Shown here piece by piece: positions 1-64,000 of a stretch of DNA of 64,000 bases. This DNA comes from Candidatus Omnitrophota bacterium (lineage in GTDB: Bacteria > Omnitrophota > Gorgyraeia > Zapsychrales > Zapsychraceae). The stretch lies in assembly GCA_015233405.1 (NCBI GenBank), contig JADFXT010000005.1, positions 74,210 to 138,209 of the forward strand, written 5' to 3'. The notes beneath the pieces are model-generated. The model was not told the origin of the DNA and did not search any database. It saw only the letters and a program-made list of their open reading frames with translations. Both the position numbers and the translations under genes were made by a program. How positions within the stretch are numbered: position 1 is the first letter of the stretch; each line of letters opens with the position of its first letter.

Positions 1-207
1 AAGCTTCTGGATTTAATGAGAAAGCATATCGATGAAATTGAGGATTTACATAAAACCAAAAATGCTCACTTTCTAGTCGAAACCGGGGATTTGATTATCT
101 TATGTTTTGAGATTCTTTTAGAAAACGACTGTTCCATCGATGAGACGGTGGAATTATGTTTTAACCGTTATAACAACAAAATCAAACAACTTCTTAAGAA
201 ATCATGA
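1..207 (+). CDS. 3' end of a gene entering from upstream of the window; tentatively MazG-like nucleotide pyrophosphohydrolase C-terminus
   Basis: Frame 1 is open from base 1 (KLLDLMRKH...), so the ATG at 16 is probably internal. ETGDLIILCFEILL...SIDE resembles the E-x-G-D-L helix of MazG-type all-alpha NTP pyrophosphatases. The stop overlaps the next start (ATGA at 204). Confidence 0.35.
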   Translation, partial: KLLDLMRKHIDEIEDLHKTKNAHFLVETGDLIILCFEILLENDCSIDETVELCFNRYNNKIKQLLKKS

Positions 208-776
208 TCCTTTGGTCAAAATTCCTATTAGCATCTATTAGCCTATTTTGGGGCAGAAAACTTTATTGGGCGCTAGCCGGTTTATCTAGCTGCTGGGTTG
301 GCATTCAATTTATATTTAAAATATTTCCGCATCCATCTAACCAGACCGTTATCATCGGCGCCGTTGCCTTTGGACTTATAGGAGTCATGGTGGCGTTATT
401 CATCAAACACCTCCTTGTAATGATCGCTGGATTTATCGTCGGGGGATATGCTTTTACGCAAATCTGCACGATTCTTCATGTTTCCATGACGAGTTTATCT
501 TATTGGGGTGTTTTTATTATTGGTGGATTTATCCTTGCCGCATTTTTCATGATCTTCTTTGAACTTGTGCTTATTTTCGCAACGGCGTTGTGCGGCGCAT
601 ATATTTTTTATCAAATGTTGCCTTTTGAAAGAAATATTAATATCGCCATCTTGATTATTCCATTTTTCTTAGGTATTAATTATCAATTTACTCACATGAG
701 AAATGACCAGGTTCAACGCTTTAAAAATATTGATCTTGACCGATTCCTTCAAAAATCCATGAAAAATAGATCATAG
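204..776 (+). CDS. polytopic small membrane protein, function unknown
   Basis: 190-aa ORF with about 6 hydrophobic segments (e.g. VIIGAVAFGLIGVMVALFI, GVFIIGGFILAAFFMIFFELVLIF). 4-nt overlap with the upstream gene. Confidence 0.6.
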   Translation: MILWSKFLLASISLFWGRKLYWALAGLSSCWVGIQFIFKIFPHPSNQTVIIGAVAFGLIGVMVALFIKHLLVMIAGFIVGGYAFTQICTILHVSMTSLSYWGVFIIGGFILAAFFMIFFELVLIFATALCGAYIFYQMLPFERNINIAILIIPFFLGINYQFTHMRNDQVQRFKNIDLDRFLQKSMKNRS

Positions 777-791
777 GAAAGGATTTCTTCG

Positions 792-1472
792 ATGAAAAAA
801 AACTATCTTATCATTCTTTTTTTAGTACTCATTGCCCGTCAAGCATTTGCTGCGCCGGCGTATGGGACCAAAATGCCGGAAAAAGGGAATTTCTTTATCG
901 GAGGACAAACGCATATCGTCCAGCAAAGGGAACTCGAGAAGGATAACGGCAAGATGTCGAGCTCCCAAAACTTTTTCTTGATCTCTTATGGTGTTCTAGA
1001 TTGGTTAAGCCTTGACCTAAAAGGGGGAGCAGGCAACGTCCAACTGCATAAAACAGACAGCGAAGACTTTAATTATCATTCCTTCTTGGCCGGAGGGTAC
1101 GGATTTCGCATCAAGTATCTGGACCAGGAAAAATTAAAGGCCGTATTCGGATTTCAACACATTAGTGACCATCCCTACACCATCGACAGGGACGGAAAAA
1201 AATACAAAGCCGTTTTAGATGATTGGCAATTATCGACGCTGATCTCTTATGATCTACATTGCATTAACCCGTACGCTGGCGTCAAACTCTCGACAATGAA
1301 CTATATCAATTGGATCGACACAGAACGAAATCTTGTGAAATCCGATTCAGGAAAGAGCGTTGGGCTTGTGGCCGGCATGGATATTCCTTTTAACAAAAAG
1401 ATCTGGTTAAATGTTGAAGGGCAATTTGTTGATGTCAAAGCCATTGCTGCCAGCATTAATTTTTCATTTTAA
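792..1472 (+). CDS. putative outer-membrane beta-barrel protein
   Basis: N-terminal signal peptide (MKKNYLIILFLVLIARQAFA|AP). Alternating amphipathic beta-like segments. C-terminal aromatic residue (…SINFSF), typical of OMPs. RBS-like aggaaagg lies upstream. Confidence 0.55.
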   Translation: MKKNYLIILFLVLIARQAFAAPAYGTKMPEKGNFFIGGQTHIVQQRELEKDNGKMSSSQNFFLISYGVLDWLSLDLKGGAGNVQLHKTDSEDFNYHSFLAGGYGFRIKYLDQEKLKAVFGFQHISDHPYTIDRDGKKYKAVLDDWQLSTLISYDLHCINPYAGVKLSTMNYINWIDTERNLVKSDSGKSVGLVAGMDIPFNKKIWLNVEGQFVDVKAIAASINFSF

Positions 1473-1499
1473 CCTTACGAAAAATCGCCAACAAATTCC

Positions 1500-2417
1500 A
1501 TGGCCATGTTAACTTCCATTGCGGAATTTTTATTGCCTAAATCCTTCCAGCGAAAAATCAAAAGATGGTCTTTAAATCATGCCCACGTCCGACTGTCGAA
1601 ACATCCTAAATTTAGCGAAGCAGAGTTTCGCGATATTTTAACAAACCGTTTAGGCGTAAAACCAGGAAGCGCAGTCTTTATTCATTCCTCTGTCGATAAA
1701 TTAAATATCGGTTTTCCTGCCTCTAAAGTTATTCCCATGTTACTTGATATCGTTGGGAAAGAAGGGACGCTTCTATTCCCATCTACGCACATTACGGGTG
1801 ACACGGAAAATTGTTTAAATGAATCTTTTTGCTTTGATGTTAATAAAACGCCGACCAAAATGGGCCTATTGGCTGAATTCGCACGTCGGCATAAAAATGC
1901 TTCTCGCTCCATGCATCCGACAAATTCTGTTGTAGCCATAGGAAAACATGCCCATGATTTGGTCCATGAGCATACGAATTCTGTTTATCCCTGTGGAGAA
2001 AAAAGTCCTTATTATAAGATCATTGGTTTTAATGGAATTTTTATCGGGTTAGGCGTAAATTCAGACAATTTGACCTTTGTGCATTGCATAGAAGACGCCC
2101 TTAAAGATGCTTTTCCCATCAAAACACGCAAAGATAAAATTTATAGCGTTACAGTTATCGATGGGAATGGGAAAAAACAGCAAATCGAAACGCTCGTTGC
2201 TCATCCTGACATTGCCTTAAGAAATGTAAAAGGGTTTATGAAACAGCATATTCCGGCAAGCATCGGGCAAGATTTCCAAATCCGCGGGGTCGATTTCTTT
2301 ACGTTCGACGCCAAGATGCTTTTCGATAAAATGTCTTCGCTCGCTAAAGAAAATACTACGATCTATAATTTACCCTTAATAAAACTTATTAATCTTTTTC
2401 GTCGAACAACTTCATGA
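1500..2417 (+). CDS. aminoglycoside N3-acetyltransferase (AAC(3)) family protein
   Basis: LGVKPGSAVFIHSSVDKLNIG and SRSMHPTNSVVAIG match the two hallmark AAC(3)-family segments (LGV-x-G-x-V-x-VHSS; HPT-x-S-V-x-A-x-G). Confidence 0.65.
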   Translation: MAMLTSIAEFLLPKSFQRKIKRWSLNHAHVRLSKHPKFSEAEFRDILTNRLGVKPGSAVFIHSSVDKLNIGFPASKVIPMLLDIVGKEGTLLFPSTHITGDTENCLNESFCFDVNKTPTKMGLLAEFARRHKNASRSMHPTNSVVAIGKHAHDLVHEHTNSVYPCGEKSPYYKIIGFNGIFIGLGVNSDNLTFVHCIEDALKDAFPIKTRKDKIYSVTVIDGNGKKQQIETLVAHPDIALRNVKGFMKQHIPASIGQDFQIRGVDFFTFDAKMLFDKMSSLAKENTTIYNLPLIKLINLFRRTTS

Positions 2418-3517
2418 ATAAAATCAATTATAAAAATGTCGCTGACCAGGCGTTGGAAGTCCTTTTTAACGATAAAAATCATCTGGGTTTTTGGGATGAT
2501 AAACGTCATCAACTCTACGGCAAATTAAATCATGACCGCGCTTGGAATTGGAAGCCGTCGATGGAATTCTCAGATTATTACGGTGGATTTTGTCTGACCA
2601 TGGTTCTTTTATCAAACCGATTGTTTCAGCTCAACATTGCCAAACACGAGACAAAAATAAAAGAATATCTTAAGCATATAAAAACAAACTTCACCCGTTT
2701 CAACAAAGACACGCTAACTTATGGAGCTTTTAATGCCCTAGTGCTCGGCGAGATTCTAGGATTTTCTAACGCAAAAGAAGAGATCGAATATGGTATAAAT
2801 TATTTACGCGATTCTTTGCCGCGTATCACAGACAATCAAGATAGTTTGGCATTAATTGGTTTGTCGTTTTATTTGAAAGAGATTTCTCCCGATAACCAAA
2901 CCGCAAAAGCACTCTTAAAGAATCTCATCGAAAATTTACTTAAATCGCAAAATCGGCAAGGCTTTTTTGAGACCGGCGATATCCGCGCTTATCATCACCA
3001 CCGAATAATGTATCCTTTATGGGGATTGGCCTGCGCATCAGAGCTTGTTTATAAAGAAGAAATCCGTGTTTCGATAGAAAAGACTATTCAATACGTCTGG
3101 GATAACCGACAGGACAAAAGCTATGACGCTTTTTGGTGGCATCCACAAGCCTATTTTGTCAAAAATCGATGGGGGATTCCGGTGCCAATTGCGATTCCTT
3201 TTACATCACAGTATTTTTATGAATGTCATCAGTGTTTTTTTGTTATTGCTGAAAGGATCTACCAATCTTTTTTTAAATCAGAACGCTACGCGCAATATTC
3301 TTTAAATGCCCTTAACTGGATATGGGGGAAAAATCCATTATCTAAGAACCTTCTCGATATCAGCGGAATTGGATTGCCTGTTCGCGTGATGGAGGCCAAC
3401 GGGAACTTACACATCTTAGGAGAACAATTTAAAGGAAGCTATGAAATGGGCAGTTTTATTTGTGCCTTAGCTGGAATGCAGGACGAGACGCCCGCTAATA
3501 AATTTGTTCTAAAGTAA
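2414..3517 (+). CDS. hypothetical protein, helical-repeat character, no recognisable catalytic motif
   Basis: 367-aa ORF, 4-nt overlap with the upstream gene, codon usage like its neighbours. No motif I can name. Confidence 0.5.
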   Translation: MNKINYKNVADQALEVLFNDKNHLGFWDDKRHQLYGKLNHDRAWNWKPSMEFSDYYGGFCLTMVLLSNRLFQLNIAKHETKIKEYLKHIKTNFTRFNKDTLTYGAFNALVLGEILGFSNAKEEIEYGINYLRDSLPRITDNQDSLALIGLSFYLKEISPDNQTAKALLKNLIENLLKSQNRQGFFETGDIRAYHHHRIMYPLWGLACASELVYKEEIRVSIEKTIQYVWDNRQDKSYDAFWWHPQAYFVKNRWGIPVPIAIPFTSQYFYECHQCFFVIAERIYQSFFKSERYAQYSLNALNWIWGKNPLSKNLLDISGIGLPVRVMEANGNLHILGEQFKGSYEMGSFICALAGMQDETPANKFVLK

Positions 3518-3557
3518 TATTTGATAAACGATTCTTTTATTGTAGAATAACACCCAT

Positions 3558-5594
3558 ATGATTTCCTTCTTGAAACGATTCCAATCTCTGTTATTTTCTT
3601 TTGCTATCATATCCGTCGGATGGATAACCTACGGGCACACCTTAAATTACACATTCCACTTTGATGATGAATTTTTTCTCATCAAAAATCCTGCCATCCG
3701 CCATTTAGCCGACCCAGTGGGGGTCTGGCACTATGATCCTACACGCTTTGTCGCCTATTACTCCTTGGCCATTAATTACGCCATTCATCAATTTCGCTTA
3801 CCTGGTTGGCACATTACGAATATCTTTATCCATATTATTGCCGCACTTGCCGCGTATTGGTTAACGAACCTTTTGCTATCAACTCCTCGGATGGCAGAAG
3901 ATGTCTTAAACCGTCACAAAAAGCTACTTGCATTTTTTGTCGGATTAATTTTTGTCGCGCATCCTGTCCAAACGCAATCCGTTACATACATTTGGCAGAG
4001 ATGTGCATCTTTAGCGACCATGTTTTACCTTTTGTCTTTATGTTGCTATTTAAAAGCGCGACTCACAAACAATCGAAAAAGATTTTTTATTTTAGCCGGA
4101 ATCTTGGCAATGTTAGCATTTTTCACCAAAGAGATGACTGCCACATTGCCTGTCATGATTATTGTCATTGAAGGGACTCTATTTCACTTAACATTTTCTA
4201 AGGTTAAAACTACATTTTTAAGACACCGCAATATTTTCATTGTATTAGCAATTCTTCTTTTGTTCTTGCCATTTTTATGCCTGCAAGGCTTTTTCGCTGA
4301 TTATGGCATGAAAGCTCCGTCGGAATCTTTTGACGGAGAATTTATCAGCGGGAAAAATTATCTTATCTCCCAATTCAGGGTTTTATGGACATACATCCGG
4401 CTATTGTTTGTCCCCATGCATCAAAATCTGGACTATGAATATCACGTGTCGAAAAGTTTTTTTGAGCTAAAAACATTTTTAGGATTTGCCGGTTTACTCC
4501 TGATCATTTTTGGAGCCATAAAATTATTTAAAAAGCACCGCTTCTTATCTTTAGGGATATTCTGGTTCTTTATAACAATCTCGATTGAAGGAGGGATTGT
4601 CCCGATTGATTGTCTTATTTATGAACATCGCCTTTATCTTCCCATGTTTGGATATGCTTTATTCCTGGTAAGCGCGTTGTTCACATTATTCCAAGAAAAA
4701 CATTTTAAACATCTCATTATAGGGTTAACCGTTATATCTATGTTCTATGCTGCTGCGACGATAAAACGCAACTTCGTCTGGAAAGATGATTATACGCTTT
4801 GGAGCGATGTCATTAAAAAATCTCCGAACAAACTTCGGGCCTTCAATAATCGCGGAAAGGCCTTGGCGGAAATGGGCAAACAGGAGGAAGCCATTGAAGA
4901 TTTTAATCGGGGCATCGCCATCAATCCTACAACCTGGGCGCTTTATATTAATCGCGGGATTGGCTATCAAACTTTAGGACGATATAAAGAGGCCTACGAC
5001 GACTTTACGAAAGTCATCCAAAACAGCCGTGATGCCCACGCCTATAATTGCCGCGCACAATTGCGTTATGCCATGGGAGATGTCGACGGCGCTATTATGG
5101 ATTTTTCGAGCGCGATCAGTCAAAATCGCCTGCACCTTCAAGCTATTTTGAACAGAGGGACTTTGTACGTCCAGAAAAAACAATATAAATTGGCTCTTTA
5201 TGATTTCACGAATGCTATTTCGCTCGACCCATTTTATGCTCCGTCCTATGAAAATCGGGGAGACGTTTATTACCGACAAGGAAAAACCCAAGAAGCCCTG
5301 AACGATTTCAGCAAGGCGATCGAATTAATGCCTAATGTTCCATTTTTTTATCAAAATCGCGCAGCTCTTTATATGAGCATGGGGTCTGTTGAAAAAAGCC
5401 TATTGGATATTCAAAAAACCATCACCCTTGATCCCTATAATACTAAAGCTTATTTTCAGAGAGGAATCCTTTATTCCCAGAGAAAAGAATATGACAAGGC
5501 CTTAAGCGATTTTATGAATGCCCGCAACCTCGGTTATCCTCTTGATCCCAAAATTTTACCGCAGATAAAAGCTTTAATGAATAAAAATAAATAA
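3558..5594 (+). CDS. polytopic membrane protein with C-terminal TPR array (TMTC / protein O-mannosyltransferase-like architecture)
   Basis: N-terminal ~420 aa with >=9 TM segments and an HFDDEFFLIKNP motif near TM1. C-terminal ~250 aa holds >=6 TPR units (e.g. AFNNRGKALAEMGKQEEAIEDFNRGIAINP). Confidence 0.6.
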   Translation: MISFLKRFQSLLFSFAIISVGWITYGHTLNYTFHFDDEFFLIKNPAIRHLADPVGVWHYDPTRFVAYYSLAINYAIHQFRLPGWHITNIFIHIIAALAAYWLTNLLLSTPRMAEDVLNRHKKLLAFFVGLIFVAHPVQTQSVTYIWQRCASLATMFYLLSLCCYLKARLTNNRKRFFILAGILAMLAFFTKEMTATLPVMIIVIEGTLFHLTFSKVKTTFLRHRNIFIVLAILLLFLPFLCLQGFFADYGMKAPSESFDGEFISGKNYLISQFRVLWTYIRLLFVPMHQNLDYEYHVSKSFFELKTFLGFAGLLLIIFGAIKLFKKHRFLSLGIFWFFITISIEGGIVPIDCLIYEHRLYLPMFGYALFLVSALFTLFQEKHFKHLIIGLTVISMFYAAATIKRNFVWKDDYTLWSDVIKKSPNKLRAFNNRGKALAEMGKQEEAIEDFNRGIAINPTTWALYINRGIGYQTLGRYKEAYDDFTKVIQNSRDAHAYNCRAQLRYAMGDVDGAIMDFSSAISQNRLHLQAILNRGTLYVQKKQYKLALYDFTNAISLDPFYAPSYENRGDVYYRQGKTQEALNDFSKAIELMPNVPFFYQNRAALYMSMGSVEKSLLDIQKTITLDPYNTKAYFQRGILYSQRKEYDKALSDFMNARNLGYPLDPKILPQIKALMNKNK

Positions 5595-5618
5595 CGTAAA
5601 TATTATTATTTTATTTAG

Positions 5619-5647
5619 TTGACAATTAAAGAATTTTTAGGCATACT
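5619..5647 (+). promoter_or_regulatory. candidate sigma70-type promoter for csp, giving a long 5' UTR
   Basis: TTGACA (5619-5624), 17-nt spacer, CATACT (5642-5647). This would leave a ~135-nt leader, as is typical of cold-shock genes. Confidence 0.4.
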
Positions 5648-5784
5648 TACAGAGAATCAGGGCAGTAAATAAATGGAAATGTTGAAGGATCTAGCTTCAG
5701 AGATATAATACTTGCTTAAGAAACCTGAAACACAGCCATTATTTACTCGTAATTGTTTAACAGTTGGAAAGGAGGAAGTAGGTA

Positions 5785-5985
5785 ATGGCTAAAGGTAAAG
5801 TAAAATGGTTTAGCAACCAAAAAGGCTATGGCTTTATTACCCCTGAAAATGGCAAAGATGTATTCGTCCATTTTTCAGCGATTCAAGGTGAAGGTTACAA
5901 ATCCCTTGAAGAAGGACAAGAAGTGGAATTCGAAATCACTAAAGGTCCTAAGGGCGAACAAGCTACAAACGTTACTAGAATATAA
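5785..5985 (+). CDS. cspA: cold-shock protein, CspA family
   Basis: [15 protein letters not shown] (RNP1) and VFVHFSAI (RNP2) motifs. 66 aa. Strong RBS ggaaaggagg upstream. Confidence 0.95.
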
Positions 5986-6023
5986 TCATTAGGTTAAACC
6001 TAATTTTATTCTTAAAAGAAAAT

Positions 6024-6050
6024 CCCCGGCAATTTTGTCGGGGTTTTCTT
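6024..6050 (+). terminator. Rho-independent terminator after csp
   Basis: CCCCGGCA-ATTT-TGTCGGGG hairpin with one mismatch, followed by TTTTCTTT. Confidence 0.6.
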
Positions 6051-6078
6051 TATCCGCTAAATTCAGAAAGAAACGTGC

Positions 6079-6855
6079 ATGAAGATTGATAAAACAATAG
6101 TTGTCTTGGATTTGGAAACAACCGGAACTTGGATTGAGAAAGACAAGATCATTGAAATTGCCATGATTAAACTTTTCGTTGATGGACGGACGGAAAATTA
6201 TGAGAAAAAGATCAATCCTCAAATGCCGATTCCCCCAGCAGTGACCGAATTAACAGGCATCACGAATGAAGATGTAAAAACAGCTCCCATTTTTAAAGAA
6301 GTAGCCAAAGAGATCCTAGATTTTATCGCAGATGCTGATCTAGCCGGTTTTAATGTGGAACGGTTTGACCTGCCGGTTTTAGAACGAGAGCTCATTCAAG
6401 CAGGGCAATCATTTAATTGGAAAATACGAAAAATTTATGACGCCCAAAAAGTGTATCATGTCAAAGAAAAGCGCGATCTCACAGCTGCCTATAAATTTTA
6501 TTGTGATAAAGACCTTGAAAATGCCCATAGCGCTTTGGCAGATACCCAAGCTGTTTTGGAAATCTTGAAAGCCCAAGTCCATAAATATGGGCAAGGAAGC
6601 GACAGCATTAAAGAATTAGACCAATTTGATTATAAAACTAACGCCGAATTCTACGACGAAGACCGTAAAATCCGTTGGTGGAATGGAAAGCTTTATATGA
6701 TGTTCGGTAAATACGCCCGTCAATATAGCCTCCAAGATGTCGCGAAAAAAGACCCCGGATATTTGGAATGGATTCTCTCCGCCGACTTTAGCGAAGAAGT
6801 CAAGATACTGATGGAAGATGCGTTAAAAGGAAAATTCCCCACTCAAGAAAAGTAA
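6079..6855 (+). CDS. DEDDh 3'-5' exonuclease (DNA polymerase III epsilon-like) with C-terminal extension
   Basis: ExoI VVLDLETTG, ExoII-like GFNVERFDLPVL and ExoIII HSALADT motifs in the correct order. Confidence 0.75.
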   Translation: MKIDKTIVVLDLETTGTWIEKDKIIEIAMIKLFVDGRTENYEKKINPQMPIPPAVTELTGITNEDVKTAPIFKEVAKEILDFIADADLAGFNVERFDLPVLERELIQAGQSFNWKIRKIYDAQKVYHVKEKRDLTAAYKFYCDKDLENAHSALADTQAVLEILKAQVHKYGQGSDSIKELDQFDYKTNAEFYDEDRKIRWWNGKLYMMFGKYARQYSLQDVAKKDPGYLEWILSADFSEEVKILMEDALKGKFPTQEK

Positions 6856-6873
6856 ATTTAAGGAGTTTGTTTT

Positions 6874-7947
6874 ATGGAAATTGGCATCATTGGATTACCG
6901 AATGTCGGAAAATCGACATTGTTTAATGCGTTAACGGGCGCGGCAGCGGCAGCAGAAAATTTTCCTTTTACAACCATTGACCCGAATATCGGTGTCGTTC
7001 CTCTTCCTGACCCTAAATTAAAACTCCTTTCTGATAAAAATAATAGCCGAAAAATTACGCAGGACGCCATACGATTTGTCGATATTGCCGGGATTGTCAA
7101 AGGGGCAAGCCAGGGGGAAGGACTGGGCAATAAATTTCTCGCCAATATCCGTACGGTTGATGCCATTGTGCATGTCGTTCGATGTTTTAAGGATGAAAAC
7201 GTCGTCAATGTCATGGATAGTTTAGACCCGAATGGTGCGGCTGAAATTATTGAAACCGAACTTCTTTTAGCAGACCTTCAGCAATGCGAGAAAACATTGG
7301 ATCGAGTCCAGAAGATGGCCAAATCCGGCGATAAAGAAGCTCAAAACAAATATCTCCTTGTCCAAGATGTCATAAAAAGTCTTAATGACGGCAAATCTCT
7401 TAGACAGATGAAATTGCCCCAAGAGTTCTTAAATGAATACCAGTTTCTAACAGCCAAGCCTATTCTTTATGTCGCCAATACGGATGAAACGAATACGGCC
7501 CCGGAATTTATTGAAATTTTAAAAAGGCGAGCGGAAAAAGAACAAGCCGGGCTTGTGGTCATGTGCGCCAAGATCGAAGCAGAGATCGTCCAGCTTCCGT
7601 CGGAAGATCGAAGCGATTATTACGCTTCAGCCGGTATTACCCAGCCCGGATTAGTGACGCTTATTCAGGAAGGCAAGAAGCTCCTTAATCTCGCTTGTTT
7701 TTACACTTCCGGCGAGACTGAAACACGCGGGTGGCTTATTCCCCAAGGAACAAAAGCCCCGCAAGCCGCTGGAAAGATCCATTCCGACTTCGAGCGTGGG
7801 TTTATTCGTGCAGAAGTTTACAAATATGATGACCTTATGAAATACGGGTCGGAACAAGAACTGCGAGCCAAAGGGCTTATTTCCCTTGAAGGCAAAGAAT
7901 ATGTGGTCCAGGACAGCGATGTCGTATTCTTCAGGTTCAGCGTTTAA
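6874..7947 (+). CDS. ychF: redox-regulated ATPase / GTP-binding protein YchF
   Basis: P-loop [34 protein letters not shown] and the C-terminal TGS-like [12 protein letters not shown]...[17 protein letters not shown]. Confidence 0.9.
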
Positions 7948-7997
7948 TTCCTTAAGAAGTTTCTTCTAACGCCACTTTTGAAAACCGGTTATTTTTC

Positions 7998-10235
7998 ATG
8001 CCAGAGCAAATAAAAAATATACGGTTCCCTGCAAATGGAGCCCAACCGGCTAAATCCCGCGGTCCACATCTTCTAGCCCGTTGGGGCGACATCCTGAACC
8101 AAGAACCATTCTTCCACAGGCTGAAATCCGCGGCCTGCTGGTTCATGGATAAAAACATCTTCTGTATTGGTTTCTTGTGTTTCTTTCTCGTAACTAATTT
8201 TTTTATAATCGGCAAATATTCTTCTTATCCTTGGTGGCATTCTAACGGATGCGATTCCGACGGACTTTTTGCAGCAACGACCATCGGACTGCTTAATGGA
8301 AGCAGCTTAAGCTTTCTCATGCACCCGGCAGCTTCTTTATGCTCCTTGTATGGAATAGGCTATCATATTTTAGCCATTTTTAGCCCGCAGTATAACCAAC
8401 TGTTCCACTTGAACCAGATAACCAGCTTCTTTGACGCGTTAAGGATCCTGGATTTAGCCGTATGCGCGTCGAGGATTTTTAACTTATTATTTTCTCTCGT
8501 CTTTGTTGCTATATTTTTCTCTTTCCTCTACCGATTAACCCGCTCCAGAATCATTGCCACCTTAGTCACATTTTGCTTAATCAACATGCGCGGATTTCTT
8601 TATTATAGTTATTGGTCCCGCCCGGATTTATTGGCTCTATTGTTTATTTTCGCCTCGCTGTATTTATATTACTCCCGAACACCACAAACGTCTTGTTCTT
8701 GGACATCCACGATAAAATTGTTTATGCTAATCGGCCTCTTAAACGGTCTTGCCATTTTTGCTAAGATTCAAATTATCCCTGCCGTTGTTATTCTTTTTGG
8801 AAGCTTCGCGATTTATCATGTTTTTTTTGTTTCTACAAACGAAACTTCACAGTATTTGTCCAAAAGATTAAAAACCTCTTTAGTCATTTCATTATTAAAC
8901 ATGGCTCTGATGCCGTGGTGGATGCTTAAACGCCCAGCATTTATAACTCCGGATTATTTAAAATATAAAGCAGGACTTTTCAACACTCTTGTTTATGGAC
9001 GAGCCCAAGACAATTTTTATTTTCCCATATTTATAATCCTCTTCGGCATGCTCGTTGTTTCTCTTGTCTTCTTGGTATTCGCTCAAAAAAAATCTACCGT
9101 CGGCATCTTCGCCCAAAGGTTATCTTATCAAATATTTTTTAGTAACTGCTTTGTGACCGGACTGATCATCTCCATATATATTATTCTTCTTCCAATTTCT
9201 GGGAACCTTGCCAAATATCTGGCTAACACGCACCACCTGATTTATTCGATGCTCACAAACATTTCCTACGGCGGATATGCCAATACGAAAGCTTTTATCC
9301 TAAGTGATGTTTGGAAAAAAATCGTTATTTTATATAACGGAAGTTTTAACACTCTCATACGGACAAACATTTTTTATGTTATGTTGGGATTGATGACCCT
9401 TAGTCTCTTGAGACTAATCACGAAAAAAGGATCTGTTCTCACAAAACATTATTTGGTCGTTCTAGCTCTTTTAGCAACGGGCATTATCATGGACACGGTA
9501 TCCGGTTTCCGAGGAGATGTTCCTTATATTCGGATCTATTATATGATTTATTCTTTAACCTTTTATTGTGCTGGCGCTGCCTTATTTTTATCTTTAGAGC
9601 TTAAACAGCCGCCATCATCATCCTGGATCAATAAATTCTTAAAATTTTTCTGCTATTGGATCATGTTCTGCTTAGTGGCACACCTCTTTTCGGCAACGGT
9701 TTCCTTTTTTAAACAACCACGGGCAAGTGGCATTACCGACGAAAGCCCGATCCTTTCTTATTCGAACACGAGAGAAGGTATTAATAATTTTTGGCCCATT
9801 GTCGAGGACCGATTGCGGCAAGTGCAGGGCCAGGGCGAATTAAAAATATACCCTTCCAAAGCTAAGATCGAAATTAATGACAGCCGTAAAGAAAACAGCC
9901 GGCAATTGCTAAATGAGGGGCTGGAATATTTAAAGAAAGGGCATGAAGACATTAGAAATATTTCAAAAGCTATTCAGAACTTCACCAATGCCATTAAAGA
10001 AAATCCTACAGATATTAATACTTATTTAGTTTTAGTAAATACATATATGGCGCTCGGGTCTTATCAAGAGGCGATCGGGTTCCTTCAGCTGGCTTTAATC
10101 GAATTCCCAGAAGAGGGAACGCTCTATAATCTTATTAGTGCGTGTTATGAAAAAGTTGGCGATTCAGGGTTGGCAACATATTATTTGAAAGAAAAGCTTC
10201 GTGTTGCTAAAAAAATCTCCCTTAAAATCAAATAA
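7998..10235 (+). CDS. large polytopic membrane protein with C-terminal TPR repeats (ArnT/PMT-like architecture)
   Basis: >=12 hydrophobic segments, then TPR-like AIQNFTNAIKENPTDINTYLVLVNTYMALGSYQEAIGFLQLAL. The true start may be the downstream MDKNIF… Met. Confidence 0.55.
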   Translation: MPEQIKNIRFPANGAQPAKSRGPHLLARWGDILNQEPFFHRLKSAACWFMDKNIFCIGFLCFFLVTNFFIIGKYSSYPWWHSNGCDSDGLFAATTIGLLNGSSLSFLMHPAASLCSLYGIGYHILAIFSPQYNQLFHLNQITSFFDALRILDLAVCASRIFNLLFSLVFVAIFFSFLYRLTRSRIIATLVTFCLINMRGFLYYSYWSRPDLLALLFIFASLYLYYSRTPQTSCSWTSTIKLFMLIGLLNGLAIFAKIQIIPAVVILFGSFAIYHVFFVSTNETSQYLSKRLKTSLVISLLNMALMPWWMLKRPAFITPDYLKYKAGLFNTLVYGRAQDNFYFPIFIILFGMLVVSLVFLVFAQKKSTVGIFAQRLSYQIFFSNCFVTGLIISIYIILLPISGNLAKYLANTHHLIYSMLTNISYGGYANTKAFILSDVWKKIVILYNGSFNTLIRTNIFYVMLGLMTLSLLRLITKKGSVLTKHYLVVLALLATGIIMDTVSGFRGDVPYIRIYYMIYSLTFYCAGAALFLSLELKQPPSSSWINKFLKFFCYWIMFCLVAHLFSATVSFFKQPRASGITDESPILSYSNTREGINNFWPIVEDRLRQVQGQGELKIYPSKAKIEINDSRKENSRQLLNEGLEYLKKGHEDIRNISKAIQNFTNAIKENPTDINTYLVLVNTYMALGSYQEAIGFLQLALIEFPEEGTLYNLISACYEKVGDSGLATYYLKEKLRVAKKISLKIK

Positions 10236-10256
10236 AGATAAATTAAAAAACTATAA

Positions 10257-10285
10257 TTGTCTTCAGTCGCTTCTATAGGTATAAT
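10257..10285 (+). promoter_or_regulatory. candidate promoter for glgP
   Basis: TTGTCT (10257-10262), 17-nt spacer, TATAAT (10280-10285). Confidence 0.4.
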
Positions 10286-10340
10286 AAGGCCAATTCTGAA
10301 TCAAATTTAATAACGACAGCTAAAGAAAAAAGAGGTGTTT

Positions 10341-12803
10341 ATGGCTGAGTCATCAAAATGGGTGGACTTTCATAAAGATATTTCTTTAGAAGGGATTAAG
10401 CGTTCTTTCTGGAATAATCGGCTATATCCTCTGGCGAAAGATGAATACGCCGCGACAGAGCATGATAATTTTCTTGCTCTGGCTATTACCGTTCGAGACC
10501 GCATCGTAGAACGATGGGCGAAGACGCAGCAAAGATATCATAAAAACAATCTCAAAAGAGTTTATTATCTGTCCATGGAATTTTTGATCGGACGGCTTTT
10601 AGGAAATTATATTTATAATTTGGGACTGGAAAAAGTTGTTCCTGAAGCCCTTTCGGAAATGGGAATGAAGCTGGAGGATTTAAGAGAGCAAGAAGTCGAT
10701 ACCGGATTAGGGAACGGTGGTTTAGGCCGGCTTGCCGCCTGCTTCTTGGATTCTATGGCAACGCTGGGAATTCCTGCCCATGGTTACGGCATCCGATATG
10801 ATTACGGAATTTTCCAACAAAAAATCGTTAACGGTTATCAAGTCGAACTTCCCGACGAATGGCTTCGCTTAGGCTGCCCTTGGGAATTTGCCCGCCCGGA
10901 ATATACGGTCAAAATCCATTTTTACGGCCGTGTAGACGAGGTTCGGGAAAAAGATGGGACCCGGAAAAAAATCTGGATCGACACCCAAGATGTCCTTGCG
11001 GTGCCGTATGATATCCCGATTCCTGGATATAAAAATGATGTCATCAATACTCTACGACTTTGGTCGGCGAGAAGCACGGAAGAATTTGATTTGGAATACT
11101 TTAACTCCGGCGACTACGAACAAGCGGTCTATCGAAAAATATTTTCAGAAAATATTTCCAAAGTCCTTTACCCGAATGATTCTCAGGTCCAAGGCAAAGA
11201 ACTTCGACTTAAACAGGAATATTTCTTCACCGCTGCTTCGATTTCAGATATTTTCAGAAGGTTTAAAGTTGAGAATGCTGATTTCAAAAAACTTCCTAAC
11301 CAAGCCGTGATCCAACTCAACGATACCCATCCGGCTTTAGCTATCACAGAGCTCATGCGCGTCTTAATAGACGATGAGGGGTTAGATTGGGAGCAGGCTT
11401 GGGGCATTACCAGAAAAACTTTTGCATATACGAACCACACGTTGATGCCGGAAGCCCTGGAATGCTGGACGGTGGACTTGCTAGAACGCGTTTTGCCGAG
11501 GCACCTTCAAATCATTTATGAAATCAATGATTGGTTTATTAAGGAAATCCGACGAAAATTCCCCAACGATGACAACCGTGTCGCGCGGATGTCATTGATC
11601 GGAGAAGGCTACACGAAGCATGCCCGCATGGCTTATTTGTCTGTCGTGGGAAGCTTTTCCGTTAATGGCGTTTCTGCGCTCCATTCAGAACTTTTAAAGA
11701 GCCGCGTGTTTAAAGATTTTTATGAATTTTATCCGGAGAAGTTTAACAATAAAACCAACGGGATCACCCAGCGCCGGTGGCTTCTTAAATCAAACCCAGA
11801 ATTATCGACGCTGATCACTAAAACAATCGGAGATGAATGGACAACCAACCTAGCGCATATTAATAAAATTCTCCCCTTAAAAGACAACGCATCTTTTCGA
11901 AATCAATGGGCTGCGATTAAGTTGAATAATAAAAAGGCCCTGTCGGAATACATTCTAAAAAATCACAATATCAAAGTTGACCCGACGGCGCTGTTCGATG
12001 TGCAAGTTAAACGCATGCATGAATATAAAAGACAAATGTTGTTTACGCTATACGTTATTGCACAGTATGTTCGCATCATTGAGAACCCGAAAAGTTTTAG
12101 CCAGCCTAGAGTTTGTATTATCGGCGGGAAAGCCGCACCAGGATATGCCTTGGCTAAACTCATTATTAAATTTATTAATAATGTCTCCGAGGTTATCAAT
12201 AACGACAAAAAAACAAAGAATAAACTTCAACTGTTTTTCCTCGAGAATTACCGTGTTTCCTTGGCAGAGAAAATCTTTCCTGCATCCGATTTATCGGAAC
12301 AGATTTCTACAGCAGGAACAGAGGCTTCCGGAACAGGAAATATGAAATTTATGCTTAACGGGGCGTTGACCATCGGAACACTCGACGGTGCAAATGTGGA
12401 AATGGCCCAACTATTAAATAAAGATGAGATATTTATTTTCGGGCTCAAAGATCAAGAAGTCCAGGAGCTCAGGACAAAAGGATATAATCCTCAACCATAT
12501 ATTTCTCAGTCTCAAGTTTTAAAGAAAGTTTATGATTTAATAACAAGCGGAACTTTTAATAAGAACGCTCCTGGCCTTTTTGACCAGCTCATTGACAATA
12601 TTTTTGTTAAAGATCCGTATTTAGTCTGCGCGGATTTTGATTCTTATTGTCAAACACAGGAAGCCGTATCTCAAGAGTTTCAGAACAAAGACGCTTGGGT
12701 CATGAAATCTATCGCGAATGTCGCAAGGACCGGACATTTCTCGTCGGACCGCACCATTCGTCAATATGCCCAAGAAATTTGGAATATTCCCTGTTGCAAA
12801 TAA
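10341..12803 (+). CDS. glgP: glycogen/maltodextrin phosphorylase
   Basis: PLP-site signature EASGTGNMKFMLNGALTIGTLDGANVE, plus GNGGLGRLAACFLDS and NDTHPALAI. I prefer the ATG at 10341 (RBS aaagagg) over the GTG at 10335 used by the ORF track. Confidence 0.95.
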   Translation: MAESSKWVDFHKDISLEGIKRSFWNNRLYPLAKDEYAATEHDNFLALAITVRDRIVERWAKTQQRYHKNNLKRVYYLSMEFLIGRLLGNYIYNLGLEKVVPEALSEMGMKLEDLREQEVDTGLGNGGLGRLAACFLDSMATLGIPAHGYGIRYDYGIFQQKIVNGYQVELPDEWLRLGCPWEFARPEYTVKIHFYGRVDEVREKDGTRKKIWIDTQDVLAVPYDIPIPGYKNDVINTLRLWSARSTEEFDLEYFNSGDYEQAVYRKIFSENISKVLYPNDSQVQGKELRLKQEYFFTAASISDIFRRFKVENADFKKLPNQAVIQLNDTHPALAITELMRVLIDDEGLDWEQAWGITRKTFAYTNHTLMPEALECWTVDLLERVLPRHLQIIYEINDWFIKEIRRKFPNDDNRVARMSLIGEGYTKHARMAYLSVVGSFSVNGVSALHSELLKSRVFKDFYEFYPEKFNNKTNGITQRRWLLKSNPELSTLITKTIGDEWTTNLAHINKILPLKDNASFRNQWAAIKLNNKKALSEYILKNHNIKVDPTALFDVQVKRMHEYKRQMLFTLYVIAQYVRIIENPKSFSQPRVCIIGGKAAPGYALAKLIIKFINNVSEVINNDKKTKNKLQLFFLENYRVSLAEKIFPASDLSEQISTAGTEASGTGNMKFMLNGALTIGTLDGANVEMAQLLNKDEIFIFGLKDQEVQELRTKGYNPQPYISQSQVLKKVYDLITSGTFNKNAPGLFDQLIDNIFVKDPYLVCADFDSYCQTQEAVSQEFQNKDAWVMKSIANVARTGHFSSDRTIRQYAQEIWNIPCCK

Positions 12804-12817
12804 AAAAGGACGCTTTA

Positions 12818-13309
12818 ATGGGGGACCTCGCTGAAAAAAGAAAGAATAGTCGTTATGTCGCTGAAGTGGCCATGCGATATGATTTTATGTACGATGTAAC
12901 GACAAAATTGCAGTTTCAAGTCAAGGGGCAGCAGGAAAATTCTCCGGTCAAAACTTTGAAATATCCTGCTATTAGTAAAAATATCAGCATAGAAGGGCTT
13001 GGATTTGTTGCCTCAAAGAAATTAACACAGGGGGACATTTTAAACCTTGAATTGTACTTGCCGCATGAAAAGAAGCCCATCCGTATGGAAGGGCTGGTCC
13101 GTTGGAGCCGGCCCATAGAAATAACGAATCGGCCTATATCAAAATTGCGATTTGAAACAGGTGTCCAATTAAGTACCATCGAAGGCCATCCCGTAGAAAA
13201 TTCAGTTTATTTTGACAAAACTTATAACGTTTTATGGAGTGAAGTCTTGGAAAGCGTTTTAGGCGGATATCGCCTATTAGCTCAAGGCAAGAAAAAAAAG
13301 ACCTCATAA
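12818..13309 (+). CDS. PilZ-domain protein (putative c-di-GMP receptor)
   Basis: RKNSRY (RxxxR-type) and NISIEGLGF (D/N-x-S-x-x-G) motifs. ATG at 12818 lies just after the glgP stop. The track start at 12647 overlaps glgP in another frame and is rejected. Confidence 0.7.
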   Translation: MGDLAEKRKNSRYVAEVAMRYDFMYDVTTKLQFQVKGQQENSPVKTLKYPAISKNISIEGLGFVASKKLTQGDILNLELYLPHEKKPIRMEGLVRWSRPIEITNRPISKLRFETGVQLSTIEGHPVENSVYFDKTYNVLWSEVLESVLGGYRLLAQGKKKKTS

Positions 13310-13370
13310 ATAAAATCTTTCCTAAAAAAATTAACCTTAAAATCAATAAATTTTAAACGGAGACAATACA

Positions 13371-13760
13371 ATGGCGTCATTATTTACAAAAATCATTGCC
13401 GGAGAAATCCCTTGCCATAAGATTGCCGAAGACAAAGACTATCTGGCCTTTCTCGATATTCGTCCGATCAATCCCGGGCACACCCTTGTCATCCCCAAAA
13501 AGGAAATTAATTATATTTTTGACGTCGATGACCAGCTTCTTTCGGGACTCATGCTTTTTGCCAAAAAAATCGCAGGGGCCATTAAAAAAACCGTTCCTTG
13601 TGCCAAAATCGGCATCATGGTTGCCGGCCTTGAGGTGCCGCATTGCCATATTCATTTAATTCCTATTAATAAAGTCAGCGATTTGAACTTTGCCAATGCG
13701 AAAACGACGCCCAATGAGGATTTGGCAAAAGTTGCCCAACAAATTAAGAAAAATCTATAA
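13371..13760 (+). CDS. HIT-family (histidine triad) nucleotide hydrolase
   Basis: FTKIIAGEIP, INPGHTLVIPK and the triad HCHIHLIP. Confidence 0.9.
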   Translation: MASLFTKIIAGEIPCHKIAEDKDYLAFLDIRPINPGHTLVIPKKEINYIFDVDDQLLSGLMLFAKKIAGAIKKTVPCAKIGIMVAGLEVPHCHIHLIPINKVSDLNFANAKTTPNEDLAKVAQQIKKNL

Positions 13761-13771
13761 AGGAGGGCCGC

Positions 13772-14200
13772 ATGTCCGTTTTAACATCATCCATGCCGAA
13801 GAATTGGAGTAAAAAACAACAGCATGTTTGGAAATGCCTGGAAGACCATTGGGATCATCTGATTCATGCCAGAGTGGATGAATTTCTAAAATATATTCAC
13901 GACGATTTTATCGGATTCGGACATGAGAGCCCAATTAATATTGACAAGCCTTGGCTTGGAAAATGGGTAGGTTTCTGGACAAAATCCACAGAGATTGTTA
14001 TCTGCGAACTAAGGCCCATTGATATTAAAATTCATTCGGATATCGCGATATTGCAATACTTTATATTCACGATTGAAAAGAATGACCACGGTGGCAAAAG
14101 AGTGATTCGCCGCTATACAATGACTTGGAAGAAGGCTGGAGATATCTGGCAGGTTATCGCAAGCCATAATAACCTGATGGACGAGATTATCCGAGGATAA
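13772..14200 (+). CDS. small NTF2-like (SnoaL/DUF4440-type) protein, tentative
   Basis: 142 aa with a cone-fold-like pattern ending …TMTWKKAGDIWQVIASHN. RBS aaaggaggg upstream. Confidence 0.4.
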   Translation: MSVLTSSMPKNWSKKQQHVWKCLEDHWDHLIHARVDEFLKYIHDDFIGFGHESPINIDKPWLGKWVGFWTKSTEIVICELRPIDIKIHSDIAILQYFIFTIEKNDHGGKRVIRRYTMTWKKAGDIWQVIASHNNLMDEIIRG

Positions 14201-14216
14201 TATTTTTTGCAAGCGC

Positions 14217-14245
14217 TTGCAAAATGCTAAATCATAGTATATACT
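14217..14245 (+). promoter_or_regulatory. candidate promoter of a structured leader or small RNA
   Basis: TTGCAA (14217-14222), 17-nt spacer, TATACT (14240-14245). The -35 lies inside a perfect 20-bp palindrome, TTTTGCAAGCGCTTGCAAAA (14205-14224). Confidence 0.4.
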
Positions 14246-14269
14246 TATAACAGATAATAAAATTTTATT

Positions 14270-14392
14270 AGTCGTGATGGGGGCATTTTATTATTGATGA
14301 CTGAGTACCATTAACGACTTTTGCTCTTAAACGGGTATCATTGAAAATCAAGCCACGGTTTTCGTTCTAAGCGAAAAGTCGTGGCTTTTTTG
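14270..14392 (+). ncRNA. structured leader (riboswitch- or attenuator-like) ending in an intrinsic terminator upstream of the two-component genes
   Basis: P1 stem 14270-14280 / 14308-14319. Terminator stem 14351-14364 / 14372-14386, followed by TTTTTTGTTG. Segment 14314-14324 (ACGACTTTTGC) can instead pair with the terminator 3' arm (14371-14382). Confidence 0.35.
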
Positions 14393-14438
14393 TTGTAAAA
14401 GCAATACAATGGAATAGAAGAGAAAAGAGGGCCTTAAA

Positions 14439-15572
14439 GTGGAAATAAAGTTAAACGATCCTTTACGGGTTCTTATAATTGAAGACAACCAAGTCGATCA
14501 GGCAATCTTAGTTGCTATGATTATGGAAGAGTCTAAGGGACGCTCTTTTGTTCAAACCGCAGACACTATCCAAGCAGCTCTAAATCTCCTTAATTCTTAT
14601 GAATTTGATGTTCTAACCTTAGATTTAAACCTTCCTGACTCTCAAGGCGAAAAAACAATTCAAGATATCACGAAGAAAGCCCCCAAAGTTGCCATTGTTG
14701 TGAGCACAGGCTCTTATGAGGATGAACTCGGCATAAGAACCTTAAGCATCGGGGCACAGGATTTTCTTATAAAGGGAAAATATAATGGGTACACGTTAAA
14801 CAAAGCCCTTTATTATGCCATCGAAAGAAAACGTTTAGAGCGCGAACTGTTCAGCCTCTGTGAAGAAATCAAAGAGACACAAAACCAGCTTATTCAAATA
14901 GAAAAAATGCAGCTCATCGGAACTCTCGCGAGCGGAGTCGCTCATGAGGTGCGGAATCCTTTAGCCACGGTATTGTATGGGGTCAATTATCTTTATAATC
15001 GAGTTGAATCGGACGATGCGAGCATTAAAAATGTCATGGATAGCATCCGAGAAGCTGCCGAAAAAGCGAACAATATCATTACGGACCTTTTAGACTTTTC
15101 CTATATCAACCAATTAAACAAAGTGGAATCCAATCTTAATGACGCTGTTAAAAAATCTTTGTCCTTAACCCATCATCATTTCCAAGAAAGACACATCCAG
15201 GTCATAGAAAAGCTCAGCAGCGATCTGCCGACGGTGATGGTTGACGTCAATAGGGTTGTTCAGGTGTTGGTTAATCTTCTGATGAACGCTGTTCATGCCA
15301 TGCCAAAAGGCGGAAAGATCACCATTCGATCTTTAAGAGACCCGGACGCGGACGATACTGTTCTTATTCAGGTTGACGATGAGGGACACGGAATTGAAGA
15401 GAAATATTTAAGTAAAATTTTTGACCCATTTTTTACCACGCGCAGGTCTCAAGGCGGGGTGGGATTAGGTCTTTTTGTTTGTCAAAATATTATGAAACTT
15501 CATGACGGAGGAATTTTTCTAAAGAATCGCCTGGAAGGAGGTGCCAGAGCAACGCTGACATTTAAAATTTAA
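14439..15572 (+). CDS. hybrid receiver-histidine kinase (REC-HisKA-HATPase_c), no TM segments
   Basis: REC: VLIIEDN…DVLTLDLNLPD. H-box SGVAHEVRNPL, N-box LLMNAVHAM, G-boxes DDEGHGI and GGVGLGL. GTG start with RBS aaagaggg. Confidence 0.85.
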   Translation: MEIKLNDPLRVLIIEDNQVDQAILVAMIMEESKGRSFVQTADTIQAALNLLNSYEFDVLTLDLNLPDSQGEKTIQDITKKAPKVAIVVSTGSYEDELGIRTLSIGAQDFLIKGKYNGYTLNKALYYAIERKRLERELFSLCEEIKETQNQLIQIEKMQLIGTLASGVAHEVRNPLATVLYGVNYLYNRVESDDASIKNVMDSIREAAEKANNIITDLLDFSYINQLNKVESNLNDAVKKSLSLTHHHFQERHIQVIEKLSSDLPTVMVDVNRVVQVLVNLLMNAVHAMPKGGKITIRSLRDPDADDTVLIQVDDEGHGIEEKYLSKIFDPFFTTRRSQGGVGLGLFVCQNIMKLHDGGIFLKNRLEGGARATLTFKI

Positions 15573-15638
15573 TAAAAACGAGAACGCGTTTAATTGCTTT
15601 AACATTCTTGAAATTTTCTTTAGAAAGGAGGTTCGCAT

Positions 15639-16022
15639 ATGTCAACGAAAAGAATCCTTGTTATTGATGATGAAAAAGGGTTTACGGCCATGCTCAAATT
15701 GAACCTCGAATCGACAGGGAAATATGAAGTCCTTATTGAAAACGATTCGCAGAACGCCGTGCATACAGCCTTAAATTTTATGCCTCATCTTATCCTTCTG
15801 GATATCATTATGCCGAACATGGAAGGGCCCGATGTGGCGATAGCGCTACAAGAAAATCCATTATTAAAGGACATCCCGGTGGTTTTCTTGACGGCAACTA
15901 TCAGGTCAAGCGAGGTCGGAGATCAAGGAAGCCGTATTGGAGGACACTTTTTTGTTGCAAAACCAAGCTCTCTTGATGTTTTGGTTCATTCCATAGAAGA
16001 GAATTTGGTTATGTTAAATTAA
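15639..16022 (+). CDS. single-domain CheY-like response regulator
   Basis: ILVIDDE…LILLDIIMPNMEGPDV…PVVFLTA…KP receiver motifs. RBS aaaggagg. Confidence 0.85.
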   Translation: MSTKRILVIDDEKGFTAMLKLNLESTGKYEVLIENDSQNAVHTALNFMPHLILLDIIMPNMEGPDVAIALQENPLLKDIPVVFLTATIRSSEVGDQGSRIGGHFFVAKPSSLDVLVHSIEENLVMLN

Positions 16023-16216
16023 TTTTGACAGGATTTATAAAGAACCCCTCCAGCCACGGAGACTCTTTCCGTATTACCTCGTAAGCCCCAATTTGCCATG
16101 TTTAGAAACGACCCGCCTCAAGAAACACTATCAACAACCCCTTAAAAACATTTCTTGCCCCGTGCCCTTGTTTTTTCCAAATTATATGCTATCTTTTCTC
16201 TAATCTTTGTATATAC

Positions 16217-16248
16217 CCCTTATTTCCACACCGGGTGTGGAATAAGGT
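16217..16248. promoter_or_regulatory. palindrome/hairpin ~100 bp upstream of giant gene 1 (candidate operator or 5'-UTR hairpin)
   Basis: Perfect 9-bp arms TTCCACACC-G-GGTGTGGAA (16224-16242), extendable to ~14 bp arms with one bulge. Confidence 0.35.
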
Positions 16249-16340
16249 TATCCAGCCAAAATTTTTTTTGAATAGACAATTGAGCATTCATCGTTTGATT
16301 TTCTCTCTTGCAGGCTCTTAAAAACCTTTGAGGAGATAAA

Positions 16341-17534
16341 ATGGAAAACGTTCTACCCAAAAGACAGAAAAACTTCTTCATCAAAATCGTGTCGACAATT
16401 CTCTCGATCACGTTCATTTCCACAACGGCCGTACCGCCGAGCTATGCACAGGTTTTGAACCTTCCGCAGCCGGGCAGCATGGTGGGCCTCACGCCTGCAT
16501 TTATGCCTACGCTGATCAAGGGCTTAAAAGTCCATCCGGAGAATCCGCTTTTGTTCGATTTCATTCTCGATACCGGTAAATCCGGTATTGGAGTCAACAC
16601 TCCTGAATTCAAGTCCGAATCTGAAAAGCTCATCAAATATTTCCTAGCGTCAATGACGATCAAAGAGTCTGATTTGTGGGTCAACTTGTCACCGTACGAA
16701 AAGAATAGAATCGCGACTGACGAATTAGGCAAGACTGAGCTTGGAAAAGACATGTTGGCGCAGGACTATATTCTAAAGCAATTGACCGCGTCTTTAATGT
16801 ATCCAGAAAAAGAGATCGGGAAAGATTTCTGGAATAAAGTTTACGCTGAAGCGAAACAAAAATTTGGAACCACTGATATTCCTACAGACACGTTTAATAA
16901 AGTCTGGATCGTCGCTGATAAAGCGAAGATTTTTGAACACAACGACGCGGCGTATGTTGTTGGGGCGCATTTAAAGGTCATGCTAGAAAAAGACTACGTA
17001 GCAGCCAGTAAAGCTTCTTCCAGTCATTCCACAATCTCCCCATTGTCATCCCCGCAATCTTTAAGCGGGGATCCAGTAGTGGATTCCCGCCTTCGCGGGA
17101 ATGACATCAGTACTTCGATTATTAAAGAAATAATCATCCCCGCCATCGAAAAAGAAGTCAACGAAGGGAAGAACTTCGCAACATTAAGACAGATGTTCTA
17201 TTCGATGATTTTAGCGACGTGGTACAAGCAGGCGTTAAAAGATGCATTATTAAATCAAGTTTACAGTGACAAAGCTAAAATTGGCGGAGTTACAAATAAC
17301 GACCCAAATATTAAAGAAAAGATTTACGCCCAGTATTTCGAAGCCTTTAAGAAAGGCGCCTACAACTATATTAAAGAAGAATACGATCCTACGACACAGC
17401 AAGTAACACCTAAAAAATATTTCTCCGGCGGTCTTGAAATCGGCGTCGGGAAAGTCCTCGCCCGTCAAGCTATTCAAACCCCGGAAACCGACAACGCCAT
17501 GAAACCAAATGGCGACATGGCGATGGTAACGACA
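16341..17534 (+). other. shared N-terminal domain, copy 1 (~398 aa), ending in a double junction DNAMKPNGDMAMVTT
   Basis: Near-identical protein sequence to 23774-25027 (LPQPGSMV-LTPAFMPTLIKGLKVHPENPLLFDFILDTGKSG…), except for one 40-aa cassette and a 17-aa insertion in copy 2. Confidence 0.85.
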
Positions 17535-20500
17535 AATATCCATAATTTGAAGCAGATCAAGGCAGATGTGAAGAAAAACCAGGAAATGAAGAAAAAAAAT
17601 AATAAAAAAAGAGGATTATATTCCGCCCTTTCGGATGTCAAGTTTTTGGGTGGAGATTCAGCTGTTGTTAAAAAAGCTTTTAATGGAAATGTCTCAGCTC
17701 GACAAGAATTGGTTGATAGTGCCCGTTATAGATTTGCTATAGACGGCATCTCGAGAAGAAACTGGGCAGGTGAAGTCCTTTCTACTTTTGCACGTTCTGG
17801 CCATGTCTGGGCTCAAAATGCAATTGTCAGGGATGCCAAAGATGACTCCGATGATGATATGCGCTGGGCGAAGTTTGCTTTGTTCGATAGTGCTAAGCAT
17901 GGTTGGGACTGGGCCATCAAACAGGTTGCGATTTTGTCAGGCGATGATGAGGAGTTTCGGGAAGTAATAAGCAAAAAGCTTAATAGTGATAACCGTGGCA
18001 GCCAAGAGGAAGTGGAAGAAATCTTGATCCAGGCCATTCGTAACGGGCAGGTGTGGGCGAAGGATCTGGTAACGGAGAATATTGTGTCAAGGCATGAGTA
18101 CGTAGGGATTCATGTCGCGGCTGAAACTTATGAATTCTTTTCCAAAACGCAACAGAAGAAGATTTATCCTAAAATTAAATCATATTCCGATGAGCTGAAT
18201 AAGCTCAATAAACGGCTTCAGGGATTGGAAAAACAAGGGAAATCCCTCGACCGTGCCATGACGACCCTGTTGGTGATTCCTGCGTCGGAATCTGCGCACA
18301 TGACATTGAAAGAACTTTTTGATTTACTGCAGGAAGGAATTAAGAAGAACCAAGACAGGGGTGTCACGGAGGCTGAAGGAAAGTACCAGGGCATGAATTT
18401 TAAGGTCGTTATGGATACGACCTTAGGTGAAGATTATGAAAAATCTTTCAGGCCTAGGTTTGAAGAGAAATTGAAGAAGAACGATATCCAAAAAGACAAG
18501 GCCATGACGACGGAAAGAAAATCGACCTGGGACCAGGTCAAGGCATTTACACCAGGCACGGTGGATTGGCATATCAGACATCTTTTTCCGCAGTTTTCAG
18601 CAAAAGGAAAAATCCGGGCTATTAAGATCCTATCTAGAATTTACGAAAAGAATAATCCTAAACAGCAGGCCAGGATCGCTCAGGCATTGTTTGAGGTGGC
18701 AGGGAATAAGGACAGTTCTGTCTCCCAGGCCGCGGTCGATGCTATTGCTTCTAAATTAAAAGTAACGGGCATAGAAGATCCATTAAAACAGTTACTGAAC
18801 GGACTTCGGAATCAGGCTGGCGTTGATGTGGGCAAAGACCGTCTCCTGACGACGGCTGATGCCCAGATAAAGATTAAAGCCTTTGTCGCGTCGATGAAGG
18901 GCCTGCTTATTGCTCCGTTTGTTAATAACTCGACGATGGCAACACTTGCGGAGTTTGCGAACAACGTCGAGAAAGATGTGTACTCAGCCAAAACAAGGGC
19001 TGATTGGAAAAGAATATCTGAACGCCTGGCACAGGACAAGTCAAGAATAACAGGGTTCATAGAGGCAATAGCAGGGCGTGAGCCGCAATCCGTGTTTTCT
19101 TATGATAATTTCCTCAAAGAACAATTGAGAAAAGAAATGTACACGGCTTTTCAAGGCATTATTTCCGAGGCTGGGGAAGCCATGGATCGGCCCACAAACG
19201 CGATACTCATCAATGCCAGCGAAAGATCTCTACAAAATAATCCCCTGCGATTGTCTCTTCTTCCCGGCGAGGGTGTTGTTTTGAATGTTTCATCACATGC
19301 ATGGCAAGGATATTATCGTCATCACTCTTTTCTTTTATCGGCGGACAAAGACGGTAATTTGCTGGCAAGTCCTTTCAAGTTACCGAGCTTTCTTTCTAAA
19401 GATTATGATGGTAGGACGCGGCAAATGGACTACGAGACATTCTACGACAGTTTCCAAATCTATTTACCTCATGGCCTGACTTTGTGGCACTCTGATGGAT
19501 TCTCTGAAGATGCTGATGCTGGAATTATACACAACCAAGGCCCTACAGGGGCAAATTTAGCTATTGACAAGAATGGTAAAGATTTATTGCTATCGGTTGG
19601 TGATTATACGAGTTCACCAGGTAGTTTATCGGCAGGTGTCAACAGTATTGTTCTTCCCAAGGAAAAGGAAATCGTCCTCGGCAACGGAACGGATGTTGTC
19701 CATGTTACCTTAGACAAAGAGAAGACGAAAGAAGTCCAGATGGGCGGGGATACGGTCGTCCTTGAGGAGAAAGATGATTATGTTTTGGTAAGCAGTCATA
19801 TCAAAGACGGAACTATCTGGGCGGGCGTTGTCGACGAAGGGACTCCGGATGAGATCCTGGCTGCTCTGGACAAGGGCGAGCAATGGGCCTTGGATATTTT
19901 AGACAGGGATTTGGCAAAGAATGCAAACTTAGAGAAGGTGGCGTATATTTTAGATGCCGGTATTCAGAACAACAGGGATTGGGCGAAAAAGAGAATTATC
20001 GGACGCGATTTAAACGGCCAATATAGGTTACAACAGGTCGTGAAAGACCGCTATTATTCCGGCGGCGCAGAAGGGAAATTTTCCTGGTTGAAGGACGTAA
20101 TTATTGAGAACGCAAAGTTACCCGGCAATGATTGGGCGAAGGAAATAGTTTTTGGAAAAGAAGACAGTCAATTGATGCGCCTGGAAAATCTGCTTATCGA
20201 TGCCCGTAAAAACGCCCAGAGCGCTCAATCGTTTTCTGAGAAGATCCGCCATGTCATATTAAATGGGCATGATGATTCGGATTATGTTGTGATGGGCATG
20301 GCTATGGCAGATGCTTACGCCGGCCTGACATGGATGGTCAATCCGATGATTGAATGGCTTCAAGATAATTTCGATAATCGGGAACGCCTGGATGTAGCCG
20401 TCGCCGTTGTTTTTTCTCTCCTTCCTCCGGAAGTGAGGGAGAAAATTTTTAAGGATTTAGAACAGACAGATCCGAAAGGATTATCAAGCCTTCGCCGGGT

Positions 20501-23500
20501 GATCTCCGCGTTTTCTTCAGACCTGCTGAATAAGCAGAGATCAATGATAGTGAACCGATACAGTGATTCAGTGAATGGGCCTAGGTGGTCTTGGGGTGAC
20601 GACGGCAGCAAAGGCCTTTCGATGGAATCGCGTGAGAACCATAAAGCTACGATACAAGCAGCCCAATCTATCACCAACAAAGAACTTGCTCTGACAGAGA
20701 TTATTAAGAAATCTTCTTTGGCATCTGTCTACATGGGCCAGCGCATTGGGATGAGATACAACTCCCTAGCTGCCCGCGGCGACTTCGCCATGACGACGGA
20801 ACAACCGGAGAACCAATCACGCAGAAATTTTCTTAAGAATAGTGCTGTCATAACGGCCGGATTGCTTGCCGGAAAAGGGATGCTGTTGGCTCAGGCTATT
20901 AAACCCAACCTCCGCCCTGAAGTAAAAAAGACCGTCGAATGGTTAAAGCATAAAATTAATCCCCAGACCGGTCTCATTGCCTCTTTTGAAGGAACTCCTG
21001 CAGGCGACCCTTCAACTGGAGTAACTTGGATGTATAACCAAGCACAAGCTATTGAAGTGTTTTTGTCGATCGGAGATATCAAGACAGCGGAAAGTCTTGC
21101 CAAAGCCATGCTAAAACTTGAAAAACACAACGGTGCATGGGTCGGCGCTTATGATACTCAGTCCGGAAAGATCGCTACAAATATCGACGAGCAAAGACTT
21201 AGCTATGTTGGTTTTAACATGGCTATCGGGCATTCATTTCTAAACCTTTTGGAAAAGACCCAAGACAAGAAATTGGCCATCAATTTGTTGCAAGCTTCTT
21301 TTGGATTGATGCGTTGGATCGCGGGTTATTATCATGATAAGGGAAACTATGGATACTTTTCCGGCGGAGAAAACAAAGCCGCTGTCTGGACGGAATATAA
21401 CGTACGTGCAGCTGCTTTTTATTATCAATTTGCTAACCAGCTTAAAGACCCCAACCATCCGAATAAGAAAGCGATTGAAGAGATCATATCACCTGATAGT
21501 TCAAAACCTTTAAGTGAATCTCTCCGAAAGGATGCAGAGAAGGTTTTCCACTGGGTATCCGGAATGTGGAACAAAAATCAAGGATACTATGAATATGGCT
21601 ACACGGATTCTGTAAAAGAAAAATTGATCCCAGAAGATTGGGGTAATTTTGAAAAGGAAAATCCTAAATATTGGGCGCATGGCATGTGGGCTTATCCCCA
21701 ATATCTTGTTCCTATTATGGCAAGGGTCGCCGGATTAAATCCAAAGGATTATGCCGGAGGGCTCGGTTGGGTCCTCAATCATCAAAGCACGATCGTGGTC
21801 AATAAAAATGGCCAGAAGGTCAATCTTTCCGGCGTGCCACGATGGATCGGTTCGAGATCTATTAATTCGAAATTCACCGGTGAAATGGCGGTTGCCTTGA
21901 GGTTAGTCGGCAGGGACCTTGAAGCCGATAAATTGTTGGCAACATTGACTCAATTACAGACACCTGATGGCGGTATTCCCGAGGCTGTCAGTGATAATCC
22001 TAACGACATGTGGCCGCTCAGCTTTCCCTATGCTTCTGTGGAGGCGTCATTGGCTTATATCATTGGCATGCAGCACTTAGACCCGAGATATATCGCTGGC
22101 ACAACCCAGTTGGCTGGAAACGACGACGCTGCCATGACGACGGCAACGGTCAAAGTTTTGGGAGAAGATATGCCTGCCAGATCAGTCTTGAAAACCATTA
22201 GTGCGTTGCAGCAGGATTTGCTTTTCTCTAATATCACAGACGAGCGCAACACCTTGAATGAATTGGTCTATGGACGGAAGATGATCCGGTTAAATCATTT
22301 CACTCAGCGCGCCAAGGAAAGTCCTGTCGCTGATTATAATTTGTTCCGCGAGCTTGAAAAATTTTTAAAAGATACAGTTTCTTTTGATATTGCGATTTTG
22401 CCCTTAAACGGCACGCCGAGCTTAAATGGATTTCGTCCGGGCTTTTATCTGAATTGGAAGGCCCCCAACGAGAAGATGACTCAAAAAATGATGATGTCCG
22501 CTCAACTATGGCTTCTGAATAAGGCCCTTGAATCTCAGAAGGCTTTAAAAGGGGCCGGGATATCCGACTTCGCGATGACGACGGGGGATAATTCGACTTC
22601 TAGCTGGGAAGAACGACAGCTTGCTTGGGAGGAACGCATCCGACAACGAGACGAAGAAGAGCGACGGAACCAGAGAAGGCACCAAGAAGCGCAAGCGGAT
22701 TATGAAAATCTCGCAATGAATTTGTTTGGAGAAGATGATGCCATGATGACAGGGAACCTAAGAGTGCTGTCATTCATAGGTGCACTGACGGGCAGTTTGC
22801 TTTTTACCGGTCAAGGAATGGCAGCGAACGATCCTTTGGCGAGCTGGATAGATCCGAAAGCCGATTCCATGGAAATTTCGTCGACAAAAATGGGATATTA
22901 TGTAGGACAAACTATACGCCAGGATGGGAACACATACATATGGAATTCAAACGTTAACAAGTACGTTCCTTTGAAAAGAACGCCCAAGAAACCTGCAGCA
23001 GACACTAGCAACACGCATAAAGACACGACTGCTGTTGTGCCTGATAGCAGTAAGAAAGCAAAAGACCAGGCCATGACGGCGGGGGACGACGATTTTGACA
23101 GCTTTTTGCGCGCCAACAGAATGAGAATGGAGACAAACGAAACACGGGAAATCACAGTAAAAAATGTCTTAGGAATACACATGAAACCCTCGAGAGCTAT
23201 CTATCGAGCGGCAGAAGCGTTTGCCAAGCAAGGCGTCTTTGTCGCCATTGAAACTGAAGGAGATTTTGTGAGAATTTATGATGAATCTGAGGCAGAGCTG
23301 ACCATGCATATTCAAGGTTTAGGTATTCAAGATGAACAACCTATAATGGTAACCATAGATAGCAAGAAGAAATTGTCGCCGGAAACGATCAATTTTGTGT
23401 TTGATAGATTAACGTATTTGTTGCAAACTCCGGCATTGCTTGAAAATCCAGAATGGGATACAAACAATGCAACAAAGACTTATTTGGCAGAGATCACGCA

Positions 23501-23774
23501 ATTTCTTGAATCACATGACAAGGCCATGAACGCTGATATGAAGAACCCCGGCGGTATCGACTTAAACGCTAAGAATCTTCAGATGAATATTTCTAAAGAT
23601 GGAAAAGGCGTTGAATTCAAATTCGATCCGGCTATGGTGGAGCAATTTAAACTCGGAGATTTTACAGGCGTGATACCCGTCATCATTCGTATTACGCCAA
23701 TTTCAAGCCCGTTTCCGCTATTAGGATTAGAAATTCCGACGGAACAGGCAATAGAAATATCTAAAAGGTCTTAA
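16341..23774 (+). CDS. giant modular secreted protein 1 (2477 aa): signal peptide + shared N-domain, 8 junction-delimited modules, shared C-domain
   Basis: Uninterrupted 7.4-kb ORF with RBS gaggag upstream. N-terminal signal peptide …TTAVPPSYAQ|V. N- and C-terminal regions are paralogous to the next ORF. The interior is punctuated by D-x-A-M-T-T. Confidence 0.85.
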   Translation: MENVLPKRQKNFFIKIVSTILSITFISTTAVPPSYAQVLNLPQPGSMVGLTPAFMPTLIKGLKVHPENPLLFDFILDTGKSGIGVNTPEFKSESEKLIKYFLASMTIKESDLWVNLSPYEKNRIATDELGKTELGKDMLAQDYILKQLTASLMYPEKEIGKDFWNKVYAEAKQKFGTTDIPTDTFNKVWIVADKAKIFEHNDAAYVVGAHLKVMLEKDYVAASKASSSHSTISPLSSPQSLSGDPVVDSRLRGNDISTSIIKEIIIPAIEKEVNEGKNFATLRQMFYSMILATWYKQALKDALLNQVYSDKAKIGGVTNNDPNIKEKIYAQYFEAFKKGAYNYIKEEYDPTTQQVTPKKYFSGGLEIGVGKVLARQAIQTPETDNAMKPNGDMAMVTTNIHNLKQIKADVKKNQEMKKKNNKKRGLYSALSDVKFLGGDSAVVKKAFNGNVSARQELVDSARYRFAIDGISRRNWAGEVLSTFARSGHVWAQNAIVRDAKDDSDDDMRWAKFALFDSAKHGWDWAIKQVAILSGDDEEFREVISKKLNSDNRGSQEEVEEILIQAIRNGQVWAKDLVTENIVSRHEYVGIHVAAETYEFFSKTQQKKIYPKIKSYSDELNKLNKRLQGLEKQGKSLDRAMTTLLVIPASESAHMTLKELFDLLQEGIKKNQDRGVTEAEGKYQGMNFKVVMDTTLGEDYEKSFRPRFEEKLKKNDIQKDKAMTTERKSTWDQVKAFTPGTVDWHIRHLFPQFSAKGKIRAIKILSRIYEKNNPKQQARIAQALFEVAGNKDSSVSQAAVDAIASKLKVTGIEDPLKQLLNGLRNQAGVDVGKDRLLTTADAQIKIKAFVASMKGLLIAPFVNNSTMATLAEFANNVEKDVYSAKTRADWKRISERLAQDKSRITGFIEAIAGREPQSVFSYDNFLKEQLRKEMYTAFQGIISEAGEAMDRPTNAILINASERSLQNNPLRLSLLPGEGVVLNVSSHAWQGYYRHHSFLLSADKDGNLLASPFKLPSFLSKDYDGRTRQMDYETFYDSFQIYLPHGLTLWHSDGFSEDADAGIIHNQGPTGANLAIDKNGKDLLLSVGDYTSSPGSLSAGVNSIVLPKEKEIVLGNGTDVVHVTLDKEKTKEVQMGGDTVVLEEKDDYVLVSSHIKDGTIWAGVVDEGTPDEILAALDKGEQWALDILDRDLAKNANLEKVAYILDAGIQNNRDWAKKRIIGRDLNGQYRLQQVVKDRYYSGGAEGKFSWLKDVIIENAKLPGNDWAKEIVFGKEDSQLMRLENLLIDARKNAQSAQSFSEKIRHVILNGHDDSDYVVMGMAMADAYAGLTWMVNPMIEWLQDNFDNRERLDVAVAVVFSLLPPEVREKIFKDLEQTDPKGLSSLRRVISAFSSDLLNKQRSMIVNRYSDSVNGPRWSWGDDGSKGLSMESRENHKATIQAAQSITNKELALTEIIKKSSLASVYMGQRIGMRYNSLAARGDFAMTTEQPENQSRRNFLKNSAVITAGLLAGKGMLLAQAIKPNLRPEVKKTVEWLKHKINPQTGLIASFEGTPAGDPSTGVTWMYNQAQAIEVFLSIGDIKTAESLAKAMLKLEKHNGAWVGAYDTQSGKIATNIDEQRLSYVGFNMAIGHSFLNLLEKTQDKKLAINLLQASFGLMRWIAGYYHDKGNYGYFSGGENKAAVWTEYNVRAAAFYYQFANQLKDPNHPNKKAIEEIISPDSSKPLSESLRKDAEKVFHWVSGMWNKNQGYYEYGYTDSVKEKLIPEDWGNFEKENPKYWAHGMWAYPQYLVPIMARVAGLNPKDYAGGLGWVLNHQSTIVVNKNGQKVNLSGVPRWIGSRSINSKFTGEMAVALRLVGRDLEADKLLATLTQLQTPDGGIPEAVSDNPNDMWPLSFPYASVEASLAYIIGMQHLDPRYIAGTTQLAGNDDAAMTTATVKVLGEDMPARSVLKTISALQQDLLFSNITDERNTLNELVYGRKMIRLNHFTQRAKESPVADYNLFRELEKFLKDTVSFDIAILPLNGTPSLNGFRPGFYLNWKAPNEKMTQKMMMSAQLWLLNKALESQKALKGAGISDFAMTTGDNSTSSWEERQLAWEERIRQRDEEERRNQRRHQEAQADYENLAMNLFGEDDAMMTGNLRVLSFIGALTGSLLFTGQGMAANDPLASWIDPKADSMEISSTKMGYYVGQTIRQDGNTYIWNSNVNKYVPLKRTPKKPAADTSNTHKDTTAVVPDSSKKAKDQAMTAGDDDFDSFLRANRMRMETNETREITVKNVLGIHMKPSRAIYRAAEAFAKQGVFVAIETEGDFVRIYDESEAELTMHIQGLGIQDEQPIMVTIDSKKKLSPETINFVFDRLTYLLQTPALLENPEWDTNNATKTYLAEITQFLESHDKAMNADMKNPGGIDLNAKNLQMNISKDGKGVEFKFDPAMVEQFKLGDFTGVIPVIIRITPISSPFPLLGLEIPTEQAIEISKRS
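17045..17105. repeat. GC-rich double-hairpin palindromic element (type A), inserted in frame in giant gene 1
   Basis: GTCAT-CCCCGC-aatctttaa-GCGGGGAT…ATTCCCGC-cttc-GCGGGAAT-GAC: two hairpins bracketed by GTCAT/ATGAC. Translated as …SSPQSLSGDPVVDSRLRGND…. Related arms recur at 56113-56204. Confidence 0.75.
20790..22133 (+). other. module with canonical Tat signal peptide followed by an alpha-helical-repeat (possibly alpha/alpha-toroid, glycosidase-like) domain
   Basis: Starts at the junction Met: MTTEQPENQSRRNFLKNSAVITAGLLAGKGMLLAQA|IKP. This has the S-R-R-x-F-L-K motif, an h-region and A-x-A. The assignment of the mature part is by helix-repeat pattern only. Confidence 0.6.
22743..23072 (+). 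other. module starting with a Sec-type signal peptide
   Basis: Junction Met, then MMTGNLRVLSFIGALTGSLLFTGQGMA|AND. Confidence 0.5.
23073..23525 (+). other. module containing an HPr-like (PTS phosphocarrier fold) domain
   Basis: EITVKNVLGIHMKPSRAIYRAAEAF… parallels the HPr active-site segment (G-[IL]-H-A-R-P-A, His15 retained). …LTMHIQGLGIQDEQPIMVTIDS parallels the HPr LG-x-x-x-G-x-x-[IV] strand. The Ser46 equivalent is not conserved. Confidence 0.45.
23526..23771 (+). other. shared C-terminal domain, copy 1 (82 aa)
   Basis: MNADMKNPGGIDLNAKNLQMNISKDGKGVEFKFDPAMVEQFKLGDFTGVIPVIIRITPISSPFPLLGLEIP… is paralogous to 34193-34426. Confidence 0.8.
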
Positions 23775-25027
23775 TGAAAAATAACATCAATAAACATATT
23801 ATTTCACAGAGGCAAACGGTAAAAAGAATCATTTCCGCGGCTATTCTTGTCGCGTTTATATTCACAACTGTTATACCGCCGAGCTATGCACAAGTTATGA
23901 ACCCCGCCGCGATTGGCGGCGAGGCCTCGCCAACTTCACTGGTTGGCGGGTTGCCGCAGCCGGGCAGCATGGTGGACTTAACGCCTGCGTTTATGCCTAC
24001 GCTCATCAAGGGCTTAAAAGTCCATCCGGAGAATCCGCTTTTGTTTGATTTCATTCTCGATACCGGTAAATCTGGCATTGGAGTCAACACTCCTGAATTC
24101 AAATCCGAATCCGAAAAGCTCATCAAATATTTCTTAGCGTCCATGACGATCAAAGAATCCGATCTTTGGGTTAACTTGTCTCCGTACGAAAAGAATAGAA
24201 TTGCGACTGATGAATTAGGTAAAACAGAGCTTGGCCGTGACATGCTCGCGCAAGATTATATTCTCAAACAGCTCACGGCCTCGCTTATGTATCCAGAAAA
24301 GGAAATCGGAAAAGATTTTTGGAATAAAGTTTACGCTGAAGCGAAACAGAAATTTGGAACTACTGATATTCCTACGGACACGTTTAATAAAGTCTGGATC
24401 GTCGCAGATAAAGCAAAAATTTTCGAACACAACGATGCAGCCTATGTTGTCGGGGCGCATCTTAAAGTAATGTTGGAAGAGGATTACGAAGCGCTCAAAG
24501 CGAGCGCGGAGTCCCGAGCTACTGCGAGGGATTTGGCGGCTTCACATAATGTAGGGGCGGGGTTTCCCCGCCCTGATCATAAAGGGCGCGGTAACCGCGC
24601 CCCTACGGCGATCATCAAAAAAATCATCATCCCCGCCATCGAAAAAGAAGTCAACGAAGGAAAGAATTTCGCGACGCTTCGCCAGATGTTCTATTCGATG
24701 ATTTTAGCTACTTGGTATAAACAAGCCTTAAAAGATGCACTTTTAAATCAAGTTTACAGTGACAAAGCTAAAATTGGCGGAGTTACAAATAACGACCCAA
24801 ATATTAAAGAAAAGATTTACGCCCAGTATCTCGAAGCCTTTAAGAAAGGCGCCTACAACTATATTAAAGAAGAATACGATCCTACGACACAGCAAGTAAC
24901 ACCTAAAAAATATTTCTCCGGCGGTCTTGAAATCGGCGTCGGGAAAGTCCTCGCCCGTCAAGCTATTCAAACCCCGGAAACCGACAACGCCATGAAACCA
25001 AATGGCGACATGGCCATGGTGACGACC
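23774..25027 (+). other. shared N-terminal domain, copy 2 (~418 aa)
   Basis: Paralogous to 16341-17534, with an extra MNPAAIGGEASPTSLVGG after the signal peptide. Ends DNAMKPNGDMAMVTT. Confidence 0.85.
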
Positions 25028-28000
25028 AAGTTGGATAAAAATATCGACCGTGCTATGACCTCAATGGAAAGACGCGAGTTCCTTAGCGCCTTAGGTGGGC
25101 TTGTTACGGCAGGTGCGGTTTTGGGTGGTGGTGGATTTTTGGTTTACAAAGGGGTGCGTGCGGTAGACAAGATAGCGAAGCAGGAAGAAGAAAAATTTTC
25201 AAAGGAGTGGAATGAATTTGTTAAGACCCCTGAAGGGCTTAGGATCCAGAAGATGGTGGATGCATATTGGGCGGAGATCAAAATGCCCTATTATCGAGGA
25301 ATCCCAGACTTGAAGGAATATAGAGGGAAGCTGGCGGCGGCAACGATCATCACCGATAAAAAAATAACCACTCTTGTGGATGCTTTCCGCTATACATCCA
25401 GTGCCATAAGTATGTTAGGGACCCCTCTGCTTGACGACAAGCTGAGCACTCGAATGGCCATGGTTTCGGTATCGTCCGGCAAGGATATAGGGTTATTTGT
25501 AAAGGCCTATCAATATATAGACGATAAGAACACCAACAGCACTCTGGGCCTCCACCAAGAGTCGATGGTGGATATAGCGGTTGCTGCAGTCACAACAGGT
25601 AAAGACACCCAGGCTTTTCTCAATGCATACAGGTTTATGAAAAGCTATGATAAATTTCGGGCTGCATCCGGTGAGTCATCGGCGGTGCAAAGAGCGATTA
25701 CCGCGGTCACAACAGGAAAAGACCTGGAGGCATTTGCCAAAGCGTTCGAGTACATGACAAACTATAATAATGTTGGAACTAATATTAATGACGAATTGGC
25801 GGCGCAGATGGCGGTTGCAGTAGTCGCAACGGACAAAGCCCCCGAGGCATTGGCCAAGGCGTTCAGGTATATAAAAAACACTGGGCTCAGCGATGAATTA
25901 GCGGCGCAGATGGCGGTTGTTGCAGTCACAACGGGCAAAGATCCTGAAGCATTTGCCAAAGCGTTTAGGTATTCAAAAGACAACGTGCCGCCCGATTTTC
26001 TTATCAGTGATGAAATAGCGGCAGAGCTGGCGGTTGTTGCAGTCACAACGGGCAAAGACATAGCGGATTTTGTAATGGTTTTTCAATATATGAAAGGATA
26101 CGAGAATGGAACCAGCCCTCTTAGTGACGAATTAGCGACGCGGATGGCTATTGCCGCGATCCTCTCAGGCAAGAATAAAAAGGCCTTTGTGGAGGCCTTC
26201 AAGTATTTGCAGGACGGCGAAAACCAGCTGTTCTATCTCAACGATGAAGGCCGCGTACAGATGGCTATCGCCTCCGTCGTTACAGGCAAGAACATAAAAG
26301 CATTTGCGACTGCATACCGATATGTGAATGATCAAGTGGGGAGCCATGGCATCCTAGATGATGGTTTGCTGATCGTACGAATGGTCATTGTCGGGATGGC
26401 CCCCGAATTCTTTAACAAAGATCTTACTGGCGTAGATTCACTTAACGAATCGTTAGGCCCTGTGGCAGGAAGCATTCTTGGTGCTGTTTTTCTTGGAATG
26501 CCAGTGCTAGGAGCTATTCTAGGTGGCGGTTCTCTTGGCGGGGCAGCCATCGGGTATTTGATCGCGGGCCCGATTGGCGCGCTTTTGGGAGCTATATTAT
26601 TGGCGGATGATTATAAGGAGAGACCTGATAATTGGAGCGATCTGGCTAATCTTCATGCTCTCCAGAAGGTAACGGCGAGTCCGGCCACGCGTAGCGTTAA
26701 TGCTGATAAAGCCATGGGCGCCGAGTTGTCCGACCACGCTATGGTCACGCCAGGCCTAAATAGTTACTTCAATTACTCGGAAAAATTGAAAATATCAGGC
26801 GGGGACCTTGAGACATTGGCCCAAAAGTTCGCACTATATTTAGATAAAGTCGTAAATAACAAATACAGAAAAATGCCTTATCGATACTTGCCAGATCAAT
26901 GGCAAAAACGATTAAATGGCATCAACGAATTCTTGCTACGCACGCCGTTATACCAAGGGAAACTTCAAGACGGAAGTCCAATCTATCAATATATGATCGT
27001 ACCTCTTTTTAACCTTAACGGCGTTAAATCGATTGGCGCGATGATTGAGCCTGGTGATGGTCGGTCTTCTCCGCATCACTATATTTATTTAGGGATAGAG
27101 CCATATCTTTTAAGCGTCGAAGACCCCAAGATCCTTATCAATGCCGTGCTTGATCAAATTAAGGTCAACCAAAATGATTCTTCATCTTATAAGGCCTGGA
27201 GAAATTATTATACCCAAGGGCTTTTAAGTGAAGTTGAAGAAGCCGACAAGGCCATGACGGCGGATAGGGAAAAGGATGCGACAACAGAGGTCCTCACACA
27301 AGAAGATCTAAATGAGTTGATCCGCCTCATAGACGAACACGATGATATCCGTTTTGACACGAGTAATGCGGTAAAGGCGATAGAATTGCGTCAGCCTGAA
27401 ATTGTTACGCGCTTTGAAAGGGATTTGGATGAGAACAGAAGGTGGTTAGCACAGGCGGTAGTTGAAGGCCTTTTGAATAATAAAGAATGGGCCCGCAAAG
27501 CTGTGGCCGAGCATGGCCTTATGAATCAATCTAATTTTCGAGAGATTTTAGATAGTGCGCTTGATATGAGAAAAGTGGAGGCCCTGAAAGTTTATTTGTG
27601 GAACAGACAATGGTTTGTTGATGTGGTTGTGCAGGAAGTCAAAGCGTCCCCAAAAGGGGCACAAGACTTTCTATACAAACTCTTGGAGGATAATAATCAT
27701 GGAGACAACTGTTTCTGGGCTTGGGAGGCCGTACTTGCTTTGGCACGAGAAGGAAATGCTTGGGCAAAGGACACTCTTTTTTCTTGGGCAAAAAGTTACT
27801 CGACATCATCTTATTATTCCCCAGAAGATTTAGCCATAAAAATGGCCAGACAGATAATATTGATGGAAGCCTATGCCGGTCAGTCATGGGTAGGTGATTT
27901 AAAAGATGTGTCGGATGTCATAAAGAATGAAAAGGCACCTGAACATCCTATTTTGCGAGAAAGATCAGAGGGCATAAGCCCGACGATCTTTGAGTCATTT

Positions 28001-31000
28001 ATGGCACCTGAGCTTCATATTTCGCCCGAAGAGTCAGAGTATTATTTTAAGGCCCTTGGCGTGACAAAGGCGTCATACAATGTTTTGCAAAAGGCCATAA
28101 ACAAGACAATGCCTGATGCTATAAACAAGGCGATGTCTGAGGAAAGGGAAAAGGCCACAAAGATACAAAGATGGCAAAACAAAATCAGCAAGAAAAAAGC
28201 GCTGGAGTTTGAAAATACGATAAAAAAACGTGCGATGAAGGACGTCGGCATACAAGCACAGGTCATGAAGGAAGTGATGAATCACTCTTCTTTGGCCGTC
28301 ATTATGATAGCGAGACAAAACATAGAAGACTATGCCCAAAAAGATAATCGTGGTAACGAAAGGGGATTTGGAGATTATGTTGGAGGACATTATGGTGGAG
28401 GATATCGTGAAGGAAATTCTGATGAAGGAAGCCGCACTTCGAGTGGAGACTCTGGTTGGTCTATAACAGGCTTGGGTGGACTTTTAAATCCTGCCAATCC
28501 TCTGAGTCCTTTGAGTCCATTGAATATGATGGACCTTGCCATGACGGCTGATGCCAATTTAACCGAGACTGATGTCGTCCGCGTCGCGGGCAATGAAGGG
28601 TCTTTTGAAGCGGAATATCATGAGAAGCCAACGGTCGTCGTGCTGGCGCCGGGAAGAGCCAATGGGGATGGAGAGCATGTCGATTACCCCACATTTAGAA
28701 TCTATACAAGTCCCGACGGCTCAGCCACCATCATTCCGCACAATTATTCCGCGCCGATCGCCATTCAAAACAATATTTTAATCTCGGCCAAACCCAGGAC
28801 CGATAATAAAATCGTGGCTTGGGCGAAAGATTACAAAACCAGATATGAATTTGATCTCAATGATTTAGAAAAATTGACGAAATCCGACAGTTTAAAAGGT
28901 GATAAATTCTGGGCGAATTATTTACTTGGAGCTTATCAAATCGCTAAAAATCAAGGCCGTTCATTTAAAGGCGCGGAATTTGTCATAGAAGGAAATGTCC
29001 CAACGTCCGGCGGCGTATCTTCCTCGTCGGCTTATAGTGTTGCTTTAAGCATTGCGTTCTCGCAAATGTTTGGTTGGAATTTACATAACAGCAAAGTCGG
29101 GAAAGTCGAATTAGCTTTGTTTGCCCGCGATGCCGAACGTTCAGAGTTGGTTGGTTCAAGCTGCGGATATCTGGACCAATTAGCGTCGATCTTCGGGAAG
29201 AAGGACCATATCACGTTGATCGATTACGGCGAAGTTCCTGTTTTCCTCGAAAAACTGGAGAAAGGTTTAGCTACCGATGCCGACGTCGACCGATTAATTC
29301 AAAATATCTCTATGAAGCCGGTCTTGGATAAAGGCTATAAGTTTATGTTGTTTAACAGTAACGTCGAGCGTCCCGCTGGAGGACTTGGCGCGACCAATTA
29401 TAATGTCCGGGCAGATTATGAATTACCGGAGGGGGGAAGAATATTATCCGCGTTACTGGGGACTGCCTGGGCGCCACATGTCAGTGCGTATACATTGGCT
29501 GATTTAGAACGCGTAAAATCGCAATGGCCGACGGGTGATTATACTTATGTGGATAAAAGAGATGGCAAGACATACACCGTCAGCTACGCGACGATCTTTA
29601 AACGTGTCCGTTATGTCTTAGGTGAGAAAGAACGAACCTTGGCCTTTATCGCAGCGGCCAAAGTTGGAGATGTTGAAGCTATGATGCGGGCGCTTAATGC
29701 AACTGGCGACGGGCTAATGATGGACGGTGATTTTCAAATCAGCGCTTATGTGGATAAAGACGGAAACGTCTTGGACGACACCTTGGACATATTAGTGAAG
29801 GTTTTACGTGAAAACGGGGCAGCAGCCCGCATGATGGGCGGCGGGGGCGGCGGCTCTGTTATCCTTTTGGTGAAGAAAGAATTTGATACGCCCGAATGGC
29901 GCCAGAAGATCATCGACGAAGTTAAGCTACGCAGCAAGACCCATAAAGTCGTATCTGTTATCGGCGACGTCATCGCCTCCGAAGGCGCGCGGGTCGTCAA
30001 AGAATCCCCTGATAAAGCTATGGTAGCAGAAACTCAGGTGGAGACGTTTTTTGATCTCCCCGTTGATATAGAAAATGTTGGGGACATCTTAAATGATATC
30101 CTTCAAGAAAAAGGCAAAAAATCTTGGACGGGCTTGGCAAAAGAAGCTCTTAACCAACCTCAAAAAGAAAAAAAATCCTCTGCATTTTCTCTTCTTTATA
30201 TACAAAGAAGAGATGGGAGAAGGGAAAGCATCCCTTTAAGCAGCAACTTTCTCATCCGAATGGCATTAAAAAAAGTTATATCTAAAATATTGGACAAATA
30301 TGCTTCCCGACATGAAAAAAGAAGATTTCATATCGCCGTCTATAAAGAACCTGGAGAAAATGGATATTTTGATTTAGTTATAGTCCCACAAGAGCCATTT
30401 GTTTTTCCGGAACCTCAAGTCCTGAATTTTATGCGGAATACTTTTGTCACTAAATGGCTTGATGAAAATGGCAATCGACTATTGTTCATTGATTCTCTAA
30501 AATATAATTTAAAGAAAGCAAAAGCTCCACGAGCAGATCATCCAGAAGAGATTGTCTCTTTTATTCAGAAAACATTCGATGGCCGTGTTCCTGTTAAGCT
30601 TAATGAAAGCAATAATTTTGTATTTGGCGACGAGAATTTATCCCTGGAAGTGAATTCAGATTCTTATGCAAAAGACTTTTCCCCTAAACTTGAATCTGCG
30701 ATTGAGCAAGCGTTGGAAGCTCATAGGGAATTTGAATCCATTTCCGGACTACTCACCTATTCCGATAATGCGATGTTGACTCATAGATTCACGAGTTTTT
30801 TGACAAAACCATTCTTATTAATGGCCTTAGCATCAACTTTGGGAGCAGCGCCGAGTTTGAATGATTTGAACTTAAAGAAACAGGTCAATCCGCTTGAACA
30901 ATTAAGCAATGAAGATTTACGTAGACAAACGAACCTGCGAAAAGATGCAAATATTTTCTTTGAAGTAGCCCGACGCGCTTCTCAATATAAAGACAGCAGC

Positions 31001-34000
31001 TCTTACGACCTGCTGAATAAAGAAGCCCTTGAATATCCCGGCGCCATCGTAGCCTTAGATACTATTGCAAATAGCGGACAATATTTTGCAGAGGATGCTA
31101 AAAACACTTTAGAAATGTTATCTATTGAACATTACAAAAAAATCCTTCTTCTTCCATTTCAATTAATCAGCGAAGAGGCCAAAGAAGAATATATTTATGG
31201 TCTAGGGATCCTTGTGTCTTATGATAACCTGGATGCTTATCAATTTTTAATGGGGCACGAGATCTTCTTAAAAAATTTAGCTGCCCGGTCGATCGTCTAC
31301 CAATATCATCAACGGCATCCTAAGGCCCCTTGGATGATATATTTTAATAATAATTCGGCAAAAATTGATTCGACCACAAAATCTGACAAAGCCATGATGT
31401 CCGGCAATGCCTTAACGCCATTCGGGATATTGGTATTCTTAGCATCTTATTTTAATCTACCCAGCAATTCTTATGCCTCTGGCTCTGGTGGTGGGGTTGT
31501 CAACGCTCCTTTAACAGTAACGACAGGACAGACAACATCTTCCGTCGATATGAGTCGAACGAAACATTTTATTCTGAAGCAAAAAACGGCTTCTGCTTTA
31601 ATTGGTGGAGGAGAAAAGATTGTTTCTCAATTGATCAAACTCGCCTTACGCAATGACATCGCCATGAGCGAATTAATTGTCATTGCAGGAGAGAAGAACA
31701 ATCCCGAAGCCGAAGCTGCCAAAAAATTTCTAGACACCATAAATTTCCAAATGATTAGAAATGCTCAAGACCCGACGGCAGATAAAAGAGCCCAGGATAA
31801 AAATTTTAAGAAAATTTTATCCCTTCTTGCTGGTTATGGACGCGCAGATGCTTTAACAAATTTATATTTCTCCGCTCGCGCCAATGACCTTTATTCCCTT
31901 TCTCTTATAGAAAACCTTGCTTACCAGGGCAATCATACAGCTTTTACGACGTTAACCTGGTTAATCACCAAGTATTCCCAGTTGGCTGCCGTAGTTGCCT
32001 TAAGGGGAATGTCTTTTGCCCCGGATAATAAATTTACAAATAAAGGCATTAAATCGGACGCTATCGAATTCTTAAATAACAATGAAGCTCTTATAGAAAA
32101 GATAGAATCCACACCGCCCCAATCGCAATCCGCAATTGATAAAGCCATGACGACAGAAAAATCAAAGGACCTTCTTGATGTCTTACAACAGATTGGCACA
32201 CTTAAAGAAAATGACGTCGACACATTTGTAAATTTATACCCACCCGATCAGCAGCTTGACATAAGAAATTTAATTAAACGCGCCAGAAATGTCAGCACTT
32301 TCGGGGTAAGTTACATTTTGCAAGAGGTAGAGAAATCATTGAAAACAGAAGAAGAACGCAGCGAATTCGAATTAAAGCTCCGCGGCGTCTTAGAAGCTGC
32401 CCATGAAATCCAAAAAGAGAATTTCATCAGGACATCCAATGGGGTTGATTTAAAAAATGTTGATATCTTAAAGATTGACGCTGCTGCAGAAGAAAGAATT
32501 CAGCTGATTCTTAAAATCATCGCGAATCCTTTAGATCCAAGACGAGAAGACACGCTTAATCGTTTGTTTATAGCCCCGATGGAGACTGTCTATTTATTAA
32601 AAGAAGCCAGAATATGGGATGCGGACCATCAGACTCATGTTGAAACAGCAATCAGAAATGCATTGTTATCCATCAAAAGCATATTTCCTATAATCGCAAA
32701 CCCTCGTCATCCGCGGAATCAAGATGCTCTGAATTTTTTAAGGGAAAGCTACTTAAGAAAGAAAACCGATGAGATTCTAAAATTAGCACAAGAATGGGAT
32801 ATCGCGGTTCCCGGATATCATGTCGAGCAAAAAATTGCAGAAGCTTTTAAATTAAAAAATAAGGCTGATCAGAAGACAGACTCCGCCATGACAGCAAAGG
32901 TCGTTGCCGACGTCTGGAATTTGGCAAAAGAGATGCCTTATTCATTTGTCAGTCCATATAATAAAATCTCCTTATCGAGGCCGCACGGATTTACCAATGC
33001 CTATCCTCAGGCCGTTACTCGATTTTCAGAAGATCAAAAAACTTTTTATATCCGTTTTAGCGGTTCTGCGCCAGGACTGGATTTAGAGTCGGATGCGACA
33101 TATTTGATCGAAAAGATGAGGGAGATTCTTCCGTCCGATTATGAACTTGCTTTTTATGTTCCTTCCAATATTTCTAAAGAGGCTTCTCATCAGACTCTTG
33201 AAATTTCTGTCAAAGCTCCTGCCGACCAAGCGATGACGACGGAATTGAACACCACGACGCCAGTCTTTAGAGCGGATGCTGTTAAACAACAAGCTTCCTT
33301 TAATTATGGTGTTGGCATTTATTCGTATCCAAGCGCCCTAGCCAAAGTTAAATATTTTAAAGGTTTAGATGAAAGATTGCGTCCGTTGTGGCAGGCTTTA
33401 AAAAATATTGCACAAGACTTTCCCGATGCCGTCGATGTTCCTGAATTGGGAGAACTTCATTTTACAATGACATCTCGACCAACAGATATTCATGGCCGAC
33501 CCTTTAAAGAAAATCCGTCTATTTTAATTCAACCGTTTACCCCAGAAGAATTAGCAAAATATATGCAGGAAGCAAAAGAAGCTTTGAATATAGCGAACCC
33601 GAATCCTTTTTCATCCCAACAGTTAAAAGGTTCCTTAACGAGAATCCCGGCGGGAGTAATTTATTGGACGATAGATAAAGGAAGCCCGTTTGATACGTGG
33701 GTAAACAGCTTGCGACAAGGTTTTAATAACAGCGCGTGGAGCATCTATGAACCAGGTACCAAAAACTTCTTTAAAGTTACCATGACCTTATTCCGCATAA
33801 AAAATAAAAATCTGCCAGACACCGTCTTAAATGAGATTGATGCCCGCGCTGCTAAAGTCATTGCAGAATTTGCTCCTGAAGGGAATCTTTCATTCCAGGG
33901 TCCGTTTTATTTAAATGACGTTGAAGTGGGGCAAGGGTTTTATGTCAATTGGCAACCTGTGAATGTCGAACGTATTTCTTTACAGACGACGCCTACGAAA

Positions 34001-34429
34001 GAGACTGCTTGGGCAAAAGGAGATCAGAAAGCCCTTGAATATTTCCGTCAGCTTCAAACAGGCGAAGTTAAAGAATTAGCTATTGAACGAATCGCCCGAG
34101 GGCCGGAGTTTGGGTTAAGCGCTCATCGAGCTTTGCAGGAATGGTATAAACAAGGAATGCCAAAAAATATTTCCGAAACAACAGACAAGGCGATGGCGAC
34201 CCCCGGCGGTATTGACTTAAATGCGAAAAACCTCGACATGAATGTGTCCAAGGAAGGGAACGGCATTGAGATAAAGTTTGACCCGGCGATGGTGGAACAG
34301 TTTAAGCGCGGAGATTTTTCCGGGATCGTGCCCGTCATTATCCGTATTACTCCTATCGAAAGTCCGTTTCCGCTTCTCGGTTTAGAAGTCCCTCGAGAAA
34401 AGGCGATAGAGGTCTCTAAGAAATCCTAA
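23774..34429 (+). CDS. giant modular secreted protein 2 (3551 aa): signal peptide + shared N-domain, 12 junction-delimited modules, shared C-domain
   Basis: Uninterrupted 10.7-kb ORF. Its ATG overlaps the stop of gene 1 (TAATG at 23772-23776). Signal peptide …TTVIPPSYAQ|V. Termini are shared with gene 1. Confidence 0.85.
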   Translation: MKNNINKHIISQRQTVKRIISAAILVAFIFTTVIPPSYAQVMNPAAIGGEASPTSLVGGLPQPGSMVDLTPAFMPTLIKGLKVHPENPLLFDFILDTGKSGIGVNTPEFKSESEKLIKYFLASMTIKESDLWVNLSPYEKNRIATDELGKTELGRDMLAQDYILKQLTASLMYPEKEIGKDFWNKVYAEAKQKFGTTDIPTDTFNKVWIVADKAKIFEHNDAAYVVGAHLKVMLEEDYEALKASAESRATARDLAASHNVGAGFPRPDHKGRGNRAPTAIIKKIIIPAIEKEVNEGKNFATLRQMFYSMILATWYKQALKDALLNQVYSDKAKIGGVTNNDPNIKEKIYAQYLEAFKKGAYNYIKEEYDPTTQQVTPKKYFSGGLEIGVGKVLARQAIQTPETDNAMKPNGDMAMVTTKLDKNIDRAMTSMERREFLSALGGLVTAGAVLGGGGFLVYKGVRAVDKIAKQEEEKFSKEWNEFVKTPEGLRIQKMVDAYWAEIKMPYYRGIPDLKEYRGKLAAATIITDKKITTLVDAFRYTSSAISMLGTPLLDDKLSTRMAMVSVSSGKDIGLFVKAYQYIDDKNTNSTLGLHQESMVDIAVAAVTTGKDTQAFLNAYRFMKSYDKFRAASGESSAVQRAITAVTTGKDLEAFAKAFEYMTNYNNVGTNINDELAAQMAVAVVATDKAPEALAKAFRYIKNTGLSDELAAQMAVVAVTTGKDPEAFAKAFRYSKDNVPPDFLISDEIAAELAVVAVTTGKDIADFVMVFQYMKGYENGTSPLSDELATRMAIAAILSGKNKKAFVEAFKYLQDGENQLFYLNDEGRVQMAIASVVTGKNIKAFATAYRYVNDQVGSHGILDDGLLIVRMVIVGMAPEFFNKDLTGVDSLNESLGPVAGSILGAVFLGMPVLGAILGGGSLGGAAIGYLIAGPIGALLGAILLADDYKERPDNWSDLANLHALQKVTASPATRSVNADKAMGAELSDHAMVTPGLNSYFNYSEKLKISGGDLETLAQKFALYLDKVVNNKYRKMPYRYLPDQWQKRLNGINEFLLRTPLYQGKLQDGSPIYQYMIVPLFNLNGVKSIGAMIEPGDGRSSPHHYIYLGIEPYLLSVEDPKILINAVLDQIKVNQNDSSSYKAWRNYYTQGLLSEVEEADKAMTADREKDATTEVLTQEDLNELIRLIDEHDDIRFDTSNAVKAIELRQPEIVTRFERDLDENRRWLAQAVVEGLLNNKEWARKAVAEHGLMNQSNFREILDSALDMRKVEALKVYLWNRQWFVDVVVQEVKASPKGAQDFLYKLLEDNNHGDNCFWAWEAVLALAREGNAWAKDTLFSWAKSYSTSSYYSPEDLAIKMARQIILMEAYAGQSWVGDLKDVSDVIKNEKAPEHPILRERSEGISPTIFESFMAPELHISPEESEYYFKALGVTKASYNVLQKAINKTMPDAINKAMSEEREKATKIQRWQNKISKKKALEFENTIKKRAMKDVGIQAQVMKEVMNHSSLAVIMIARQNIEDYAQKDNRGNERGFGDYVGGHYGGGYREGNSDEGSRTSSGDSGWSITGLGGLLNPANPLSPLSPLNMMDLAMTADANLTETDVVRVAGNEGSFEAEYHEKPTVVVLAPGRANGDGEHVDYPTFRIYTSPDGSATIIPHNYSAPIAIQNNILISAKPRTDNKIVAWAKDYKTRYEFDLNDLEKLTKSDSLKGDKFWANYLLGAYQIAKNQGRSFKGAEFVIEGNVPTSGGVSSSSAYSVALSIAFSQMFGWNLHNSKVGKVELALFARDAERSELVGSSCGYLDQLASIFGKKDHITLIDYGEVPVFLEKLEKGLATDADVDRLIQNISMKPVLDKGYKFMLFNSNVERPAGGLGATNYNVRADYELPEGGRILSALLGTAWAPHVSAYTLADLERVKSQWPTGDYTYVDKRDGKTYTVSYATIFKRVRYVLGEKERTLAFIAAAKVGDVEAMMRALNATGDGLMMDGDFQISAYVDKDGNVLDDTLDILVKVLRENGAAARMMGGGGGGSVILLVKKEFDTPEWRQKIIDEVKLRSKTHKVVSVIGDVIASEGARVVKESPDKAMVAETQVETFFDLPVDIENVGDILNDILQEKGKKSWTGLAKEALNQPQKEKKSSAFSLLYIQRRDGRRESIPLSSNFLIRMALKKVISKILDKYASRHEKRRFHIAVYKEPGENGYFDLVIVPQEPFVFPEPQVLNFMRNTFVTKWLDENGNRLLFIDSLKYNLKKAKAPRADHPEEIVSFIQKTFDGRVPVKLNESNNFVFGDENLSLEVNSDSYAKDFSPKLESAIEQALEAHREFESISGLLTYSDNAMLTHRFTSFLTKPFLLMALASTLGAAPSLNDLNLKKQVNPLEQLSNEDLRRQTNLRKDANIFFEVARRASQYKDSSSYDLLNKEALEYPGAIVALDTIANSGQYFAEDAKNTLEMLSIEHYKKILLLPFQLISEEAKEEYIYGLGILVSYDNLDAYQFLMGHEIFLKNLAARSIVYQYHQRHPKAPWMIYFNNNSAKIDSTTKSDKAMMSGNALTPFGILVFLASYFNLPSNSYASGSGGGVVNAPLTVTTGQTTSSVDMSRTKHFILKQKTASALIGGGEKIVSQLIKLALRNDIAMSELIVIAGEKNNPEAEAAKKFLDTINFQMIRNAQDPTADKRAQDKNFKKILSLLAGYGRADALTNLYFSARANDLYSLSLIENLAYQGNHTAFTTLTWLITKYSQLAAVVALRGMSFAPDNKFTNKGIKSDAIEFLNNNEALIEKIESTPPQSQSAIDKAMTTEKSKDLLDVLQQIGTLKENDVDTFVNLYPPDQQLDIRNLIKRARNVSTFGVSYILQEVEKSLKTEEERSEFELKLRGVLEAAHEIQKENFIRTSNGVDLKNVDILKIDAAAEERIQLILKIIANPLDPRREDTLNRLFIAPMETVYLLKEARIWDADHQTHVETAIRNALLSIKSIFPIIANPRHPRNQDALNFLRESYLRKKTDEILKLAQEWDIAVPGYHVEQKIAEAFKLKNKADQKTDSAMTAKVVADVWNLAKEMPYSFVSPYNKISLSRPHGFTNAYPQAVTRFSEDQKTFYIRFSGSAPGLDLESDATYLIEKMREILPSDYELAFYVPSNISKEASHQTLEISVKAPADQAMTTELNTTTPVFRADAVKQQASFNYGVGIYSYPSALAKVKYFKGLDERLRPLWQALKNIAQDFPDAVDVPELGELHFTMTSRPTDIHGRPFKENPSILIQPFTPEELAKYMQEAKEALNIANPNPFSSQQLKGSLTRIPAGVIYWTIDKGSPFDTWVNSLRQGFNNSAWSIYEPGTKNFFKVTMTLFRIKNKNLPDTVLNEIDARAAKVIAEFAPEGNLSFQGPFYLNDVEVGQGFYVNWQPVNVERISLQTTPTKETAWAKGDQKALEYFRQLQTGEVKELAIERIARGPEFGLSAHRALQEWYKQGMPKNISETTDKAMATPGGIDLNAKNLDMNVSKEGNGIEIKFDPAMVEQFKRGDFSGIVPVIIRITPIESPFPLLGLEVPREKAIEVSKKS
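24551..24606. repeat. GC-rich double-hairpin palindromic element (type B), inserted in frame in giant gene 2
   Basis: GTAGG-GGCGGGG-ttt-CCCCGCC-ctgatcataaa-GGGCGCGG-taa-CCGCGCCC-CTAC: two hairpins bracketed by GTAGGGG/CCCCTAC. Translated as …VGAGFPRPDHKGRGNRAPT…. Confidence 0.75.
25055..26713 (+). other. module: Tat-like signal/TM start, ~8 degenerate ~35-40-aa repeats, glycine-zipper hydrophobic tail
   Basis: MTSMERREFLSALGGLVTAGAVLGGGG. Repeats of the form (D/S)ELAAQMAVVAVTTGKD-x-x-AFAKAFRY. Tail GPVAGSILGAVFLGMPVLGAILGGGSLGGAAIGYLIAGPIGALLGAILL. Confidence 0.6.
28541..30019 (+). other. galactokinase-like GHMP kinase module
   Basis: GRANGDGEHVDY (galactokinase signature G-R-x-N-x-x-G-E-H-x-D-Y). 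PTSGGVSSSSAYSVAL (GHMP P-x-G-x-G-[LV]-S-S-S-A). ERSELVGSSCGYLDQ (V-G-x-x-C-G-x-M-D-Q). RMMGGGGGGSVILLV (motif 3). Confidence 0.75.
30773..31393 (+). other. module starting with a Sec-type signal-like segment
   Basis: Junction Met, then MLTHRFTSFLTKPFLLMALASTLGAAPS. Confidence 0.4.
31394..32146 (+). other. module starting with a Sec-type signal-like segment
   Basis: Junction Met, then MMSGNALTPFGILVFLASYFNLPSNSYA|SGSGGG. Confidence 0.4.
34193..34426 (+). other. shared C-terminal domain, copy 2 (78 aa)
   Basis: MATPGGIDLNAKNLDMNVSKEGNGIEIKFDPAMVEQFKRGDFSGIVPVIIRITPIESPFPLLGLEVP…. Confidence 0.8.
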
Positions 34430-34499
34430 ATTAATTCTTTATATTTCCAGTTTCAGCCGCTTGCCAAAAACATTTTTAAGTGATATATTACCCGCAACT

Positions 34500-35837
34500 A
34501 TGATGAAATCAAAAGCAATTCGCAGCCTCATTTTAAGTATTCTCATTCTTCCGTTCGCTTATCCTCAAATTAGCTCTGCCCAAATCAATGCGCTTCCCCA
34601 ATTACCCATGGGGGAGAATAGTCCGACAGAAGAAGCATCCGAAAACTCATCTGATCGCTTTCTTATAGAAGCTTATCAATATTCTAGCGGCGGTAAAACC
34701 CTAGAAGCCATGGTTTCTGTTGGCAAAACGATCTTAAGCAATCCTTTGAACCCCAAAATCCCTGATTTTCTCGACGAATTTTCTAAAACACCGTCATTAA
34801 CTTCCCAACAGCAAATCGGGATTCTTCACATCGAAGATTTGATCAGCTATCTCGGGAATCTTAATCAGAAAATTAATTATTTTAAAGCCAAAAAAGATGA
34901 GCTTCAGGAACAGCTTATAAAAAACGGTTACGATGGATATGCTTTAACCGAAGAACTGTCCAAAGAACGGGCCACGGTTTGGCAAAAGAGTTTTACTCCC
35001 AAAGCTCATTGGTCCCAAGAAGATCTAAAGACGCACGACCCAATGGATGCCACCATCGAAATATTATCCGCCAAGAGTGAAGAGCTCAAAGTTGAAATTT
35101 TGGCGCTACAAGAAGAATTTAATCGTCTGAAACAATTAAATGCAAATTATGCCTCGCTTATTATTGAAAAAGACTCGACGAATTCCGAATTAATCAGCCG
35201 GAATAATGAACTTTATAAGCGACAATTGTCATTGATCATGCAAAAACTGAATGATTTTCAATCTGAGGTTCAGCATCGCAATAAGCGTATTGAACAATTG
35301 ACACGGCAGCTAGTTGATTCCGTCTTAAAACTTTCAGAGAAAGACCTTGCCCTTGAGAAACAATCCGAGCAAATCGCTTTGCTCAACGATCATCTCACGG
35401 AGCTGGAATCCCGGTTTGAATTAAGAGACCGCATTCTTAACGAGAAAGATGCTGCCTTTACATCATTAAAAGCTGATTTTGAAGATCTTAAGCTGCAAGC
35501 AATCAAGGAAAGGAAGGAGATTATCGCCTTAGTTTCTTCCAAAGAAAAAAAACTCGCCGAGTTAAGCGGCATTCTTAAACTTTATAAAGGAAAACTCGGC
35601 CAATCGTCTCAGAATGCTCACAAACAATCCTACGATATCCTTTCTTTGCAGAGACAATTGGCGCTTGTTAAAAAGCAATTATTTGAGAAGAATAGGATCC
35701 TACAGAAAACCCAACAGGCTTTTCAAGACCTAGAACGAAAACTTCTAGAAGTCGATGGAAAATTTAAAGACCAAGGTAACGAATCCGATAATTCTTCTAA
35801 AAAGACCAGAGATTCGCAGTCAGAGTTCCACTCATAG
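34500..35837 (+). CDS. secreted coiled-coil protein
   Basis: Signal peptide MMKSKAIRSLILSILILPFAYPQISSAQ|I, then long heptad-rich E/K/L/Q sequence. I prefer the ATG at 34500 to the TTG at 34461. Confidence 0.6.
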   Translation: MMKSKAIRSLILSILILPFAYPQISSAQINALPQLPMGENSPTEEASENSSDRFLIEAYQYSSGGKTLEAMVSVGKTILSNPLNPKIPDFLDEFSKTPSLTSQQQIGILHIEDLISYLGNLNQKINYFKAKKDELQEQLIKNGYDGYALTEELSKERATVWQKSFTPKAHWSQEDLKTHDPMDATIEILSAKSEELKVEILALQEEFNRLKQLNANYASLIIEKDSTNSELISRNNELYKRQLSLIMQKLNDFQSEVQHRNKRIEQLTRQLVDSVLKLSEKDLALEKQSEQIALLNDHLTELESRFELRDRILNEKDAAFTSLKADFEDLKLQAIKERKEIIALVSSKEKKLAELSGILKLYKGKLGQSSQNAHKQSYDILSLQRQLALVKKQLFEKNRILQKTQQAFQDLERKLLEVDGKFKDQGNESDNSSKKTRDSQSEFHS

Positions 35838-35946
35838 AAACCCATTCTTTCCTGTTTTCCGTCAGCAAAAATATCACAAACAAAGCTTTACACGTATAAA
35901 GAAATAGTTATATTACAAAATATATTCTATAGACGGAATTTAACCT

Positions 35947-36612
35947 ATGAAAACCATCAAAACAAAAGCCGTTATTTTTGACATGGACGGTGTTATTACC
36001 AACACCATGCCGGACCATTACCGCTGCTGGCATGCGGTATTCGCCCGCCATGGAATTCATGCCACGCATCTTCAGGTCTATCTACGCGAAGGCCAAAAAG
36101 GCATCGAATCTGTTTACGAAATCTTCGCCGAACACGGGAAAAAGATCACCTCCCAGGAAGCCAATCAAATCCTGGACGAGAAAGAAGTGTATTTTAAGAA
36201 AATCGTTCAACAACGATTTATCATTGGTGCACGGACTTTTTTAAAAGATTTACATCGCCGAGGATTCATTCTGGCTTTAGTGACAGGAACTTCCCGACAT
36301 GAGCTCCATAAAATACTTCCCAATAGTATTTATGATCTATTTAAAGTAATCGTCACAGGATCCGATGTGCGTCAAGGCAAGCCGCATCCTGAACCATATC
36401 TTTTGTGTATTAAGAAATTAGCCATCCATAACAAGGAAGCCGTCGTGATTGAAAATGCGCCGTTTGGCATTGAGTCGGCAAAACGCGCCGGGTTAAAATG
36501 CCTTGCCATTCAAACATCACTCCCTAAGAAATATTTAAAAAACGCTGACGCTGTTTTTCAATCTCTCAAAGAATTAAAACAAAAAGCAAAGTTCATTAAA
36601 ATTGATTCCTAA
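35947..36612 (+). CDS. HAD-superfamily hydrolase, beta-phosphoglucomutase/phosphatase subfamily
   Basis: Motif I FDMDGVITNT, motif II LVTGTS, motif III/IV KPHPEPYL…ENAPFGIESA. Confidence 0.75.
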   Translation: MKTIKTKAVIFDMDGVITNTMPDHYRCWHAVFARHGIHATHLQVYLREGQKGIESVYEIFAEHGKKITSQEANQILDEKEVYFKKIVQQRFIIGARTFLKDLHRRGFILALVTGTSRHELHKILPNSIYDLFKVIVTGSDVRQGKPHPEPYLLCIKKLAIHNKEAVVIENAPFGIESAKRAGLKCLAIQTSLPKKYLKNADAVFQSLKELKQKAKFIKIDS

Positions 36613-36619
36613 ATCCGCG

Positions 36620-37690
36620 ATGAACAGCCTTCATGGTTTTTCTAAAAAATTAATCTTATGGTATCAAAAAAATAAGAGGGACCTGCCGTTTCGCGAGACT
36701 AAAGACCCTTATAAAATTTGGATCTCGGAAGTGATGCTTCAGCAGACAACGGTCAACGCAGTCATTCCTTATTACAACCGTTGGATCAAAAAATTTCCGA
36801 CGGTAAAATCTGTTGCCAATGCCCCGGAACAAAAAATTCTTCACATGTGGCAAGGCTTAGGATATTACAGCCGGGCTAAAAACATCAAGAAAACCGCTGA
36901 ACAGATTTGCCAATCATTTCACGGAAAAATCCCTCAAGAATACCAACAACTCAGAAGCTTGCCCGGATTTGGGCCATATACAACAGGAGCGGTCTTAAGC
37001 ATTGCCTTCGATAAACGGTTTCCTATCGTCGATGCAAATGTCCGGCGGGTCATTATGAGAATTCTGGCGCTAAAAGGCTATGCCGAACCTTCTCAAGACG
37101 ATACAATTTATAAATTCTTAGATAAAACGCTGCCGGCCAAGAACGTGGGTGACTTTAACCAAGGATTAATGGAGTTAGGTGCGCTTATTTGTAAAAGCAA
37201 GAATCCCCAATGCATTTTATGTCCTATGAAAGAATTCTGCCAGGCTTACGAGAAAGGTATTCAGGAAATCATTCCTAAGCCAAAAATAAAAACCATTAGC
37301 GATGTGGACGCTGCCGTTGCGATTATTTGTAATAACAACAAATATTTAATTCAAAAACGGCCTTCCCAAGGGCTTTTAGCCGACTTATGGGAATTCCCCG
37401 GCGGGAAGATGGAAAAAGGAGAAACGATTTTAAACGCTCTAAAGCGGGAAATCAAAGAAGAACTACAAACGGACGTTGTTCAAGCCGAACACTTCCTAAA
37501 TGTCACGCACTTTTATACTCAATTTCGGGTAAGATTACATGTCTTTAATTGTGTTTTGAAAAATTATCCCCGAGAGACATCTTTACGTAAATGGGTGTCG
37601 GTTAAACAATTAAAAAAATACCCATTTCCCTCTGGAAGTGTTAAAATTATTGACAAATTATCGGAAAAATTAGAAGCAATAAAACAATGA
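36620..37690 (+). CDS. mutY: A/G-specific adenine DNA glycosylase MutY
   Basis: PYKIWISEVMLQQTTV, the HhH-GPD segment LPGFGPYTTGAVLSIAF, the Fe-S cluster loop C-x6-C-x2-C-x5-C (CKSKNPQCILCPMKEFC) and a C-terminal NUDIX-like domain (WEFPGGK…E). Confidence 0.85.
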   Translation: MNSLHGFSKKLILWYQKNKRDLPFRETKDPYKIWISEVMLQQTTVNAVIPYYNRWIKKFPTVKSVANAPEQKILHMWQGLGYYSRAKNIKKTAEQICQSFHGKIPQEYQQLRSLPGFGPYTTGAVLSIAFDKRFPIVDANVRRVIMRILALKGYAEPSQDDTIYKFLDKTLPAKNVGDFNQGLMELGALICKSKNPQCILCPMKEFCQAYEKGIQEIIPKPKIKTISDVDAAVAIICNNNKYLIQKRPSQGLLADLWEFPGGKMEKGETILNALKREIKEELQTDVVQAEHFLNVTHFYTQFRVRLHVFNCVLKNYPRETSLRKWVSVKQLKKYPFPSGSVKIIDKLSEKLEAIKQ

Positions 37691-39582
37691 GATCATCCAA
37701 AAATCAAGATTTAGGGCTTTTAAGCTATGATTCTTTTGCAAAACTTATTTGCTGTTTGTTCTTTTTAGCCTGGTTTCTCATTCATGCTTACCGTTATTTC
37801 TATTTTATATATAAGGATTGGGATTTAGCCTTTTTCACCCAATCCATGTGGCAGATGTCTCACGGACGGCAATATGCGTCGCTCTTCGGGACAAAACTTC
37901 TCGCCAATCATTCGAACTTCATCGCTTTTCTTATTCTTCCGCTATTTAAAATCATTCCGCATCCTCTAACCTTGATATCGTTAAAAATTTTATGCATTAC
38001 TCTAAGTGGATATATTTTATATATCATTGCGAAAGAACGATTATCTAAAGGGTTATCAATCATCGTCATGTTTCTTTATTTCTTTTATCTGCCAAACATG
38101 TACGGATTGCTTTATGAGTTCGACTTTGAAAGTCTGGCGCCGTTGTTCCTTTTTTTGTCATATCTCTACTATACAAAGAATAAATTAATCCCGTTTTACG
38201 TTTGCGCCCTAATCCTTATCAGCATTAAAGAAAACATGCCGCTTATTATTATAGCGTTTGGAATTTTTGCATTATTCCAAAAGGGCCGCAATAAAATAAC
38301 CTGGGGACTTGTTCCGATCATCGCCGGATTAACAAGTTTTTATTTGTTCACATCTATTGTCATCCCGTTTTTTAAAGGCAGCAGCGAACATCCGTATTTA
38401 TCACATTATCAGGCACTGGGCTCCAAAACCATTATGGATATTGGAAAAAGTTTCGTGACCAAACCCGGGAGCGTCGCCAAAATCATTACCCAGAAAATGA
38501 ATATAAATTTTTTATGGAACATTTTCTGGCCTTTAGCTTTTCTACCTTTGTTAAAACCAGCAGTTCTTTTCATTGTTCTTCCAATCTTCTTACAGCACCT
38601 TTTATCATCAGTTCTTCAAGAAAAAATGATTTTTTTCTATTACGTATTATCAATTTCTCCTTTTTTATTCATTGCCCTAGTTTCTTCTCTTGAGCTTATA
38701 AAAAAAAGAACACGAAACTGGCTTTTTAGTATTGTCATCTTGTTACTAATAGCCATCTCTGCCATAAATTTCCTTAAAAACAACCGCCGATTTATTCCTC
38801 GCATTTTTACCACCAGCATACACACTCAGCTAAATCATAAAAAATGGGAAATAGTTCAAAGAATCCCGGCAGATAAATCCGTAATTGCTACATTTAGCTT
38901 CTTGCCTGCGCTATCATCTAGAGACCATTTATACTCTTTCCATAGAATAATCCGAAACAAACCACACGTATCTGACAATGTGGATTATGCCCTAATTGAT
39001 TTCAATGACCGCGGCTTCTTTTATGGATTATATCTACAGCCTAAGAAGATGAGCCTACGCGTAAGAGACTTTGTCCAGAGGAACAACTTTTCTGTGATTG
39101 ATTCTGCCGATAGCGTTGTTTTATTTGGCAGCAATCAGAAAAACCCAAAGAAATTAGTTGAAATATTTCCATCAAAACTTTCAGAAGAAACCGCAGGAGG
39201 AGGGGCTTTTACTTTAGAAAAAGCTTACATAGACGAAGAGTTATCCGACACAAGACTAAACCGTTTTTTTTGTTTTTTCTGGCTCTCGCACACACAAAAA
39301 ATATCCAGCAATTATCAGATGCTTTTTGTTTTAAAGAAAAACAATGCTCCCATATTTCTTCAGCGGCGGATGATAGGATATGCGATTTATCCGACAAGTT
39401 GCTGGGAAAAAGGCGACTATGTTAAAGAATATTATAACTTAATTCTGCCGCCATTAAAAAAAGGGGATTACACGCTAGAAGTCGTTATTTTTAACCCTTC
39501 GGATTTCAAAAAAACAGACACAGCGCTTAGAACTATTCAAAAACAGCGCGTCACATTAGAACATTTTTCTATTTCAAATTAA
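37687..39582 (+). CDS. large polytopic membrane protein (DUF2079-like putative glycan polymerase/transferase)
   Basis: 631 aa with >=12 TM segments and a soluble C-terminal domain. 4-nt overlap with mutY. First gene of a glycan-type cluster. Confidence 0.45.
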   Translation: MRSSKNQDLGLLSYDSFAKLICCLFFLAWFLIHAYRYFYFIYKDWDLAFFTQSMWQMSHGRQYASLFGTKLLANHSNFIAFLILPLFKIIPHPLTLISLKILCITLSGYILYIIAKERLSKGLSIIVMFLYFFYLPNMYGLLYEFDFESLAPLFLFLSYLYYTKNKLIPFYVCALILISIKENMPLIIIAFGIFALFQKGRNKITWGLVPIIAGLTSFYLFTSIVIPFFKGSSEHPYLSHYQALGSKTIMDIGKSFVTKPGSVAKIITQKMNINFLWNIFWPLAFLPLLKPAVLFIVLPIFLQHLLSSVLQEKMIFFYYVLSISPFLFIALVSSLELIKKRTRNWLFSIVILLLIAISAINFLKNNRRFIPRIFTTSIHTQLNHKKWEIVQRIPADKSVIATFSFLPALSSRDHLYSFHRIIRNKPHVSDNVDYALIDFNDRGFFYGLYLQPKKMSLRVRDFVQRNNFSVIDSADSVVLFGSNQKNPKKLVEIFPSKLSEETAGGGAFTLEKAYIDEELSDTRLNRFFCFFWLSHTQKISSNYQMLFVLKKNNAPIFLQRRMIGYAIYPTSCWEKGDYVKEYYNLILPPLKKGDYTLEVVIFNPSDFKKTDTALRTIQKQRVTLEHFSISN

Positions 39583-39585
39583 ACA

Positions 39586-40467
39586 ATGATCGATTCTCTT
39601 AAAAAAATAGCGGCAATGTTTCGGGCCAAACACTGGATTAAAAATCTCTTTATTTTTGCTCCATTATTATTTTCCGGATGTTTCCTCAAAAATACTGAAT
39701 TTTTGCGCACATTGACGGCCTTTTCCGGTTTTTGTTTGATCACAAGCGGAGTCTACATCCTCAATGATTTCTTTGACAAAGAGATTGATAAGCTTCACCC
39801 TCAAAAAAAATACCGTTATTTTGTAAGTCATAACACAAACATAAAGACTGTTTTATTGCTAGGGCTATTATTATTTCTTACCGGTCTGGTTTTATGTTCA
39901 ACCATTAACCGCGCGACAGCACTCCTAGCGCTCGCCTATATATTTCTAAACATTTTTTACGCAACTTTTTTAAAAAACATTCCCTTTATCGAAATATTTT
40001 CTATCGTCTTAGGATTTCTCCTGCGCATATGGATCGGGTCGACCGCAGCTAATGTTTTGCCATCGTTTTTAATACAAGCCTGTATTTTATTTCTAGCGTT
40101 GTTCTTAGTCTTCACAAAAAGACGCTACGAACTACTGGTCTTAAAAGAAGAATCTTCCCTGCATCGGCCGGTCTTAAAATATTACAATGTAAACATGTTC
40201 GATCAGTTGATACTCGGATCGTTTGTTTGCGCCATCATTTTTTATGTGTCATATATTCTTAAGATCAGTTCTTCTTTGGCGCAGCATACTCACCACAACA
40301 TCATTTATTCACTCATCTTTGTTGTCTATGGAATGGCCCGGTATTTATATCTTGTCTATATCAAGAAAATGGGCGACGACCCTTGTGAAGTGATTCTTTC
40401 TGATAAGTGGCTATTGGTCAATATCCTTTTATGGCTTTCTTTTAATTTCCTAGTCCTTTACTTTTAA
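39586..40467 (+). CDS. UbiA-family prenyltransferase (decaprenyl-phosphate phosphoribosyltransferase-like)
   Basis: N-D-x-x-D-x-x-x-D motif (LNDFFDKEIDKLHP) after TM2. 8-9 TM segments. 293 aa. Confidence 0.7.
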   Translation: MIDSLKKIAAMFRAKHWIKNLFIFAPLLFSGCFLKNTEFLRTLTAFSGFCLITSGVYILNDFFDKEIDKLHPQKKYRYFVSHNTNIKTVLLLGLLLFLTGLVLCSTINRATALLALAYIFLNIFYATFLKNIPFIEIFSIVLGFLLRIWIGSTAANVLPSFLIQACILFLALFLVFTKRRYELLVLKEESSLHRPVLKYYNVNMFDQLILGSFVCAIIFYVSYILKISSSLAQHTHHNIIYSLIFVVYGMARYLYLVYIKKMGDDPCEVILSDKWLLVNILLWLSFNFLVLYF

Positions 40468-40474
40468 TTCTAAA

Positions 40475-41611
40475 ATGGCAGACTCTGGGACAATTAAAAT
40501 CGGCATCAAAAAAATTCTGCAATCCGAAGGAACGGTTGCTTTAAAAGCCATTAAACTCTTGGATTATCTTTTAGGCAGCGTCCTGGCCCGGATTCTTTCT
40601 CAAAAAAAAGACAAACCGTTTCCCACTCAATTCCATCGCATTCTAGTCATTCGTCCCGGAGGAATAGGGGACGCTGTATTTCTTCTCCCTGTCCTCAAAC
40701 ACCTTCGAAAAACGTTCCCGTCGATTATCATCGATGTTTTGTGTGAACAACGAAACAGTGCCGTTTTCTCGCTTGAACCCAACATTGTAAATAATATTTT
40801 TTCCTGGCAGTCATTAAAATCATTTCGCACGATTTTTACCAACTCTTATGATGTCGTTATCGACACAGAGCAGTGGCACTACGCGAGTGCGCTCGTCACA
40901 TATTTTATGAAAAACGCCTACAGCATCGGTTTTGCCACTCGCCCGTTAAGGAAAAAATTGTTTAATGCGGCTGTCGAATACGGATTAAATGATTATGAAT
41001 TAAATAATTTTACGAAACTTTTTTCTTCTTTTCTTCCTGAAGCCAGCGTTCTCCATAATATTCATAACGCCATTGAAATTGATTTAGATCAGTTCGCATC
41101 ACTTCGGTCCCAAATCCCACAAAATGCCGTAACCATATTTTTAGGGGGAAGCATTCGGCTTAGAAGATTCAACAAGCCTGAAGCTGATAAGATTGTTGGT
41201 GAAATCTTACGATTGGACGAAAAAGTCGTCTTAATCGGAGGGAAGAAGGATATTAACATTGCGAATTTCTTGGAATTAAAATATAAGAACCAAGGCCTAA
41301 TCAATCTCGTCGGAAAAACAACGCTTAAAGAAAGCGCCGCCATTATTAAGTTATCGAAAAAATTTATCGGGCATGATTCAGGGATGCTGCATATTGCCAT
41401 AGCACTCCAAACGCCTGTTATCGCTATTTGGGGACCAGGAAATCAATCTAAATGGTTGCGTCTTTCATATAAAGACCACCTGATATATAAAAGATTGCCC
41501 TGTTCTCCTTGCACACAATTTGGGTATACAATCCCCATCTGCCACAACAAATATCTTTGTACAGAAGACGCCCATGAACATACAGAAAACTATTTTAAGA
41601 ACATTATATAA
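40475..41611 (+). CDS. glycosyltransferase family 9 (heptosyltransferase-like)
   Basis: ILVIRPGGIGDAVFLLPVLKHLRK N-terminal hallmark. C-terminal …GHDSGMLHIAIALQTPVIAIWGP. Confidence 0.75.
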   Translation: MADSGTIKIGIKKILQSEGTVALKAIKLLDYLLGSVLARILSQKKDKPFPTQFHRILVIRPGGIGDAVFLLPVLKHLRKTFPSIIIDVLCEQRNSAVFSLEPNIVNNIFSWQSLKSFRTIFTNSYDVVIDTEQWHYASALVTYFMKNAYSIGFATRPLRKKLFNAAVEYGLNDYELNNFTKLFSSFLPEASVLHNIHNAIEIDLDQFASLRSQIPQNAVTIFLGGSIRLRRFNKPEADKIVGEILRLDEKVVLIGGKKDINIANFLELKYKNQGLINLVGKTTLKESAAIIKLSKKFIGHDSGMLHIAIALQTPVIAIWGPGNQSKWLRLSYKDHLIYKRLPCSPCTQFGYTIPICHNKYLCTEDAHEHTENYFKNII

Positions 41612-42464
41612 AATTCATCCTTTTAGCTTAAAAGGAGATCTCGGCGATTTAACTTCACCCAGAGAGAATTTCTTGTCCTGTCTTATATTGACCCAAGGGA
41701 GGAGCGCTCAACTCGAAAACCTTTTATATGATCTGTCGTGCCAAAATTTGAATAAATCTCAATTTGAAGTCGTTATTGTAGAAAACAATAAACGTAACGT
41801 CGAAACTGAGCTCCTTTGTCAGAAATATTCTGCAAAATTAAACATTATATACAAAGAAGACTCGTCTACTATTTTCAAACTTGGAACCTCGCGCAATTTA
41901 AGCGTTCAACTTTCCAAAGGTGATTTTTTGCTTTTTCTAGATGACGATGCTCGGATTCTTCAGAATGATTTTCTAAGCAAAGCGGTTAAAACTTTTCAAA
42001 ATAACAAGCTAGACATTCTGATCCCCGCCGGAAAGCCGCTTTATGGAATAATGAAAAGGAAATATTGTTTTCTGGATAAATTTTCTTTTGCAACCAGGTG
42101 CATTTTTTATAAAAGAACCTTTCTTAAGGAAATCGGCGGATTTCAAAACGAGCTTTTTTGTTATGACGATATTGAGCTCGGGGTCCGGTCCATACTCCAA
42201 AACGCGAACATCAAAGAAGACGACAGCCTTGAATATTATCATCCGCCGTTATATTTTGAAACCATGCAGAAACCTTATTGCATAGGCCAATCGATCTTGT
42301 CCTTAAGAAAAAGATATTCTTTTATTTTATGGCTGGCGATTTATTTAAACGCCTTGCGCTATCTTGTTTACATTCTTTTTCCCGACACGGTACGGCTTCA
42401 ATGGTTTAAAATAAGTTTGGGCGTTCTGTCGGCGCCATTTTTAAAAAAGAAATACACCTATTAA
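41574..42464 (+). CDS. glycosyltransferase family 2
   Basis: VVIVENNKRN…, DDD acceptor motif (LFLDDDARI). ATG at 41574 overlaps the 3' end of the GT9 gene. Confidence 0.6.
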   Translation: MNIQKTILRTLYKIHPFSLKGDLGDLTSPRENFLSCLILTQGRSAQLENLLYDLSCQNLNKSQFEVVIVENNKRNVETELLCQKYSAKLNIIYKEDSSTIFKLGTSRNLSVQLSKGDFLLFLDDDARILQNDFLSKAVKTFQNNKLDILIPAGKPLYGIMKRKYCFLDKFSFATRCIFYKRTFLKEIGGFQNELFCYDDIELGVRSILQNANIKEDDSLEYYHPPLYFETMQKPYCIGQSILSLRKRYSFILWLAIYLNALRYLVYILFPDTVRLQWFKISLGVLSAPFLKKKYTY

Positions 42465-42481
42465 TCCTTGGGATTTTCACT

Positions 42482-43441
42482 ATGAACGCTTCTGTAATTG
42501 TTCCTGTCTATAACCGTGAATCTTTAATCCAAAAATGCCTTAACTCGCTATTGTCTCAACATTTTGACGACTATGAAATCATTGTCGTGGATGACGGCTC
42601 AACAGATTCAACACGACAAAAGCTCGAAAACTTCAAGAGTCACAAACAAGTTAGAATTTTCTATAATGACAAAAACATGGGTCCATCTTATGCAAGGAAT
42701 AAAGCAATTGCGCTAAGCCAGGGAACCATATTGGCTTTCATCGATTCTGATTGTGAGGCGTTAGAACATTGGCTCGAAGAACTTATGAAACCGTTTAAGC
42801 AAGATCCAACCATCATGATAGCTGCAGGGATGATCCTCGACCCTAAAACACATAATTATTGGGAATGTGTTAACAAGGGCGGCGATTTCATCGCACATAT
42901 AGAAGGGGCCGTAAAGAATGCCATTGGTTGCAATATGGCAATCCGTCGAGAATTCTTAAAATCTAATCCTTTTGATGAAAAAATCCCAACTTCGGCCGCA
43001 GAAGACCTTGATTTATGCCAGCGGTGTCTAAAAACGGGCAATAAGATATATTACAACCCCAACGCCGCCGTTATTCATTACCGACGTTCAAATTTTAGAA
43101 ATACGATTCGTCAACAATTCTCCTACGGCTATTGGAATACCTACGTCAATATCAAAAATCAGCGTTTTCCATTTATAAATTATGGGAGCTGGATTCTTAT
43201 CGGAAGTTTCATCGCTTTTCTATTAAAACTTCCGGTCTTGATTCCGCTCTTTTTCTTATGCTCTTACTTGACGTTGGTATCCTATGTAAGCTTACGTCCA
43301 AAGTTGAAAACATGGCCGGAGGTCATTATGACTTACCCCGGATTTCTAATGGGATGCCTCGCCAACTTTGCGGGAAATATATTTTATTTATTCCAAGCGG
43401 TTAAAGACTTAATACAATTTTCTGGGAGAAAAAATTCATGA
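42482..43441 (+). CDS. glycosyltransferase family 2 with C-terminal TM segments
   Basis: SVIVPVYNRE…IIVVDDGSTD…AFIDSDC…EDLDLC motifs. Confidence 0.8.
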   Translation: MNASVIVPVYNRESLIQKCLNSLLSQHFDDYEIIVVDDGSTDSTRQKLENFKSHKQVRIFYNDKNMGPSYARNKAIALSQGTILAFIDSDCEALEHWLEELMKPFKQDPTIMIAAGMILDPKTHNYWECVNKGGDFIAHIEGAVKNAIGCNMAIRREFLKSNPFDEKIPTSAAEDLDLCQRCLKTGNKIYYNPNAAVIHYRRSNFRNTIRQQFSYGYWNTYVNIKNQRFPFINYGSWILIGSFIAFLLKLPVLIPLFFLCSYLTLVSYVSLRPKLKTWPEVIMTYPGFLMGCLANFAGNIFYLFQAVKDLIQFSGRKNS

Positions 43442-44406
43442 GAGTTTCCGTTGTTGTTTGCACCTATAACCGTGAACAATTTATTCTGAAATGCCTGGAT
43501 TCTTTATTAATCCAAAGCTTCAAAAATTACGAAATCATTATTGTTGATGACGGGTCAACAGACCGGACACAAGAATTGCTCAGGCCATATCAAGGAGGGC
43601 GGGTGATTATTAAGAGAAATCCGGAAAATAAAGGGCTCATGTTCTCCAGAAATCTGGGGGCAAGCTTATCCTCCGGAGAAATCATTGCTTTTACGGATTC
43701 GGATTGCGTTACGGATAATTTTTGGTTAGAAGAGCTCGTTAAACCGTTTTCTGATGACCAGGTCGTGATCGTTGGCGGACGTATTATAGACCCGCCCGCC
43801 GCAAACTACTGGGAATTCGCGAGCCAAGACGTCAATTTTATTTCAAATACCAGCGGGACCGTTCAAGCGGTCATTGGATGTAATATGGCCGTCAGAAAAA
43901 ACTTCCTCATGAATAATAAATTCGACGAAAAGTTCAAATATGGAGCAGATGACCTAGACCTATGTCTTAATTGCGGTCGGCAAGGATTCAAGGTCTATTA
44001 TCACGATAAAGCAGTCGTAACGCATTTTCACAGAAATACCTTTAGAGACGTTATTTTACAACAATACCGGTACGGCTTTACTAACGCCTATGCAAGCATA
44101 AAAAACCAAGACCACAAATTTTTTATAAGCTATGCGCTCTGGTGCATCCTTATTGCCATTTCATATTGGGGAATAAAAAAATATAGGATTCCAGATTTGA
44201 GGAATGCCTTTTGCTTTTTTATTGTTCTTTATTTGGCAAGTATCGCTATTTCAAGCGCAAAGAAACAGACGCACTCTTTCCCAAACTTTGTTAAAGCCCT
44301 TCCAGGGATTATTATCAGAAGCACTGCGCATTCTTGGGGAAAGCTTTCTTACAGTTTTCTTTTCTTGATAAGCGTTGTTAGCAGAAAAGAACGAAGAGAT
44401 TCATAA
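43438..44406 (+). CDS. glycosyltransferase family 2 with C-terminal TM segments (paralogue of the preceding gene)
   Basis: SVVVCTYNRE…IIIVDDGSTD…AFTDSDC…DDLDLC. 4-nt overlap with the upstream gene. Confidence 0.8.
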   Translation: MRVSVVVCTYNREQFILKCLDSLLIQSFKNYEIIIVDDGSTDRTQELLRPYQGGRVIIKRNPENKGLMFSRNLGASLSSGEIIAFTDSDCVTDNFWLEELVKPFSDDQVVIVGGRIIDPPAANYWEFASQDVNFISNTSGTVQAVIGCNMAVRKNFLMNNKFDEKFKYGADDLDLCLNCGRQGFKVYYHDKAVVTHFHRNTFRDVILQQYRYGFTNAYASIKNQDHKFFISYALWCILIAISYWGIKKYRIPDLRNAFCFFIVLYLASIAISSAKKQTHSFPNFVKALPGIIIRSTAHSWGKLSYSFLFLISVVSRKERRDS

Positions 44407-45126
44407 TACTTCTTCAGACGTGATTTCACCTTTATTGAGGAAAAGGATGCGGTTAGAAAAATTCTTGAGCACTTCCATATCATGTGAAACCAGCACAATG
44501 GTTTTCTTTTTTTCCTTGAGTTCAAAAATCTTATCAAAACATTTCTTCCGAAATTCTTCATCTCCGCCGCTACCGATGATCTCATCGAACAAATAAATAC
44601 TCGCCTCGCTATGAATAGCAATAGAAAACGCCAGACGAAGATGCATCCCCGACGAATAATTCTTAACCGGCATATCGATAAATTCTTCGATCCCTGAGAA
44701 TTTAATGATCGATTCCATCTTCTTATTGATTTCCTTGATCTTCATCTTTAAGATCGCCCCGTTGACATAAATATTTTCTCTCCCCGAAAGATCAAAATGG
44801 AAACCCGCCCCCATCGCGATAAGAGGAGCAACGGATTCCTGAACAGAAATGCTTCCTTTGTTAGGATACGTAATGTCAGACATCAACTTTAAGATTGTGC
44901 TTTTACCCGCCCCATTAGGGCCATAAAGGCCTAAGGTTTGTCCTTTAAAAATCTGAAAAGAAATATTCTTTAACGCCCAAAACTCATTTCCTGCTAGCTT
45001 TAAATTGTCTTGCTTTAAACTGAAAATCCTCATGACATCTTCCCTTAATGAGCGATGGAAGATGCCGCTTTTGGAATATTTTTTCCACACATTATCGAAT
45101 GTTATGATGGGTTCATCAAAGGACAT
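44401..45126 (-). CDS. ABC transporter ATP-binding protein, polysaccharide-export (Wzt/TagH) type
   Basis: Walker A GPNGAGKST, signature YSSGMHLRLAF, Walker B IYLFDE. Confidence 0.85.
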   Translation of the reverse strand: MSFDEPIITFDNVWKKYSKSGIFHRSLREDVMRIFSLKQDNLKLAGNEFWALKNISFQIFKGQTLGLYGPNGAGKSTILKLMSDITYPNKGSISVQESVAPLIAMGAGFHFDLSGRENIYVNGAILKMKIKEINKKMESIIKFSGIEEFIDMPVKNYSSGMHLRLAFSIAIHSEASIYLFDEIIGSGGDEEFRKKCFDKIFELKEKKKTIVLVSHDMEVLKNFSNRILFLNKGEITSEEVL

Positions 45127-45910
45127 CGGCGAACTTTCTTTCTGCGATCCTAAAAAAATTAAAACTTATGACAAAAAGGATTATCGCGTAACAAAACATA
45201 AATAAAAAAGCATACGGAGAAATGGGCGCACCTCCGATAACTGATTTGCGGATGCTATCAATAATAAAACAAAGCGGATTGAGATAAATAAAGAATTTAT
45301 ACTTCGCAGGGATCATCCCGATCGGATAAAAAATGGGCGTCGCAAAAAACCACAACTGCAAAAGGAAATTAATGGCCAGCTGAACATCCCGATAATAAAC
45401 GTTTACTACGGTTAAAATCAGACAAAAGGAAATCGTAAACAATAAAAGGAGTGCTACGAGAGGAAGAAAATACAACGCGCACCAGGTTATTGGAATATGG
45501 TAAAGAAATAGGAGGATTATAAAAATGACGGCAGCGATCATAAAATCAATAAAAGCAATGGCAATCCCTGCGATCGGCAATATTTCCCTTGGGAAATAAA
45601 TTTTTCGGATTAAATCATAATTGCTTACAAGGCTTGGAATAGAATAATTGACCGAAGAAGAAAAAAATGCCCACGGCAAAAGCCCTGAATAAAAAAAGAT
45701 AGGCTGAGGAAGAGTGGAAATCTTAACAGGCATAATGCGGGAAAAAACAAGCGTAAAAATCCCCATTAAGCTTAAAGGCTGTATAACGGCCCAAACAACC
45801 CCTAAAATAGCCTGCTTATACCTAACGCTAAATTGTTTCCAAATAAGGATAAAATAAAGGTCTCTATAATCTTTATAATATTTTAGAAATTTATAAAATA
45901 GTTTAATCAT
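45116..45910 (-). CDS. ABC-2 type polysaccharide-export permease (Wzm-like)
   Basis: 264 aa with 6 TM segments, an N-terminal …RYKQAILGVVWAVIQP motif typical of ABC-2 permeases, and an overlap with the ATPase gene. Confidence 0.8.
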   Translation of the reverse strand: MIKLFYKFLKYYKDYRDLYFILIWKQFSVRYKQAILGVVWAVIQPLSLMGIFTLVFSRIMPVKISTLPQPIFFYSGLLPWAFFSSSVNYSIPSLVSNYDLIRKIYFPREILPIAGIAIAFIDFMIAAVIFIILLFLYHIPITWCALYFLPLVALLLLFTISFCLILTVVNVYYRDVQLAINFLLQLWFFATPIFYPIGMIPAKYKFFIYLNPLCFIIDSIRKSVIGGAPISPYAFLFMFCYAIILFVISFNFFRIAERKFADVL

Positions 45911-46077
45911 AATGAGTAATTACATTATCATAATAATTTTAATAAATCAAATATTGCGAATTTTAAATAAAACCCCAAAATAGATGTTATTTTCTTTAAA
46001 AAAACGTTGATTTTATAGGGCTTTCGAGCTATTGTTTTCATAACTTGACATTTTTCCACAATCCTCACTTTTTAACT

Positions 46078-48657
46078 ATGCGAAATAAACTCTTGATCCA
46101 ATTAATAATCTGTTTAGCCATTGGCTTATTTTCGGCTAACCCTAAAATCATTGTCCCCGCGTCTGCTCAAAGCCTTGAGGCGCAAATCTCAGAAGAAAAA
46201 GATTTTCAAGACAAAAAGATCTCCTCAGATGATTTTATAGAATTCTTAAGAAGCACGATCAAACAAAAAGAGGTCCTGATTGAAGAACTTACCGAGGAAA
46301 ATGGGTCCCTTCACAAAGAAATCCTGAATTTAACCGACCAAAAGAAGCTTCTAGAAAATCAACAAGGGACCAATCTCTCCGGAAAATTATATGAAAAAAT
46401 CGTCCAGATCGAAAACCTAAACCTGCAAAAAGAATCTCTATCGAACCAAATTATTTTTATGCGGCAGGAAAACACTAAACTCGCCGATGAAATAAAAAAC
46501 CTGAAAGGCCAATTGCAAGAAAGCAATTTAAGCCGTCAGCTTCAACTGCAGGATGCCCAATCTTCCTATGATGAAAAATTATCAACCTTAGAGCAGGAAG
46601 TAGCCAAGCTAAAAGAAACCATTCGTCAAAATAATAACCTTATCGAGAAATATAAAGAAGACCAGGATTTCCTGAAAAAGAATTTGGCAGACATAGAACT
46701 GGAAAAGAAGACCTTAAGCAATGATTTAGATCTGGCAAAAGAACGCCTGGGTGAAAAAGAATCAAAATTCACAGCTCAGGCAGCCAAAGAAAAGAAAGGC
46801 CTTGAGAAAGACATTAATGTCCTTCAGCAAAAATTAAATATTTCTGAACAGGAACGCCAAAGAAAAATGGAAGAGTCTGTAAGTCTTAAGATTAAAAAAG
46901 ACGCCTTAGAGCAAGATTTAAAATCCCAATCAGAAGAGACCGAGTTAAATGATGCGTCAGATAAACTCCACGAACAGAAAACTTTGACCCTGGCTCAAAA
47001 AAAGACTGAGACATTAAAGAAAAAAATCCTCACACTGGAAAACAAGCTGGAACGTATCCAGAAAAAAAATATGCTTCGAAGAAATGCAGCGGGATCGGCA
47101 TCAATTCAGGACCTGCTATCTATAAAGAACGAGATGAAAATTCTTAAAAGAGAACTGCTCATAGCGGCCAGAGAGCGCGACCGGTATGAACAAGCGCTTG
47201 AAGACCAACAATATAAAATCAAAGCCCTTAATAAAAATATCGTCTCCTTACTAGATCAACTCGGAGACATGAAACGATCCAATACCGAAGAAAAATCCCA
47301 AGAGGAGAAACTACTTCAAAAAAAGGTAATCGATCTTCAAAAAGACTTAACGATAAAAGAACAGCAGATTAGTTCTCTATCACTACAAATGGAAAAAATA
47401 ACCGCTGACTATAAGGCGTCTAAAATCTCTTTGGATGTGCTCAACAACCAATTTGCCTCCTACAAAGAAGAATCTGGAAGAAAACTGGCCGAAGAAAGCA
47501 AGAGATCTGAAACCCTTCAAAAAGAATATCAGACAACTTTGCAGGATAAAGAAAACGAGATAAAGGATCTAAAAAATACCCTTGCCTTAAATAAAGAGCA
47601 GCTTAATTCTTTGACCCAACAGAAAGACAGACTGGCAGAGGATTTAAAGGCGTCTAAAATCTCTTTGGATGTGCTCAATAGCCAATTTACTCCCTACAAA
47701 GAAGAAGCTGAAAGAAAGCTGGCCGAAGAAAAAAAGAGATCTGAAAACCTGCAAAAAGAATATCAGACGACTTTGCAGAACAAAGACAATGAAATAAAGA
47801 ATCTTAAAAACGATCTTGCCTTAAATAAAGAGCAGCTTAATTCTGTGACCCAACAGAAAGACAAATTGGCCGTGGATTTTAAGACGTCTAAAATCTCTTT
47901 AGATGTGCTTAACAGCCAATTTAATCCCTACAAGGAAGAAGCTCAGAAAAAAATTATCGACGGGAGAAACGCTTTAGAAAACTTAAGAAAAGATTATCAA
48001 ATTCTCGAGCAGGAAAAGAAAAACTTTTCTAAACGGATTGAGGAGGCGCAAAAACCGCTTAAAGAACAGATCTCTTCTTTAGAACAGAAATTAGAGGCCA
48101 AAGAAAACTCCACAGAGGAAAAGGTTCGAAAAGAAACCGAACGCATAAAAGCCGAGCATCTGGCGATGATTGAAAAACTAAACCAGCAGCTTGATCAGAC
48201 CCAGACGGATCTATCCAAGAAAATTATTCAATTTGGGACCATTTCCCGAGAAAAAGAAAATTTAGCCGCAAGAATCCAAGCTCTTAATAAAAATAAAGAT
48301 GTTATTAGCTCAGAATTACAGTTTGTGAAGCAAAAACTCCAAGAAACAGAAAAATTGCTTACGGAAAAATTTGATCAAGATTCCCCAATAAGAGAAAAAA
48401 TAAAGGAACTGCAGGAATCCGTCAAAAACTCGCAGGATCTTATAGCTCTTGAACCGACGGAAGAGATCGTCCAGACCGCCCTTGCGGAAAAAATCAATGA
48501 GATCAAACTTCCTTATCAGGAAAAAATCTTCGCCTTAGAAAAAAAGGTGGACACCTTAACCAAGGATTTGGCACAAAAAGAAGCGGAAATTCGCTCCTTA
48601 ACAGAAACCCTTCAGAAAACTCAATCAGAATGTCCGGTAACCCCAAAGAAGCGTTAA
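46078..48657 (+). CDS. secreted giant coiled-coil protein with internal 78-aa tandem repeats
   Basis: Signal peptide MRNKLLIQLIICLAIGLFSANPKIIVPASAQ|S. About 830 aa of heptad-rich sequence. I prefer the ATG at 46078 over the TTG at 46045. Confidence 0.65.
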   Translation: MRNKLLIQLIICLAIGLFSANPKIIVPASAQSLEAQISEEKDFQDKKISSDDFIEFLRSTIKQKEVLIEELTEENGSLHKEILNLTDQKKLLENQQGTNLSGKLYEKIVQIENLNLQKESLSNQIIFMRQENTKLADEIKNLKGQLQESNLSRQLQLQDAQSSYDEKLSTLEQEVAKLKETIRQNNNLIEKYKEDQDFLKKNLADIELEKKTLSNDLDLAKERLGEKESKFTAQAAKEKKGLEKDINVLQQKLNISEQERQRKMEESVSLKIKKDALEQDLKSQSEETELNDASDKLHEQKTLTLAQKKTETLKKKILTLENKLERIQKKNMLRRNAAGSASIQDLLSIKNEMKILKRELLIAARERDRYEQALEDQQYKIKALNKNIVSLLDQLGDMKRSNTEEKSQEEKLLQKKVIDLQKDLTIKEQQISSLSLQMEKITADYKASKISLDVLNNQFASYKEESGRKLAEESKRSETLQKEYQTTLQDKENEIKDLKNTLALNKEQLNSLTQQKDRLAEDLKASKISLDVLNSQFTPYKEEAERKLAEEKKRSENLQKEYQTTLQNKDNEIKNLKNDLALNKEQLNSVTQQKDKLAVDFKTSKISLDVLNSQFNPYKEEAQKKIIDGRNALENLRKDYQILEQEKKNFSKRIEEAQKPLKEQISSLEQKLEAKENSTEEKVRKETERIKAEHLAMIEKLNQQLDQTQTDLSKKIIQFGTISREKENLAARIQALNKNKDVISSELQFVKQKLQETEKLLTEKFDQDSPIREKIKELQESVKNSQDLIALEPTEEIVQTALAEKINEIKLPYQEKIFALEKKVDTLTKDLAQKEAEIRSLTETLQKTQSECPVTPKKR
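47413..47990 (+). repeat. in-frame tandem repeat, period 234 bp (78 aa), ~2.5 copies
   Basis: Unit starts AAGGCGTCTAAAATCTCTTTGGATGTGCT at 47413 and 47647, and AAGACGTCTAAAATCTCTTTAGATGTGCT at 47881. Protein KASKISLDVLN(N/S)QF…YKEE…KLAEE.KRSE.LQKEYQTTLQ…. Confidence 0.85.
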
Positions 48658-48709
48658 TCAAGCAATTAACAAAAAACTTTGCTTTCAAATCATAAGAGGA
48701 GAATCTCTC

Positions 48710-50575
48710 ATGACAAATTTTCGGCTATTTAGGATCCAATTATTCTTTGTATGCTTGATTCTCGGCAATTCTTTATCCTGGGCGGAAACTATTGTCTTAA
48801 AAAACGGTCAAATCGTTGAAGGCGCCGTCATCGGACGGTCAGATAAATATCTAAAAGTATCCCAAAATGGCAAGGTTACCTGGTATAACTGGGACGACGT
48901 GCAGACCGTGGACGCCAAAACGAACGGTAATCCTACTTCTAAAGATGTCGCATCTTCTAACCCGGAAGCGGCTTCTCCCAGCAATATGTTTACTAAAGCA
49001 TTTGATTCGGTTGTTCTTATCAGGAACAAAACCTTAAACCAGGACCAGATGCTCGGCAGCGGGTTCATTGTTTCTTCTGACGGAGTCATCGTAACGAATT
49101 ATCACGTCGTCAATTCAAGCGCAGCCATGAGCATTCGTTTGAAAGATGGTCGAGAATTCACTCCGCAGTCCATTATGAATTATGACAAAAAACGCGATAT
49201 TTGCATTTTACGTATTGGTGCGTCTAACCTGCCGGCTCTTAAACTGGGGACAACTAAAGACTTAGCTGCAGGCGCCCCGATCTATACCGTAGGAAACCCC
49301 TTGGGGCTCGAATACTCCGTCAGCAACGGATTATTTTCAAGTAAAAGAGACAAATATCATATTTCATACCTACAATTTACAGCTCCCATCTCTCCGGGAA
49401 ACAGCGGAGGCCCGCTTTTAAACCAATCCGGAAAAGCCATCGGCGTTAACACGTTCTATCTCGTCGATGGACAAAATTTAAATTTCGCGCTTGATGTTGA
49501 AGAATTAAAACCGTTATTGCAGACAGACCGTAATATCCCGTTTGAAGAATTTGTGCGCAAAGTAAGCCAGGTCGAATATCTTAAAACTCAAGCAAATCAA
49601 TTTCTAGATGCAAATAAATGGGATAAGGCAGAAGAAATTTATAACCAAGCCATTGCCTTAGACCCAAATGACCCCGAACTGTTTGATTTTCGTGGACGAT
49701 GCCGTGAAAATTTATGGTTTGATAATCGTGTTTATGCCAACAATTCACGCAACTATTTGGAAGAAGCCATTGATGATTTTAATAAAGCCGTGTTCATAGA
49801 CCCGAATTATTTCTGGGGGTTGGCAGATTTGGGCCAATTGCTTTCCATAAAAGGAGACTCATTAAAAAACACGTCTTTTATAAAAACGGGGGTGGGTTAT
49901 TTAAAACAAGCTGAAACACTTTTGTCAGATAACACCGACAAAGACGCAGAAGCATTGTATGGATCTCTTGTGAGCGCTAATTTATTCTTACAACAATTTT
50001 CAGAAGCTCAAAAGTATGTTGATAAAATTTTTGAAATTGACCCAAAGTCATTACAGGGAGCACGAATGCAAGGGGAAATTTTATTGGCCCAAGGAAAAAT
50101 TGATGAAGCATTAACAATATTTGGACAAATGTTATCCGCCCAGCCGCAAAATTTTGATTTGCTGATGAAGATCGCGGGACTCTATGAACAAAAAGGGGAT
50201 TTATTTGAAGCAGAACGCCGTTATAAAGCAGCTCTTGAAATCGGCGGAAAAAATTATGTTCCTCTTTATTCTTTAGCAAAAATTTCTTTAAAGCAATCCG
50301 ATTTAGGAAAGGCTTGGCAATATTTGGAATCTTTGAAAAAAATTGAAATGTATTGTTTTAGCCTAAACTGGAATGCCAGGTATAACCAAGCGGTAACCGT
50401 TGATGAACGAACCGCCAATGAATGCCCTCAAAACCTTGGGCCCGCATGGCACGATGAGGTTGACCAGATGCGCCGCTCTATTTTGATCAGCTGGGCAAAA
50501 ACATATTCTATTGTTGCGGTATTTATAGTTGCAGTAATTTTCTGGCTTAAGAAACGGAAACAAAAAACAGCATGA
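48710..50575 (+). CDS. trypsin-like (S1/HtrA-type) serine protease fused to TPR repeats and a C-terminal TM anchor
   Basis: Signal peptide. GSGFIVSSDGVIVTNYHVV (His), RDICILRI (Asp), GNSGGPLLN (Ser). TPR units (AEEIYNQAIALDPNDPE…). C-terminal IVAVFIVAVIFWLKKRK. Confidence 0.75.
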   Translation: MTNFRLFRIQLFFVCLILGNSLSWAETIVLKNGQIVEGAVIGRSDKYLKVSQNGKVTWYNWDDVQTVDAKTNGNPTSKDVASSNPEAASPSNMFTKAFDSVVLIRNKTLNQDQMLGSGFIVSSDGVIVTNYHVVNSSAAMSIRLKDGREFTPQSIMNYDKKRDICILRIGASNLPALKLGTTKDLAAGAPIYTVGNPLGLEYSVSNGLFSSKRDKYHISYLQFTAPISPGNSGGPLLNQSGKAIGVNTFYLVDGQNLNFALDVEELKPLLQTDRNIPFEEFVRKVSQVEYLKTQANQFLDANKWDKAEEIYNQAIALDPNDPELFDFRGRCRENLWFDNRVYANNSRNYLEEAIDDFNKAVFIDPNYFWGLADLGQLLSIKGDSLKNTSFIKTGVGYLKQAETLLSDNTDKDAEALYGSLVSANLFLQQFSEAQKYVDKIFEIDPKSLQGARMQGEILLAQGKIDEALTIFGQMLSAQPQNFDLLMKIAGLYEQKGDLFEAERRYKAALEIGGKNYVPLYSLAKISLKQSDLGKAWQYLESLKKIEMYCFSLNWNARYNQAVTVDERTANECPQNLGPAWHDEVDQMRRSILISWAKTYSIVAVFIVAVIFWLKKRKQKTA

Positions 50576-52389
50576 ACATTTATATCTTAGGAATTTCAGC
50601 GTTTTATCACGACAGCGCCGCCTGCTTAATCAGAGACGGAGAGATCATCGCCGCGGCACAGGAAGAACGTTTTACCCGTAAGAAACACGATTTTTCCTTT
50701 CCGACAAACGCTGTCGAATTCTGCCTTAAAGAAGCCGGCATCACGGTTAAGAACATCAATTATGTCGCGTTTTATGACAAACCGTTCCTCAAATTTGAGC
50801 GGCTGCTTTTGACCTATCTTCAGTATGCTCCTCGAGGAATTATCTCTTTTTTAAAAGCCATGCCCTTGTGGCTAAAAGATAAACTTTTTTTAAAAGAAAC
50901 CATTCGTGAAAAATTAAATTACGACGGTGAAATCCTGTTTGCCGAGCATCATGAATCGCACGGCGCATCCGCATTTTTCCCTTCCCCTTATCAAGAAGCC
51001 GCTATTCTAACGATGGATGGTGTCGGAGAATGGGCCACAGCTTCAATTGGCGTCGGCAATGACAATTCGATGGAACTTCTGGAAGAATTGGATTTTCCGC
51101 ATTCATTAGGACTTTTATATTCCGCATTTACCTATTACACCGGCTTTCGGGTCAACTCCGGTGAATACAAACTGATGGGCTTAGCCCCATACGGCGATCC
51201 GAAATACGTCGATGTCATCAAAAAAAATCTCCTCGACATGAAGGATGACGGCTCATTTAAGCTGAATATGAAATATTTTAATTACTGCGCCGGACTTACC
51301 ATGACCAACAAAAAATTCCACGACCTTTTCGGTGCTCCGCCGCGTAAGCCGGAAAGTGAGCTCACGCAAAGAGACATGGACATCGCGCATTCCATTCAGG
51401 AAGTGACCGAAGAGATCATGTTAAAAATGGCGGCGCATGCTTATGAAATAACCAAGAAAACCAATTTATGTCTTGCCGGCGGCGTGGCGCTTAATTGCGT
51501 CGGGAATGGCAAGATCCTTAAACAAGGACTGTTTAAAAATATCTGGATTCAACCGGCGGCCGGCGATGCCGGAGGGGCCTTGGGCGCGGCACTTCTCATT
51601 TGGCATCAATATCTTAACAAACCACGCCAAGCGAATAATATTGACGATACGCAGAAAGGCTCCTATTTGGGACCGGATTATCAAAAGGAAATCGAAAACT
51701 TTATCCAAACAACAGAAACTGTTTTTGAGAAATACGACGAGACTTCTTTACCACAAAAAATCGCCCAGCTTATTGCCAATCAAAATGTTATCGGCCTTTG
51801 CCATGGGAAAATGGAATTCGGCCCGCGGGCTTTGGGCGCTCGCAGTATCATCGGAGACGCTCGCTCCCAGGCCATGCAGTCGGTCATGAACCTTAAGATC
51901 AAATTCCGCGAATCTTTCCGTCCGTTTGCGCCAAGCGTCCTAGAGGAAAAAAGTCCGGAGTATTTTGATTTAACCGGCACAAGTCCCTATATGCTTCTTG
52001 TCGCCGATGTCAAAGAAGATAAAATTCTTCAGGAATCAAAAACCACGACCAAAGAAGGCATTGAAAAACTTAAGATCAAGCGTTCCGTGATTCCGGCGGT
52101 CACGCATGTTGATTATTCCGCCAGGATTCAGACGGTATCTCAAAAACAAAATCCATTTTTTTACAACATTATCAAAGAATTCGACAAACTGACCGGCTGT
52201 CCTGTTATCATCAACACATCTTTTAACGTGCGAGGCGAACCGATCGTTTGTACGCCCGAAGATGCTTACCGCTGTTTTATGTGTACGGAAATGGATTATC
52301 TGGTCATTGGAAATTATCTGTTTGAAAGGCTCAAGCAGCCCAATCGCGATAAATATCAACTTCAACACATTTCAAGGGTGATGGATTAG
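50572..52389 (+). CDS. carbamoyltransferase (NodU/CmcH family)
   Basis: ILGISAFYHDSAACLIRDGEIIAAAQEERFTRKKHD N-terminal hallmark. LAGGVALNCVGN. C-terminal PVIINTSFNVRGEPIV. Confidence 0.85.
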   Translation: MNIYILGISAFYHDSAACLIRDGEIIAAAQEERFTRKKHDFSFPTNAVEFCLKEAGITVKNINYVAFYDKPFLKFERLLLTYLQYAPRGIISFLKAMPLWLKDKLFLKETIREKLNYDGEILFAEHHESHGASAFFPSPYQEAAILTMDGVGEWATASIGVGNDNSMELLEELDFPHSLGLLYSAFTYYTGFRVNSGEYKLMGLAPYGDPKYVDVIKKNLLDMKDDGSFKLNMKYFNYCAGLTMTNKKFHDLFGAPPRKPESELTQRDMDIAHSIQEVTEEIMLKMAAHAYEITKKTNLCLAGGVALNCVGNGKILKQGLFKNIWIQPAAGDAGGALGAALLIWHQYLNKPRQANNIDDTQKGSYLGPDYQKEIENFIQTTETVFEKYDETSLPQKIAQLIANQNVIGLCHGKMEFGPRALGARSIIGDARSQAMQSVMNLKIKFRESFRPFAPSVLEEKSPEYFDLTGTSPYMLLVADVKEDKILQESKTTTKEGIEKLKIKRSVIPAVTHVDYSARIQTVSQKQNPFFYNIIKEFDKLTGCPVIINTSFNVRGEPIVCTPEDAYRCFMCTEMDYLVIGNYLFERLKQPNRDKYQLQHISRVMD

Positions 52390-52390
52390 C

Positions 52391-52789
52391 ATGAACAAAG
52401 AACGAAAAAATCTTTTAGTCTTTGGTTACGGCCTCGCCGTCATCTTAAGCTTTATAGCGATTCGCCTTTGGATCAAACACGGGATTAGTCCGATCAAAAT
52501 TATTCTCTTAATCCTCGCGGGAATTTTCTTTTTTATTTCTCTGATCAAAGTCGAACTTATCAAACCATTTTATAAGAAATGGATGGTCGTAGCAGAGACC
52601 ATCGGCAACATAATAACGCACGCGATTTTTATCATTATTTTTACATTTATTTTCTCGCCCGTCGGAATTATCCTGCGGATTCTTAAAAAAGACCCGCTTC
52701 AAGAAAAAATTGACATCAAAGCAAAATCCTATTGGAAAAAGAAAGTTATCCATAATAAAGATCTTAACCGTTATCAACAACAATTTTAA
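52391..52789 (+). CDS. small 3-TM membrane protein (SxtJ-like, commonly next to carbamoyltransferases)
   Basis: 132 aa, hydrophobic, starts 2 nt after the carbamoyltransferase stop. The family call is from memory of this gene-order pattern. Confidence 0.45.
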   Translation: MNKERKNLLVFGYGLAVILSFIAIRLWIKHGISPIKIILLILAGIFFFISLIKVELIKPFYKKWMVVAETIGNIITHAIFIIIFTFIFSPVGIILRILKKDPLQEKIDIKAKSYWKKKVIHNKDLNRYQQQF

Positions 52790-52799
52790 GGAGAGAAGC

Positions 52800-52958
52800 A
52801 TGTCTAAAATGGCCATTCTAAAAGAATTCTGGGATTTTATAAAGGTGAGAAAACGTTACTGGCTATTGCCTATCATTATTATCCTTGGGCTTATCAGCAT
52901 CCTAATTGTTTTAACGCAAGGCTCGGCTTTATCCCCGTTTATTTATACTTTATTCTAA
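52800..52958 (+). CDS. tiny single-TM protein (DUF5989-like)
   Basis: MSKMAILKEFWDFIKVRKRYWLLPIIIILGLISILIVLTQGSALSPFIYTLF. RBS aaggagag. The track start at 52710 is rejected because it overlaps the upstream gene. Confidence 0.5.
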   Translation: MSKMAILKEFWDFIKVRKRYWLLPIIIILGLISILIVLTQGSALSPFIYTLF

Positions 52959-53236
52959 TGAAAGACGACGAGAAGTACCAGAACCTTCAAGAATCTCAAC
53001 TTAAAGAATGGGAGGCATCATGCCTTCGCTGCGGAGCCTGCTGTGGGACTGAAGATGGCGACCCTTGTGAATATTTGATGAAACTGGCTGATAAAGACGA
53101 ATATTATTGCCAAATTTATGAAAACCGCTTTGGTTTGCATAAAACTAAGAACGGTAAGCCGTTTAAATGTGTTCCTTTAAGGAATATTCTCCACAAAACC
53201 TGGCCGGGTGACTCTCGGTGCCGATATAAAGCTTAA
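52958..53236 (+). CDS. small Cys-rich protein (YkgJ/UPF0153-like putative Zn/Fe-binding)
   Basis: CLRCGACCG (C-x-x-C-x-x-C-C) plus distal Cys residues. 92 aa. Confidence 0.45.
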   Translation: MKDDEKYQNLQESQLKEWEASCLRCGACCGTEDGDPCEYLMKLADKDEYYCQIYENRFGLHKTKNGKPFKCVPLRNILHKTWPGDSRCRYKA

Positions 53237-53249
53237 AAAACAGAACCCC

Positions 53250-53278
53250 TTGCAATACGGAATTTTTCATATTATAAT
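53250..53278 (+). promoter_or_regulatory. candidate strong promoter for gltA
   Basis: TTGCAA (53250-53255), 17-nt spacer, perfect TATAAT (53273-53278). Confidence 0.55.
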
Positions 53279-53336
53279 GACGCCGCTTTAAATAAGAGAT
53301 AATATTACTAATTTATCTGCTTAATTGGAGGAAGAC

Positions 53337-54632
53337 ATGTCAGACAATATCGCCAAAATCATTTTAGACGGAAAAACTTACGAACTTCCTGTTGTCGTCG
53401 GGACCATGGGAGAGAAGGCTGTTGATATCTCCAAACTCCGAGACATGACCGGTTACATCACACTCGATAATGGTTTTGCCAACACCGGAGCATGTAAGAG
53501 CGCCATTACGTTCTTAGACGGAGAGAATGGGATTCTGAATTATCGCGGCATCACGATTGAGGAATTGGCAGAAGAATCCACCTTTATTGAGACGGCATTT
53601 CTCTTGATTTATGGCCATTTACCAAATGAACAGGAACTGAACCGTTTTTCCGATGGTCTGACACGTTTTTCCATGATCCACGAAGACCTTAAAGGATTCT
53701 TTAACGGATATCCTTCGAGCGGACATCCGATGGGAATCTTATCAGCCATGATCGGTTCTCTGGCCGCCTATTACCCGGAACTAGTCAAGCCCGATCCTTC
53801 TCGGGAAGAAGTCGACAGCATCGTTGTCGAACTTATATCCAAAGTGCGGACCATCAGCGCGTTTTCCTATAAAAAATCCCGAGGCGAACCATATGTTTAT
53901 CCGCGCCATGATTTGAAATATATCCCGAATTTTCTAAATATGATGTTTTCTTCACCGGCCAAGGAATATGAAATCAATGAAATTGTCGTGGATGCGCTTC
54001 AAACGTTATTCATTCTTCACGCCGATCATGAACAAAATTGCAGCACATCAACGGTGCGTCTTGTGGGAAGTTCTAAGGCCAACCTTTTCGCGTCCATTTC
54101 CGCTGGTATTAACGCGTTATGGGGACCGCTCCATGGCGGCGCCAATCAGAGCGTATTTACCATGCTCACCCAAATCCAAAAAGAGGGTGGAGACATCCAT
54201 AAGTTTATAAACAAAGCCAAAGACTCCAATGATCCATTTCGGCTCATGGGCTTCGGCCATCGCGTCTATAAAAATTTTGACCCGCGGGCAAAAATTATCA
54301 AAAGGAAAGCTGATGCGGTCCTCAATGATTTGGGAATTCATGACCCGCTGCTTGATTTAGCCAAACGCCTTGAGGAAGTGGCCTTGAAAGATTCCTATTT
54401 TATCGAGAAGAAACTGTATCCCAATGTCGATTTCTATAGCGGCATCATTTATAAAGCCATCGGTATTCCAGAAGATATGTATCCGGTCATGTTCGCTATC
54501 GGACGACTCCCGGGATGGGTCGCACACTGGAAAGAAATGATTGAAAATCCAAAAAATAAGATCGGCCGTCCGCGCCAAATCTATACAGGAGAAGTCAATC
54601 AACATTACATCCCTATCGAGAAAAGAAGCTAA
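53337..54632 (+). CDS. gltA: citrate synthase
   Basis: LHADHEQNCSTSTVR, GPLHGGAN and MGFGHRVYKNFDPR catalytic segments. ATG at 53337 with RBS ggagga. Confidence 0.92.
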   Translation: MSDNIAKIILDGKTYELPVVVGTMGEKAVDISKLRDMTGYITLDNGFANTGACKSAITFLDGENGILNYRGITIEELAEESTFIETAFLLIYGHLPNEQELNRFSDGLTRFSMIHEDLKGFFNGYPSSGHPMGILSAMIGSLAAYYPELVKPDPSREEVDSIVVELISKVRTISAFSYKKSRGEPYVYPRHDLKYIPNFLNMMFSSPAKEYEINEIVVDALQTLFILHADHEQNCSTSTVRLVGSSKANLFASISAGINALWGPLHGGANQSVFTMLTQIQKEGGDIHKFINKAKDSNDPFRLMGFGHRVYKNFDPRAKIIKRKADAVLNDLGIHDPLLDLAKRLEEVALKDSYFIEKKLYPNVDFYSGIIYKAIGIPEDMYPVMFAIGRLPGWVAHWKEMIENPKNKIGRPRQIYTGEVNQHYIPIEKRS

Positions 54633-54635
54633 TTT

Positions 54636-56099
54636 ATGACAGCCACATCTATCAATTTTACAAAAACGCTTCATCTCGATAAACAAGCCGTTATCATTCT
54701 TTTAACGGAAGAACAGGCAAAAGAAAAAAGCCTTCTTCACATCACAGGGAAGATCAAAGCAAAAGTTCTCGAGGCCATTAAATCCGGGCAATTCAAAGGG
54801 GAAAATGGCGAACAATTCCCTTTACTAATCGATGGGAAACTCATTCTTCTTGCCGGAGCTGGAAAAGAAGAGGGATTGTCTCTAACGGCCTTACGTATCA
54901 TTATCCGTCGAGCTCTATTGTCATCCTTCTTAAAAAATATTTCTTCTCTGGAACTCTTGCTGCATGATTCGAAAGAAGCGGCTGTTTCCGCAGCGATAGA
55001 AGGCTGCCTGATCGGCACCTATATTTGGAAAAAACATAAAACACAAAACGAGAAAGATAAAACAGCAGAAAAGAAAACTATTTTTATCGTCGCTGAGAAG
55101 AAGCCTCATCATGAAGAAATCATTAAAATCTGTGAGGGAGTCAATCTTACCCGAGACCTCACGAACGACAATGCCGATATTGTCACGTCCGACTTCCTAG
55201 AAAAAAATATCCGTGAGATCATTAAAGGCAAAAAAAATATCCAGATAGAAGTCTTAAATAAAAAAGAGTTAACGGCCAAAGGTCTTAACCTTCATTTGGC
55301 TGTTAATCAAGGAAGCACCAAAGAGCCGAAATTGATCATCGTCAAGTACGCCGGCGACGCTAAAGATAAAAATTATACCGCCATTATCGGAAAAGGGATC
55401 ACCTTTGACACCGGCGGGCTTAATTTAAAACCGTCCGGAAGTATAGAAACTATGCGTCATGATATGGCCGGTGCGGCTGCAGTCATTGGAACGCTTAAAA
55501 ATACGTTGTCGCTAGCCTCAAAGAAAAATATCATTTTCGCCTGTGCGATTGCTGAAAATGCCATTGGCTCGCGATCTTATAAACCGGGCGATGTCATCAA
55601 AAGCTATGCCGGAAAGACCGTCGAGATTGCCAATACGGATGCCGAAGGCCGATTGGTCTTGGCCGACGCCATTGCTTACGTTAAAAAAAATTATCAACCA
55701 TCCAAGCTCATTGATATCGCCACCTTAACTGGCGCGTGTTCTGTCGCTTTAGGGAACGATTATGCGGCAATCGTCTCAACAGACGACGATCTTTTAAAGA
55801 AATTAATCATATCGTCAAAAGAAACGGACGACCGGATTTGGCAGCTTCCCAATTATGCAGAGCTCAAGGATTCCATCAGATCCCAAATTGCCGATATCAA
55901 AAACTTAGGTTTTCCCAAAGGCGTCGGCGGAACAATTACGGCCGCAGAATTCCTCCGTCAGTTTGCCGATGGAGCCAAGTGGGCGCATTTGGACATTGCC
56001 GGAACAGCGTTTGTCGAAGGAGAGAGCCGTTTGTATTTCGGTTATGGCGCGACCGGATTCGGCGTGCGATTATTAACTCATTTTCTGATAAATAGTTAA
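54636..56099 (+). CDS. pepA: leucyl aminopeptidase (M17)
   Basis: Signature NTDAEGRLVLADA. GKGITFDTGGLNLKP metal/substrate segment. Confidence 0.9.
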   Translation: MTATSINFTKTLHLDKQAVIILLTEEQAKEKSLLHITGKIKAKVLEAIKSGQFKGENGEQFPLLIDGKLILLAGAGKEEGLSLTALRIIIRRALLSSFLKNISSLELLLHDSKEAAVSAAIEGCLIGTYIWKKHKTQNEKDKTAEKKTIFIVAEKKPHHEEIIKICEGVNLTRDLTNDNADIVTSDFLEKNIREIIKGKKNIQIEVLNKKELTAKGLNLHLAVNQGSTKEPKLIIVKYAGDAKDKNYTAIIGKGITFDTGGLNLKPSGSIETMRHDMAGAAAVIGTLKNTLSLASKKNIIFACAIAENAIGSRSYKPGDVIKSYAGKTVEIANTDAEGRLVLADAIAYVKKNYQPSKLIDIATLTGACSVALGNDYAAIVSTDDDLLKKLIISSKETDDRIWQLPNYAELKDSIRSQIADIKNLGFPKGVGGTITAAEFLRQFADGAKWAHLDIAGTAFVEGESRLYFGYGATGFGVRLLTHFLINS

Positions 56100-56112
56100 T
56101 GCTTCACTCCTG

Positions 56113-56204
56113 TCATTCCCGCGAAAGCGGGAATCCAGGATATGGATTAAGCCTAAATAGAAATTCAAAAGAAACAATGGATCCCCGCTTTCGCGGGGAT
56201 GACA
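56113..56204. repeat. intergenic GC-rich palindromic element (type A family): two hairpins in inverted orientation around a 42-bp AT-rich spacer
   Basis: GTCATTCCCGC-gaaa-GCGGGAATCC (56113-56137) and GGATCCCCGC-tttc-GCGGGGATGAC (56180-56204). The arms have the same sequence type as 17045-17105. Confidence 0.75.
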
Positions 56205-56216
56205 AAAGAAGGTAGA

Positions 56217-57590
56217 ATGAAATACCGCGTTGAAAAAGATAGTTTTGGCGAGATCAAAGTGCCGGCAGAAAAATATTACGGCGCGCAGACGGCCAGGTCT
56301 CTAAAAAATTTCGCTATTGGGCGAGAAACATTCCCATCTGAATTTATCCAAGCCTTAGGGATTATCAAAAAAGCGGCCGCACTGACCAACCAAGAGCTCA
56401 GGATTTTACCTTCAATAAAAGTTTCTCTCATTGTTAAAGCTGCTGATGAAATCATTGACGGAAAGCTCAACGATCACTTTCCCTTGTCCATTTGGCAAAC
56501 CGGTAGCGGCACGCAAACCAATATGAATGCCAACGAAGTCATTGCCAACCGCGCCATGAAATTAGCCGGAGGAAAAGTCCGTATTCATCCCAACGACGAT
56601 GTGAACCGCTGTCAATCTTCCAATGACGTTATTCCAACAGCCATGCACGTTTCAGCCGTTCAAGAAATTTATGCGGAGCTTGTTCCTGCCGTTAAAAATT
56701 TACGCGATAGCCTAACTAAGAAAAATAAAGAATTTAAGACGATCGTTAAAATCGGACGGACCCATTTGATGGATGCAACCCCAATCACGTTAGGGCAGGA
56801 ATTTTCCGGCTACGCCCAACAGATGACGAATGGGTTAAAACGAATCGAGAAATCTTTACCATCCTTGTATGAACTTGCATTAGGCGGGACAGCTGTTGGC
56901 ACAGGATTAAACAGCCATCCGCAATTTGCTAAAAAGGCCGCCCAGAAAATTGCCCAACTGACAAAGAAACCATTTGTGAGCGCACCAAACAAATTTGAAG
57001 CGTTAGCCTCTCATGATGGAATTGTAGAATTTAGCGGAACGTTGAAAACATTAGCTGTTTCTTTGATGAAGATCGCCAATGATATCCGGTTTCTTGCCTC
57101 AGGTCCAAGATGTGGGATAGGAGAGCTCATTCTACCAGCGAATGAACCCGGAAGCTCCATCATGCCTGGAAAAGTCAATCCGACACAATGTGAAGCCATG
57201 ACCATGGTCTGCGCTCAAGTCATTGGTAATGATACAACAATCACACTCGCAGGCGCTTGTGGACAATTAGAACTCAACGTCTTTAAACCGGTTATCATCT
57301 ATAACCTGCTTCAATCCATCAAACTTTTATCCGATGCGTGTAATAGCTTCAACGATAACTGCATTGTCGGGATTAAGCCCAATACAACAAAAATCAAAGA
57401 CAATCTGGATAAATCGCTCATGCTCATTACAGCGCTTACTCCCAAAATTGGTTATGATAATGCCGCGTTAGTTGCAAAGAAAGCTCATCAAGAAAATCTC
57501 ACGCTTAAACAAGCCGCTGTTTCCCTTAAAATGCTCACTGCAAAAGAATTTGATTCCCTCGTAAACCCTCGAAAGATGCTCCATCCTTAA
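56217..57590 (+). CDS. fumC: class II fumarate hydratase
   Basis: Signature [17 protein letters not shown]-terminus [12 protein letters not shown] is typical. The track start at 56199 lies inside the palindromic repeat and is rejected. RBS agaagg sits before 56217. Confidence 0.92.
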
Positions 57591-57626
57591 GAAGCATTCG
57601 TAACCTTTTGCCCCATAACAATTTAC

Positions 57627-57655
57627 TTGACGAATTCCGATCTACCGTATATACT
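57627..57655 (+). promoter_or_regulatory. candidate promoter for the PilZ gene
   Basis: TTGACG (57627-57632), 17-nt spacer, TATACT (57650-57655). Confidence 0.5.
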
Positions 57656-57687
57656 TATTTTCCCTTGTCACTTTTTTAAGGAGAATT

Positions 57688-58071
57688 ATGGTTAAACAAG
57701 CAAATGCAGAACGTAGACGTTGGCTAAGAGCCAAAAGGGTTTTGAGTGTTCAGCATCGTTTGGCAAAACCCCAGAATGACGCCTCGAACAATCCTTGGCA
57801 TTTATCTACTACCTATGATATGAGCCTTGGAGGGCTTGCATTTTACTCTGATGTCGAATATCGCATCGGAGACGTCCTCGAAGTTCATGTTGTTATGTCC
57901 GGACTCCTGGACATTTTTAAAGGAAATGGAAAAATCGTTCGCATCGAAAGAAAAAAAACCGGCGTTTATTTCCTTATTGCTCTTAAGTTCCTCGAGAATT
58001 CCAAGACAAGAAGAGCGAAAACCTACAAGTCTCGCGCAAAAATTCAACTCCGTAGCCTTAAAAGAATCTAA
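57688..58071 (+). CDS. PilZ-domain protein
   Basis: ERRRWLRAKR (RxxxR) and DMSLGGLAF (D-x-S-x-x-G). RBS aaggag. Confidence 0.7.
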   Translation: MVKQANAERRRWLRAKRVLSVQHRLAKPQNDASNNPWHLSTTYDMSLGGLAFYSDVEYRIGDVLEVHVVMSGLLDIFKGNGKIVRIERKKTGVYFLIALKFLENSKTRRAKTYKSRAKIQLRSLKRI

Positions 58072-58086
58072 CCAAGCATATTTCTT

Positions 58087-58677
58087 ATGAAAACCGCCAT
58101 CATATTTCACAGTGTCTGTGGGAATGATTATCTTCTTGCTCGAACTTTTTTTGAAGCTTTTATCAAAAGAGGACAAAAAGATACTGAACTCTATCGCGTC
58201 TCAGATGACGACTGGAAAGACCAGCTGGACCTTCCTGAAGCAACCAGAAAACATTTAAGCGACATGTTCAGTCTTCCTGTTGCCACACCGGAAGTCCTTC
58301 TCGATAAAGACCTTATCCTGATGGGCGCGCCGACCTATTTTGGTAATGTTTCCGCGGAAATGAAGGCTTTTATGGATGCGACGTCCTGCCATTGGTTCGA
58401 AGGAAAATTGGCCGGCAAAAAACTTGTCGCCTTTACCTCATATGGAAATTCTGAGAGTGGAGGGAGCTTATGCCTTCAATCTATCCATACCTATGGTCAA
58501 CATATGGGAATGATCTCTGTTTCTATTCCGACCACGACCGTGCCCGGAAAAATTTCTTCGCCTTACGGTGTTCTTTACAATTCCCAAGGAAAATACGGCG
58601 AGTTGCTGGATAAAGACACCATCAAATTAATTGAAAAATTTAGCGACTACTTATTAAAAATTCCTGCCTCAAGATAA
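58087..58677 (+). CDS. flavodoxin-fold NAD(P)H:quinone oxidoreductase (WrbA-like)
   Basis: AIIFHSVCGN… and GAPTYFGNVSAEMKAFMDAT parallel the WrbA segments (YYS-x-x-G; G-x-P-T-R-F-G-N-M-x-x-Q-M-x-x-F-x-D). Confidence 0.6.
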   Translation: MKTAIIFHSVCGNDYLLARTFFEAFIKRGQKDTELYRVSDDDWKDQLDLPEATRKHLSDMFSLPVATPEVLLDKDLILMGAPTYFGNVSAEMKAFMDATSCHWFEGKLAGKKLVAFTSYGNSESGGSLCLQSIHTYGQHMGMISVSIPTTTVPGKISSPYGVLYNSQGKYGELLDKDTIKLIEKFSDYLLKIPASR

Positions 58678-58744
58678 AACCTCGAAGAAAATTCCCAATA
58701 GCCTGATTTTCCCGTTATAATTATCTCTTAAAGAGGAGCCCTTG

Positions 58745-59413
58745 ATGAAAACATTTGTCATCGGAGACATTCATGGCGCCTATAAAGCCCTTCTCCAGTG
58801 CTTTGAACGGTCCCATTTTGATTACAACAACGACCGGCTGATTGCCTTAGGTGACGTCTGCGACCGTAAACCTCAGACCAAAGAGTGCATTGATGAGCTT
58901 CTTAAGATCAAACATCTGGATTATATCCTCGGTAATCATGATTTCTGGACGTTAAAATGGGCCGAAGAGGGTTTTCAAGAAAGCATTTGGCTTACACAAG
59001 GAGGATTTGAGACCATTGCCTCCTATAAAAATCAACCGATGCCTTTAAGCCATATTCATTTCTTAAAAAACGCGCATTGGTGGCTAGAAATCGACGGGAA
59101 TCTATTCATTCATGGCGGATTTGATCCTCAAATATCCCTATCAGAACAAGACAAAGAAACGTTCATCTGGGACCGCGATTTAATCCACTCGGCCATTGCC
59201 CTAAACGCTCAAAACCCTCAATGTCAGATCAGCACGTACAAAGAAATTTTTATCGGACATAACAATGTTCAATTTCTCGGGATAACGAAACCCTTGCATG
59301 TCTGCAACCTCTGGGACATGGACACCGGCGCTGGCTGGACGGGAAAATTGACCATGATGGATATAAACACAAAAGAATACTGGCAATCCGACCTCGTTAC
59401 GTTATTATATTAA
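58745..59413 (+). CDS. metallophosphoesterase (PPP-family Ser/Thr phosphatase / ApaH-like)
   Basis: GDIHG, GDVCDR, GNHD and HGG motifs in canonical order. Confidence 0.75.
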   Translation: MKTFVIGDIHGAYKALLQCFERSHFDYNNDRLIALGDVCDRKPQTKECIDELLKIKHLDYILGNHDFWTLKWAEEGFQESIWLTQGGFETIASYKNQPMPLSHIHFLKNAHWWLEIDGNLFIHGGFDPQISLSEQDKETFIWDRDLIHSAIALNAQNPQCQISTYKEIFIGHNNVQFLGITKPLHVCNLWDMDTGAGWTGKLTMMDINTKEYWQSDLVTLLY

Positions 59414-59562
59414 CGGTTCATTTTTGCCTTTTTTAAACGCAGGCTTTTTGATATCATGGAGCTTAACAGATAAATTCGTTATATCTCTATCTTTTCTAAA
59501 TTTTTCCTCGCGAACATCCCCGTAGCAGGGCGATGTGGTATTCTGCGGAGGGGGATGAAAAT

Positions 59563-60396
59563 ATGAACACAATCATCGAAAACAAACAGCTGTCAGAGAA
59601 CGTCTTTCAAATCACTCTTGAAGCGCCAATGATCGCCGAGTCCAGAAAGCCCGGACAATTTATTCTCCTACAGGTCCACGAAGATGGCGAACGAATCCCC
59701 TTAACCATTGCCGACGTCGATATAAAAGCCGGGACGATAACGCTCATTGTCCAGGTCGCAGGAAAAACGACCCATTTATTGTCCCAATTAAAATCTGGTG
59801 AGAGTATTTTTTATGTCGTCGGGCCCTTGGGCAATCCGACGCACATTGACTATTTCGGACGAGTTATTTGTATCGGTGGCGGGATCGGGACTGCGCCACT
59901 ATATCCAATCGCCAAGGCGCTCAAAGAAAAAGGGAATTACCTGATTACCATTTTAGGCGCTCGGACAAAAAACCTTTTTATCCTCGAAGATAAAATGAAA
60001 GCCGTCTCGGATGAATTTATTATTTGCACCGACGACGGCAGTTATGGACAAAAAGGATTGGTCACCCAGCCATTAAAAGAACTCTGCGAAAAAACTCCCA
60101 AGCCTGATTTGGTTGTTGCCATTGGCCCAGCGATCATGATGAAATTCTGTGCGGAAACGACACGGCCATTTCATATTAAAACACTTGTTTCACTCAATAC
60201 CATCATGGTCGACGGAACGGGCATGTGCGGCGGCTGCCGTGTGAGTGTCGGGGGCAAAGCGCAATTTGTTTGTGTCGACGGGCCTGAATTCGACGGACAT
60301 TTGGTTGATTTTCAAAATATGATGCAAAGGCTGAGCGCGTACAAAAAACAAGAAGAGCTCAAATATCACGAGTGTAAACTAAAAAATATCCGATGA
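59563..60396 (+). CDS. FAD/NAD(P)-binding [2Fe-2S] oxidoreductase subunit (PyrK-like; NfnA / sulfide dehydrogenase beta type)
   Basis: RIPLTIAD flavin-binding R-x-x-[ST] type segment, GGGIGTAP, and a C-terminal C-x-x-C…C cluster (MCGGCRV…FVCVDGPEF). ATG at 59563. Confidence 0.7.
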   Translation: MNTIIENKQLSENVFQITLEAPMIAESRKPGQFILLQVHEDGERIPLTIADVDIKAGTITLIVQVAGKTTHLLSQLKSGESIFYVVGPLGNPTHIDYFGRVICIGGGIGTAPLYPIAKALKEKGNYLITILGARTKNLFILEDKMKAVSDEFIICTDDGSYGQKGLVTQPLKELCEKTPKPDLVVAIGPAIMMKFCAETTRPFHIKTLVSLNTIMVDGTGMCGGCRVSVGGKAQFVCVDGPEFDGHLVDFQNMMQRLSAYKKQEELKYHECKLKNIR

Positions 60397-61880
60397 CCCA
60401 TTTATCTTTTGAACAATTTAAATCCAAAGCCAAAGAACTGCTCGAGAAGTTCACTGGTAAACCCTTATCGACTAAAGATAAGATTTCGATTCCCATGCAG
60501 GAAATGCCGACGCAAGAACCTTTGGAAAGAATAAAAAATATGTCAGAGGTAGCTCTTGGATATTCTCCCGAGCAAGCCAAGCTTGAAGCGCTTCGTTGCC
60601 TGGAATGTAAAAATCTTCCTTGCATTAAAGGATGTCCTGTGCAGATCAATATTCCAGGATTCATCAAAGCCATTGCCGACGGAGACAATAAGCTCGCGAT
60701 TGATATTATTAAACGCAATAGCCTCTTGCCGGCGGTCTGTGGACGTGTTTGCCCGCAAGAAACCCAATGCCAGGAACTTTGTACCATCGGGAAATCTTTA
60801 AAAGACGTCAATCAAGCGGTGTCTATCGGGCGATTGGAACGTTTTGTCGCGGATTGGGAACGGGACAACCATTTAATGAAAGCCCCAGAGGTCAAACCTG
60901 AAACGCATAAAAAAGTTGCCGTCATCGGAAGCGGGCCTGCCGGCATTACTGTTGCCGCTGATGTTCGACGAGAAGGCCATAGCGTGACCATATTCGAGGC
61001 CTTTCATAAACCTGGTGGCGTTCTTATTTACGGCATCCCCGAATTCCGTCTCCCCAAAAAGATCGTCGAGATAGAGATCGAAACCCTTAAAAAAATGGGC
61101 GTTGAGATTAAAACAAATTTTGTCATCGGCCGGACAAAAACATTGCCAGAACTTTTAGAAAAAGACAAATTTGACGCCATCTTTATCGGCACCGGCGCTG
61201 GCTTACCAAAATTTTTAGAGATAGAAGGGGAGAATGCCATAGGGGTCTTTTCCGCCAATGAATATTTAACCCGGTCAAATCTGATGCGGGCTTATGATCG
61301 TGAACATGCCGACACGCCCATTGTCCGATCTCATAAAGTCGCGGTTCTAGGCGGAGGTAACGTCGCGATGGATGCCGCGCGCACCGCTTTAAGATTAGGC
61401 GCCCAAGAAGTTCACCTGATTTACCGCCGGACGGAAGTTGAGATGCCTGCCCGCGTCGAGGAAGTTGCACATGCCAAAGAAGAAGGCGTCCAATTTCATT
61501 TTCTTGAAAATGCGAAACGCATTATTTCCGACGATTACGGCTGCGTCAAGGCCATTGAATGCCTTAAATATCAATTAGGCGAACCGGACAGCTCCGGACG
61601 ACGACGTCCCATTGCCATCAAGGGAAGCGAATTTCTCTTTGAAGTAGACACGGTGATTGTCGCCGTCGGCAATGAATCGAACCCATTAATCAAACAAACC
61701 ACTCCGGACCTTAAAACGAACGAATGGGGCAATATTATCGCTGACGCCAACGGCAAAACATCCATGGACCGCGTTTTTGCCGGCGGAGATATTGTCATCG
61801 GCGCGGCTACGGTCATCTTAGCCATGGGACAAGGCCGCATTGCCGCCAAGTCCATTAATGAACTTTTGAGCTCTAAATAA
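60393..61880 (+). CDS. glutamate synthase small-subunit-like NADPH oxidoreductase (NfnB / GltD family)
   Basis: CLECKNLPCIKGCPV… and CGRVCPQETQCQ Fe-S motifs. VAVIGSGPAG and VAVLGGGNVAMD dinucleotide folds. 4-nt overlap with the preceding subunit gene. Confidence 0.8.
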   Translation: MTHLSFEQFKSKAKELLEKFTGKPLSTKDKISIPMQEMPTQEPLERIKNMSEVALGYSPEQAKLEALRCLECKNLPCIKGCPVQINIPGFIKAIADGDNKLAIDIIKRNSLLPAVCGRVCPQETQCQELCTIGKSLKDVNQAVSIGRLERFVADWERDNHLMKAPEVKPETHKKVAVIGSGPAGITVAADVRREGHSVTIFEAFHKPGGVLIYGIPEFRLPKKIVEIEIETLKKMGVEIKTNFVIGRTKTLPELLEKDKFDAIFIGTGAGLPKFLEIEGENAIGVFSANEYLTRSNLMRAYDREHADTPIVRSHKVAVLGGGNVAMDAARTALRLGAQEVHLIYRRTEVEMPARVEEVAHAKEEGVQFHFLENAKRIISDDYGCVKAIECLKYQLGEPDSSGRRRPIAIKGSEFLFEVDTVIVAVGNESNPLIKQTTPDLKTNEWGNIIADANGKTSMDRVFAGGDIVIGAATVILAMGQGRIAAKSINELLSSK

Positions 61881-61923
61881 AAAAACACCTCGAAATCATT
61901 ACTCTGACCTGTTTAAGAAAAAT

Positions 61924-62997
61924 ATGGACAATCCTGCCGCTCAATTCTGGAAAAGCACCAAAAAAGATAAAGTAACCTGCTATCTTTGCCCTCGAGGATG
62001 TATTTTAACCGAAGGGAAGAGCGGATTTTGCTGGACCAGAAAAAACGTCCAAGGGAATATGGTCTTAACCACCTATGGACAGGCCAGCGGATTCTGCGTC
62101 GACCCGATTGAAAAAAAACCTCTATATCATTTTTATCCGGGAACATCGGTTTTTTCATTTGGCACGACCGGATGTAATCTCGCCTGCAAATTCTGTCAAA
62201 ATTGGCACATGCAAACGCCGGAAGCTATTGAAAAAATCACGAACCAGAAACAAAAAGCGAGCCCGGAACAAATCGCTCAAACGGCCAAAGAACTTGGCTG
62301 TCACAGCGTCGCCTTTACTTATAACGAACCCATCACTTTTGCCGAGTTTGCCATGGACGTTGCCAAGGCATGCCGAAACATCGGAATAAAAACCGTGGCC
62401 GTAACGGCAGGATATATTACCGAAGAACCACGAAAAGATTTTTTTAAATATATGGACGCTGCGAACGTAGACCTAAAAGCCTTCACGGAAGAGTTCTACC
62501 ACAAATTGACCTCAACATCGCTAAAGCCGGTCTTAGAAACTTTGAAATATTTGGCAAAAGAAACCAATGTCTGGCTTGAAATCACAAACCTTATCATCCC
62601 CGGCGAGAATGATGACGAATCTGAAATCCATCAAATGACCGAATGGATCGCGAAAGAACTCCGCCTAGACATTCCACTGCATTTTTCAGCGTTTCATCCA
62701 GCCTTTAAAATGCTGGACCATCAAGCAACACCGGTCCAAACACTTTTAAAAGCTCGCCAAATCGCTTTATCCAAAGGATTACGCTACGTTTATGCCGGGA
62801 ACATCGTCGACGCGGAAAGTTCAACGACATTTTGCCATCATTGCAAAGAACTCCTCATTGAACGATATGGTTTTGAGATAACAACCTATAAACTCAAAGA
62901 CAAAAATAAATGCCCCAAATGCCAGACCGTTTGTGCCGGACAGTTTAGTGACAAGCCGGGCGAGTGGGGCTCAAAACGACTGCCTGTTTCTTTATGA
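61924..62997 (+). CDS. AmmeMemoRadiSam-system radical SAM enzyme (PflA-like activase family)
   Basis: CNLACKFCQNW (C-x3-C-x2-C), N-terminal CYLCPRGC and C-terminal CHHC…CPKC Cys pairs. This layout is typical of that subfamily. Confidence 0.7.
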   Translation: MDNPAAQFWKSTKKDKVTCYLCPRGCILTEGKSGFCWTRKNVQGNMVLTTYGQASGFCVDPIEKKPLYHFYPGTSVFSFGTTGCNLACKFCQNWHMQTPEAIEKITNQKQKASPEQIAQTAKELGCHSVAFTYNEPITFAEFAMDVAKACRNIGIKTVAVTAGYITEEPRKDFFKYMDAANVDLKAFTEEFYHKLTSTSLKPVLETLKYLAKETNVWLEITNLIIPGENDDESEIHQMTEWIAKELRLDIPLHFSAFHPAFKMLDHQATPVQTLLKARQIALSKGLRYVYAGNIVDAESSTTFCHHCKELLIERYGFEITTYKLKDKNKCPKCQTVCAGQFSDKPGEWGSKRLPVSL

Positions 62998-63767
62998 AAA
63001 TCTTAAGCTGGAACGTTAACGGCATTCGCGCCGTCGCCAAAAAAGGATTTATTGATTGGCTTATCAAAGAGTCTCCGGATATCTTGTGCCTCCAGGAAAC
63101 AAAAAGCTCGCCCGACCAACTTGCGCAGGAACTACTAGAACCTACAGGATATAAAACATTCTGGTCGTCAGCACAAAAGAAAGGCTATAGCGGCGTCGGC
63201 GTATTTACTAAATCAGCTCCCAATCATGTCGAGGAAGGCTTAGGTAAAAAAGAATTTGATCTAGAAGGCCGCACGCTCATGCTGGAATATCCAGACTTTG
63301 TTCTTTTTAATATTTATTTTCCTAATGGCGGCGAGGGGAATAAACGCGTGCCTTTTAAAATGGCTTTTTACGACGAATTTCTCAAAAAAGCCCTTAAACT
63401 TAAAAACCAAGGTAAGAAAATCATTCTCTGCGGCGACGTCAATACCGCTCATACAGAAATCGATTTATCCCGGCCAAAAGACAACGAAAAGAATACCGGA
63501 TTTCTACCCGAAGAACGCGCATGGGTCACCAAATTCATCGAACATGGATTTATTGACACGTTTCGATATTTTCACAAAGAAGGAGGACATTATTCCTGGT
63601 GGGATTATAAAACGAAGGCCAGAGAAAGAGATGTCGGTTGGAGGATTGATTATTTTTTTGTTACGGAAAGCCTGATCAAATCCGTCAAGAACGCTTTTAT
63701 TTTAAAAAATGTCTTGGGTTCAGATCACTGTCCTGTCGGGATTGAAGTGAAACTCCCTGGGCTTTAG
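62994..63767 (+). CDS. xth: exodeoxyribonuclease III
   Basis: MKILSWNVNGIRA, CLQETK, GDVNTAHTEIDL and SDHCPV motifs. ATGA overlap with the upstream stop. Confidence 0.9.
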   Translation: MKILSWNVNGIRAVAKKGFIDWLIKESPDILCLQETKSSPDQLAQELLEPTGYKTFWSSAQKKGYSGVGVFTKSAPNHVEEGLGKKEFDLEGRTLMLEYPDFVLFNIYFPNGGEGNKRVPFKMAFYDEFLKKALKLKNQGKKIILCGDVNTAHTEIDLSRPKDNEKNTGFLPEERAWVTKFIEHGFIDTFRYFHKEGGHYSWWDYKTKARERDVGWRIDYFFVTESLIKSVKNAFILKNVLGSDHCPVGIEVKLPGL

Positions 63768-63901
63768 CTAGCAGATTCCTCCAGAGCAAAAGGCATTTTG
63801 CATTCATCCTAGGGGCTAAAAGCCTCGAGCCTTCTGCGAGGGATTAAAATAATGGAATAAGTTTTGTAATCCCAATCATTTTTTGCTTAAATATAACTAC
63901 T

Positions 63902-64000
63902 ATGACTGCAAAATCACGAGGATTTGATCCCGAACTCATCAAGTCAATTATGACGGATGCCATTGCCAATTTTATTGAAAGCAAATGCAATTCCAAATTC
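63902..64000 (+). CDS. 5' end of an unidentified gene running out of the window
   Basis: ATG at 63902 opens a frame (MTAKSRGFDPELIKSIMTDAIANFIESKCNSKF) that stays open to the window end. Too short to identify. Confidence 0.3.
   Translation, partial: MTAKSRGFDPELIKSIMTDAIANFIESKCNSKF

Follow-up and report, generated by a model that had tools for sequence, protein, structure and literature searches.

The stretch of DNA analysed here (64 kb, referred to as the window) belongs to a metagenome-assembled genome of Candidatus Omnitrophica, and the histidine kinase encoded in it was 100% identical to a Candidatus Omnitrophica protein in a protein search. The element described in the following occupies a 238-nt gap leading from a DUF4440 gene to this kinase gene. 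The operon upstream of it comprises genes for a phosphorylase, a PilZ protein, a HIT protein and the DUF4440 protein, while a response regulator gene and two giant open reading frames are located downstream of the kinase gene. No RNA-binding domain is encoded by the neighbouring genes, for which Pfam returned REC, HisKA, HATPase_c, DUF4440, HIT and PilZ. The features of the locus, in window coordinates, are:

13772–14200, plus strand: DUF4440/SnoaL-like gene (Pfam)
14205–14224, no strand assigned: perfect 20-bp palindrome TTTTGCAAGCGCTTGCAAAA, overlapping the −35 hexamer (palindrome scan of the window)
14217–14245, plus strand: sigma-70-type promoter P1, with −35 hexamer TTGCAA (14217–14222), 17-nt spacer and −10 hexamer TATACT (14240–14245) (consensus match and relatives)
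14255–14270, no strand assigned: perfect 16-bp A/T palindrome TAATAAAATTTTATTA, covering roughly +4 to +19 of the predicted RNA (palindrome scan)
14270–14319, plus strand: P1 hairpin, 14270–14280 paired with 14308–14319 (11 bp), enclosing a variable 27-nt insert (folding)
14313–14326, plus strand: segment AACGACUUUUGCUC, complementary to the terminator 3' arm at 14370–14383 (pairing energy)
14350–14391, plus strand: predicted intrinsic terminator, with hairpin (14350–14386) and T-run (14386–14391) (folding and relatives)
14350–14358 with 14378–14386, plus strand: base of the hairpin, AAGCCACGG paired with GUCGUGGCU, invariant across ten loci
14423–14441, plus strand: ribosome-binding site AAAAGAGGG (14423–14431) and GTG start codon (14439–14441) of the kinase gene (sequence)
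14439–15572, plus strand: gene of a REC-HisKA-HATPase_c hybrid histidine kinase, 377 aa (Pfam)
15639–16022, plus strand: gene of a REC-only response regulator, 127 aa (Pfam and protein search)
16050–16072, plus strand: second copy of the invariant 5' arm, CCAGCCACGGA (16050–16060), followed by UCCGU (16068–16072) (motif search)
16341–23774 and 23774–34429, 3' of the REC gene: two giant open reading frames of 2477 and 3551 aa

Hundreds of relatives of the kinase, with about 50% identity, were found in the protein search. Loci for comparison were collected by protein searches with the kinase and the REC protein, by contig look-ups and by one metagenome scan. The scan of metagenome contigs with the kinase alignment added two orthologous loci (L083 and L084) among the matches listed; a kinase scan of genome contigs returned only distant paralogues with at most 46% identity, mostly from Nitrospira. 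The closest protein relative (P0002 at 73%, P0121 at 93%) and P0004 were left out of the DNA comparison. Ten other distinct loci with an orthologous kinase and REC pair were obtained, the closest of them being L167 (67% kinase identity to the window).

In nine of these ten loci (L167, L082, L083, L084, L163, L164, L165, L174 and L175) a unit of promoter, leader and terminator was found in the same orientation and at the same place before the kinase gene as in the window. Since it is present here and in nine of ten related Omnitrophota loci, the unit is considered to be real. A comparison of the regions upstream of orthologous kinase genes had been proposed as a check in an initial annotation of this DNA, and it bore out the conservation expected there, with promoter and terminator kept at ten distinct loci. 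The spacing within the unit is variable: the leader measures 21 to 103 nt from promoter to hairpin (about 21 nt in L175), and the gap from the terminator to the kinase start is 29 to 202 nt long (47 nt to the GTG in the window). The order phosphorylase, PilZ, HIT, DUF4440, gap, kinase and REC is common to the window and L167, and AAAAGAG and GTG of the kinase start are kept in the L167 alignment. A DUF4440 gene is also located upstream of the element in L080, L163, L164, L174 and L175; in L165 this position is taken by a HIT gene, and L083 has an unrelated gene there. The genes encoding the 430- and 435-aa kinases of L174 and L175 were called with starts upstream of a second promoter (see below); these calls probably extend too far, and translation is likely to begin at the ATG codons at 2282 and 2279, respectively. 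Two genes upstream of the element, genes for cold-shock proteins (CSD) were seen with sub-threshold Rfam matches to the cspA thermoregulator (L163 1343–1740, L164 1000–1349, L174 1184–1550 and L175 1105–1549; 33 to 65 bits versus a gathering score of 78).

Only in the window are the giant open reading frames found behind the REC gene; in the relatives this place is taken by unrelated genes, for example of the trypsin/PDZ, SET and HAD types. It is hence the kinase and REC pair, and not the giant genes, to which the element is linked. From the earlier description of a two-component pair next to giant genes, the link to the two-component system is thus kept in the relatives, and the giant neighbours are peculiar to the window. 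The second copy of the 5' arm, about 30 nt past the REC stop codon, resembles a truncated hairpin without U-tail. The same 11-mer CCAGCCACGGA lies past the REC gene in L167 (about 3904–3914) and is absent at this place in seven other relatives; it might represent the remnant of a terminator or a site to which the 3' arm of the leader pairs.

Promoter P1 of the window matches the consensus in 9 of 12 positions. Sites of such quality are no more frequent than expected in its surroundings (5 observed between 12000 and 17000, versus 11.9 in shuffled sequences), so that the window match alone is not above chance and the promoter owes its credibility to conservation in relatives. All eleven loci, the window and its ten relatives, carry a −35-like hexamer and a TAnnnT hexamer at the equivalent place, always exactly 17 nt apart, and nine of the eleven have a perfect TTGACA. 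TTGCAA-17-TATACT at 14217–14245, as read in the initial annotation, is retained as a credible promoter, from which transcription is predicted to start near A14250 or A14252. A sigma-54 promoter (TGGC-N-TTG) was considered as well and rejected, GC at −12 being found in L082 only.

Two palindromes lie at the promoter. The 20-bp palindrome TTTTGCAAGCGCTTGCAAAA is the sole one in the whole window with arms of at least 10, against an expectation of 0.08 in Markov-1 random windows; when arms of at least 8 are admitted, TAATAAAATTTTATTA is the only other spacer-less palindrome. The promoter had been described as embedded in the former; the palindrome is indeed perfect at 14205–14224, but it overlaps only the −35 hexamer and not the whole promoter. 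It is not a terminator, since there is no U-tail on either strand. The equivalent region of L167 is not palindromic, and from TAATAAAATTTTATTA only the core AAATTTTA is kept in L167, the palindrome itself being lost. TTTTGCAAGCGCTTGCAAAA is possibly an operator specific to the genome of the window, and judging from their positions both palindromes could be operators flanking the core promoter.

The terminator of the window, comprising the hairpin and a T-run giving six U, folds at −20.3 kcal/mol (z = −5.07), and none of 200 shuffled sequences was as good. The strong intrinsic terminator with U-run noticed earlier is accordingly present; a simple scanner missed it because of a bulged G. A stable G+C-rich hairpin followed by a U-run is predicted in all ten loci carrying the unit, with folding energies of the ten hairpins from −15.6 to −19.3 kcal/mol and a U-rich tail on the plus strand in each of them. 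Apart from the promoter hexamers, the only part common to all ten loci is the base of the hairpin, AGCCACGG(A)/(U)CYGUGGYU. In the aligned hairpins the seven bases GCCACGG of the 5' arm and GUGG of the 3' arm are invariant, and the only variation among the base pairs of this part consists of G-C to G-U changes, while flanks, upper stem and loop are free to vary. A covariance model (R1) built from the ten-hairpin alignment gave 49 to 62 bits at the ten sites and 27 bits for the next unrelated match in a search space of about 1.1 Mb, which included the whole window. The hairpin motif occurs once in the 64-kb window, compared to 0.01 expected occurrences.

The invariance of the hairpin base suggests that something probably recognises it by sequence. 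No peptide accounts for the conservation, because the arm-to-arm distances are not multiples of three; a small protein as its cause was rejected, reading frames and arm distances being inconsistent with it. A GGA site of the CsrA type was rejected as well, as the GGA is paired in the stem, and neither the window nor L167 has it. An identical stem, AGCCACGG...CGTGGCTTTTT, was also seen in at least 100 unrelated viral contigs (including L176 to L255), apparently as an ordinary terminator with a chance resemblance in the stem. The stem sequence is therefore not special in itself, and it is its invariance at the kinase locus that needs explaining.

In L080, the tenth relative, the promoter (TTGACA-17-TATTCT) is intact, the hairpin is decayed and lacks a U-tail, and the leader runs into the kinase gene. 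Judging from its sequence, L080 would amount to a natural terminator loss. In the same region (5788–6000, with the same sequence in L081), a long structure is predicted (z = −2.15), in which an A-run on the 5' side is base-paired to what used to be the U-run.

The leader between promoter and terminator contains the P1 helix, for which 11 bp between 14270–14280 and 14308–14319 had been proposed. The helix was recovered at these positions in both the minimum-free-energy and the centroid fold (pair probability 0.97); it is interrupted by a bulged A (14313) and contains a single G-U pair. Its arms AGUCGU/ACGACU are kept in L167 around a different insert; no equivalent was found in the eight other relatives. 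Further blocks kept between the window and L167 are the −10 hexamer, ACAG at the predicted start, AAATTTTA, AGTCGT and AACGACTTTTG (the latter two being the P1 arms), the terminator, and the ribosome-binding site with GTG. The segment AACGACUUUUGCUC, which overlaps the P1 3' arm, pairs with the terminator 3' arm at −13.9 kcal/mol (p = 0.018 versus shuffled leaders), and a similar complementarity was found in L167 (−16.0 kcal/mol, p = 0.018); owing to the shared ancestry of the two loci this counts as one observation. In the other eight loci the complementarity to the terminator 3' arm was not significant (p = 0.098 to 0.95), and for the 5' arm it was significant in no locus. P1 helix and complementary segment are additions specific to the window and L167.

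From these pairings the initial annotation had derived a riboswitch or classical attenuator, in which P1, an anti-terminator and the terminator form mutually exclusive structures. Besides the conserved P1 helix and the complementarity in both loci, the reading can draw on the 3'-arm AAAGU of L167, which is unpaired in the terminator, yet kept and complementary to ACGACUUU. In thermodynamic modelling of the window, however, the anti-terminator pairing of AACGACUUUUGCUC reached an ensemble probability of about 3e-8, the terminator remained in the best fold with the P1 5' arm forced open, and the AACGACUUUUGCUC partner was not recruited when the terminator 5' arm was blocked. The complementarity of the overlapping segment to the terminator 3' arm thus stands, but its gating by P1 is unsupported. 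An anti-terminator formed with the 3' arm would also be kinetically unfavourable, as this arm emerges after its own adjacent 5' arm; known attenuators use the order opposite to a pairing with the late-made terminator 3' arm. The leader alone is not unusually stable compared to shuffled sequences (z = −0.91 in the window, about −0.9 in L167). No aptamer is conserved either, since the leaders are 21 to 103 nt long and cannot be aligned beyond L167, and the shortest of them leaves only about 21 nt before the hairpin. Rfam 15 gave no matches at gathering scores in the window, and at E-values up to 10 only chance-level matches were obtained for the region in the window and for nine related loci. 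The scan proposed earlier agrees with the statement made then, that the sequence could not be assigned to a familiar riboswitch class.

A conserved anti-terminator excluding the terminator was found neither in the leader test across the ten loci nor in the test of flanking hairpins; in the latter, a local hairpin exposing GCCACGG in its loop, attractive by eye in the window, L082, L163 and L174, found no support in a permutation test (p = 0.20 across loci). A leader-peptide attenuator was rejected too, as the short open reading frames differ in sequence and length (MGAFYY* in the window, MGRPSYGRDV* in L167); these frames share no common peptide, no common frame with the invariant motif and no Shine-Dalgarno sequences. 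Taken together, the results of the Rfam scan, the alignment, the complementarity tests and the ensemble modelling lead to the rejection of riboswitch logic for the ten-locus family. For the window, where P1 and the complementary segment do exist, it is unlikely, and as an overall explanation of the element it is highly improbable.

A transcription unit whose terminator gates the genes behind it, an attenuator in the broad sense, is the explanation placed first here, although it falls somewhat short of probable. Promoter P1 would start an RNA near 14250–14252, most polymerases would end at 14390–14392 to give a short RNA of about 140 nt, and the fraction reading through would express the kinase and REC operon. 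The hairpin base would probably be used by a factor acting in trans, a protein being the likeliest candidate, to set the efficiency of termination or to bind the short RNA. The gaps of L083 and L164 between terminator and kinase start (33 and 41 nt) are in line with such a gate: no promoter-like site fits into them, so that transcription of the kinase gene would have to cross the terminator. The best candidate for a second promoter in the window is poor (GTGGCT-18-TACAAT, 8/12), and that of L082 is weak too. Moreover, the retention of the promoter without a terminator in L080 suggests that the promoter serves the kinase gene. In L174 (2200–2229) and L175 (2182–2211), a common second promoter (TTGAAT-18-TATAAT, 10/12) lies directly after the U-tail, TTCGAA-17-TATAAT follows the terminator in L165, and TGTTATAAT, with an extended −10, follows it in L167 and L084. 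With these second promoters, the kinase gene need not depend on read-through in the five loci. For this reason an independent, trans-acting small RNA gene of about 75 to 140 nt, kept beside a kinase operon with its own promoter past the terminator because both are functionally linked, is nearly as likely an explanation, a serious candidate, though one that falls further short of probable when taken by itself. The earlier remark that the element could equally be an sRNA of about 140 nt is still to be reckoned with, in so far as promoter and terminator of its own predict a discrete short transcript. A very strong promoter combined with a strong terminator is typical of stand-alone small RNA genes. 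The near-consensus promoter and strong terminator in all ten loci, the conservation of the second promoter between L174 and L175, the freely varying 5' part without conserved attenuator logic and a promoter seemingly much stronger than a kinase gene would need are all consistent with it. Neither a conserved single-stranded seed nor a target at the kinase or REC start was found to go with that remark: the only conserved RNA segment is paired in the terminator stem, the leader has no complementarity to the translation start regions of kinase and REC, and the window contains no extra copies or obvious targets except the repeat at 16050–16060, which is shared with L167 only. The lack of room for a kinase promoter in L083 and L164 and the terminator-free promoter of L080 speak against a small RNA gene as well. 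The gated leader is thus slightly ahead, and the two are compatible: an ancestral unit may have produced mostly short RNA with some read-through, with a second promoter added later in some lineages.

Two further explanations were considered. No terminator was seen between the DUF4440 stop codon (14200) and promoter P1, and transcripts from upstream would therefore also stop at the hairpin (14350–14386). That the hairpin is nothing but the terminator of the phosphorylase, PilZ, HIT and DUF4440 operon, behind a promoter look-alike arisen by chance, fits with this and with the unremarkable promoter score of the window, but it is very unlikely, given that the 17-nt-spaced promoter recurs in all loci even where the upstream gene differs (L165 and L083) and that the hairpin sequence tracks the kinase gene and not the upstream gene. 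Similarly, the inverted repeat GCCACGG...CCGTGGC might be read as a DNA operator or activator site of the kinase promoter, both half-sites being invariant and the repeat abutting the −35 hexamer of the second promoter in L174 and L175. This can hardly be expected to hold for an element in which the distance between the half-sites varies from 27 to 32 nt, unsuited to a rigid dimer, in which the inner stems pair as well by unrelated sequences and a U-run always follows on the plus strand, and in which the G-C to G-U changes preserve RNA pairing and break DNA symmetry.

Several known systems resemble the terminator-gated leader or the small RNA gene in part. Intrinsic terminators in leaders are controlled by proteins in the NasR/nasF leader, in the BglG/SacY systems with RAT sites and by ANTAR regulators such as EutV and AmiR. 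The element shares with them the arrangement of promoter, short leader and intrinsic terminator directly before the regulated genes, conserved RNA at or next to the terminator that could be a handle for a protein, and the two-component context. In contrast to these systems, Pfam detected no ANTAR, CAT/PRD or NIT domain among the products of the adjacent genes, although a regulator of this kind may be encoded elsewhere; conservation falls within the terminator stem itself instead of on a separate upstream hairpin, and no alternative hairpin is conserved; the leader of about 21 nt in L175 is too short for the dual-hairpin site of ANTAR proteins. Small RNAs encoded beside regulators are known as well (Qrr1 by luxO, OxyS by oxyR), and SreA and SreB of Listeria are short RNAs that leaders release when transcription terminates prematurely. 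A promoter of its own, a size of 75 to 140 nt, a Rho-independent terminator with U-tail and the conserved linkage to a regulator are common features. Whereas those RNAs possess conserved single-stranded seeds or aptamers, only the base of the terminator stem is kept here, and the element is co-oriented with the kinase gene and lies immediately upstream of it. In the HMP-PP (thiS) riboswitch, conserved nucleotides overlap the terminator stem. Very small size and conservation falling on the terminator hairpin are shared with this riboswitch, but the Omnitrophota element has no Rfam match at any threshold and no conserved upstream partner strand, and the downstream genes encode signalling proteins and not a biosynthetic pathway. 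With ordinary Rho-independent terminators, finally, the hairpin shares the G+C-rich stem, the variable loop and the U-run, as well as the stem occurring in the viral contigs; unlike them, it has a conserved promoter of its own in front, is located upstream of a gene instead of closing one, and keeps an invariant base across kinases that are only about 50% identical.

To our knowledge, the Omnitrophota are an uncultivated phylum whose gene regulation is almost wholly unexplored; a literature search revealed no paper describing RNA elements in this phylum. The element is a new family of a familiar kind, namely a terminator-ended leader or a small RNA, for which no Rfam family or paper was found. 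It provides a concrete candidate for a regulatory RNA, findable by sequence, before one of the most conserved two-component pairs of the phylum. The part actually under selection consists of the promoter and the base of the terminator, and the comparison cautions that alternative pairings reminiscent of a riboswitch, when noticed in a single sequence, can be a peculiarity of one lineage. Should the element prove to be no more than a terminator that leaks or a small RNA of the ordinary sort, the finding would be a routine one. It is possible, although rather unlikely, that AGCCACGG(A)/(U)CYGUGGYU is recognised by a trans-acting factor not described so far, which gates the kinase and REC pair across the Omnitrophota and for which an RNA-binding antiterminator, a protein stabilising the terminator or a partner RNA are candidates. 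If this is true, the element would represent a new phylum-specific family of cis-regulatory RNA, or an RNA with a cis-acting role that also functions as a free small RNA.

Follow-up and report, generated by a model that had tools for sequence, protein, structure and literature searches.

Two tandem giant genes in the 64-kb window (the whole stretch of Candidatus Omnitrophota DNA analysed here, 64,000 nucleotides) share a closely similar N-terminal region that is interrupted in gene 1 by 120 bp unlike the paralogue. This raises the question of what the interval consists of and how a coding region came to hold it. The original prediction, made from the sequence, described a replaceable cassette with a GC-rich double hairpin, a REP/MITE-type element that had colonised the gene in frame as Rickettsia palindromic elements (RPEs) do, and noted the same arms in an intergenic element.

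A palindromic dimer read in frame in gene 1

The interval contains a 63-nt element made of two mutually inverted GC-rich hairpins with 8-bp stems, TGTC tags pointing outward and CCA tails pointing inward: TGTC-ATCCCCGC-aatctttaa-GCGGGGAT-CCA-gtag-TGG-ATTCCCGC-cttc-GCGGGAAT-GACA (Table 1). This is the double hairpin with terminal inverted repeats that had been predicted. From TGTCAT to ATGACA the element spans exactly 21 codons and reads through in frame, again as predicted, as (L)SSPQSLSGDPVVDSRLRGND, also written LSSPQSLSGDPVVDSRLRGND, at aa 235-255. Arm 1 contributes LSSPQSLSGDP and arm 2, translated on the plus strand, (V)DSRLRGND. Three of the six frames across the dimer are free of stops, and the gene uses an open one. 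The peptide SSPQSLSGDPVVDSR is an example of the expected read-through product.

Table 1. Positions in the window of the genes, the linker and the palindromic elements
Feature	Position	Strand	Description
Gene 1, giant ORF	16341..23774	+	2477 aa; host of the element
Hypervariable linker ('cassette')	16998..17117	+	aa 220-259; between the HLKVMLEKDY and IIKEIIIPAIEKEVN motifs
Possible decayed REP head, GTCATTCC	17023..17030	+	5' of the dimer; matches the first 8 nt of the REP
REP dimer, whole element	17044-17106	+	63 nt, in the gene 1 ORF
REP arm 1	17044..17075	+	Tag TGTC, stem ATCCCCGC, 9-nt loop AATCTTTAA, stem GCGGGGAT, tail CCA
Spacer between arms	17076..17079	+	4 nt, GTAG
REP arm 2, inverted	17080..17106	-	TGTC, stem ATTCCCGC, 4-nt loop GAAG, stem GCGGGAAT, CCA (minus-strand reading)
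Gene 2, paralogous giant ORF	23774..34429	+	3551 aa; tandem with gene 1
GTAG-tagged REP dimer	24551..24606	+	56-nt inverted GC-rich doublet at the homologous linker position of gene 2
Intergenic CGTC-type REP dimer	56111..56204	+	94 bp; arms as in gene 1, tags outward

The element is more GC-rich than its surroundings, as had been noted, with a GC content of 0.57 at 17050-17109 against approximately 0.40 in the flanks and 0.413 in the whole window. A 71-nt stretch around the dimer gave fold z-scores of -6.0 as RNA and -6.3 as DNA, with none of 200 shuffles folding as well. The arm pattern matched three times in the 64-kb window against 0.01 expected, and allowing 3 mismatches added no window matches (0.00 expected). 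The octamer GTCATTCC upstream of the dimer, which repeats without mismatch the opening 8 nt of the REP (its tag and the beginning of the stem), is possibly a decayed REP head. A search of the whole window against Rfam at the gathering threshold returned no RNA family matches. A resemblance to the type I-E CRISPR repeat, which has the CCCCGC...GCGGGG stem in common with the element, was considered and rejected, as the element forms no array and its tag and tail are not those of the type I-E repeat.

Assignment to the CGTC-tagged REPs

REPs are non-autonomous, multi-copy DNA hairpin elements, and those of prokaryotes have been divided into GTAG-tagged and CGTC-tagged superfamilies by Di Nocera, De Gregorio and Rocco in 2013 (BMC Genomics 14:522; PMC3733652). 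The CGTC-1 family is described there as having an unpaired terminal tag CGTC, with variants TGTC and CCTC, 8-bp stems with A-T pairs at positions 1-2, 4-nt loops and a CCA tail, and as occurring mostly in dimers of inverted units. Loops in the CGTC families are of 4-5 nt, with deviant loops in some taxa, and CGTC REPs are without a dedicated transposase, no RAYT being known for the superfamily (PMC3733652). In-ORF REP dimers encoding 20-30 aa are also on record, and Neisseria dRS3 and Rickettsia conorii RPE-6 were placed in CGTC-1 and RPE-4 in CGTC-4 (PMC3733652).

In gene 1 and in the intergenic copy alike, each arm bears a TGTC tag on its outer end and is followed by a CCA tail. The stem pairs ATCCCCGC/GCGGGGAT and ATTCCCGC/GCGGGAAT are perfect over 8 bp and start with AT. 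The loop is of 4 nt in arm 2 (CTTC) and in both intergenic arms, which therefore have all the CGTC-1 features, and of 9 nt in arm 1, which has all but the 4-nt loop. The gene 1 element is a dimer of CGTC-tagged REPs, CGTC-1-like and REPIN-like, formed by two inverted units. The REP part of the predicted REP/MITE type is therefore retained as a REP dimer, and the MITE part in its classical sense is not, as neither a target-site duplication nor a parent insertion sequence (IS) is visible. The comparison with in-frame colonisation by RPEs holds, given the fit to CGTC-1 and the inclusion of R. conorii RPE-6 and RPE-4 in the same superfamily (PMC3733652).

Copies elsewhere in the window and in other genomes

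The intergenic element was recovered with the same arms, blastn giving 96% identity over 27 nt. Both of its arms have a 4-nt loop; the 27-nt inverted-repeat arms are separated by 40 nt and the hairpins proper by 46 nt. It lies upstream of a class II fumarase gene, beginning 12 nt 3' of the stop codon of an M17 aminopeptidase gene, and its RNA fold z-score is -8.3. The window thus holds two CGTC loci (four arms), both tags-out dimers, and related Omnitrophota contigs carry many.

Further copies are abundant outside the window. The exact 26-mer arm TGGATYCCCGCYTTCGCGGGRATGAC was found in at least 120 stretches of a species-representative genome collection, spanning at least 13 phylum-level groups, and in at least 120 IMG/VR stretches. 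Among the matches listed, isolates belong to Povalibacter, Massilia, Ramlibacter, Thiohalobacter and Sphingomonas, and metagenome-assembled genomes (MAGs) are labelled as Bacteroidota, Alpha-, Beta-, Gamma- and Deltaproteobacteria, Chloroflexota, Planctomycetota, Nitrospirota, Acidobacteriota, Gemmatimonadota, Zixibacteria, Hydrogenedentota, Vampirovibrionales, CPR groups and Omnitrophota. Tags-out dimers in the loci examined (n=57) have mostly 4/4 loops. A 9/4-loop heterodimer like that of gene 1 occurs twice in an Omnitrophota MAG contig (L077, JAHFHD010000044.1; 1285-1348 and 3657-3720), the second copy lying immediately after the HATPase domain of a histidine kinase. In-ORF copies in other phyla are found in both orientations and in several frames.

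These copies bear on two alternative explanations. Under the first, the interval would be ordinary coding sequence that is palindromic by accident, or an assembly artefact at a repeat. The occurrence of just two loci in the 64-kb window would suit such an origin, which is nevertheless effectively refuted by the chance expectation of 0.00-0.01 matches, the presence of the arms in hundreds of independent contigs, in-frame residence in more than 12 independent metagenome contigs and the lack of conservation of the peptide among homologues.

Under the second, the element would be a classical MITE, that is, an IS deletion derivative with terminal inverted repeats, moved by a cognate DDE transposase and leaving target-site duplications. 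A search for a mobilising enzyme was made by clustering open frames of at least 110 aa from 120 genome loci holding 157 REP arms. No transposase or IS recurred near these arms, a result of low power as 8-kb samples seldom catch one gene per genome, and the recurrent families were all generic (ABC ATPase, response regulator, SDR, ADH, AMP-binding and histidine kinase). Direct repeats indicative of a target-site duplication are not visible at 17044/17106, at 56111/56204 or at the L077 copies. A MITE, too, would be small, multi-copy and bounded by terminal inverted repeats. However, no copy examined is flanked by direct repeats, the unit occurs also as a single hairpin, neither an IS with these ends nor a transposase was found near the 157 copies, and the literature places such units among REPs without a dedicated transposase (PMC3733652), making a MITE origin highly improbable.

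A second REP superfamily in the paralogue

At the homologous linker position of gene 2, a second dimer was found that had gone unremarked in the original prediction: GTAG-GGGCGGGG-ttt-CCCCGCCC-tgatcataaa-GGGCGCGG-taa-CCGCGCCC-CTAC. With GTAG at each outer end of its GC-rich pair of inverted units, this element is of the GTAG type, a REPIN-like dimer. It is translated in frame as VGAGFPRPDHKGRGNRAP, with two of six frames open and the gene reading one of these, and its RNA fold z-score is -4.8. The gene 2 arm pattern was found in 89 IMG/VR stretches, frequently several times per contig. No RAYT, transposase or recombinase was detected by Pfam in 32 of the 37 window ORFs of at least 150 aa, the scan covering all but the five at 59533-63767.

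The linker is a variable loop of an Omnitrophota domain

Gene 1 encodes a signal-peptide-like N-terminus followed by an uncharacterised N-domain of approximately 400 aa, for which Pfam returned nothing; gene 2 has GHMP-kinase domains farther downstream (Pfam). The database homologues of the N-domain number 1449, the closest at 63% identity. Nearly all of those with a named source are from Candidatus Omnitrophota, and no homologue carries a Pfam domain across the region. Upstream are found a gene for a PilZ protein and one for a hybrid histidine kinase. This setting of PilZ, histidine kinase and GHMP-kinase agrees with published Omnitrophota giant-gene neighbourhoods, in the description of which palindromic repeats are not mentioned (bioRxiv 10.1101/2023.11.21.568195).

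Across 250 flanking residues compared, the proteins of gene 2 and gene 1 are 99% identical and their linkers unrelated. At the nucleotide level, the surrounding block of approximately 1.07 kb is 77-100% identical to gene 2 per 60-nt window, and the 120 bp of the linker are approximately 30-45% identical, which is the random level. The predicted dissimilarity to the paralogue was therefore recovered, with the refinement that the first ~7 codons of the linker (A..KAS) retain weak similarity, and none is seen beyond. A near-identical tract (237/240 at 17241-17480) begins approximately 120 nt 3' of the element.

The corresponding segment, between HLKVMLExDY and xIIREIIIPEIEKEVN, is approximately 10-80 aa long and differs in length and sequence in 40/40 aligned homologues, so the 40 aa are not conserved in distant homologues. 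A nearest-neighbour comparison of 80 loci gave the same picture, the best flanks being 81-87% identical and the linkers unrelated. In an AlphaFold model of the N-domain built from a 40-sequence alignment (mean pLDDT 73, pTM 0.68), the linker maps to a loop between helices 216-228 and 251-275, with pLDDT <50 at aa 231-249. Foldseek of the model against the PDB gave no match (best E-value 0.2). The linker is a hypervariable, disordered and tolerant loop, its disorder being that indicated by pLDDT in a predicted structure. The term 'replaceable cassette' is apt as a description of this segment; as a claim of exchange it found no counterpart, as blastn over the window returned no silent or donor copies of the linker and the window ORFs scanned showed no exchange machinery.

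REP accumulation across the N-domain family

The DNA of 80 metagenomic N-domain homologues yielded 73 distinct linkers (71 metagenomic plus those of the two window genes), 8.2 kb in all. Perfect hairpins with stems of at least 8 bp numbered 18 in this linker DNA and 14 in 61 kb of adjoining N-domain coding DNA, corresponding to 2.18 and 0.23 per kb, an approximately 10-fold difference (Poisson P = 2e-12); shuffled linkers gave a mean of 0.69 hairpins against the 18 observed. REPs are likewise concentrated in the linkers, at approximately 0.8 per kb compared with approximately 0.04 per kb in the remaining coding DNA of the contigs (~20x). This comparison of linkers with other coding DNA used a stop-to-stop coding mask and is the only one retained: since most frames across a REP lack stops and fuse with the frames beside them, the mask is unreliable against intergenic DNA, and the intergenic comparison was dropped.

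Recognisable REPs are present in approximately one-fifth of linkers, and 57 of the 73 have no strong hairpin at all. Exact tagged REPs in frame were found in the linkers of L126, L140, L148, L160, L168, L181 and L195. In L140 and L168 the sequence is TGTC ATTCCCGC GAAA GCGGGAAT CCA, in frame; L160 and L181 carry ATCCCCGA with a 9-nt loop, as in gene 1 arm 1; and L126, L148 and L195 carry ATTCCCGA ATGCTTCTG TCGGGAAT, read as SFPNASVGNP. This last REP, of 33 nt, is nucleotide-identical in L126 and L148 and two bases off in L195, in tag and tail, and its flanks have diverged. The linkers of L126, L148, L160, L168, L181 and L195 share the 9-nt-loop subtype with gene 1 arm 1, as does L077. Degenerate or interrupted REPs with extra DNA nested in the loop or stem were seen in L125, L129, L178/L179 and L194, with further degenerate or nested copies in L163 and L200. 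Units of the related CGTCATTCTGA type are present in the linkers of L134, L154 and L192 and a GTAG-type unit in that of L133.

Three more sites in the N-domain hold in-frame REPs, namely after FDFxLDxG, before IYQQYL and before PRKYFSGG, and all three fall where the aligned homologues vary in length or sequence and where the model shows coil between secondary-structure elements. These REPs were found in intergenic DNA too. This family-wide build-up in the linker and three other loops was not noticed in the original prediction.

The presence or absence of REPs in close homologues, their varied types and frames, their nesting and the decayed copies point to repeated gain and decay rather than a conserved functional structure. 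We consider it probable that the gene 1 element is a REP dimer in a tolerant loop, a passenger surviving because it keeps the frame and has no stops. Under this explanation, one REP copy would have entered a disordered, hypervariable surface loop within the N-domain of the giant Omnitrophota protein encoded by gene 1, and the only REPs to survive in coding sequence would be those in a structurally tolerant loop that keep the frame and are stop-free. Having 21 codons and a stop-free frame, the element leaves gene 1 intact and is translated as approximately 21 loop residues. The loop would act like non-coding DNA, limited solely by reading frame and stop codons, which would allow several REP types to build up, decay and take nested insertions across the family. 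Gene 2 would have gained its GTAG-type dimer independently at the equivalent position. Since no empty site or allele and no close orthologue is present in the databases, we infer the insertion and its exact boundaries. The element would be a neutral passenger.

Functional alternatives, orientation and reading frame

A different explanation is that selection maintains the hairpins for a function in the gene. They would act either as a structure in mRNA or DNA, placed where the two domain halves meet and tuning transcription or translation, or as a recombination module that exchanges or diversifies the loop among paralogues, in the manner of the dRS3/NIME arrays of Neisseria. The 33-nt REP shared by L126, L148 and, with two changes, L195 amid diverged flanks would be expected under such selection, as would the density of REPs in linkers relative to other coding DNA, the strictly constant orientation and frame of in-frame arms described below, and linkers that differ wholly between paralogues with 99% identical flanks. 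This functional explanation also gains from the position of the near-100% identical tract downstream of the element, although the boundary of that gene-conversion tract is not at the element itself. The window likewise has three conspicuous palindromic dimers, two of them in the paralogous linkers (~0.25 kb together) as against approximately 5.2 kb of DNA outside ORFs of at least 150 aa, a distribution that speaks for function and against a passenger.

However, most linkers have no strong hairpin, and REPs differ in type, number and place in the linker. Degeneration or nested DNA has disrupted many copies, which indicates decay and not purifying selection, and the same REPs are present in intergenic DNA. 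With regard to recombination in particular, the window has no donor or silent cassette copies and its 32 scanned ORFs include no recombinase, transposase or RAYT; a recombination role of the element is not supported by the window. A selected function of either kind is accordingly judged quite improbable.

The in-frame arms show a consistent bias. Where the family has an in-frame arm standing singly, its tag is 5' on the coding strand in 11/11 cases, whereas stop-codon filtering alone predicts approximately 40% reversed arms (0.6^11 = 0.004). Arms with a 4-nt loop always use one frame (5/5, VIPAKAGIQ), as do those with a 9-nt loop (9/9, SxPNxxxGxP); all three forward frames are open in the arms of the family, yet each subtype uses one. 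A purely neutral model does not explain the orientation bias and the constant frame. Any one of three processes could account for them: strand-specific insertion of single strands, selection favouring loop-friendly peptides, or recombinational spread among paralogues.

If the first of these processes applied, the loops of the N-domain, chiefly the 220-259 linker, might be preferred strand-specific landing sites for CGTC REPs through a single-strand DNA process, with REP gain, nesting and decay as the main diversifier of an exposed loop, so that the elements would be adaptive variation rather than passengers. This is compatible with the uniform orientation and frame of the in-frame arms and with the presence of REPs in both paralogues, which peptide-level selection or recombination between paralogues would explain as well. 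We regard it as an unlikely, if conceivable, account. It pictures the hosts as predatory or parasitic ultra-small bacteria with secreted giant proteins.

Significance

In-frame residence of REPs was already known for the CGTC superfamily, in Rickettsia and a few other bacteria, and is extended here to Candidatus Omnitrophota and to giant genes. New features are the phylum, the 9/4-loop heterodimer subtype, the two REP superfamilies in the same loop of two paralogues and the build-up of REPs in loops throughout the family, strictly biased in orientation and frame. One uncharacterised domain family that absorbs both REP superfamilies offers a natural system for observing how selfish hairpin DNA turns into protein. 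The extreme conservation of the 26-nt arm across phyla, together with the strand and frame bias, gives a sharper and more testable form to the question of how CGTC REPs are mobilised. In annotation, WIPAFAGMT and similar peptides mark translated REPs and mis-called start codons.

Comparison with known systems

REPINs and GTAG REPs moved by RAYT (TnpA-REP) tyrosine HUH transposases share with the elements described here a doublet that folds into a single long hairpin, and the gene 2 element also has their GTAG tag, at both outer ends. Unlike those systems, no RAYT is present in the 32 window ORFs scanned.

The dRS3 repeats of Neisseria are grouped in intergenic arrays and act as integration or recombination sites, and the dRS3/NIME arrays promote rearrangement in that genus; no arrays were seen here. 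The arms themselves are near-identical, the Neisseria sequence printed in PMC7593972 including cGTCATTCCCGCGAAAGCGGGAATCTAG.

The RPEs resemble the gene 1 element in being in-frame palindromes within genes that are translated as extra loop residues. RPE-1, the best-known of them, is longer, at over 100 bp. The shared REP superfamily noted above (PMC3733652) adds to the likeness. In Rickettsia the insertions are spread over many unrelated genes, whereas here they are concentrated in the loops of one multi-copy domain.

The closest likeness is to CGTC-1, with an intergenic copy directly 3' of an ORF, an in-frame intragenic dimer and no associated transposase. The differences are the 9-nt loop of gene 1 arm 1, which gives a 9/4-loop heterodimer subtype seen solely in Omnitrophota contigs, a host phylum outside the five phyla of PMC3733652, and the recurrence of insertions within one protein family.

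REPs in the N-domain linker of the two paralogues

Gene 2 bears a GTAG-tagged REP dimer in its linker, exactly where gene 1 has the CGTC-type dimer, so that the tandem paralogues each bear a different REP superfamily at the same site. About 120 nt downstream of the gene 1 REP begins a stretch (17241-17480) identical to gene 2 at 237 of 240 positions, compared with ~88 % upstream of the linker. This difference in identity indicates a recent gene-conversion tract between the two genes.

The host N-domain belongs to no Pfam family, and Foldseek gave no match to PDB structures (best E-value 0.2). Nearly all named members among its 1449 homologues come from Omnitrophota, and the C-terminal parts fused to it differ widely, including ankyrin, NUDIX and GHMP kinase. 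It is an uncharacterised leader domain that is apparently secreted.

Coordinates of N-domains, REPs and related elements (L numbers, metagenomic N-domain homologues; P0055, homologous protein)
Feature	Location	Remark
N-domain, ~400 aa	gene 1, 16341-17540	
N-domain, ~400 aa	gene 2, 23774-25030	
GTAG-tagged REP dimer	gene 2, 24551-24606	linker
48-nt GC-rich in-frame insertion, PAAIGGEASPTSLVGG	gene 2, 23904-23951	just after signal-peptide-like region
AESRAxARD peptide motif	gene 2, 24508-24532; L150, L174; P0055	linker start
Single in-frame REP arm	L140:2395-2417	N-domain loop outside linker
Single in-frame REP arm	L160:1705-1727	N-domain loop outside linker
Single in-frame REP arm	L168:2487-2514	N-domain loop outside linker
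Single in-frame REP arm	L200:2407-2429	N-domain loop outside linker

The four single arms are spread over three N-domain loops besides the linker; in every one the tag lies on the coding strand, with one reading frame per subtype. Linker REP hairpins of other homologues (L125, L129, L178/L179 and L194) are split, within loop or stem, by 20-45 nt of extra, partly palindromic DNA that keeps the frame. These interruptions suggest that REP hairpins may themselves serve as insertion targets.

Other elements in gene 2

Neither gene 1 nor any of the 38 other homologues in the alignment has the 48-nt insertion. Small palindromes occur within it (GCCGC-gattg-GCGGC and GGCGAGG/CCTCGCC), and its DNA fold z-score is just -2.7. 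The AESRAxARD motif, common to gene 2 and three distant homologues, is encoded by an imperfect palindrome (GAG TCC CGA GCY NCT GCG AGG GAT) and represents either an ancient decayed hairpin or a sub-family motif under conservation.

Probable false start codons

In the segment 56199-56221, the mechanical ORF start, an ATG at 56199, falls within the right arm of the intergenic REP dimer (GGGGATGACA). The fumarase gene more likely begins at the ATG at 56219, which is preceded by a GAAGG-like ribosome-binding site. REP arms with ATGAC ends can give rise to false start codons. The predicted N-terminus of protein P0008, MRSSICHSRMLLSGIQ, is a 9-nt-loop REP arm translated in its third frame, so the start of this protein was probably mis-called through an upstream REP.

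Distribution of the REP arm

No mobilising enzyme is known for CGTC REPs, and none was recurrent beside copies of the 26-nt arm (157 REP arms in 120 genome loci). The exact arm was present in at least 120 viral-classified IMG/VR contigs and, among the genome contigs, in at least 13 phylum-level groups, CPR bacteria among them. This range far exceeds the five phyla in which CGTC REPs were reported in 2013 (Di Nocera, PMC3733652).

Follow-up and report, generated by a model that had tools for sequence, protein, structure and literature searches.

A nine-repeat, predicted helical-hairpin module with a glycine-zipper tail is one cargo cassette of a long Omnitrophota protein

Tandem units of ∼30-40 aa, each with two helices and a short loop, are found in designed alpha/alpha toroids (5byo and 4yxx), mTERF (3n7q) and TAL effectors (3ugm and 6jw4). 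TALE-like repeats are 33-35 aa long (PMC4787788; PMC7445789) and polymorphic at the loop residue that specifies the base (PMC4787788). Two adjacent Gly-rich helices with repeated GxxxG spacing occur in the Pfam family Gly-zipper_Omp (PF13488) and, as the ‘2TM glycine zipper’, in lipoproteins of the SlyB/YfgH type; in SlyB and YfgH such hairpins lie in the membrane and oligomerize (10.64898/2026.06.08.730324; 10.64898/2025.12.22.696046). In the phylum Omnitrophota, ‘multi-enzyme metabolic cluster’ long proteins (10.64898/2026.06.07.730766) and giant proteins (10.1101/2023.11.21.568195) are described as combining unrelated Pfam families, Pfam-dark stretches and TM helices in one polypeptide. In term searches, neither paper was seen to refer to linkers, to a conserved motif or to polyproteins, and one of the two states that the cleavage points are unknown. 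MARTX-type toxins and viral polyproteins offer an analogy for the host protein only, in that conserved termini surround variable, unrelated modules with a short recurring junction.

The module studied here comes from an uncultured Omnitrophota bacterium and lies in p2, an ORF of the window (the whole stretch of DNA that was analyzed, 64,000 nucleotides). The layout of p2 comprises a conserved N-terminal head of ∼400 aa, ∼14 unrelated cargo modules with D-x-A-M junctions between them, and a conserved GGIDL tail of ∼60 aa. At its N-terminus, a Sec-type signal was recognized. In the family, a conserved domain of ∼390 aa comes after a signal-like helix. The neighboring ORF p1 (2477 aa) belongs to the same head-cargo-tail family, and the two heads are 85% identical. 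Relatives of the head domain comprised 1453 proteins at E <= 1e-3 (best 2e-143), almost all of them named Omnitrophota or Omnitrophica, and 536 head-domain matches were obtained in genomes; a head-domain profile had no match among PDB sequences. The C-terminal tail (GGIDL...FDPAM...PVI) is conserved as well: the final 46 aa of p1/p2 matched ORFs at 32 of the 79 related loci, and P0010, P0074 and P0113 carry this tail too. The cargo is hypervariable, almost none of the p1/p2 modules being common to these 79 loci. Across the family it consists mostly of cytoplasmic-type enzymes and regulators, not toxins, and includes a galactokinase module; TM-like segments within cargo were observed in 28 of 86 family ORFs. 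The published Omnitrophota long proteins have sugar kinases, PGM and response regulators in common with p1/p2, but they reach at least 10,000 aa, compared with 2477 aa for p1 and 3551 aa for p2. The analogy with MARTX-type toxins and viral polyproteins has its limits: p1 and p2 showed neither RTX repeats nor a protease of any type, cysteine protease domains included, the cargo resembles housekeeping enzymes more than toxins, and cleavage at D-x-A-M is putative.

The repeat module occupies aa 428-981 (554 aa; window 25055-26716) and forms one of the hypervariable cargo cassettes of this Omnitrophota-specific family, with a D-x-A-M junction at either end (Table 1). The original prediction had described a discrete module, which agrees with our results, but had missed its place as one cassette in a family-wide architecture. 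Its span of 25430-26620 was also too short, as the limits of the module are a D-R-A-M junction (25046-25057) on one side and a D-K-A-M junction (26705-26716) on the other. Eleven D-x-A-M motifs are present in p1 and 16 in p2; over 91 family ORFs, D.AM was observed 191 times vs 14.8 expected, compared with 45 vs 28 in control ORFs. Because the D and A codons vary synonymously at the junctions, the junction is conserved at the protein level. The same motif frames whole enzymes, for example, the galactokinase module. Other family members show the same design with other repeats, in which the junction is followed by a TM helix and a helical-repeat domain: L032 carries HEAT-like repeats, P0049 ankyrin repeats, and L077 SRRNFL plus a TM helix. 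A signal-like hydrophobic stretch was only about twofold enriched at module starts (7.9% vs 3.9%), and it is not a general rule that modules begin with one.

Table 1. Coordinates of the host ORF and of the features of the repeat cassette
Feature	Window position	Strand	Residues of p2	Description
Host ORF p2	23774-34429	+		3551 aa; NCBI MBF0522343.1, HQL24_04715; Candidatus Omnitrophica MAG
Upstream junction	25046-25057	+	D425-R-A-M428	GAC CGT GCT ATG; module start
Module N-terminus	25055-25147	+	428-458	MTSMERREFLS, then Gly-rich hydrophobic helix ALGGLVTAGAVLGGGGFLV; KD max 1.71
Charged helical linker	25148-25288	+	459-505	First hydrophobic helix to repeats; AF2 helices, low confidence
Repeat 1	25289-25411	+	506-546	Most degenerate; ...RGKLAAATIITDKKITTLVDAFRY... 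/ ...KLAAATIITDKKITTLVDAFRY...; HMM domain 1
Repeat 2	25412-25531	+	547-586	...TRMAMVSVSSGKDIGLFVKAYQY...
Repeat 3	25532-25648	+	587-625	...VDIAVAAVTTGKDTQAFLNAYRF...
Repeat 4	25649-25765	+	626-664	...VQRAITAVTTGKDLEAFAKAFEY...
Repeat 5	25766-25867	+	665-698	Short 34-aa unit; ...AQMAVAVVATDKAPEALAKAFRY...
Repeat 6	25868-25984	+	699-737	Nearest consensus; SDELAAQMAVVAVTTGKDPEAFAKAFRY; DNA 81% identical to repeat 5
Repeat 7	25985-26101	+	738-776	...AELAVVAVTTGKDIADFVMVFQY...
Repeat 8	26102-26218	+	777-815	...TRMAIAAILSGKNKKAFVEAFKY...
Repeat 9	26219-26341	+	816-856	...VQMAIASVVTGKNIKAFATAYRY...
Degenerate half-repeat and linker	26342-26449	+	857-892	...DDGLLIVRMVIVGMAPEFFNKDLTGVDSLNE; by sequence; AF2 confidence low
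Gly-zipper tail	26450-26608	+	893-945	Two adjacent hydrophobic helices, ∼893-915 and ∼920-945
Polar C-terminal linker and downstream junction	26609-26716	+		DDYKERPDNW...; junction D978-K-A-M981 at 26705-26716

The repeat block (residues 506-856) contains nine repeats of ∼39 aa, with start-to-start spacings of 41, 40, 39, 39, 34, 39, 39 and 39 aa. About eight degenerate repeats with a period of 33-45 aa had been proposed. All eight quoted peptides could be located in the plus-strand ORF at 23774-34429, but an extra degenerate unit lies upstream of them (aa 506-546) and the measured period is narrower (34-41 aa, usually 39). In a leave-one-out test, each unit was scored against an HMM profile of the other eight and compared with 2000 shuffles per unit. 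All nine units were confirmed, with scores of 19-70 bits vs <=15.4 bits for the best shuffle; 0 of 2000 shuffles reached the real score, and the most degenerate unit, repeat 1, scored 19.0 bits vs <=9.2 in its shuffles. A search of the DNA revealed six in-register copies with 117/102-nt spacing (starts 25556, 25673, 25790, 25892, 26009 and 26126) and 60-81% identity to the reference copy at 25790, whereas TRF reported no tandem DNA repeat at its thresholds. The three DNA units described as clearly alike (at ∼25791, ∼25891 and ∼26008) correspond to the reference copy itself, to 25892 (81%) and to 26009 (64%). The repetition exists at the level of the protein, the DNA of the units having diverged. 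The loop G-K and the core A, F and Y residues are conserved over all nine units, a Lys is invariant in each loop, and the residue preceding G/D-K is T in seven units and S in two. Comparison of the repeat cores gave pS = 0.70, with synonymous sites near saturation, and pN = 0.31; for the closest pair, the values were pS 0.42, pN 0.10 and dN/dS 0.16. The repeat set is under purifying selection, which acts on the protein.

Structure prediction with AF2 yielded stacked helical-hairpin units at moderate confidence. Two independent single-sequence runs agreed on a pattern of helix, 3-residue loop and helix (pLDDT 65-92 over repeats 2-9). The predicted unit comprises a helix (∼14 aa), a tight T-G-K loop and a second helix (∼12-17 aa), and the units stack as an alpha-solenoid. 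Since these are single-sequence models with a mean pLDDT of 54.5 and 69.0 (<50 in the TM parts), the geometry and handedness of the superhelix are uncertain. With both models, the best Foldseek matches were helical-hairpin solenoids (5byo first, E 3e-5 to 4e-5, followed by mTERF and TALE), the nearest overall being left-handed helical-hairpin repeats (designed toroids, mTERF and TAL effectors). Like the GGK of TALE repeats, a conserved G-K follows the first helix of the unit. On the other hand, searches detected no resemblance of the module to these proteins in sequence or profile, global TM-scores of its single-sequence models were 0.2-0.46, its period is 39 aa instead of 33-35, its loop residue is not polymorphic and membrane helices flank it. 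Membership of the TALE family was rejected on the basis of the repeat length, the near-constant loop residue, an hhalign probability of 0.14% and the lack of a match in the PDB profile search. Membership of the HEAT or PBS-lyase HEAT-like families was also rejected, as no HEAT model matched at E <= 10 and hhalign against the HEAT-like repeats of L032 gave a probability of 0.13%.

Searches of 5.8 billion clusters, with the whole module and with the repeat profile, returned no relative, and exhaustive phmmer against 1.84 billion representative proteins recovered the module's own protein only. Pattern matches occurred in genome and metagenome contigs, none of which was confirmed by tblastn, and no relative was present among the 79 related Omnitrophota loci or in the rest of the window. 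Pfam searches with the module, repeat block, tail and N-terminus produced sub-threshold noise only (for example, FtsZ_C, EcoR124_C and GatB_Yqey), NCBIfam and PADLOC gave nothing significant for the module, and neither the module nor the repeat profile found anything meaningful among PDB sequences. The earlier statement that the repeat family could not be named is consistent with the lack of any significant hit in Pfam, NCBIfam and PDB sequences. With no homolog to compare, conserved residues cannot be traced between species, nor can a function be assigned by homology. Taken alone, the module represents a new, so far singleton, repeat family in which predicted helical hairpins of ∼39 aa are linked to glycine-zipper membrane helices, which should be useful for annotating Pfam-dark stretches of Omnitrophota long proteins.

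Three hydrophobic segments (KD 1.7-2.1) stand out in the 554-aa module, and only weak peaks within the repeats were seen elsewhere. The module N-terminus reads as a Tat-like signal or signal anchor, with an RRxFL motif starting at aa 432 of the 3551-aa ORF, four residues past the junction. The original prediction of a Tat-like start is in line with the RRxFL and the Gly-rich h-region, but TIGR01409 scored 14.7 bits (E = 0.03), below its 16.7-bit cut-off, and 427 residues of the ORF precede this start; the Tat motif inside p1 reached 23.3 bits. Because RRxFL sits inside p2, only cleavage at the junction, or use of the junction as a start, would make it N-terminal. The positive-inside rule was ambiguous around the first hydrophobic helix. 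The glycine-zipper tail said to end the module was found as quoted (aa 895-943). Its Kyte-Doolittle 19-aa maxima are 2.06 and 2.09, and it has 14 Gly per 50 residues. GxxxG pairs are enriched (7 vs 3.5 in composition-preserving shuffles, P = 0.017), and [GAS]xxx[GAS]xxx[GAS] occurred 8 times vs 4.5 in shuffles (P = 0.07). Membership of PF13488 was rejected, as the tail alone scored 8.5 bits (E = 2.6) vs a 25-bit cut-off, and no other glycine-zipper Pfam model matched the tail at E <= 10. In contrast with SlyB-like lipoproteins, the module start (MTSMERREFLSALGGLVTAGAVLGGGGFLVYKG) contains no Cys and no lipobox, and the hairpin lies on the C-terminal side of a 350-aa solenoid, within a protein of 3551 aa. 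A class II bacteriocin (PF10439, Bacteriocin_IIc) was rejected at 7.8 bits (E = 4.3) vs a 27.1-bit cut-off; the tail is internal to the 554-aa module and does not have the form of a leader-plus-peptide gene.

The reading that we favor, with a probability of about one half, is that the region is a self-contained membrane-anchored alpha-solenoid scaffold module, carried as one hypervariable cargo of the Omnitrophota family. The nine ∼39-aa hairpins would stack so that their loops display a nearly invariant Thr/Ser-Gly-Lys-Asp ladder, and the solenoid would be held between the N-terminal Gly-rich helix, with RRxFL before it, and the C-terminal hairpin of two GxxxG-rich helices. By inference, the three Gly-rich helices would fix the solenoid to a membrane and probably pack or oligomerize via small-xxx-small contacts. 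The solenoid itself may be a scaffold that binds a partner protein or a repetitive, possibly anionic, ligand. The repeat region is approximately neutral (41 K+R vs 45 D+E), and a polyanion binder is therefore not favored.

Several channel-forming peptides and toxins typically contain glycine zippers, and the tail had been likened to membrane-inserting or pore-forming peptides. On this reading, the module could be a membrane-damaging effector in which the Gly-zipper hairpin, perhaps with the N-terminal Gly-rich helix, forms an oligomeric channel in a target (prey or host) membrane, and the solenoid is a targeting or solubilizing domain. The GxxxG enrichment in the tail would suit such a role, and the Sec-type signal of the host protein suggests that cargo may exit the cytoplasm. 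Omnitrophota have also been proposed to live as predators or parasites, with long proteins that work at the surface of target cells (PMC10066038; 10.1101/2023.11.21.568195). However, no glycine-zipper, bacteriocin or toxin model matched significantly and PADLOC returned nothing; no double-glycine leader, immunity gene or toxin-like neighbor could be seen, neighboring genes with a Pfam match are of ordinary chromosomal types, and a confident match was lacking for a few ORFs, among them the one immediately downstream. In addition, the family cargo is mostly of cytoplasmic enzyme and regulator type, and the two adjacent hydrophobic helices, of 20-25 aa, would fit an ordinary transmembrane hairpin anchor just as well. 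The pore interpretation is unsupported though not refuted, and we regard it as quite unlikely. Less probable still is a nucleic-acid-binding solenoid of the TALE/mTERF kind, in which the T-G-K-D loop of each repeat would touch one nucleotide or phosphate. It is true that the nearest natural folds in both Foldseek runs were mTERF (E 0.05-0.09) and TAL effectors (E 0.07-0.12 for 3ugm, 6jw4 and 6jw5, with TM-scores of 0.2-0.39 for a single-sequence model as query), that the Lys is invariant in all loops, and that the registers look alike (QVVAIAS-xx-GGKQALE vs QMAVVAV-TT-GKDPEAF), the same register being chosen by hhalign. Nevertheless, the hhalign comparison with TALE repeats gave E = 0.41, no TALE or mTERF chain appeared in the PDB profile search even at E <= 10 despite the many repeats per chain, and TM-scores were only 0.2-0.4. 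The repeat length, the almost constant residue at the would-be base-specifying position, the flanking membrane helices and the near-neutral net charge also argue against this role.

The module might also have no specific function, being a spacer or linker generated by tandem amplification of a helical hairpin, with the hydrophobic helices as mere membrane passes of an uncleaved giant multi-pass protein. Such an origin would be consistent with the hypervariable family cargo, with the singleton status of the module in all databases searched and with the many TM helices of Omnitrophota long proteins (10.64898/2026.06.07.730766). It appears unlikely, however, considering that the protein motif has been kept (pN 0.31; dN/dS 0.16 in the closest pair) although pS (0.70) is near saturation, that the loop and core residues are conserved in all nine units, and that the framing junction is the one found around whole enzymes. 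A different, tentative possibility is that the module is a complete protein freed from a bacterial polyprotein. The 3551-aa product would then be divided into ∼14 independent proteins at the conserved D-x-A-M-(T/V)-(T/A) junctions, acting as processing sites or as internal starts, and the freed RRxFL start would be a genuine Tat signal or signal anchor that exports a folded solenoid, tail-anchored by the glycine-zipper hairpin. The module opens four residues before RRxFL and closes at the next D-x-A-M, as expected if whole proteins and their signals were strung in one frame. With regard to internal starts, SD-like motifs accompanied 2 of 22 junction ATGs, but they were also rare at true gene starts (8 of 30), so that their rarity at the junctions says nothing either way.

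The D-x-A-M junctions may be processing sites, and they are a more interesting lead than a possible pore-forming role of the tail. If they are, unreadable giant ORFs could be converted into lists of discrete proteins, and it would become directly testable whether the giant proteins of Omnitrophota work intact or as separate parts, which has long been asked. Should the polyprotein reading be true, Omnitrophota would encode operon-like ‘gene trains’ without stop codons, and the junction motif would supply the cleavage map described as missing in earlier work on their giant proteins. The main value of the module is that it provides a well-delimited example of cassette structure in Omnitrophota long proteins. 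It should be noted that, with a Sec-type signal on the host protein, the membrane entered by the helices could be that of the producer or that of a target.

The module, a cassette of nine helical repeats and Gly-rich hydrophobic helices within the giant ORF p2, is a real and well delimited feature. It pairs glycine-zipper membrane helices with a novel helical-hairpin repeat variant for which no second example has so far turned up. The best-supported reading of the module, to which we would give a probability of about one half, is that of a membrane-anchored alpha-solenoid scaffold. The original prediction had placed it at 25430-26620, which proved too narrow: the module is bounded by D425-R-A-M428 and D978-K-A-M981, and the unit is therefore 25055-26716. 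Such D-x-A-M junctions punctuate both p2 (16 sites) and p1, the ORF just upstream (11 sites), and the next residues are usually T or V followed by T or A. Synonymous codons for the junction D and A vary from junction to junction, so conservation of the motif is at the level of the protein. In 91 ORFs of the same protein family (79 Omnitrophota loci), D.AM was observed 191 times versus 14.8 expected (13-fold enrichment); in the other ORFs of these loci, 45 were observed versus 28 expected. The median junction-to-junction length is 201 aa. D-x-A-M-(T/V)-(T/A) is a candidate processing site or module boundary.

Features of the module, its host ORFs and related family members
Feature	Position	Strand	Details
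p1	16341-23774		ORF, 2,477 aa
p2	23774-34429	+	ORF, 3,551 aa, carries the repeat module
Upstream junction of module	25046-25057		D425-R-A-M428
Downstream junction of module	26705-26716		D978-K-A-M981
N-terminal hydrophobic segment	aa 439-458		ALGGLVTAGAVLGGGGFLV, directly after MTSMERREFLS
Tail hydrophobic segments	aa 893-915, aa 920-945		KD maxima 2.06, 2.09
Internal twin-arginine signal	20817-20873 (p1 aa 1493-1511)		Passes TIGR01409 cut-off
Sec-signal-like sequence right after junction	22743-22830		MMTGNLRVLSFIGALTGSLLFTGQGMAAND
Sec-signal-like sequence right after junction	30773-30860		MLTHRFTSFLTKPFLLMALASTLGAAPS
Sec-signal-like sequence right after junction	31394-31480		MMSGNALTPFGILVFLASYFNLPSNSYASG
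HPr-like domain cassette	23142-23363 (p1 aa 2268-2341)		Junction-delimited
Galactokinase-like cassette	28541-30019 (p2 aa 1590-2082)		Full-length, junction-delimited; GHMP_kinases_N/C, TIGR00131 E = 4e-38
L032 (related locus)	300-2906		Hydrophobic helix after head or junction, then HEAT-like repeats
P0049 (related protein)			Hydrophobic helix after head or junction, then ankyrin repeats
L077 (related locus)	2387-6562		SRRNFL Tat-like motif and TM helix

All eight repeat peptides originally quoted are present in p2, and an additional, more degenerate unit lies upstream of them. Start-to-start spacings are 41, 40, 39, 39, 34, 39, 39 and 39 aa. When the nine 41-aa units are aligned without gaps, two positions do not vary, one Ala and the loop Lys, and the consensus is ..L.DE.A..MA.AAV.TGKD..AF..AFRY. 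When each unit was scored against a profile built from the remaining eight, it reached 19-70 bits; no shuffle exceeded 15.4 bits (2000 shuffles per unit). At the DNA level, six copies lie in register at 117/102-nt spacing with 60-81% identity to a reference copy at 25790; the three DNA units said to be alike could be recovered as this copy and those at 25892 (81%) and 26009 (64%), and TRF detected no tandem DNA repeat. Synonymous difference between repeat cores is near saturation (mean pS 0.70), with a non-synonymous difference of 0.31. For repeats 5 and 6, which are closest to each other, pS is 0.42, pN 0.10 and dN/dS 0.16. Thus, the repeats are old and maintained by protein-level selection, and do not reflect a recent DNA slip.

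Single-sequence AlphaFold2 was run both on the full module (mean pLDDT 54.5) and on aa 505-885 (mean pLDDT 69.0). Repeats 2-9 showed the same pattern in both runs (pLDDT 65-92), with a predicted unit composed of a 14-residue helix, a 3-residue loop at T-G-K, a 12-17-residue helix and a 5-8-residue connector; the membrane segments were modelled with no confidence. Foldseek ranked PDB structures identically for both models: designed left-handed alpha/alpha toroids (5byo; E 3e-5 to 4e-5, TM-score 0.34-0.46), then mTERF (E 0.05-0.09) and TAL effectors (E 0.07-0.12). Hydrophobicity scans of the module gave three strong segments, the last two of which together form the tail quoted in the original prediction. 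This tail is indeed G-x-x-x-G-rich, with Gly at 14 of 50 residues and 7 GxxxG pairs versus 3.5 in composition-preserving shuffles (P = 0.017). A glycine-zipper model and a class II bacteriocin model, also tried on it, gave E = 2.6 and 4.3, respectively, and both assignments were rejected; no lipobox is present. The start is borderline Tat-like, scoring 14.7 bits on TIGR01409, slightly below the 16.7-bit cut-off. As a scaffold, the module would be held at the membrane by its three Gly-rich helices, which may pack or oligomerise via small-xxx-small contacts, and a partner or a repetitive ligand might be bound by the solenoid, whose T-G-K-D loop ladder is conserved.

No relative of the module was identified by a word-seeded search of 5.8 billion clusters, by a repeat profile against the same clusters, by scanning GTDB genomes and JGI metagenomes with degenerate patterns, or by local HMM searches of the 79 related Omnitrophota loci; p2 itself was the sole match in an exhaustive phmmer search of 1.84 billion representatives. 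Nothing in Pfam, NCBIfam, PADLOC or PDB sequences matched the module above noise. It should be noted that even the closest relatives of the conserved N-terminal (head) domain are only 60-65% identical, so the lineage is thinly sampled, which partly explains the orphan status. HEAT/PBS-like repeats were rejected given the absence of a Pfam match and an hhalign probability of 0.13% against the HEAT-like repeats of a family member.

A module repeat (QMAVVAV-TT-GKDPEAF) can be set in register with a TALE repeat (QVVAIAS-xx-GGKQALE), a tempting match, but membership of the TALE-like family was rejected and a TALE/mTERF-like nucleic-acid binder is very improbable, as several defining features were not seen: hhalign gave a probability of 0.14%, a profile search of PDB sequences returned no TALE chain at E <= 10, the period is 39 aa versus 33-35, and the would-be base-specifying loop residue, polymorphic in TALE-likes (PMC4787788), is always T or S across the nine units. 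The tail could also make the module a membrane-damaging effector, which we regard as quite unlikely; family-level or contextual support for this was not found. It is likewise unlikely that the module is a functionless spacer within an uncleaved multi-pass giant protein, because purifying selection and the conserved loop residues oppose it. More tentatively than the scaffold itself, we consider the possibility that D-x-A-M sites are processing sites or internal starts which free the module; RRxFL would then function as a Tat signal or anchor, and the solenoid would be exported and tail-anchored. In its favor, the junctions frame units of whole-protein size, some of which open with Tat or Sec signals of N-terminal type, hardly sensible at an internal position. 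On the other hand, no protease domain was found in p1 or p2 (Pfam, NCBIfam), and signal-like starts are just about twofold enriched after junctions. Shine-Dalgarno motifs (2 of 22 junctions) say little about internal starts here, as genuine gene starts seldom carry them either. One such start, the Tat motif of p1, scores 17.3 bits on TIGR01409 in the whole protein and 23.3 bits when excised; lying about 1,490 residues into p1 and about nine residues past a D-F-A-M junction, and ending in A-Q-A, it resembles the N-terminus, still intact, of an exported protein that was once separate.

Over its first ~400 aa, p2 shares 85% identity with p1. The family defined by this head comprises 1453 proteins (E <= 1e-3) and 536 genomic matches, almost entirely from Omnitrophota; neither Pfam or NCBIfam models nor PDB sequences matched it. 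Members share an N-terminal signal-like helix, the head and then D/E-x-A-M with variable cargo, often with a ~60-aa C-terminal family tail, PGGIDLN...FDPAM...PVI, which p1 and p2 have in common. Cargo is hypervariable: outside head and family tail, a single p1/p2 module had a detectable relative, a weak one, in 1 of 79 loci. Where cargo can be identified, it has the appearance of complete cytoplasmic proteins, including the galactokinase-like and HPr-like cassettes, whose host proteins begin with a Sec-type signal peptide, and, in relatives, response regulator, methyltransferase, ankyrin, hexokinase, phosphoglucomutase, aldose epimerase, Maf, NDK, sigma-54 activator and many HTH proteins. The design of junction, TM helix and helical-repeat domain recurs in the family with unrelated repeats, but a Gly-zipper hairpin similar to that of the module was absent from every other family ORF sampled. 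The module alone is of moderate interest, and the junction-delimited cassette architecture it reveals merits separate attention. The family resembles the 'multi-enzyme metabolic cluster' class reported for Omnitrophota proteins of at least 10 kAA (10.64898/2026.06.07.730766); term searches of this and another Omnitrophota giant-protein preprint turned up neither linkers nor a conserved motif nor polyproteins, and West-Roberts et al. describe the cleavage points as unknown.

The stop codon TAA of p1 and the ATG of p2 share one base (TAATG) at 23774; therefore, these giant paralogues are probably translationally coupled. The exact p2 protein is MBF0522343.1 ('hypothetical protein HQL24_04715', Candidatus Omnitrophica metagenome-assembled genome), a singleton cluster from a 145,861-bp contig. 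A sharp composition break occurs within p2 at the D-K-A-M junction 30011-30022 (window ~30000), where the galactokinase module ends: GC drops from 0.47 to 0.36, and GC skew goes from about +0.13 to about 0, which suggests mosaic origin or recombination at the junction. The high-GC, positive-skew block (~17.6-30.0 kb) covers the p1 cargo and the 5' cargo of p2, with the repeat module in it, and is flanked by GC of ~0.39-0.40. Nearly all scanned ORFs around p1 and p2 matched ordinary chromosomal families in Pfam (glycogen phosphorylase, PilZ protein, hybrid histidine kinase, HAD hydrolase, MutY-like glycosylase, glycosyltransferases, citrate synthase and fumarase); a few, including a 458-aa ORF directly downstream of p2 and an 870-aa ORF at 46045, had no confident Pfam match, and no tRNA or Rfam RNA was found. 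In the whole window, even a loose Shine-Dalgarno-like motif precedes only 8 of 30 gene starts and upstream regions are A/T-rich instead, so SD-led initiation seems to play a small part in the host organism.
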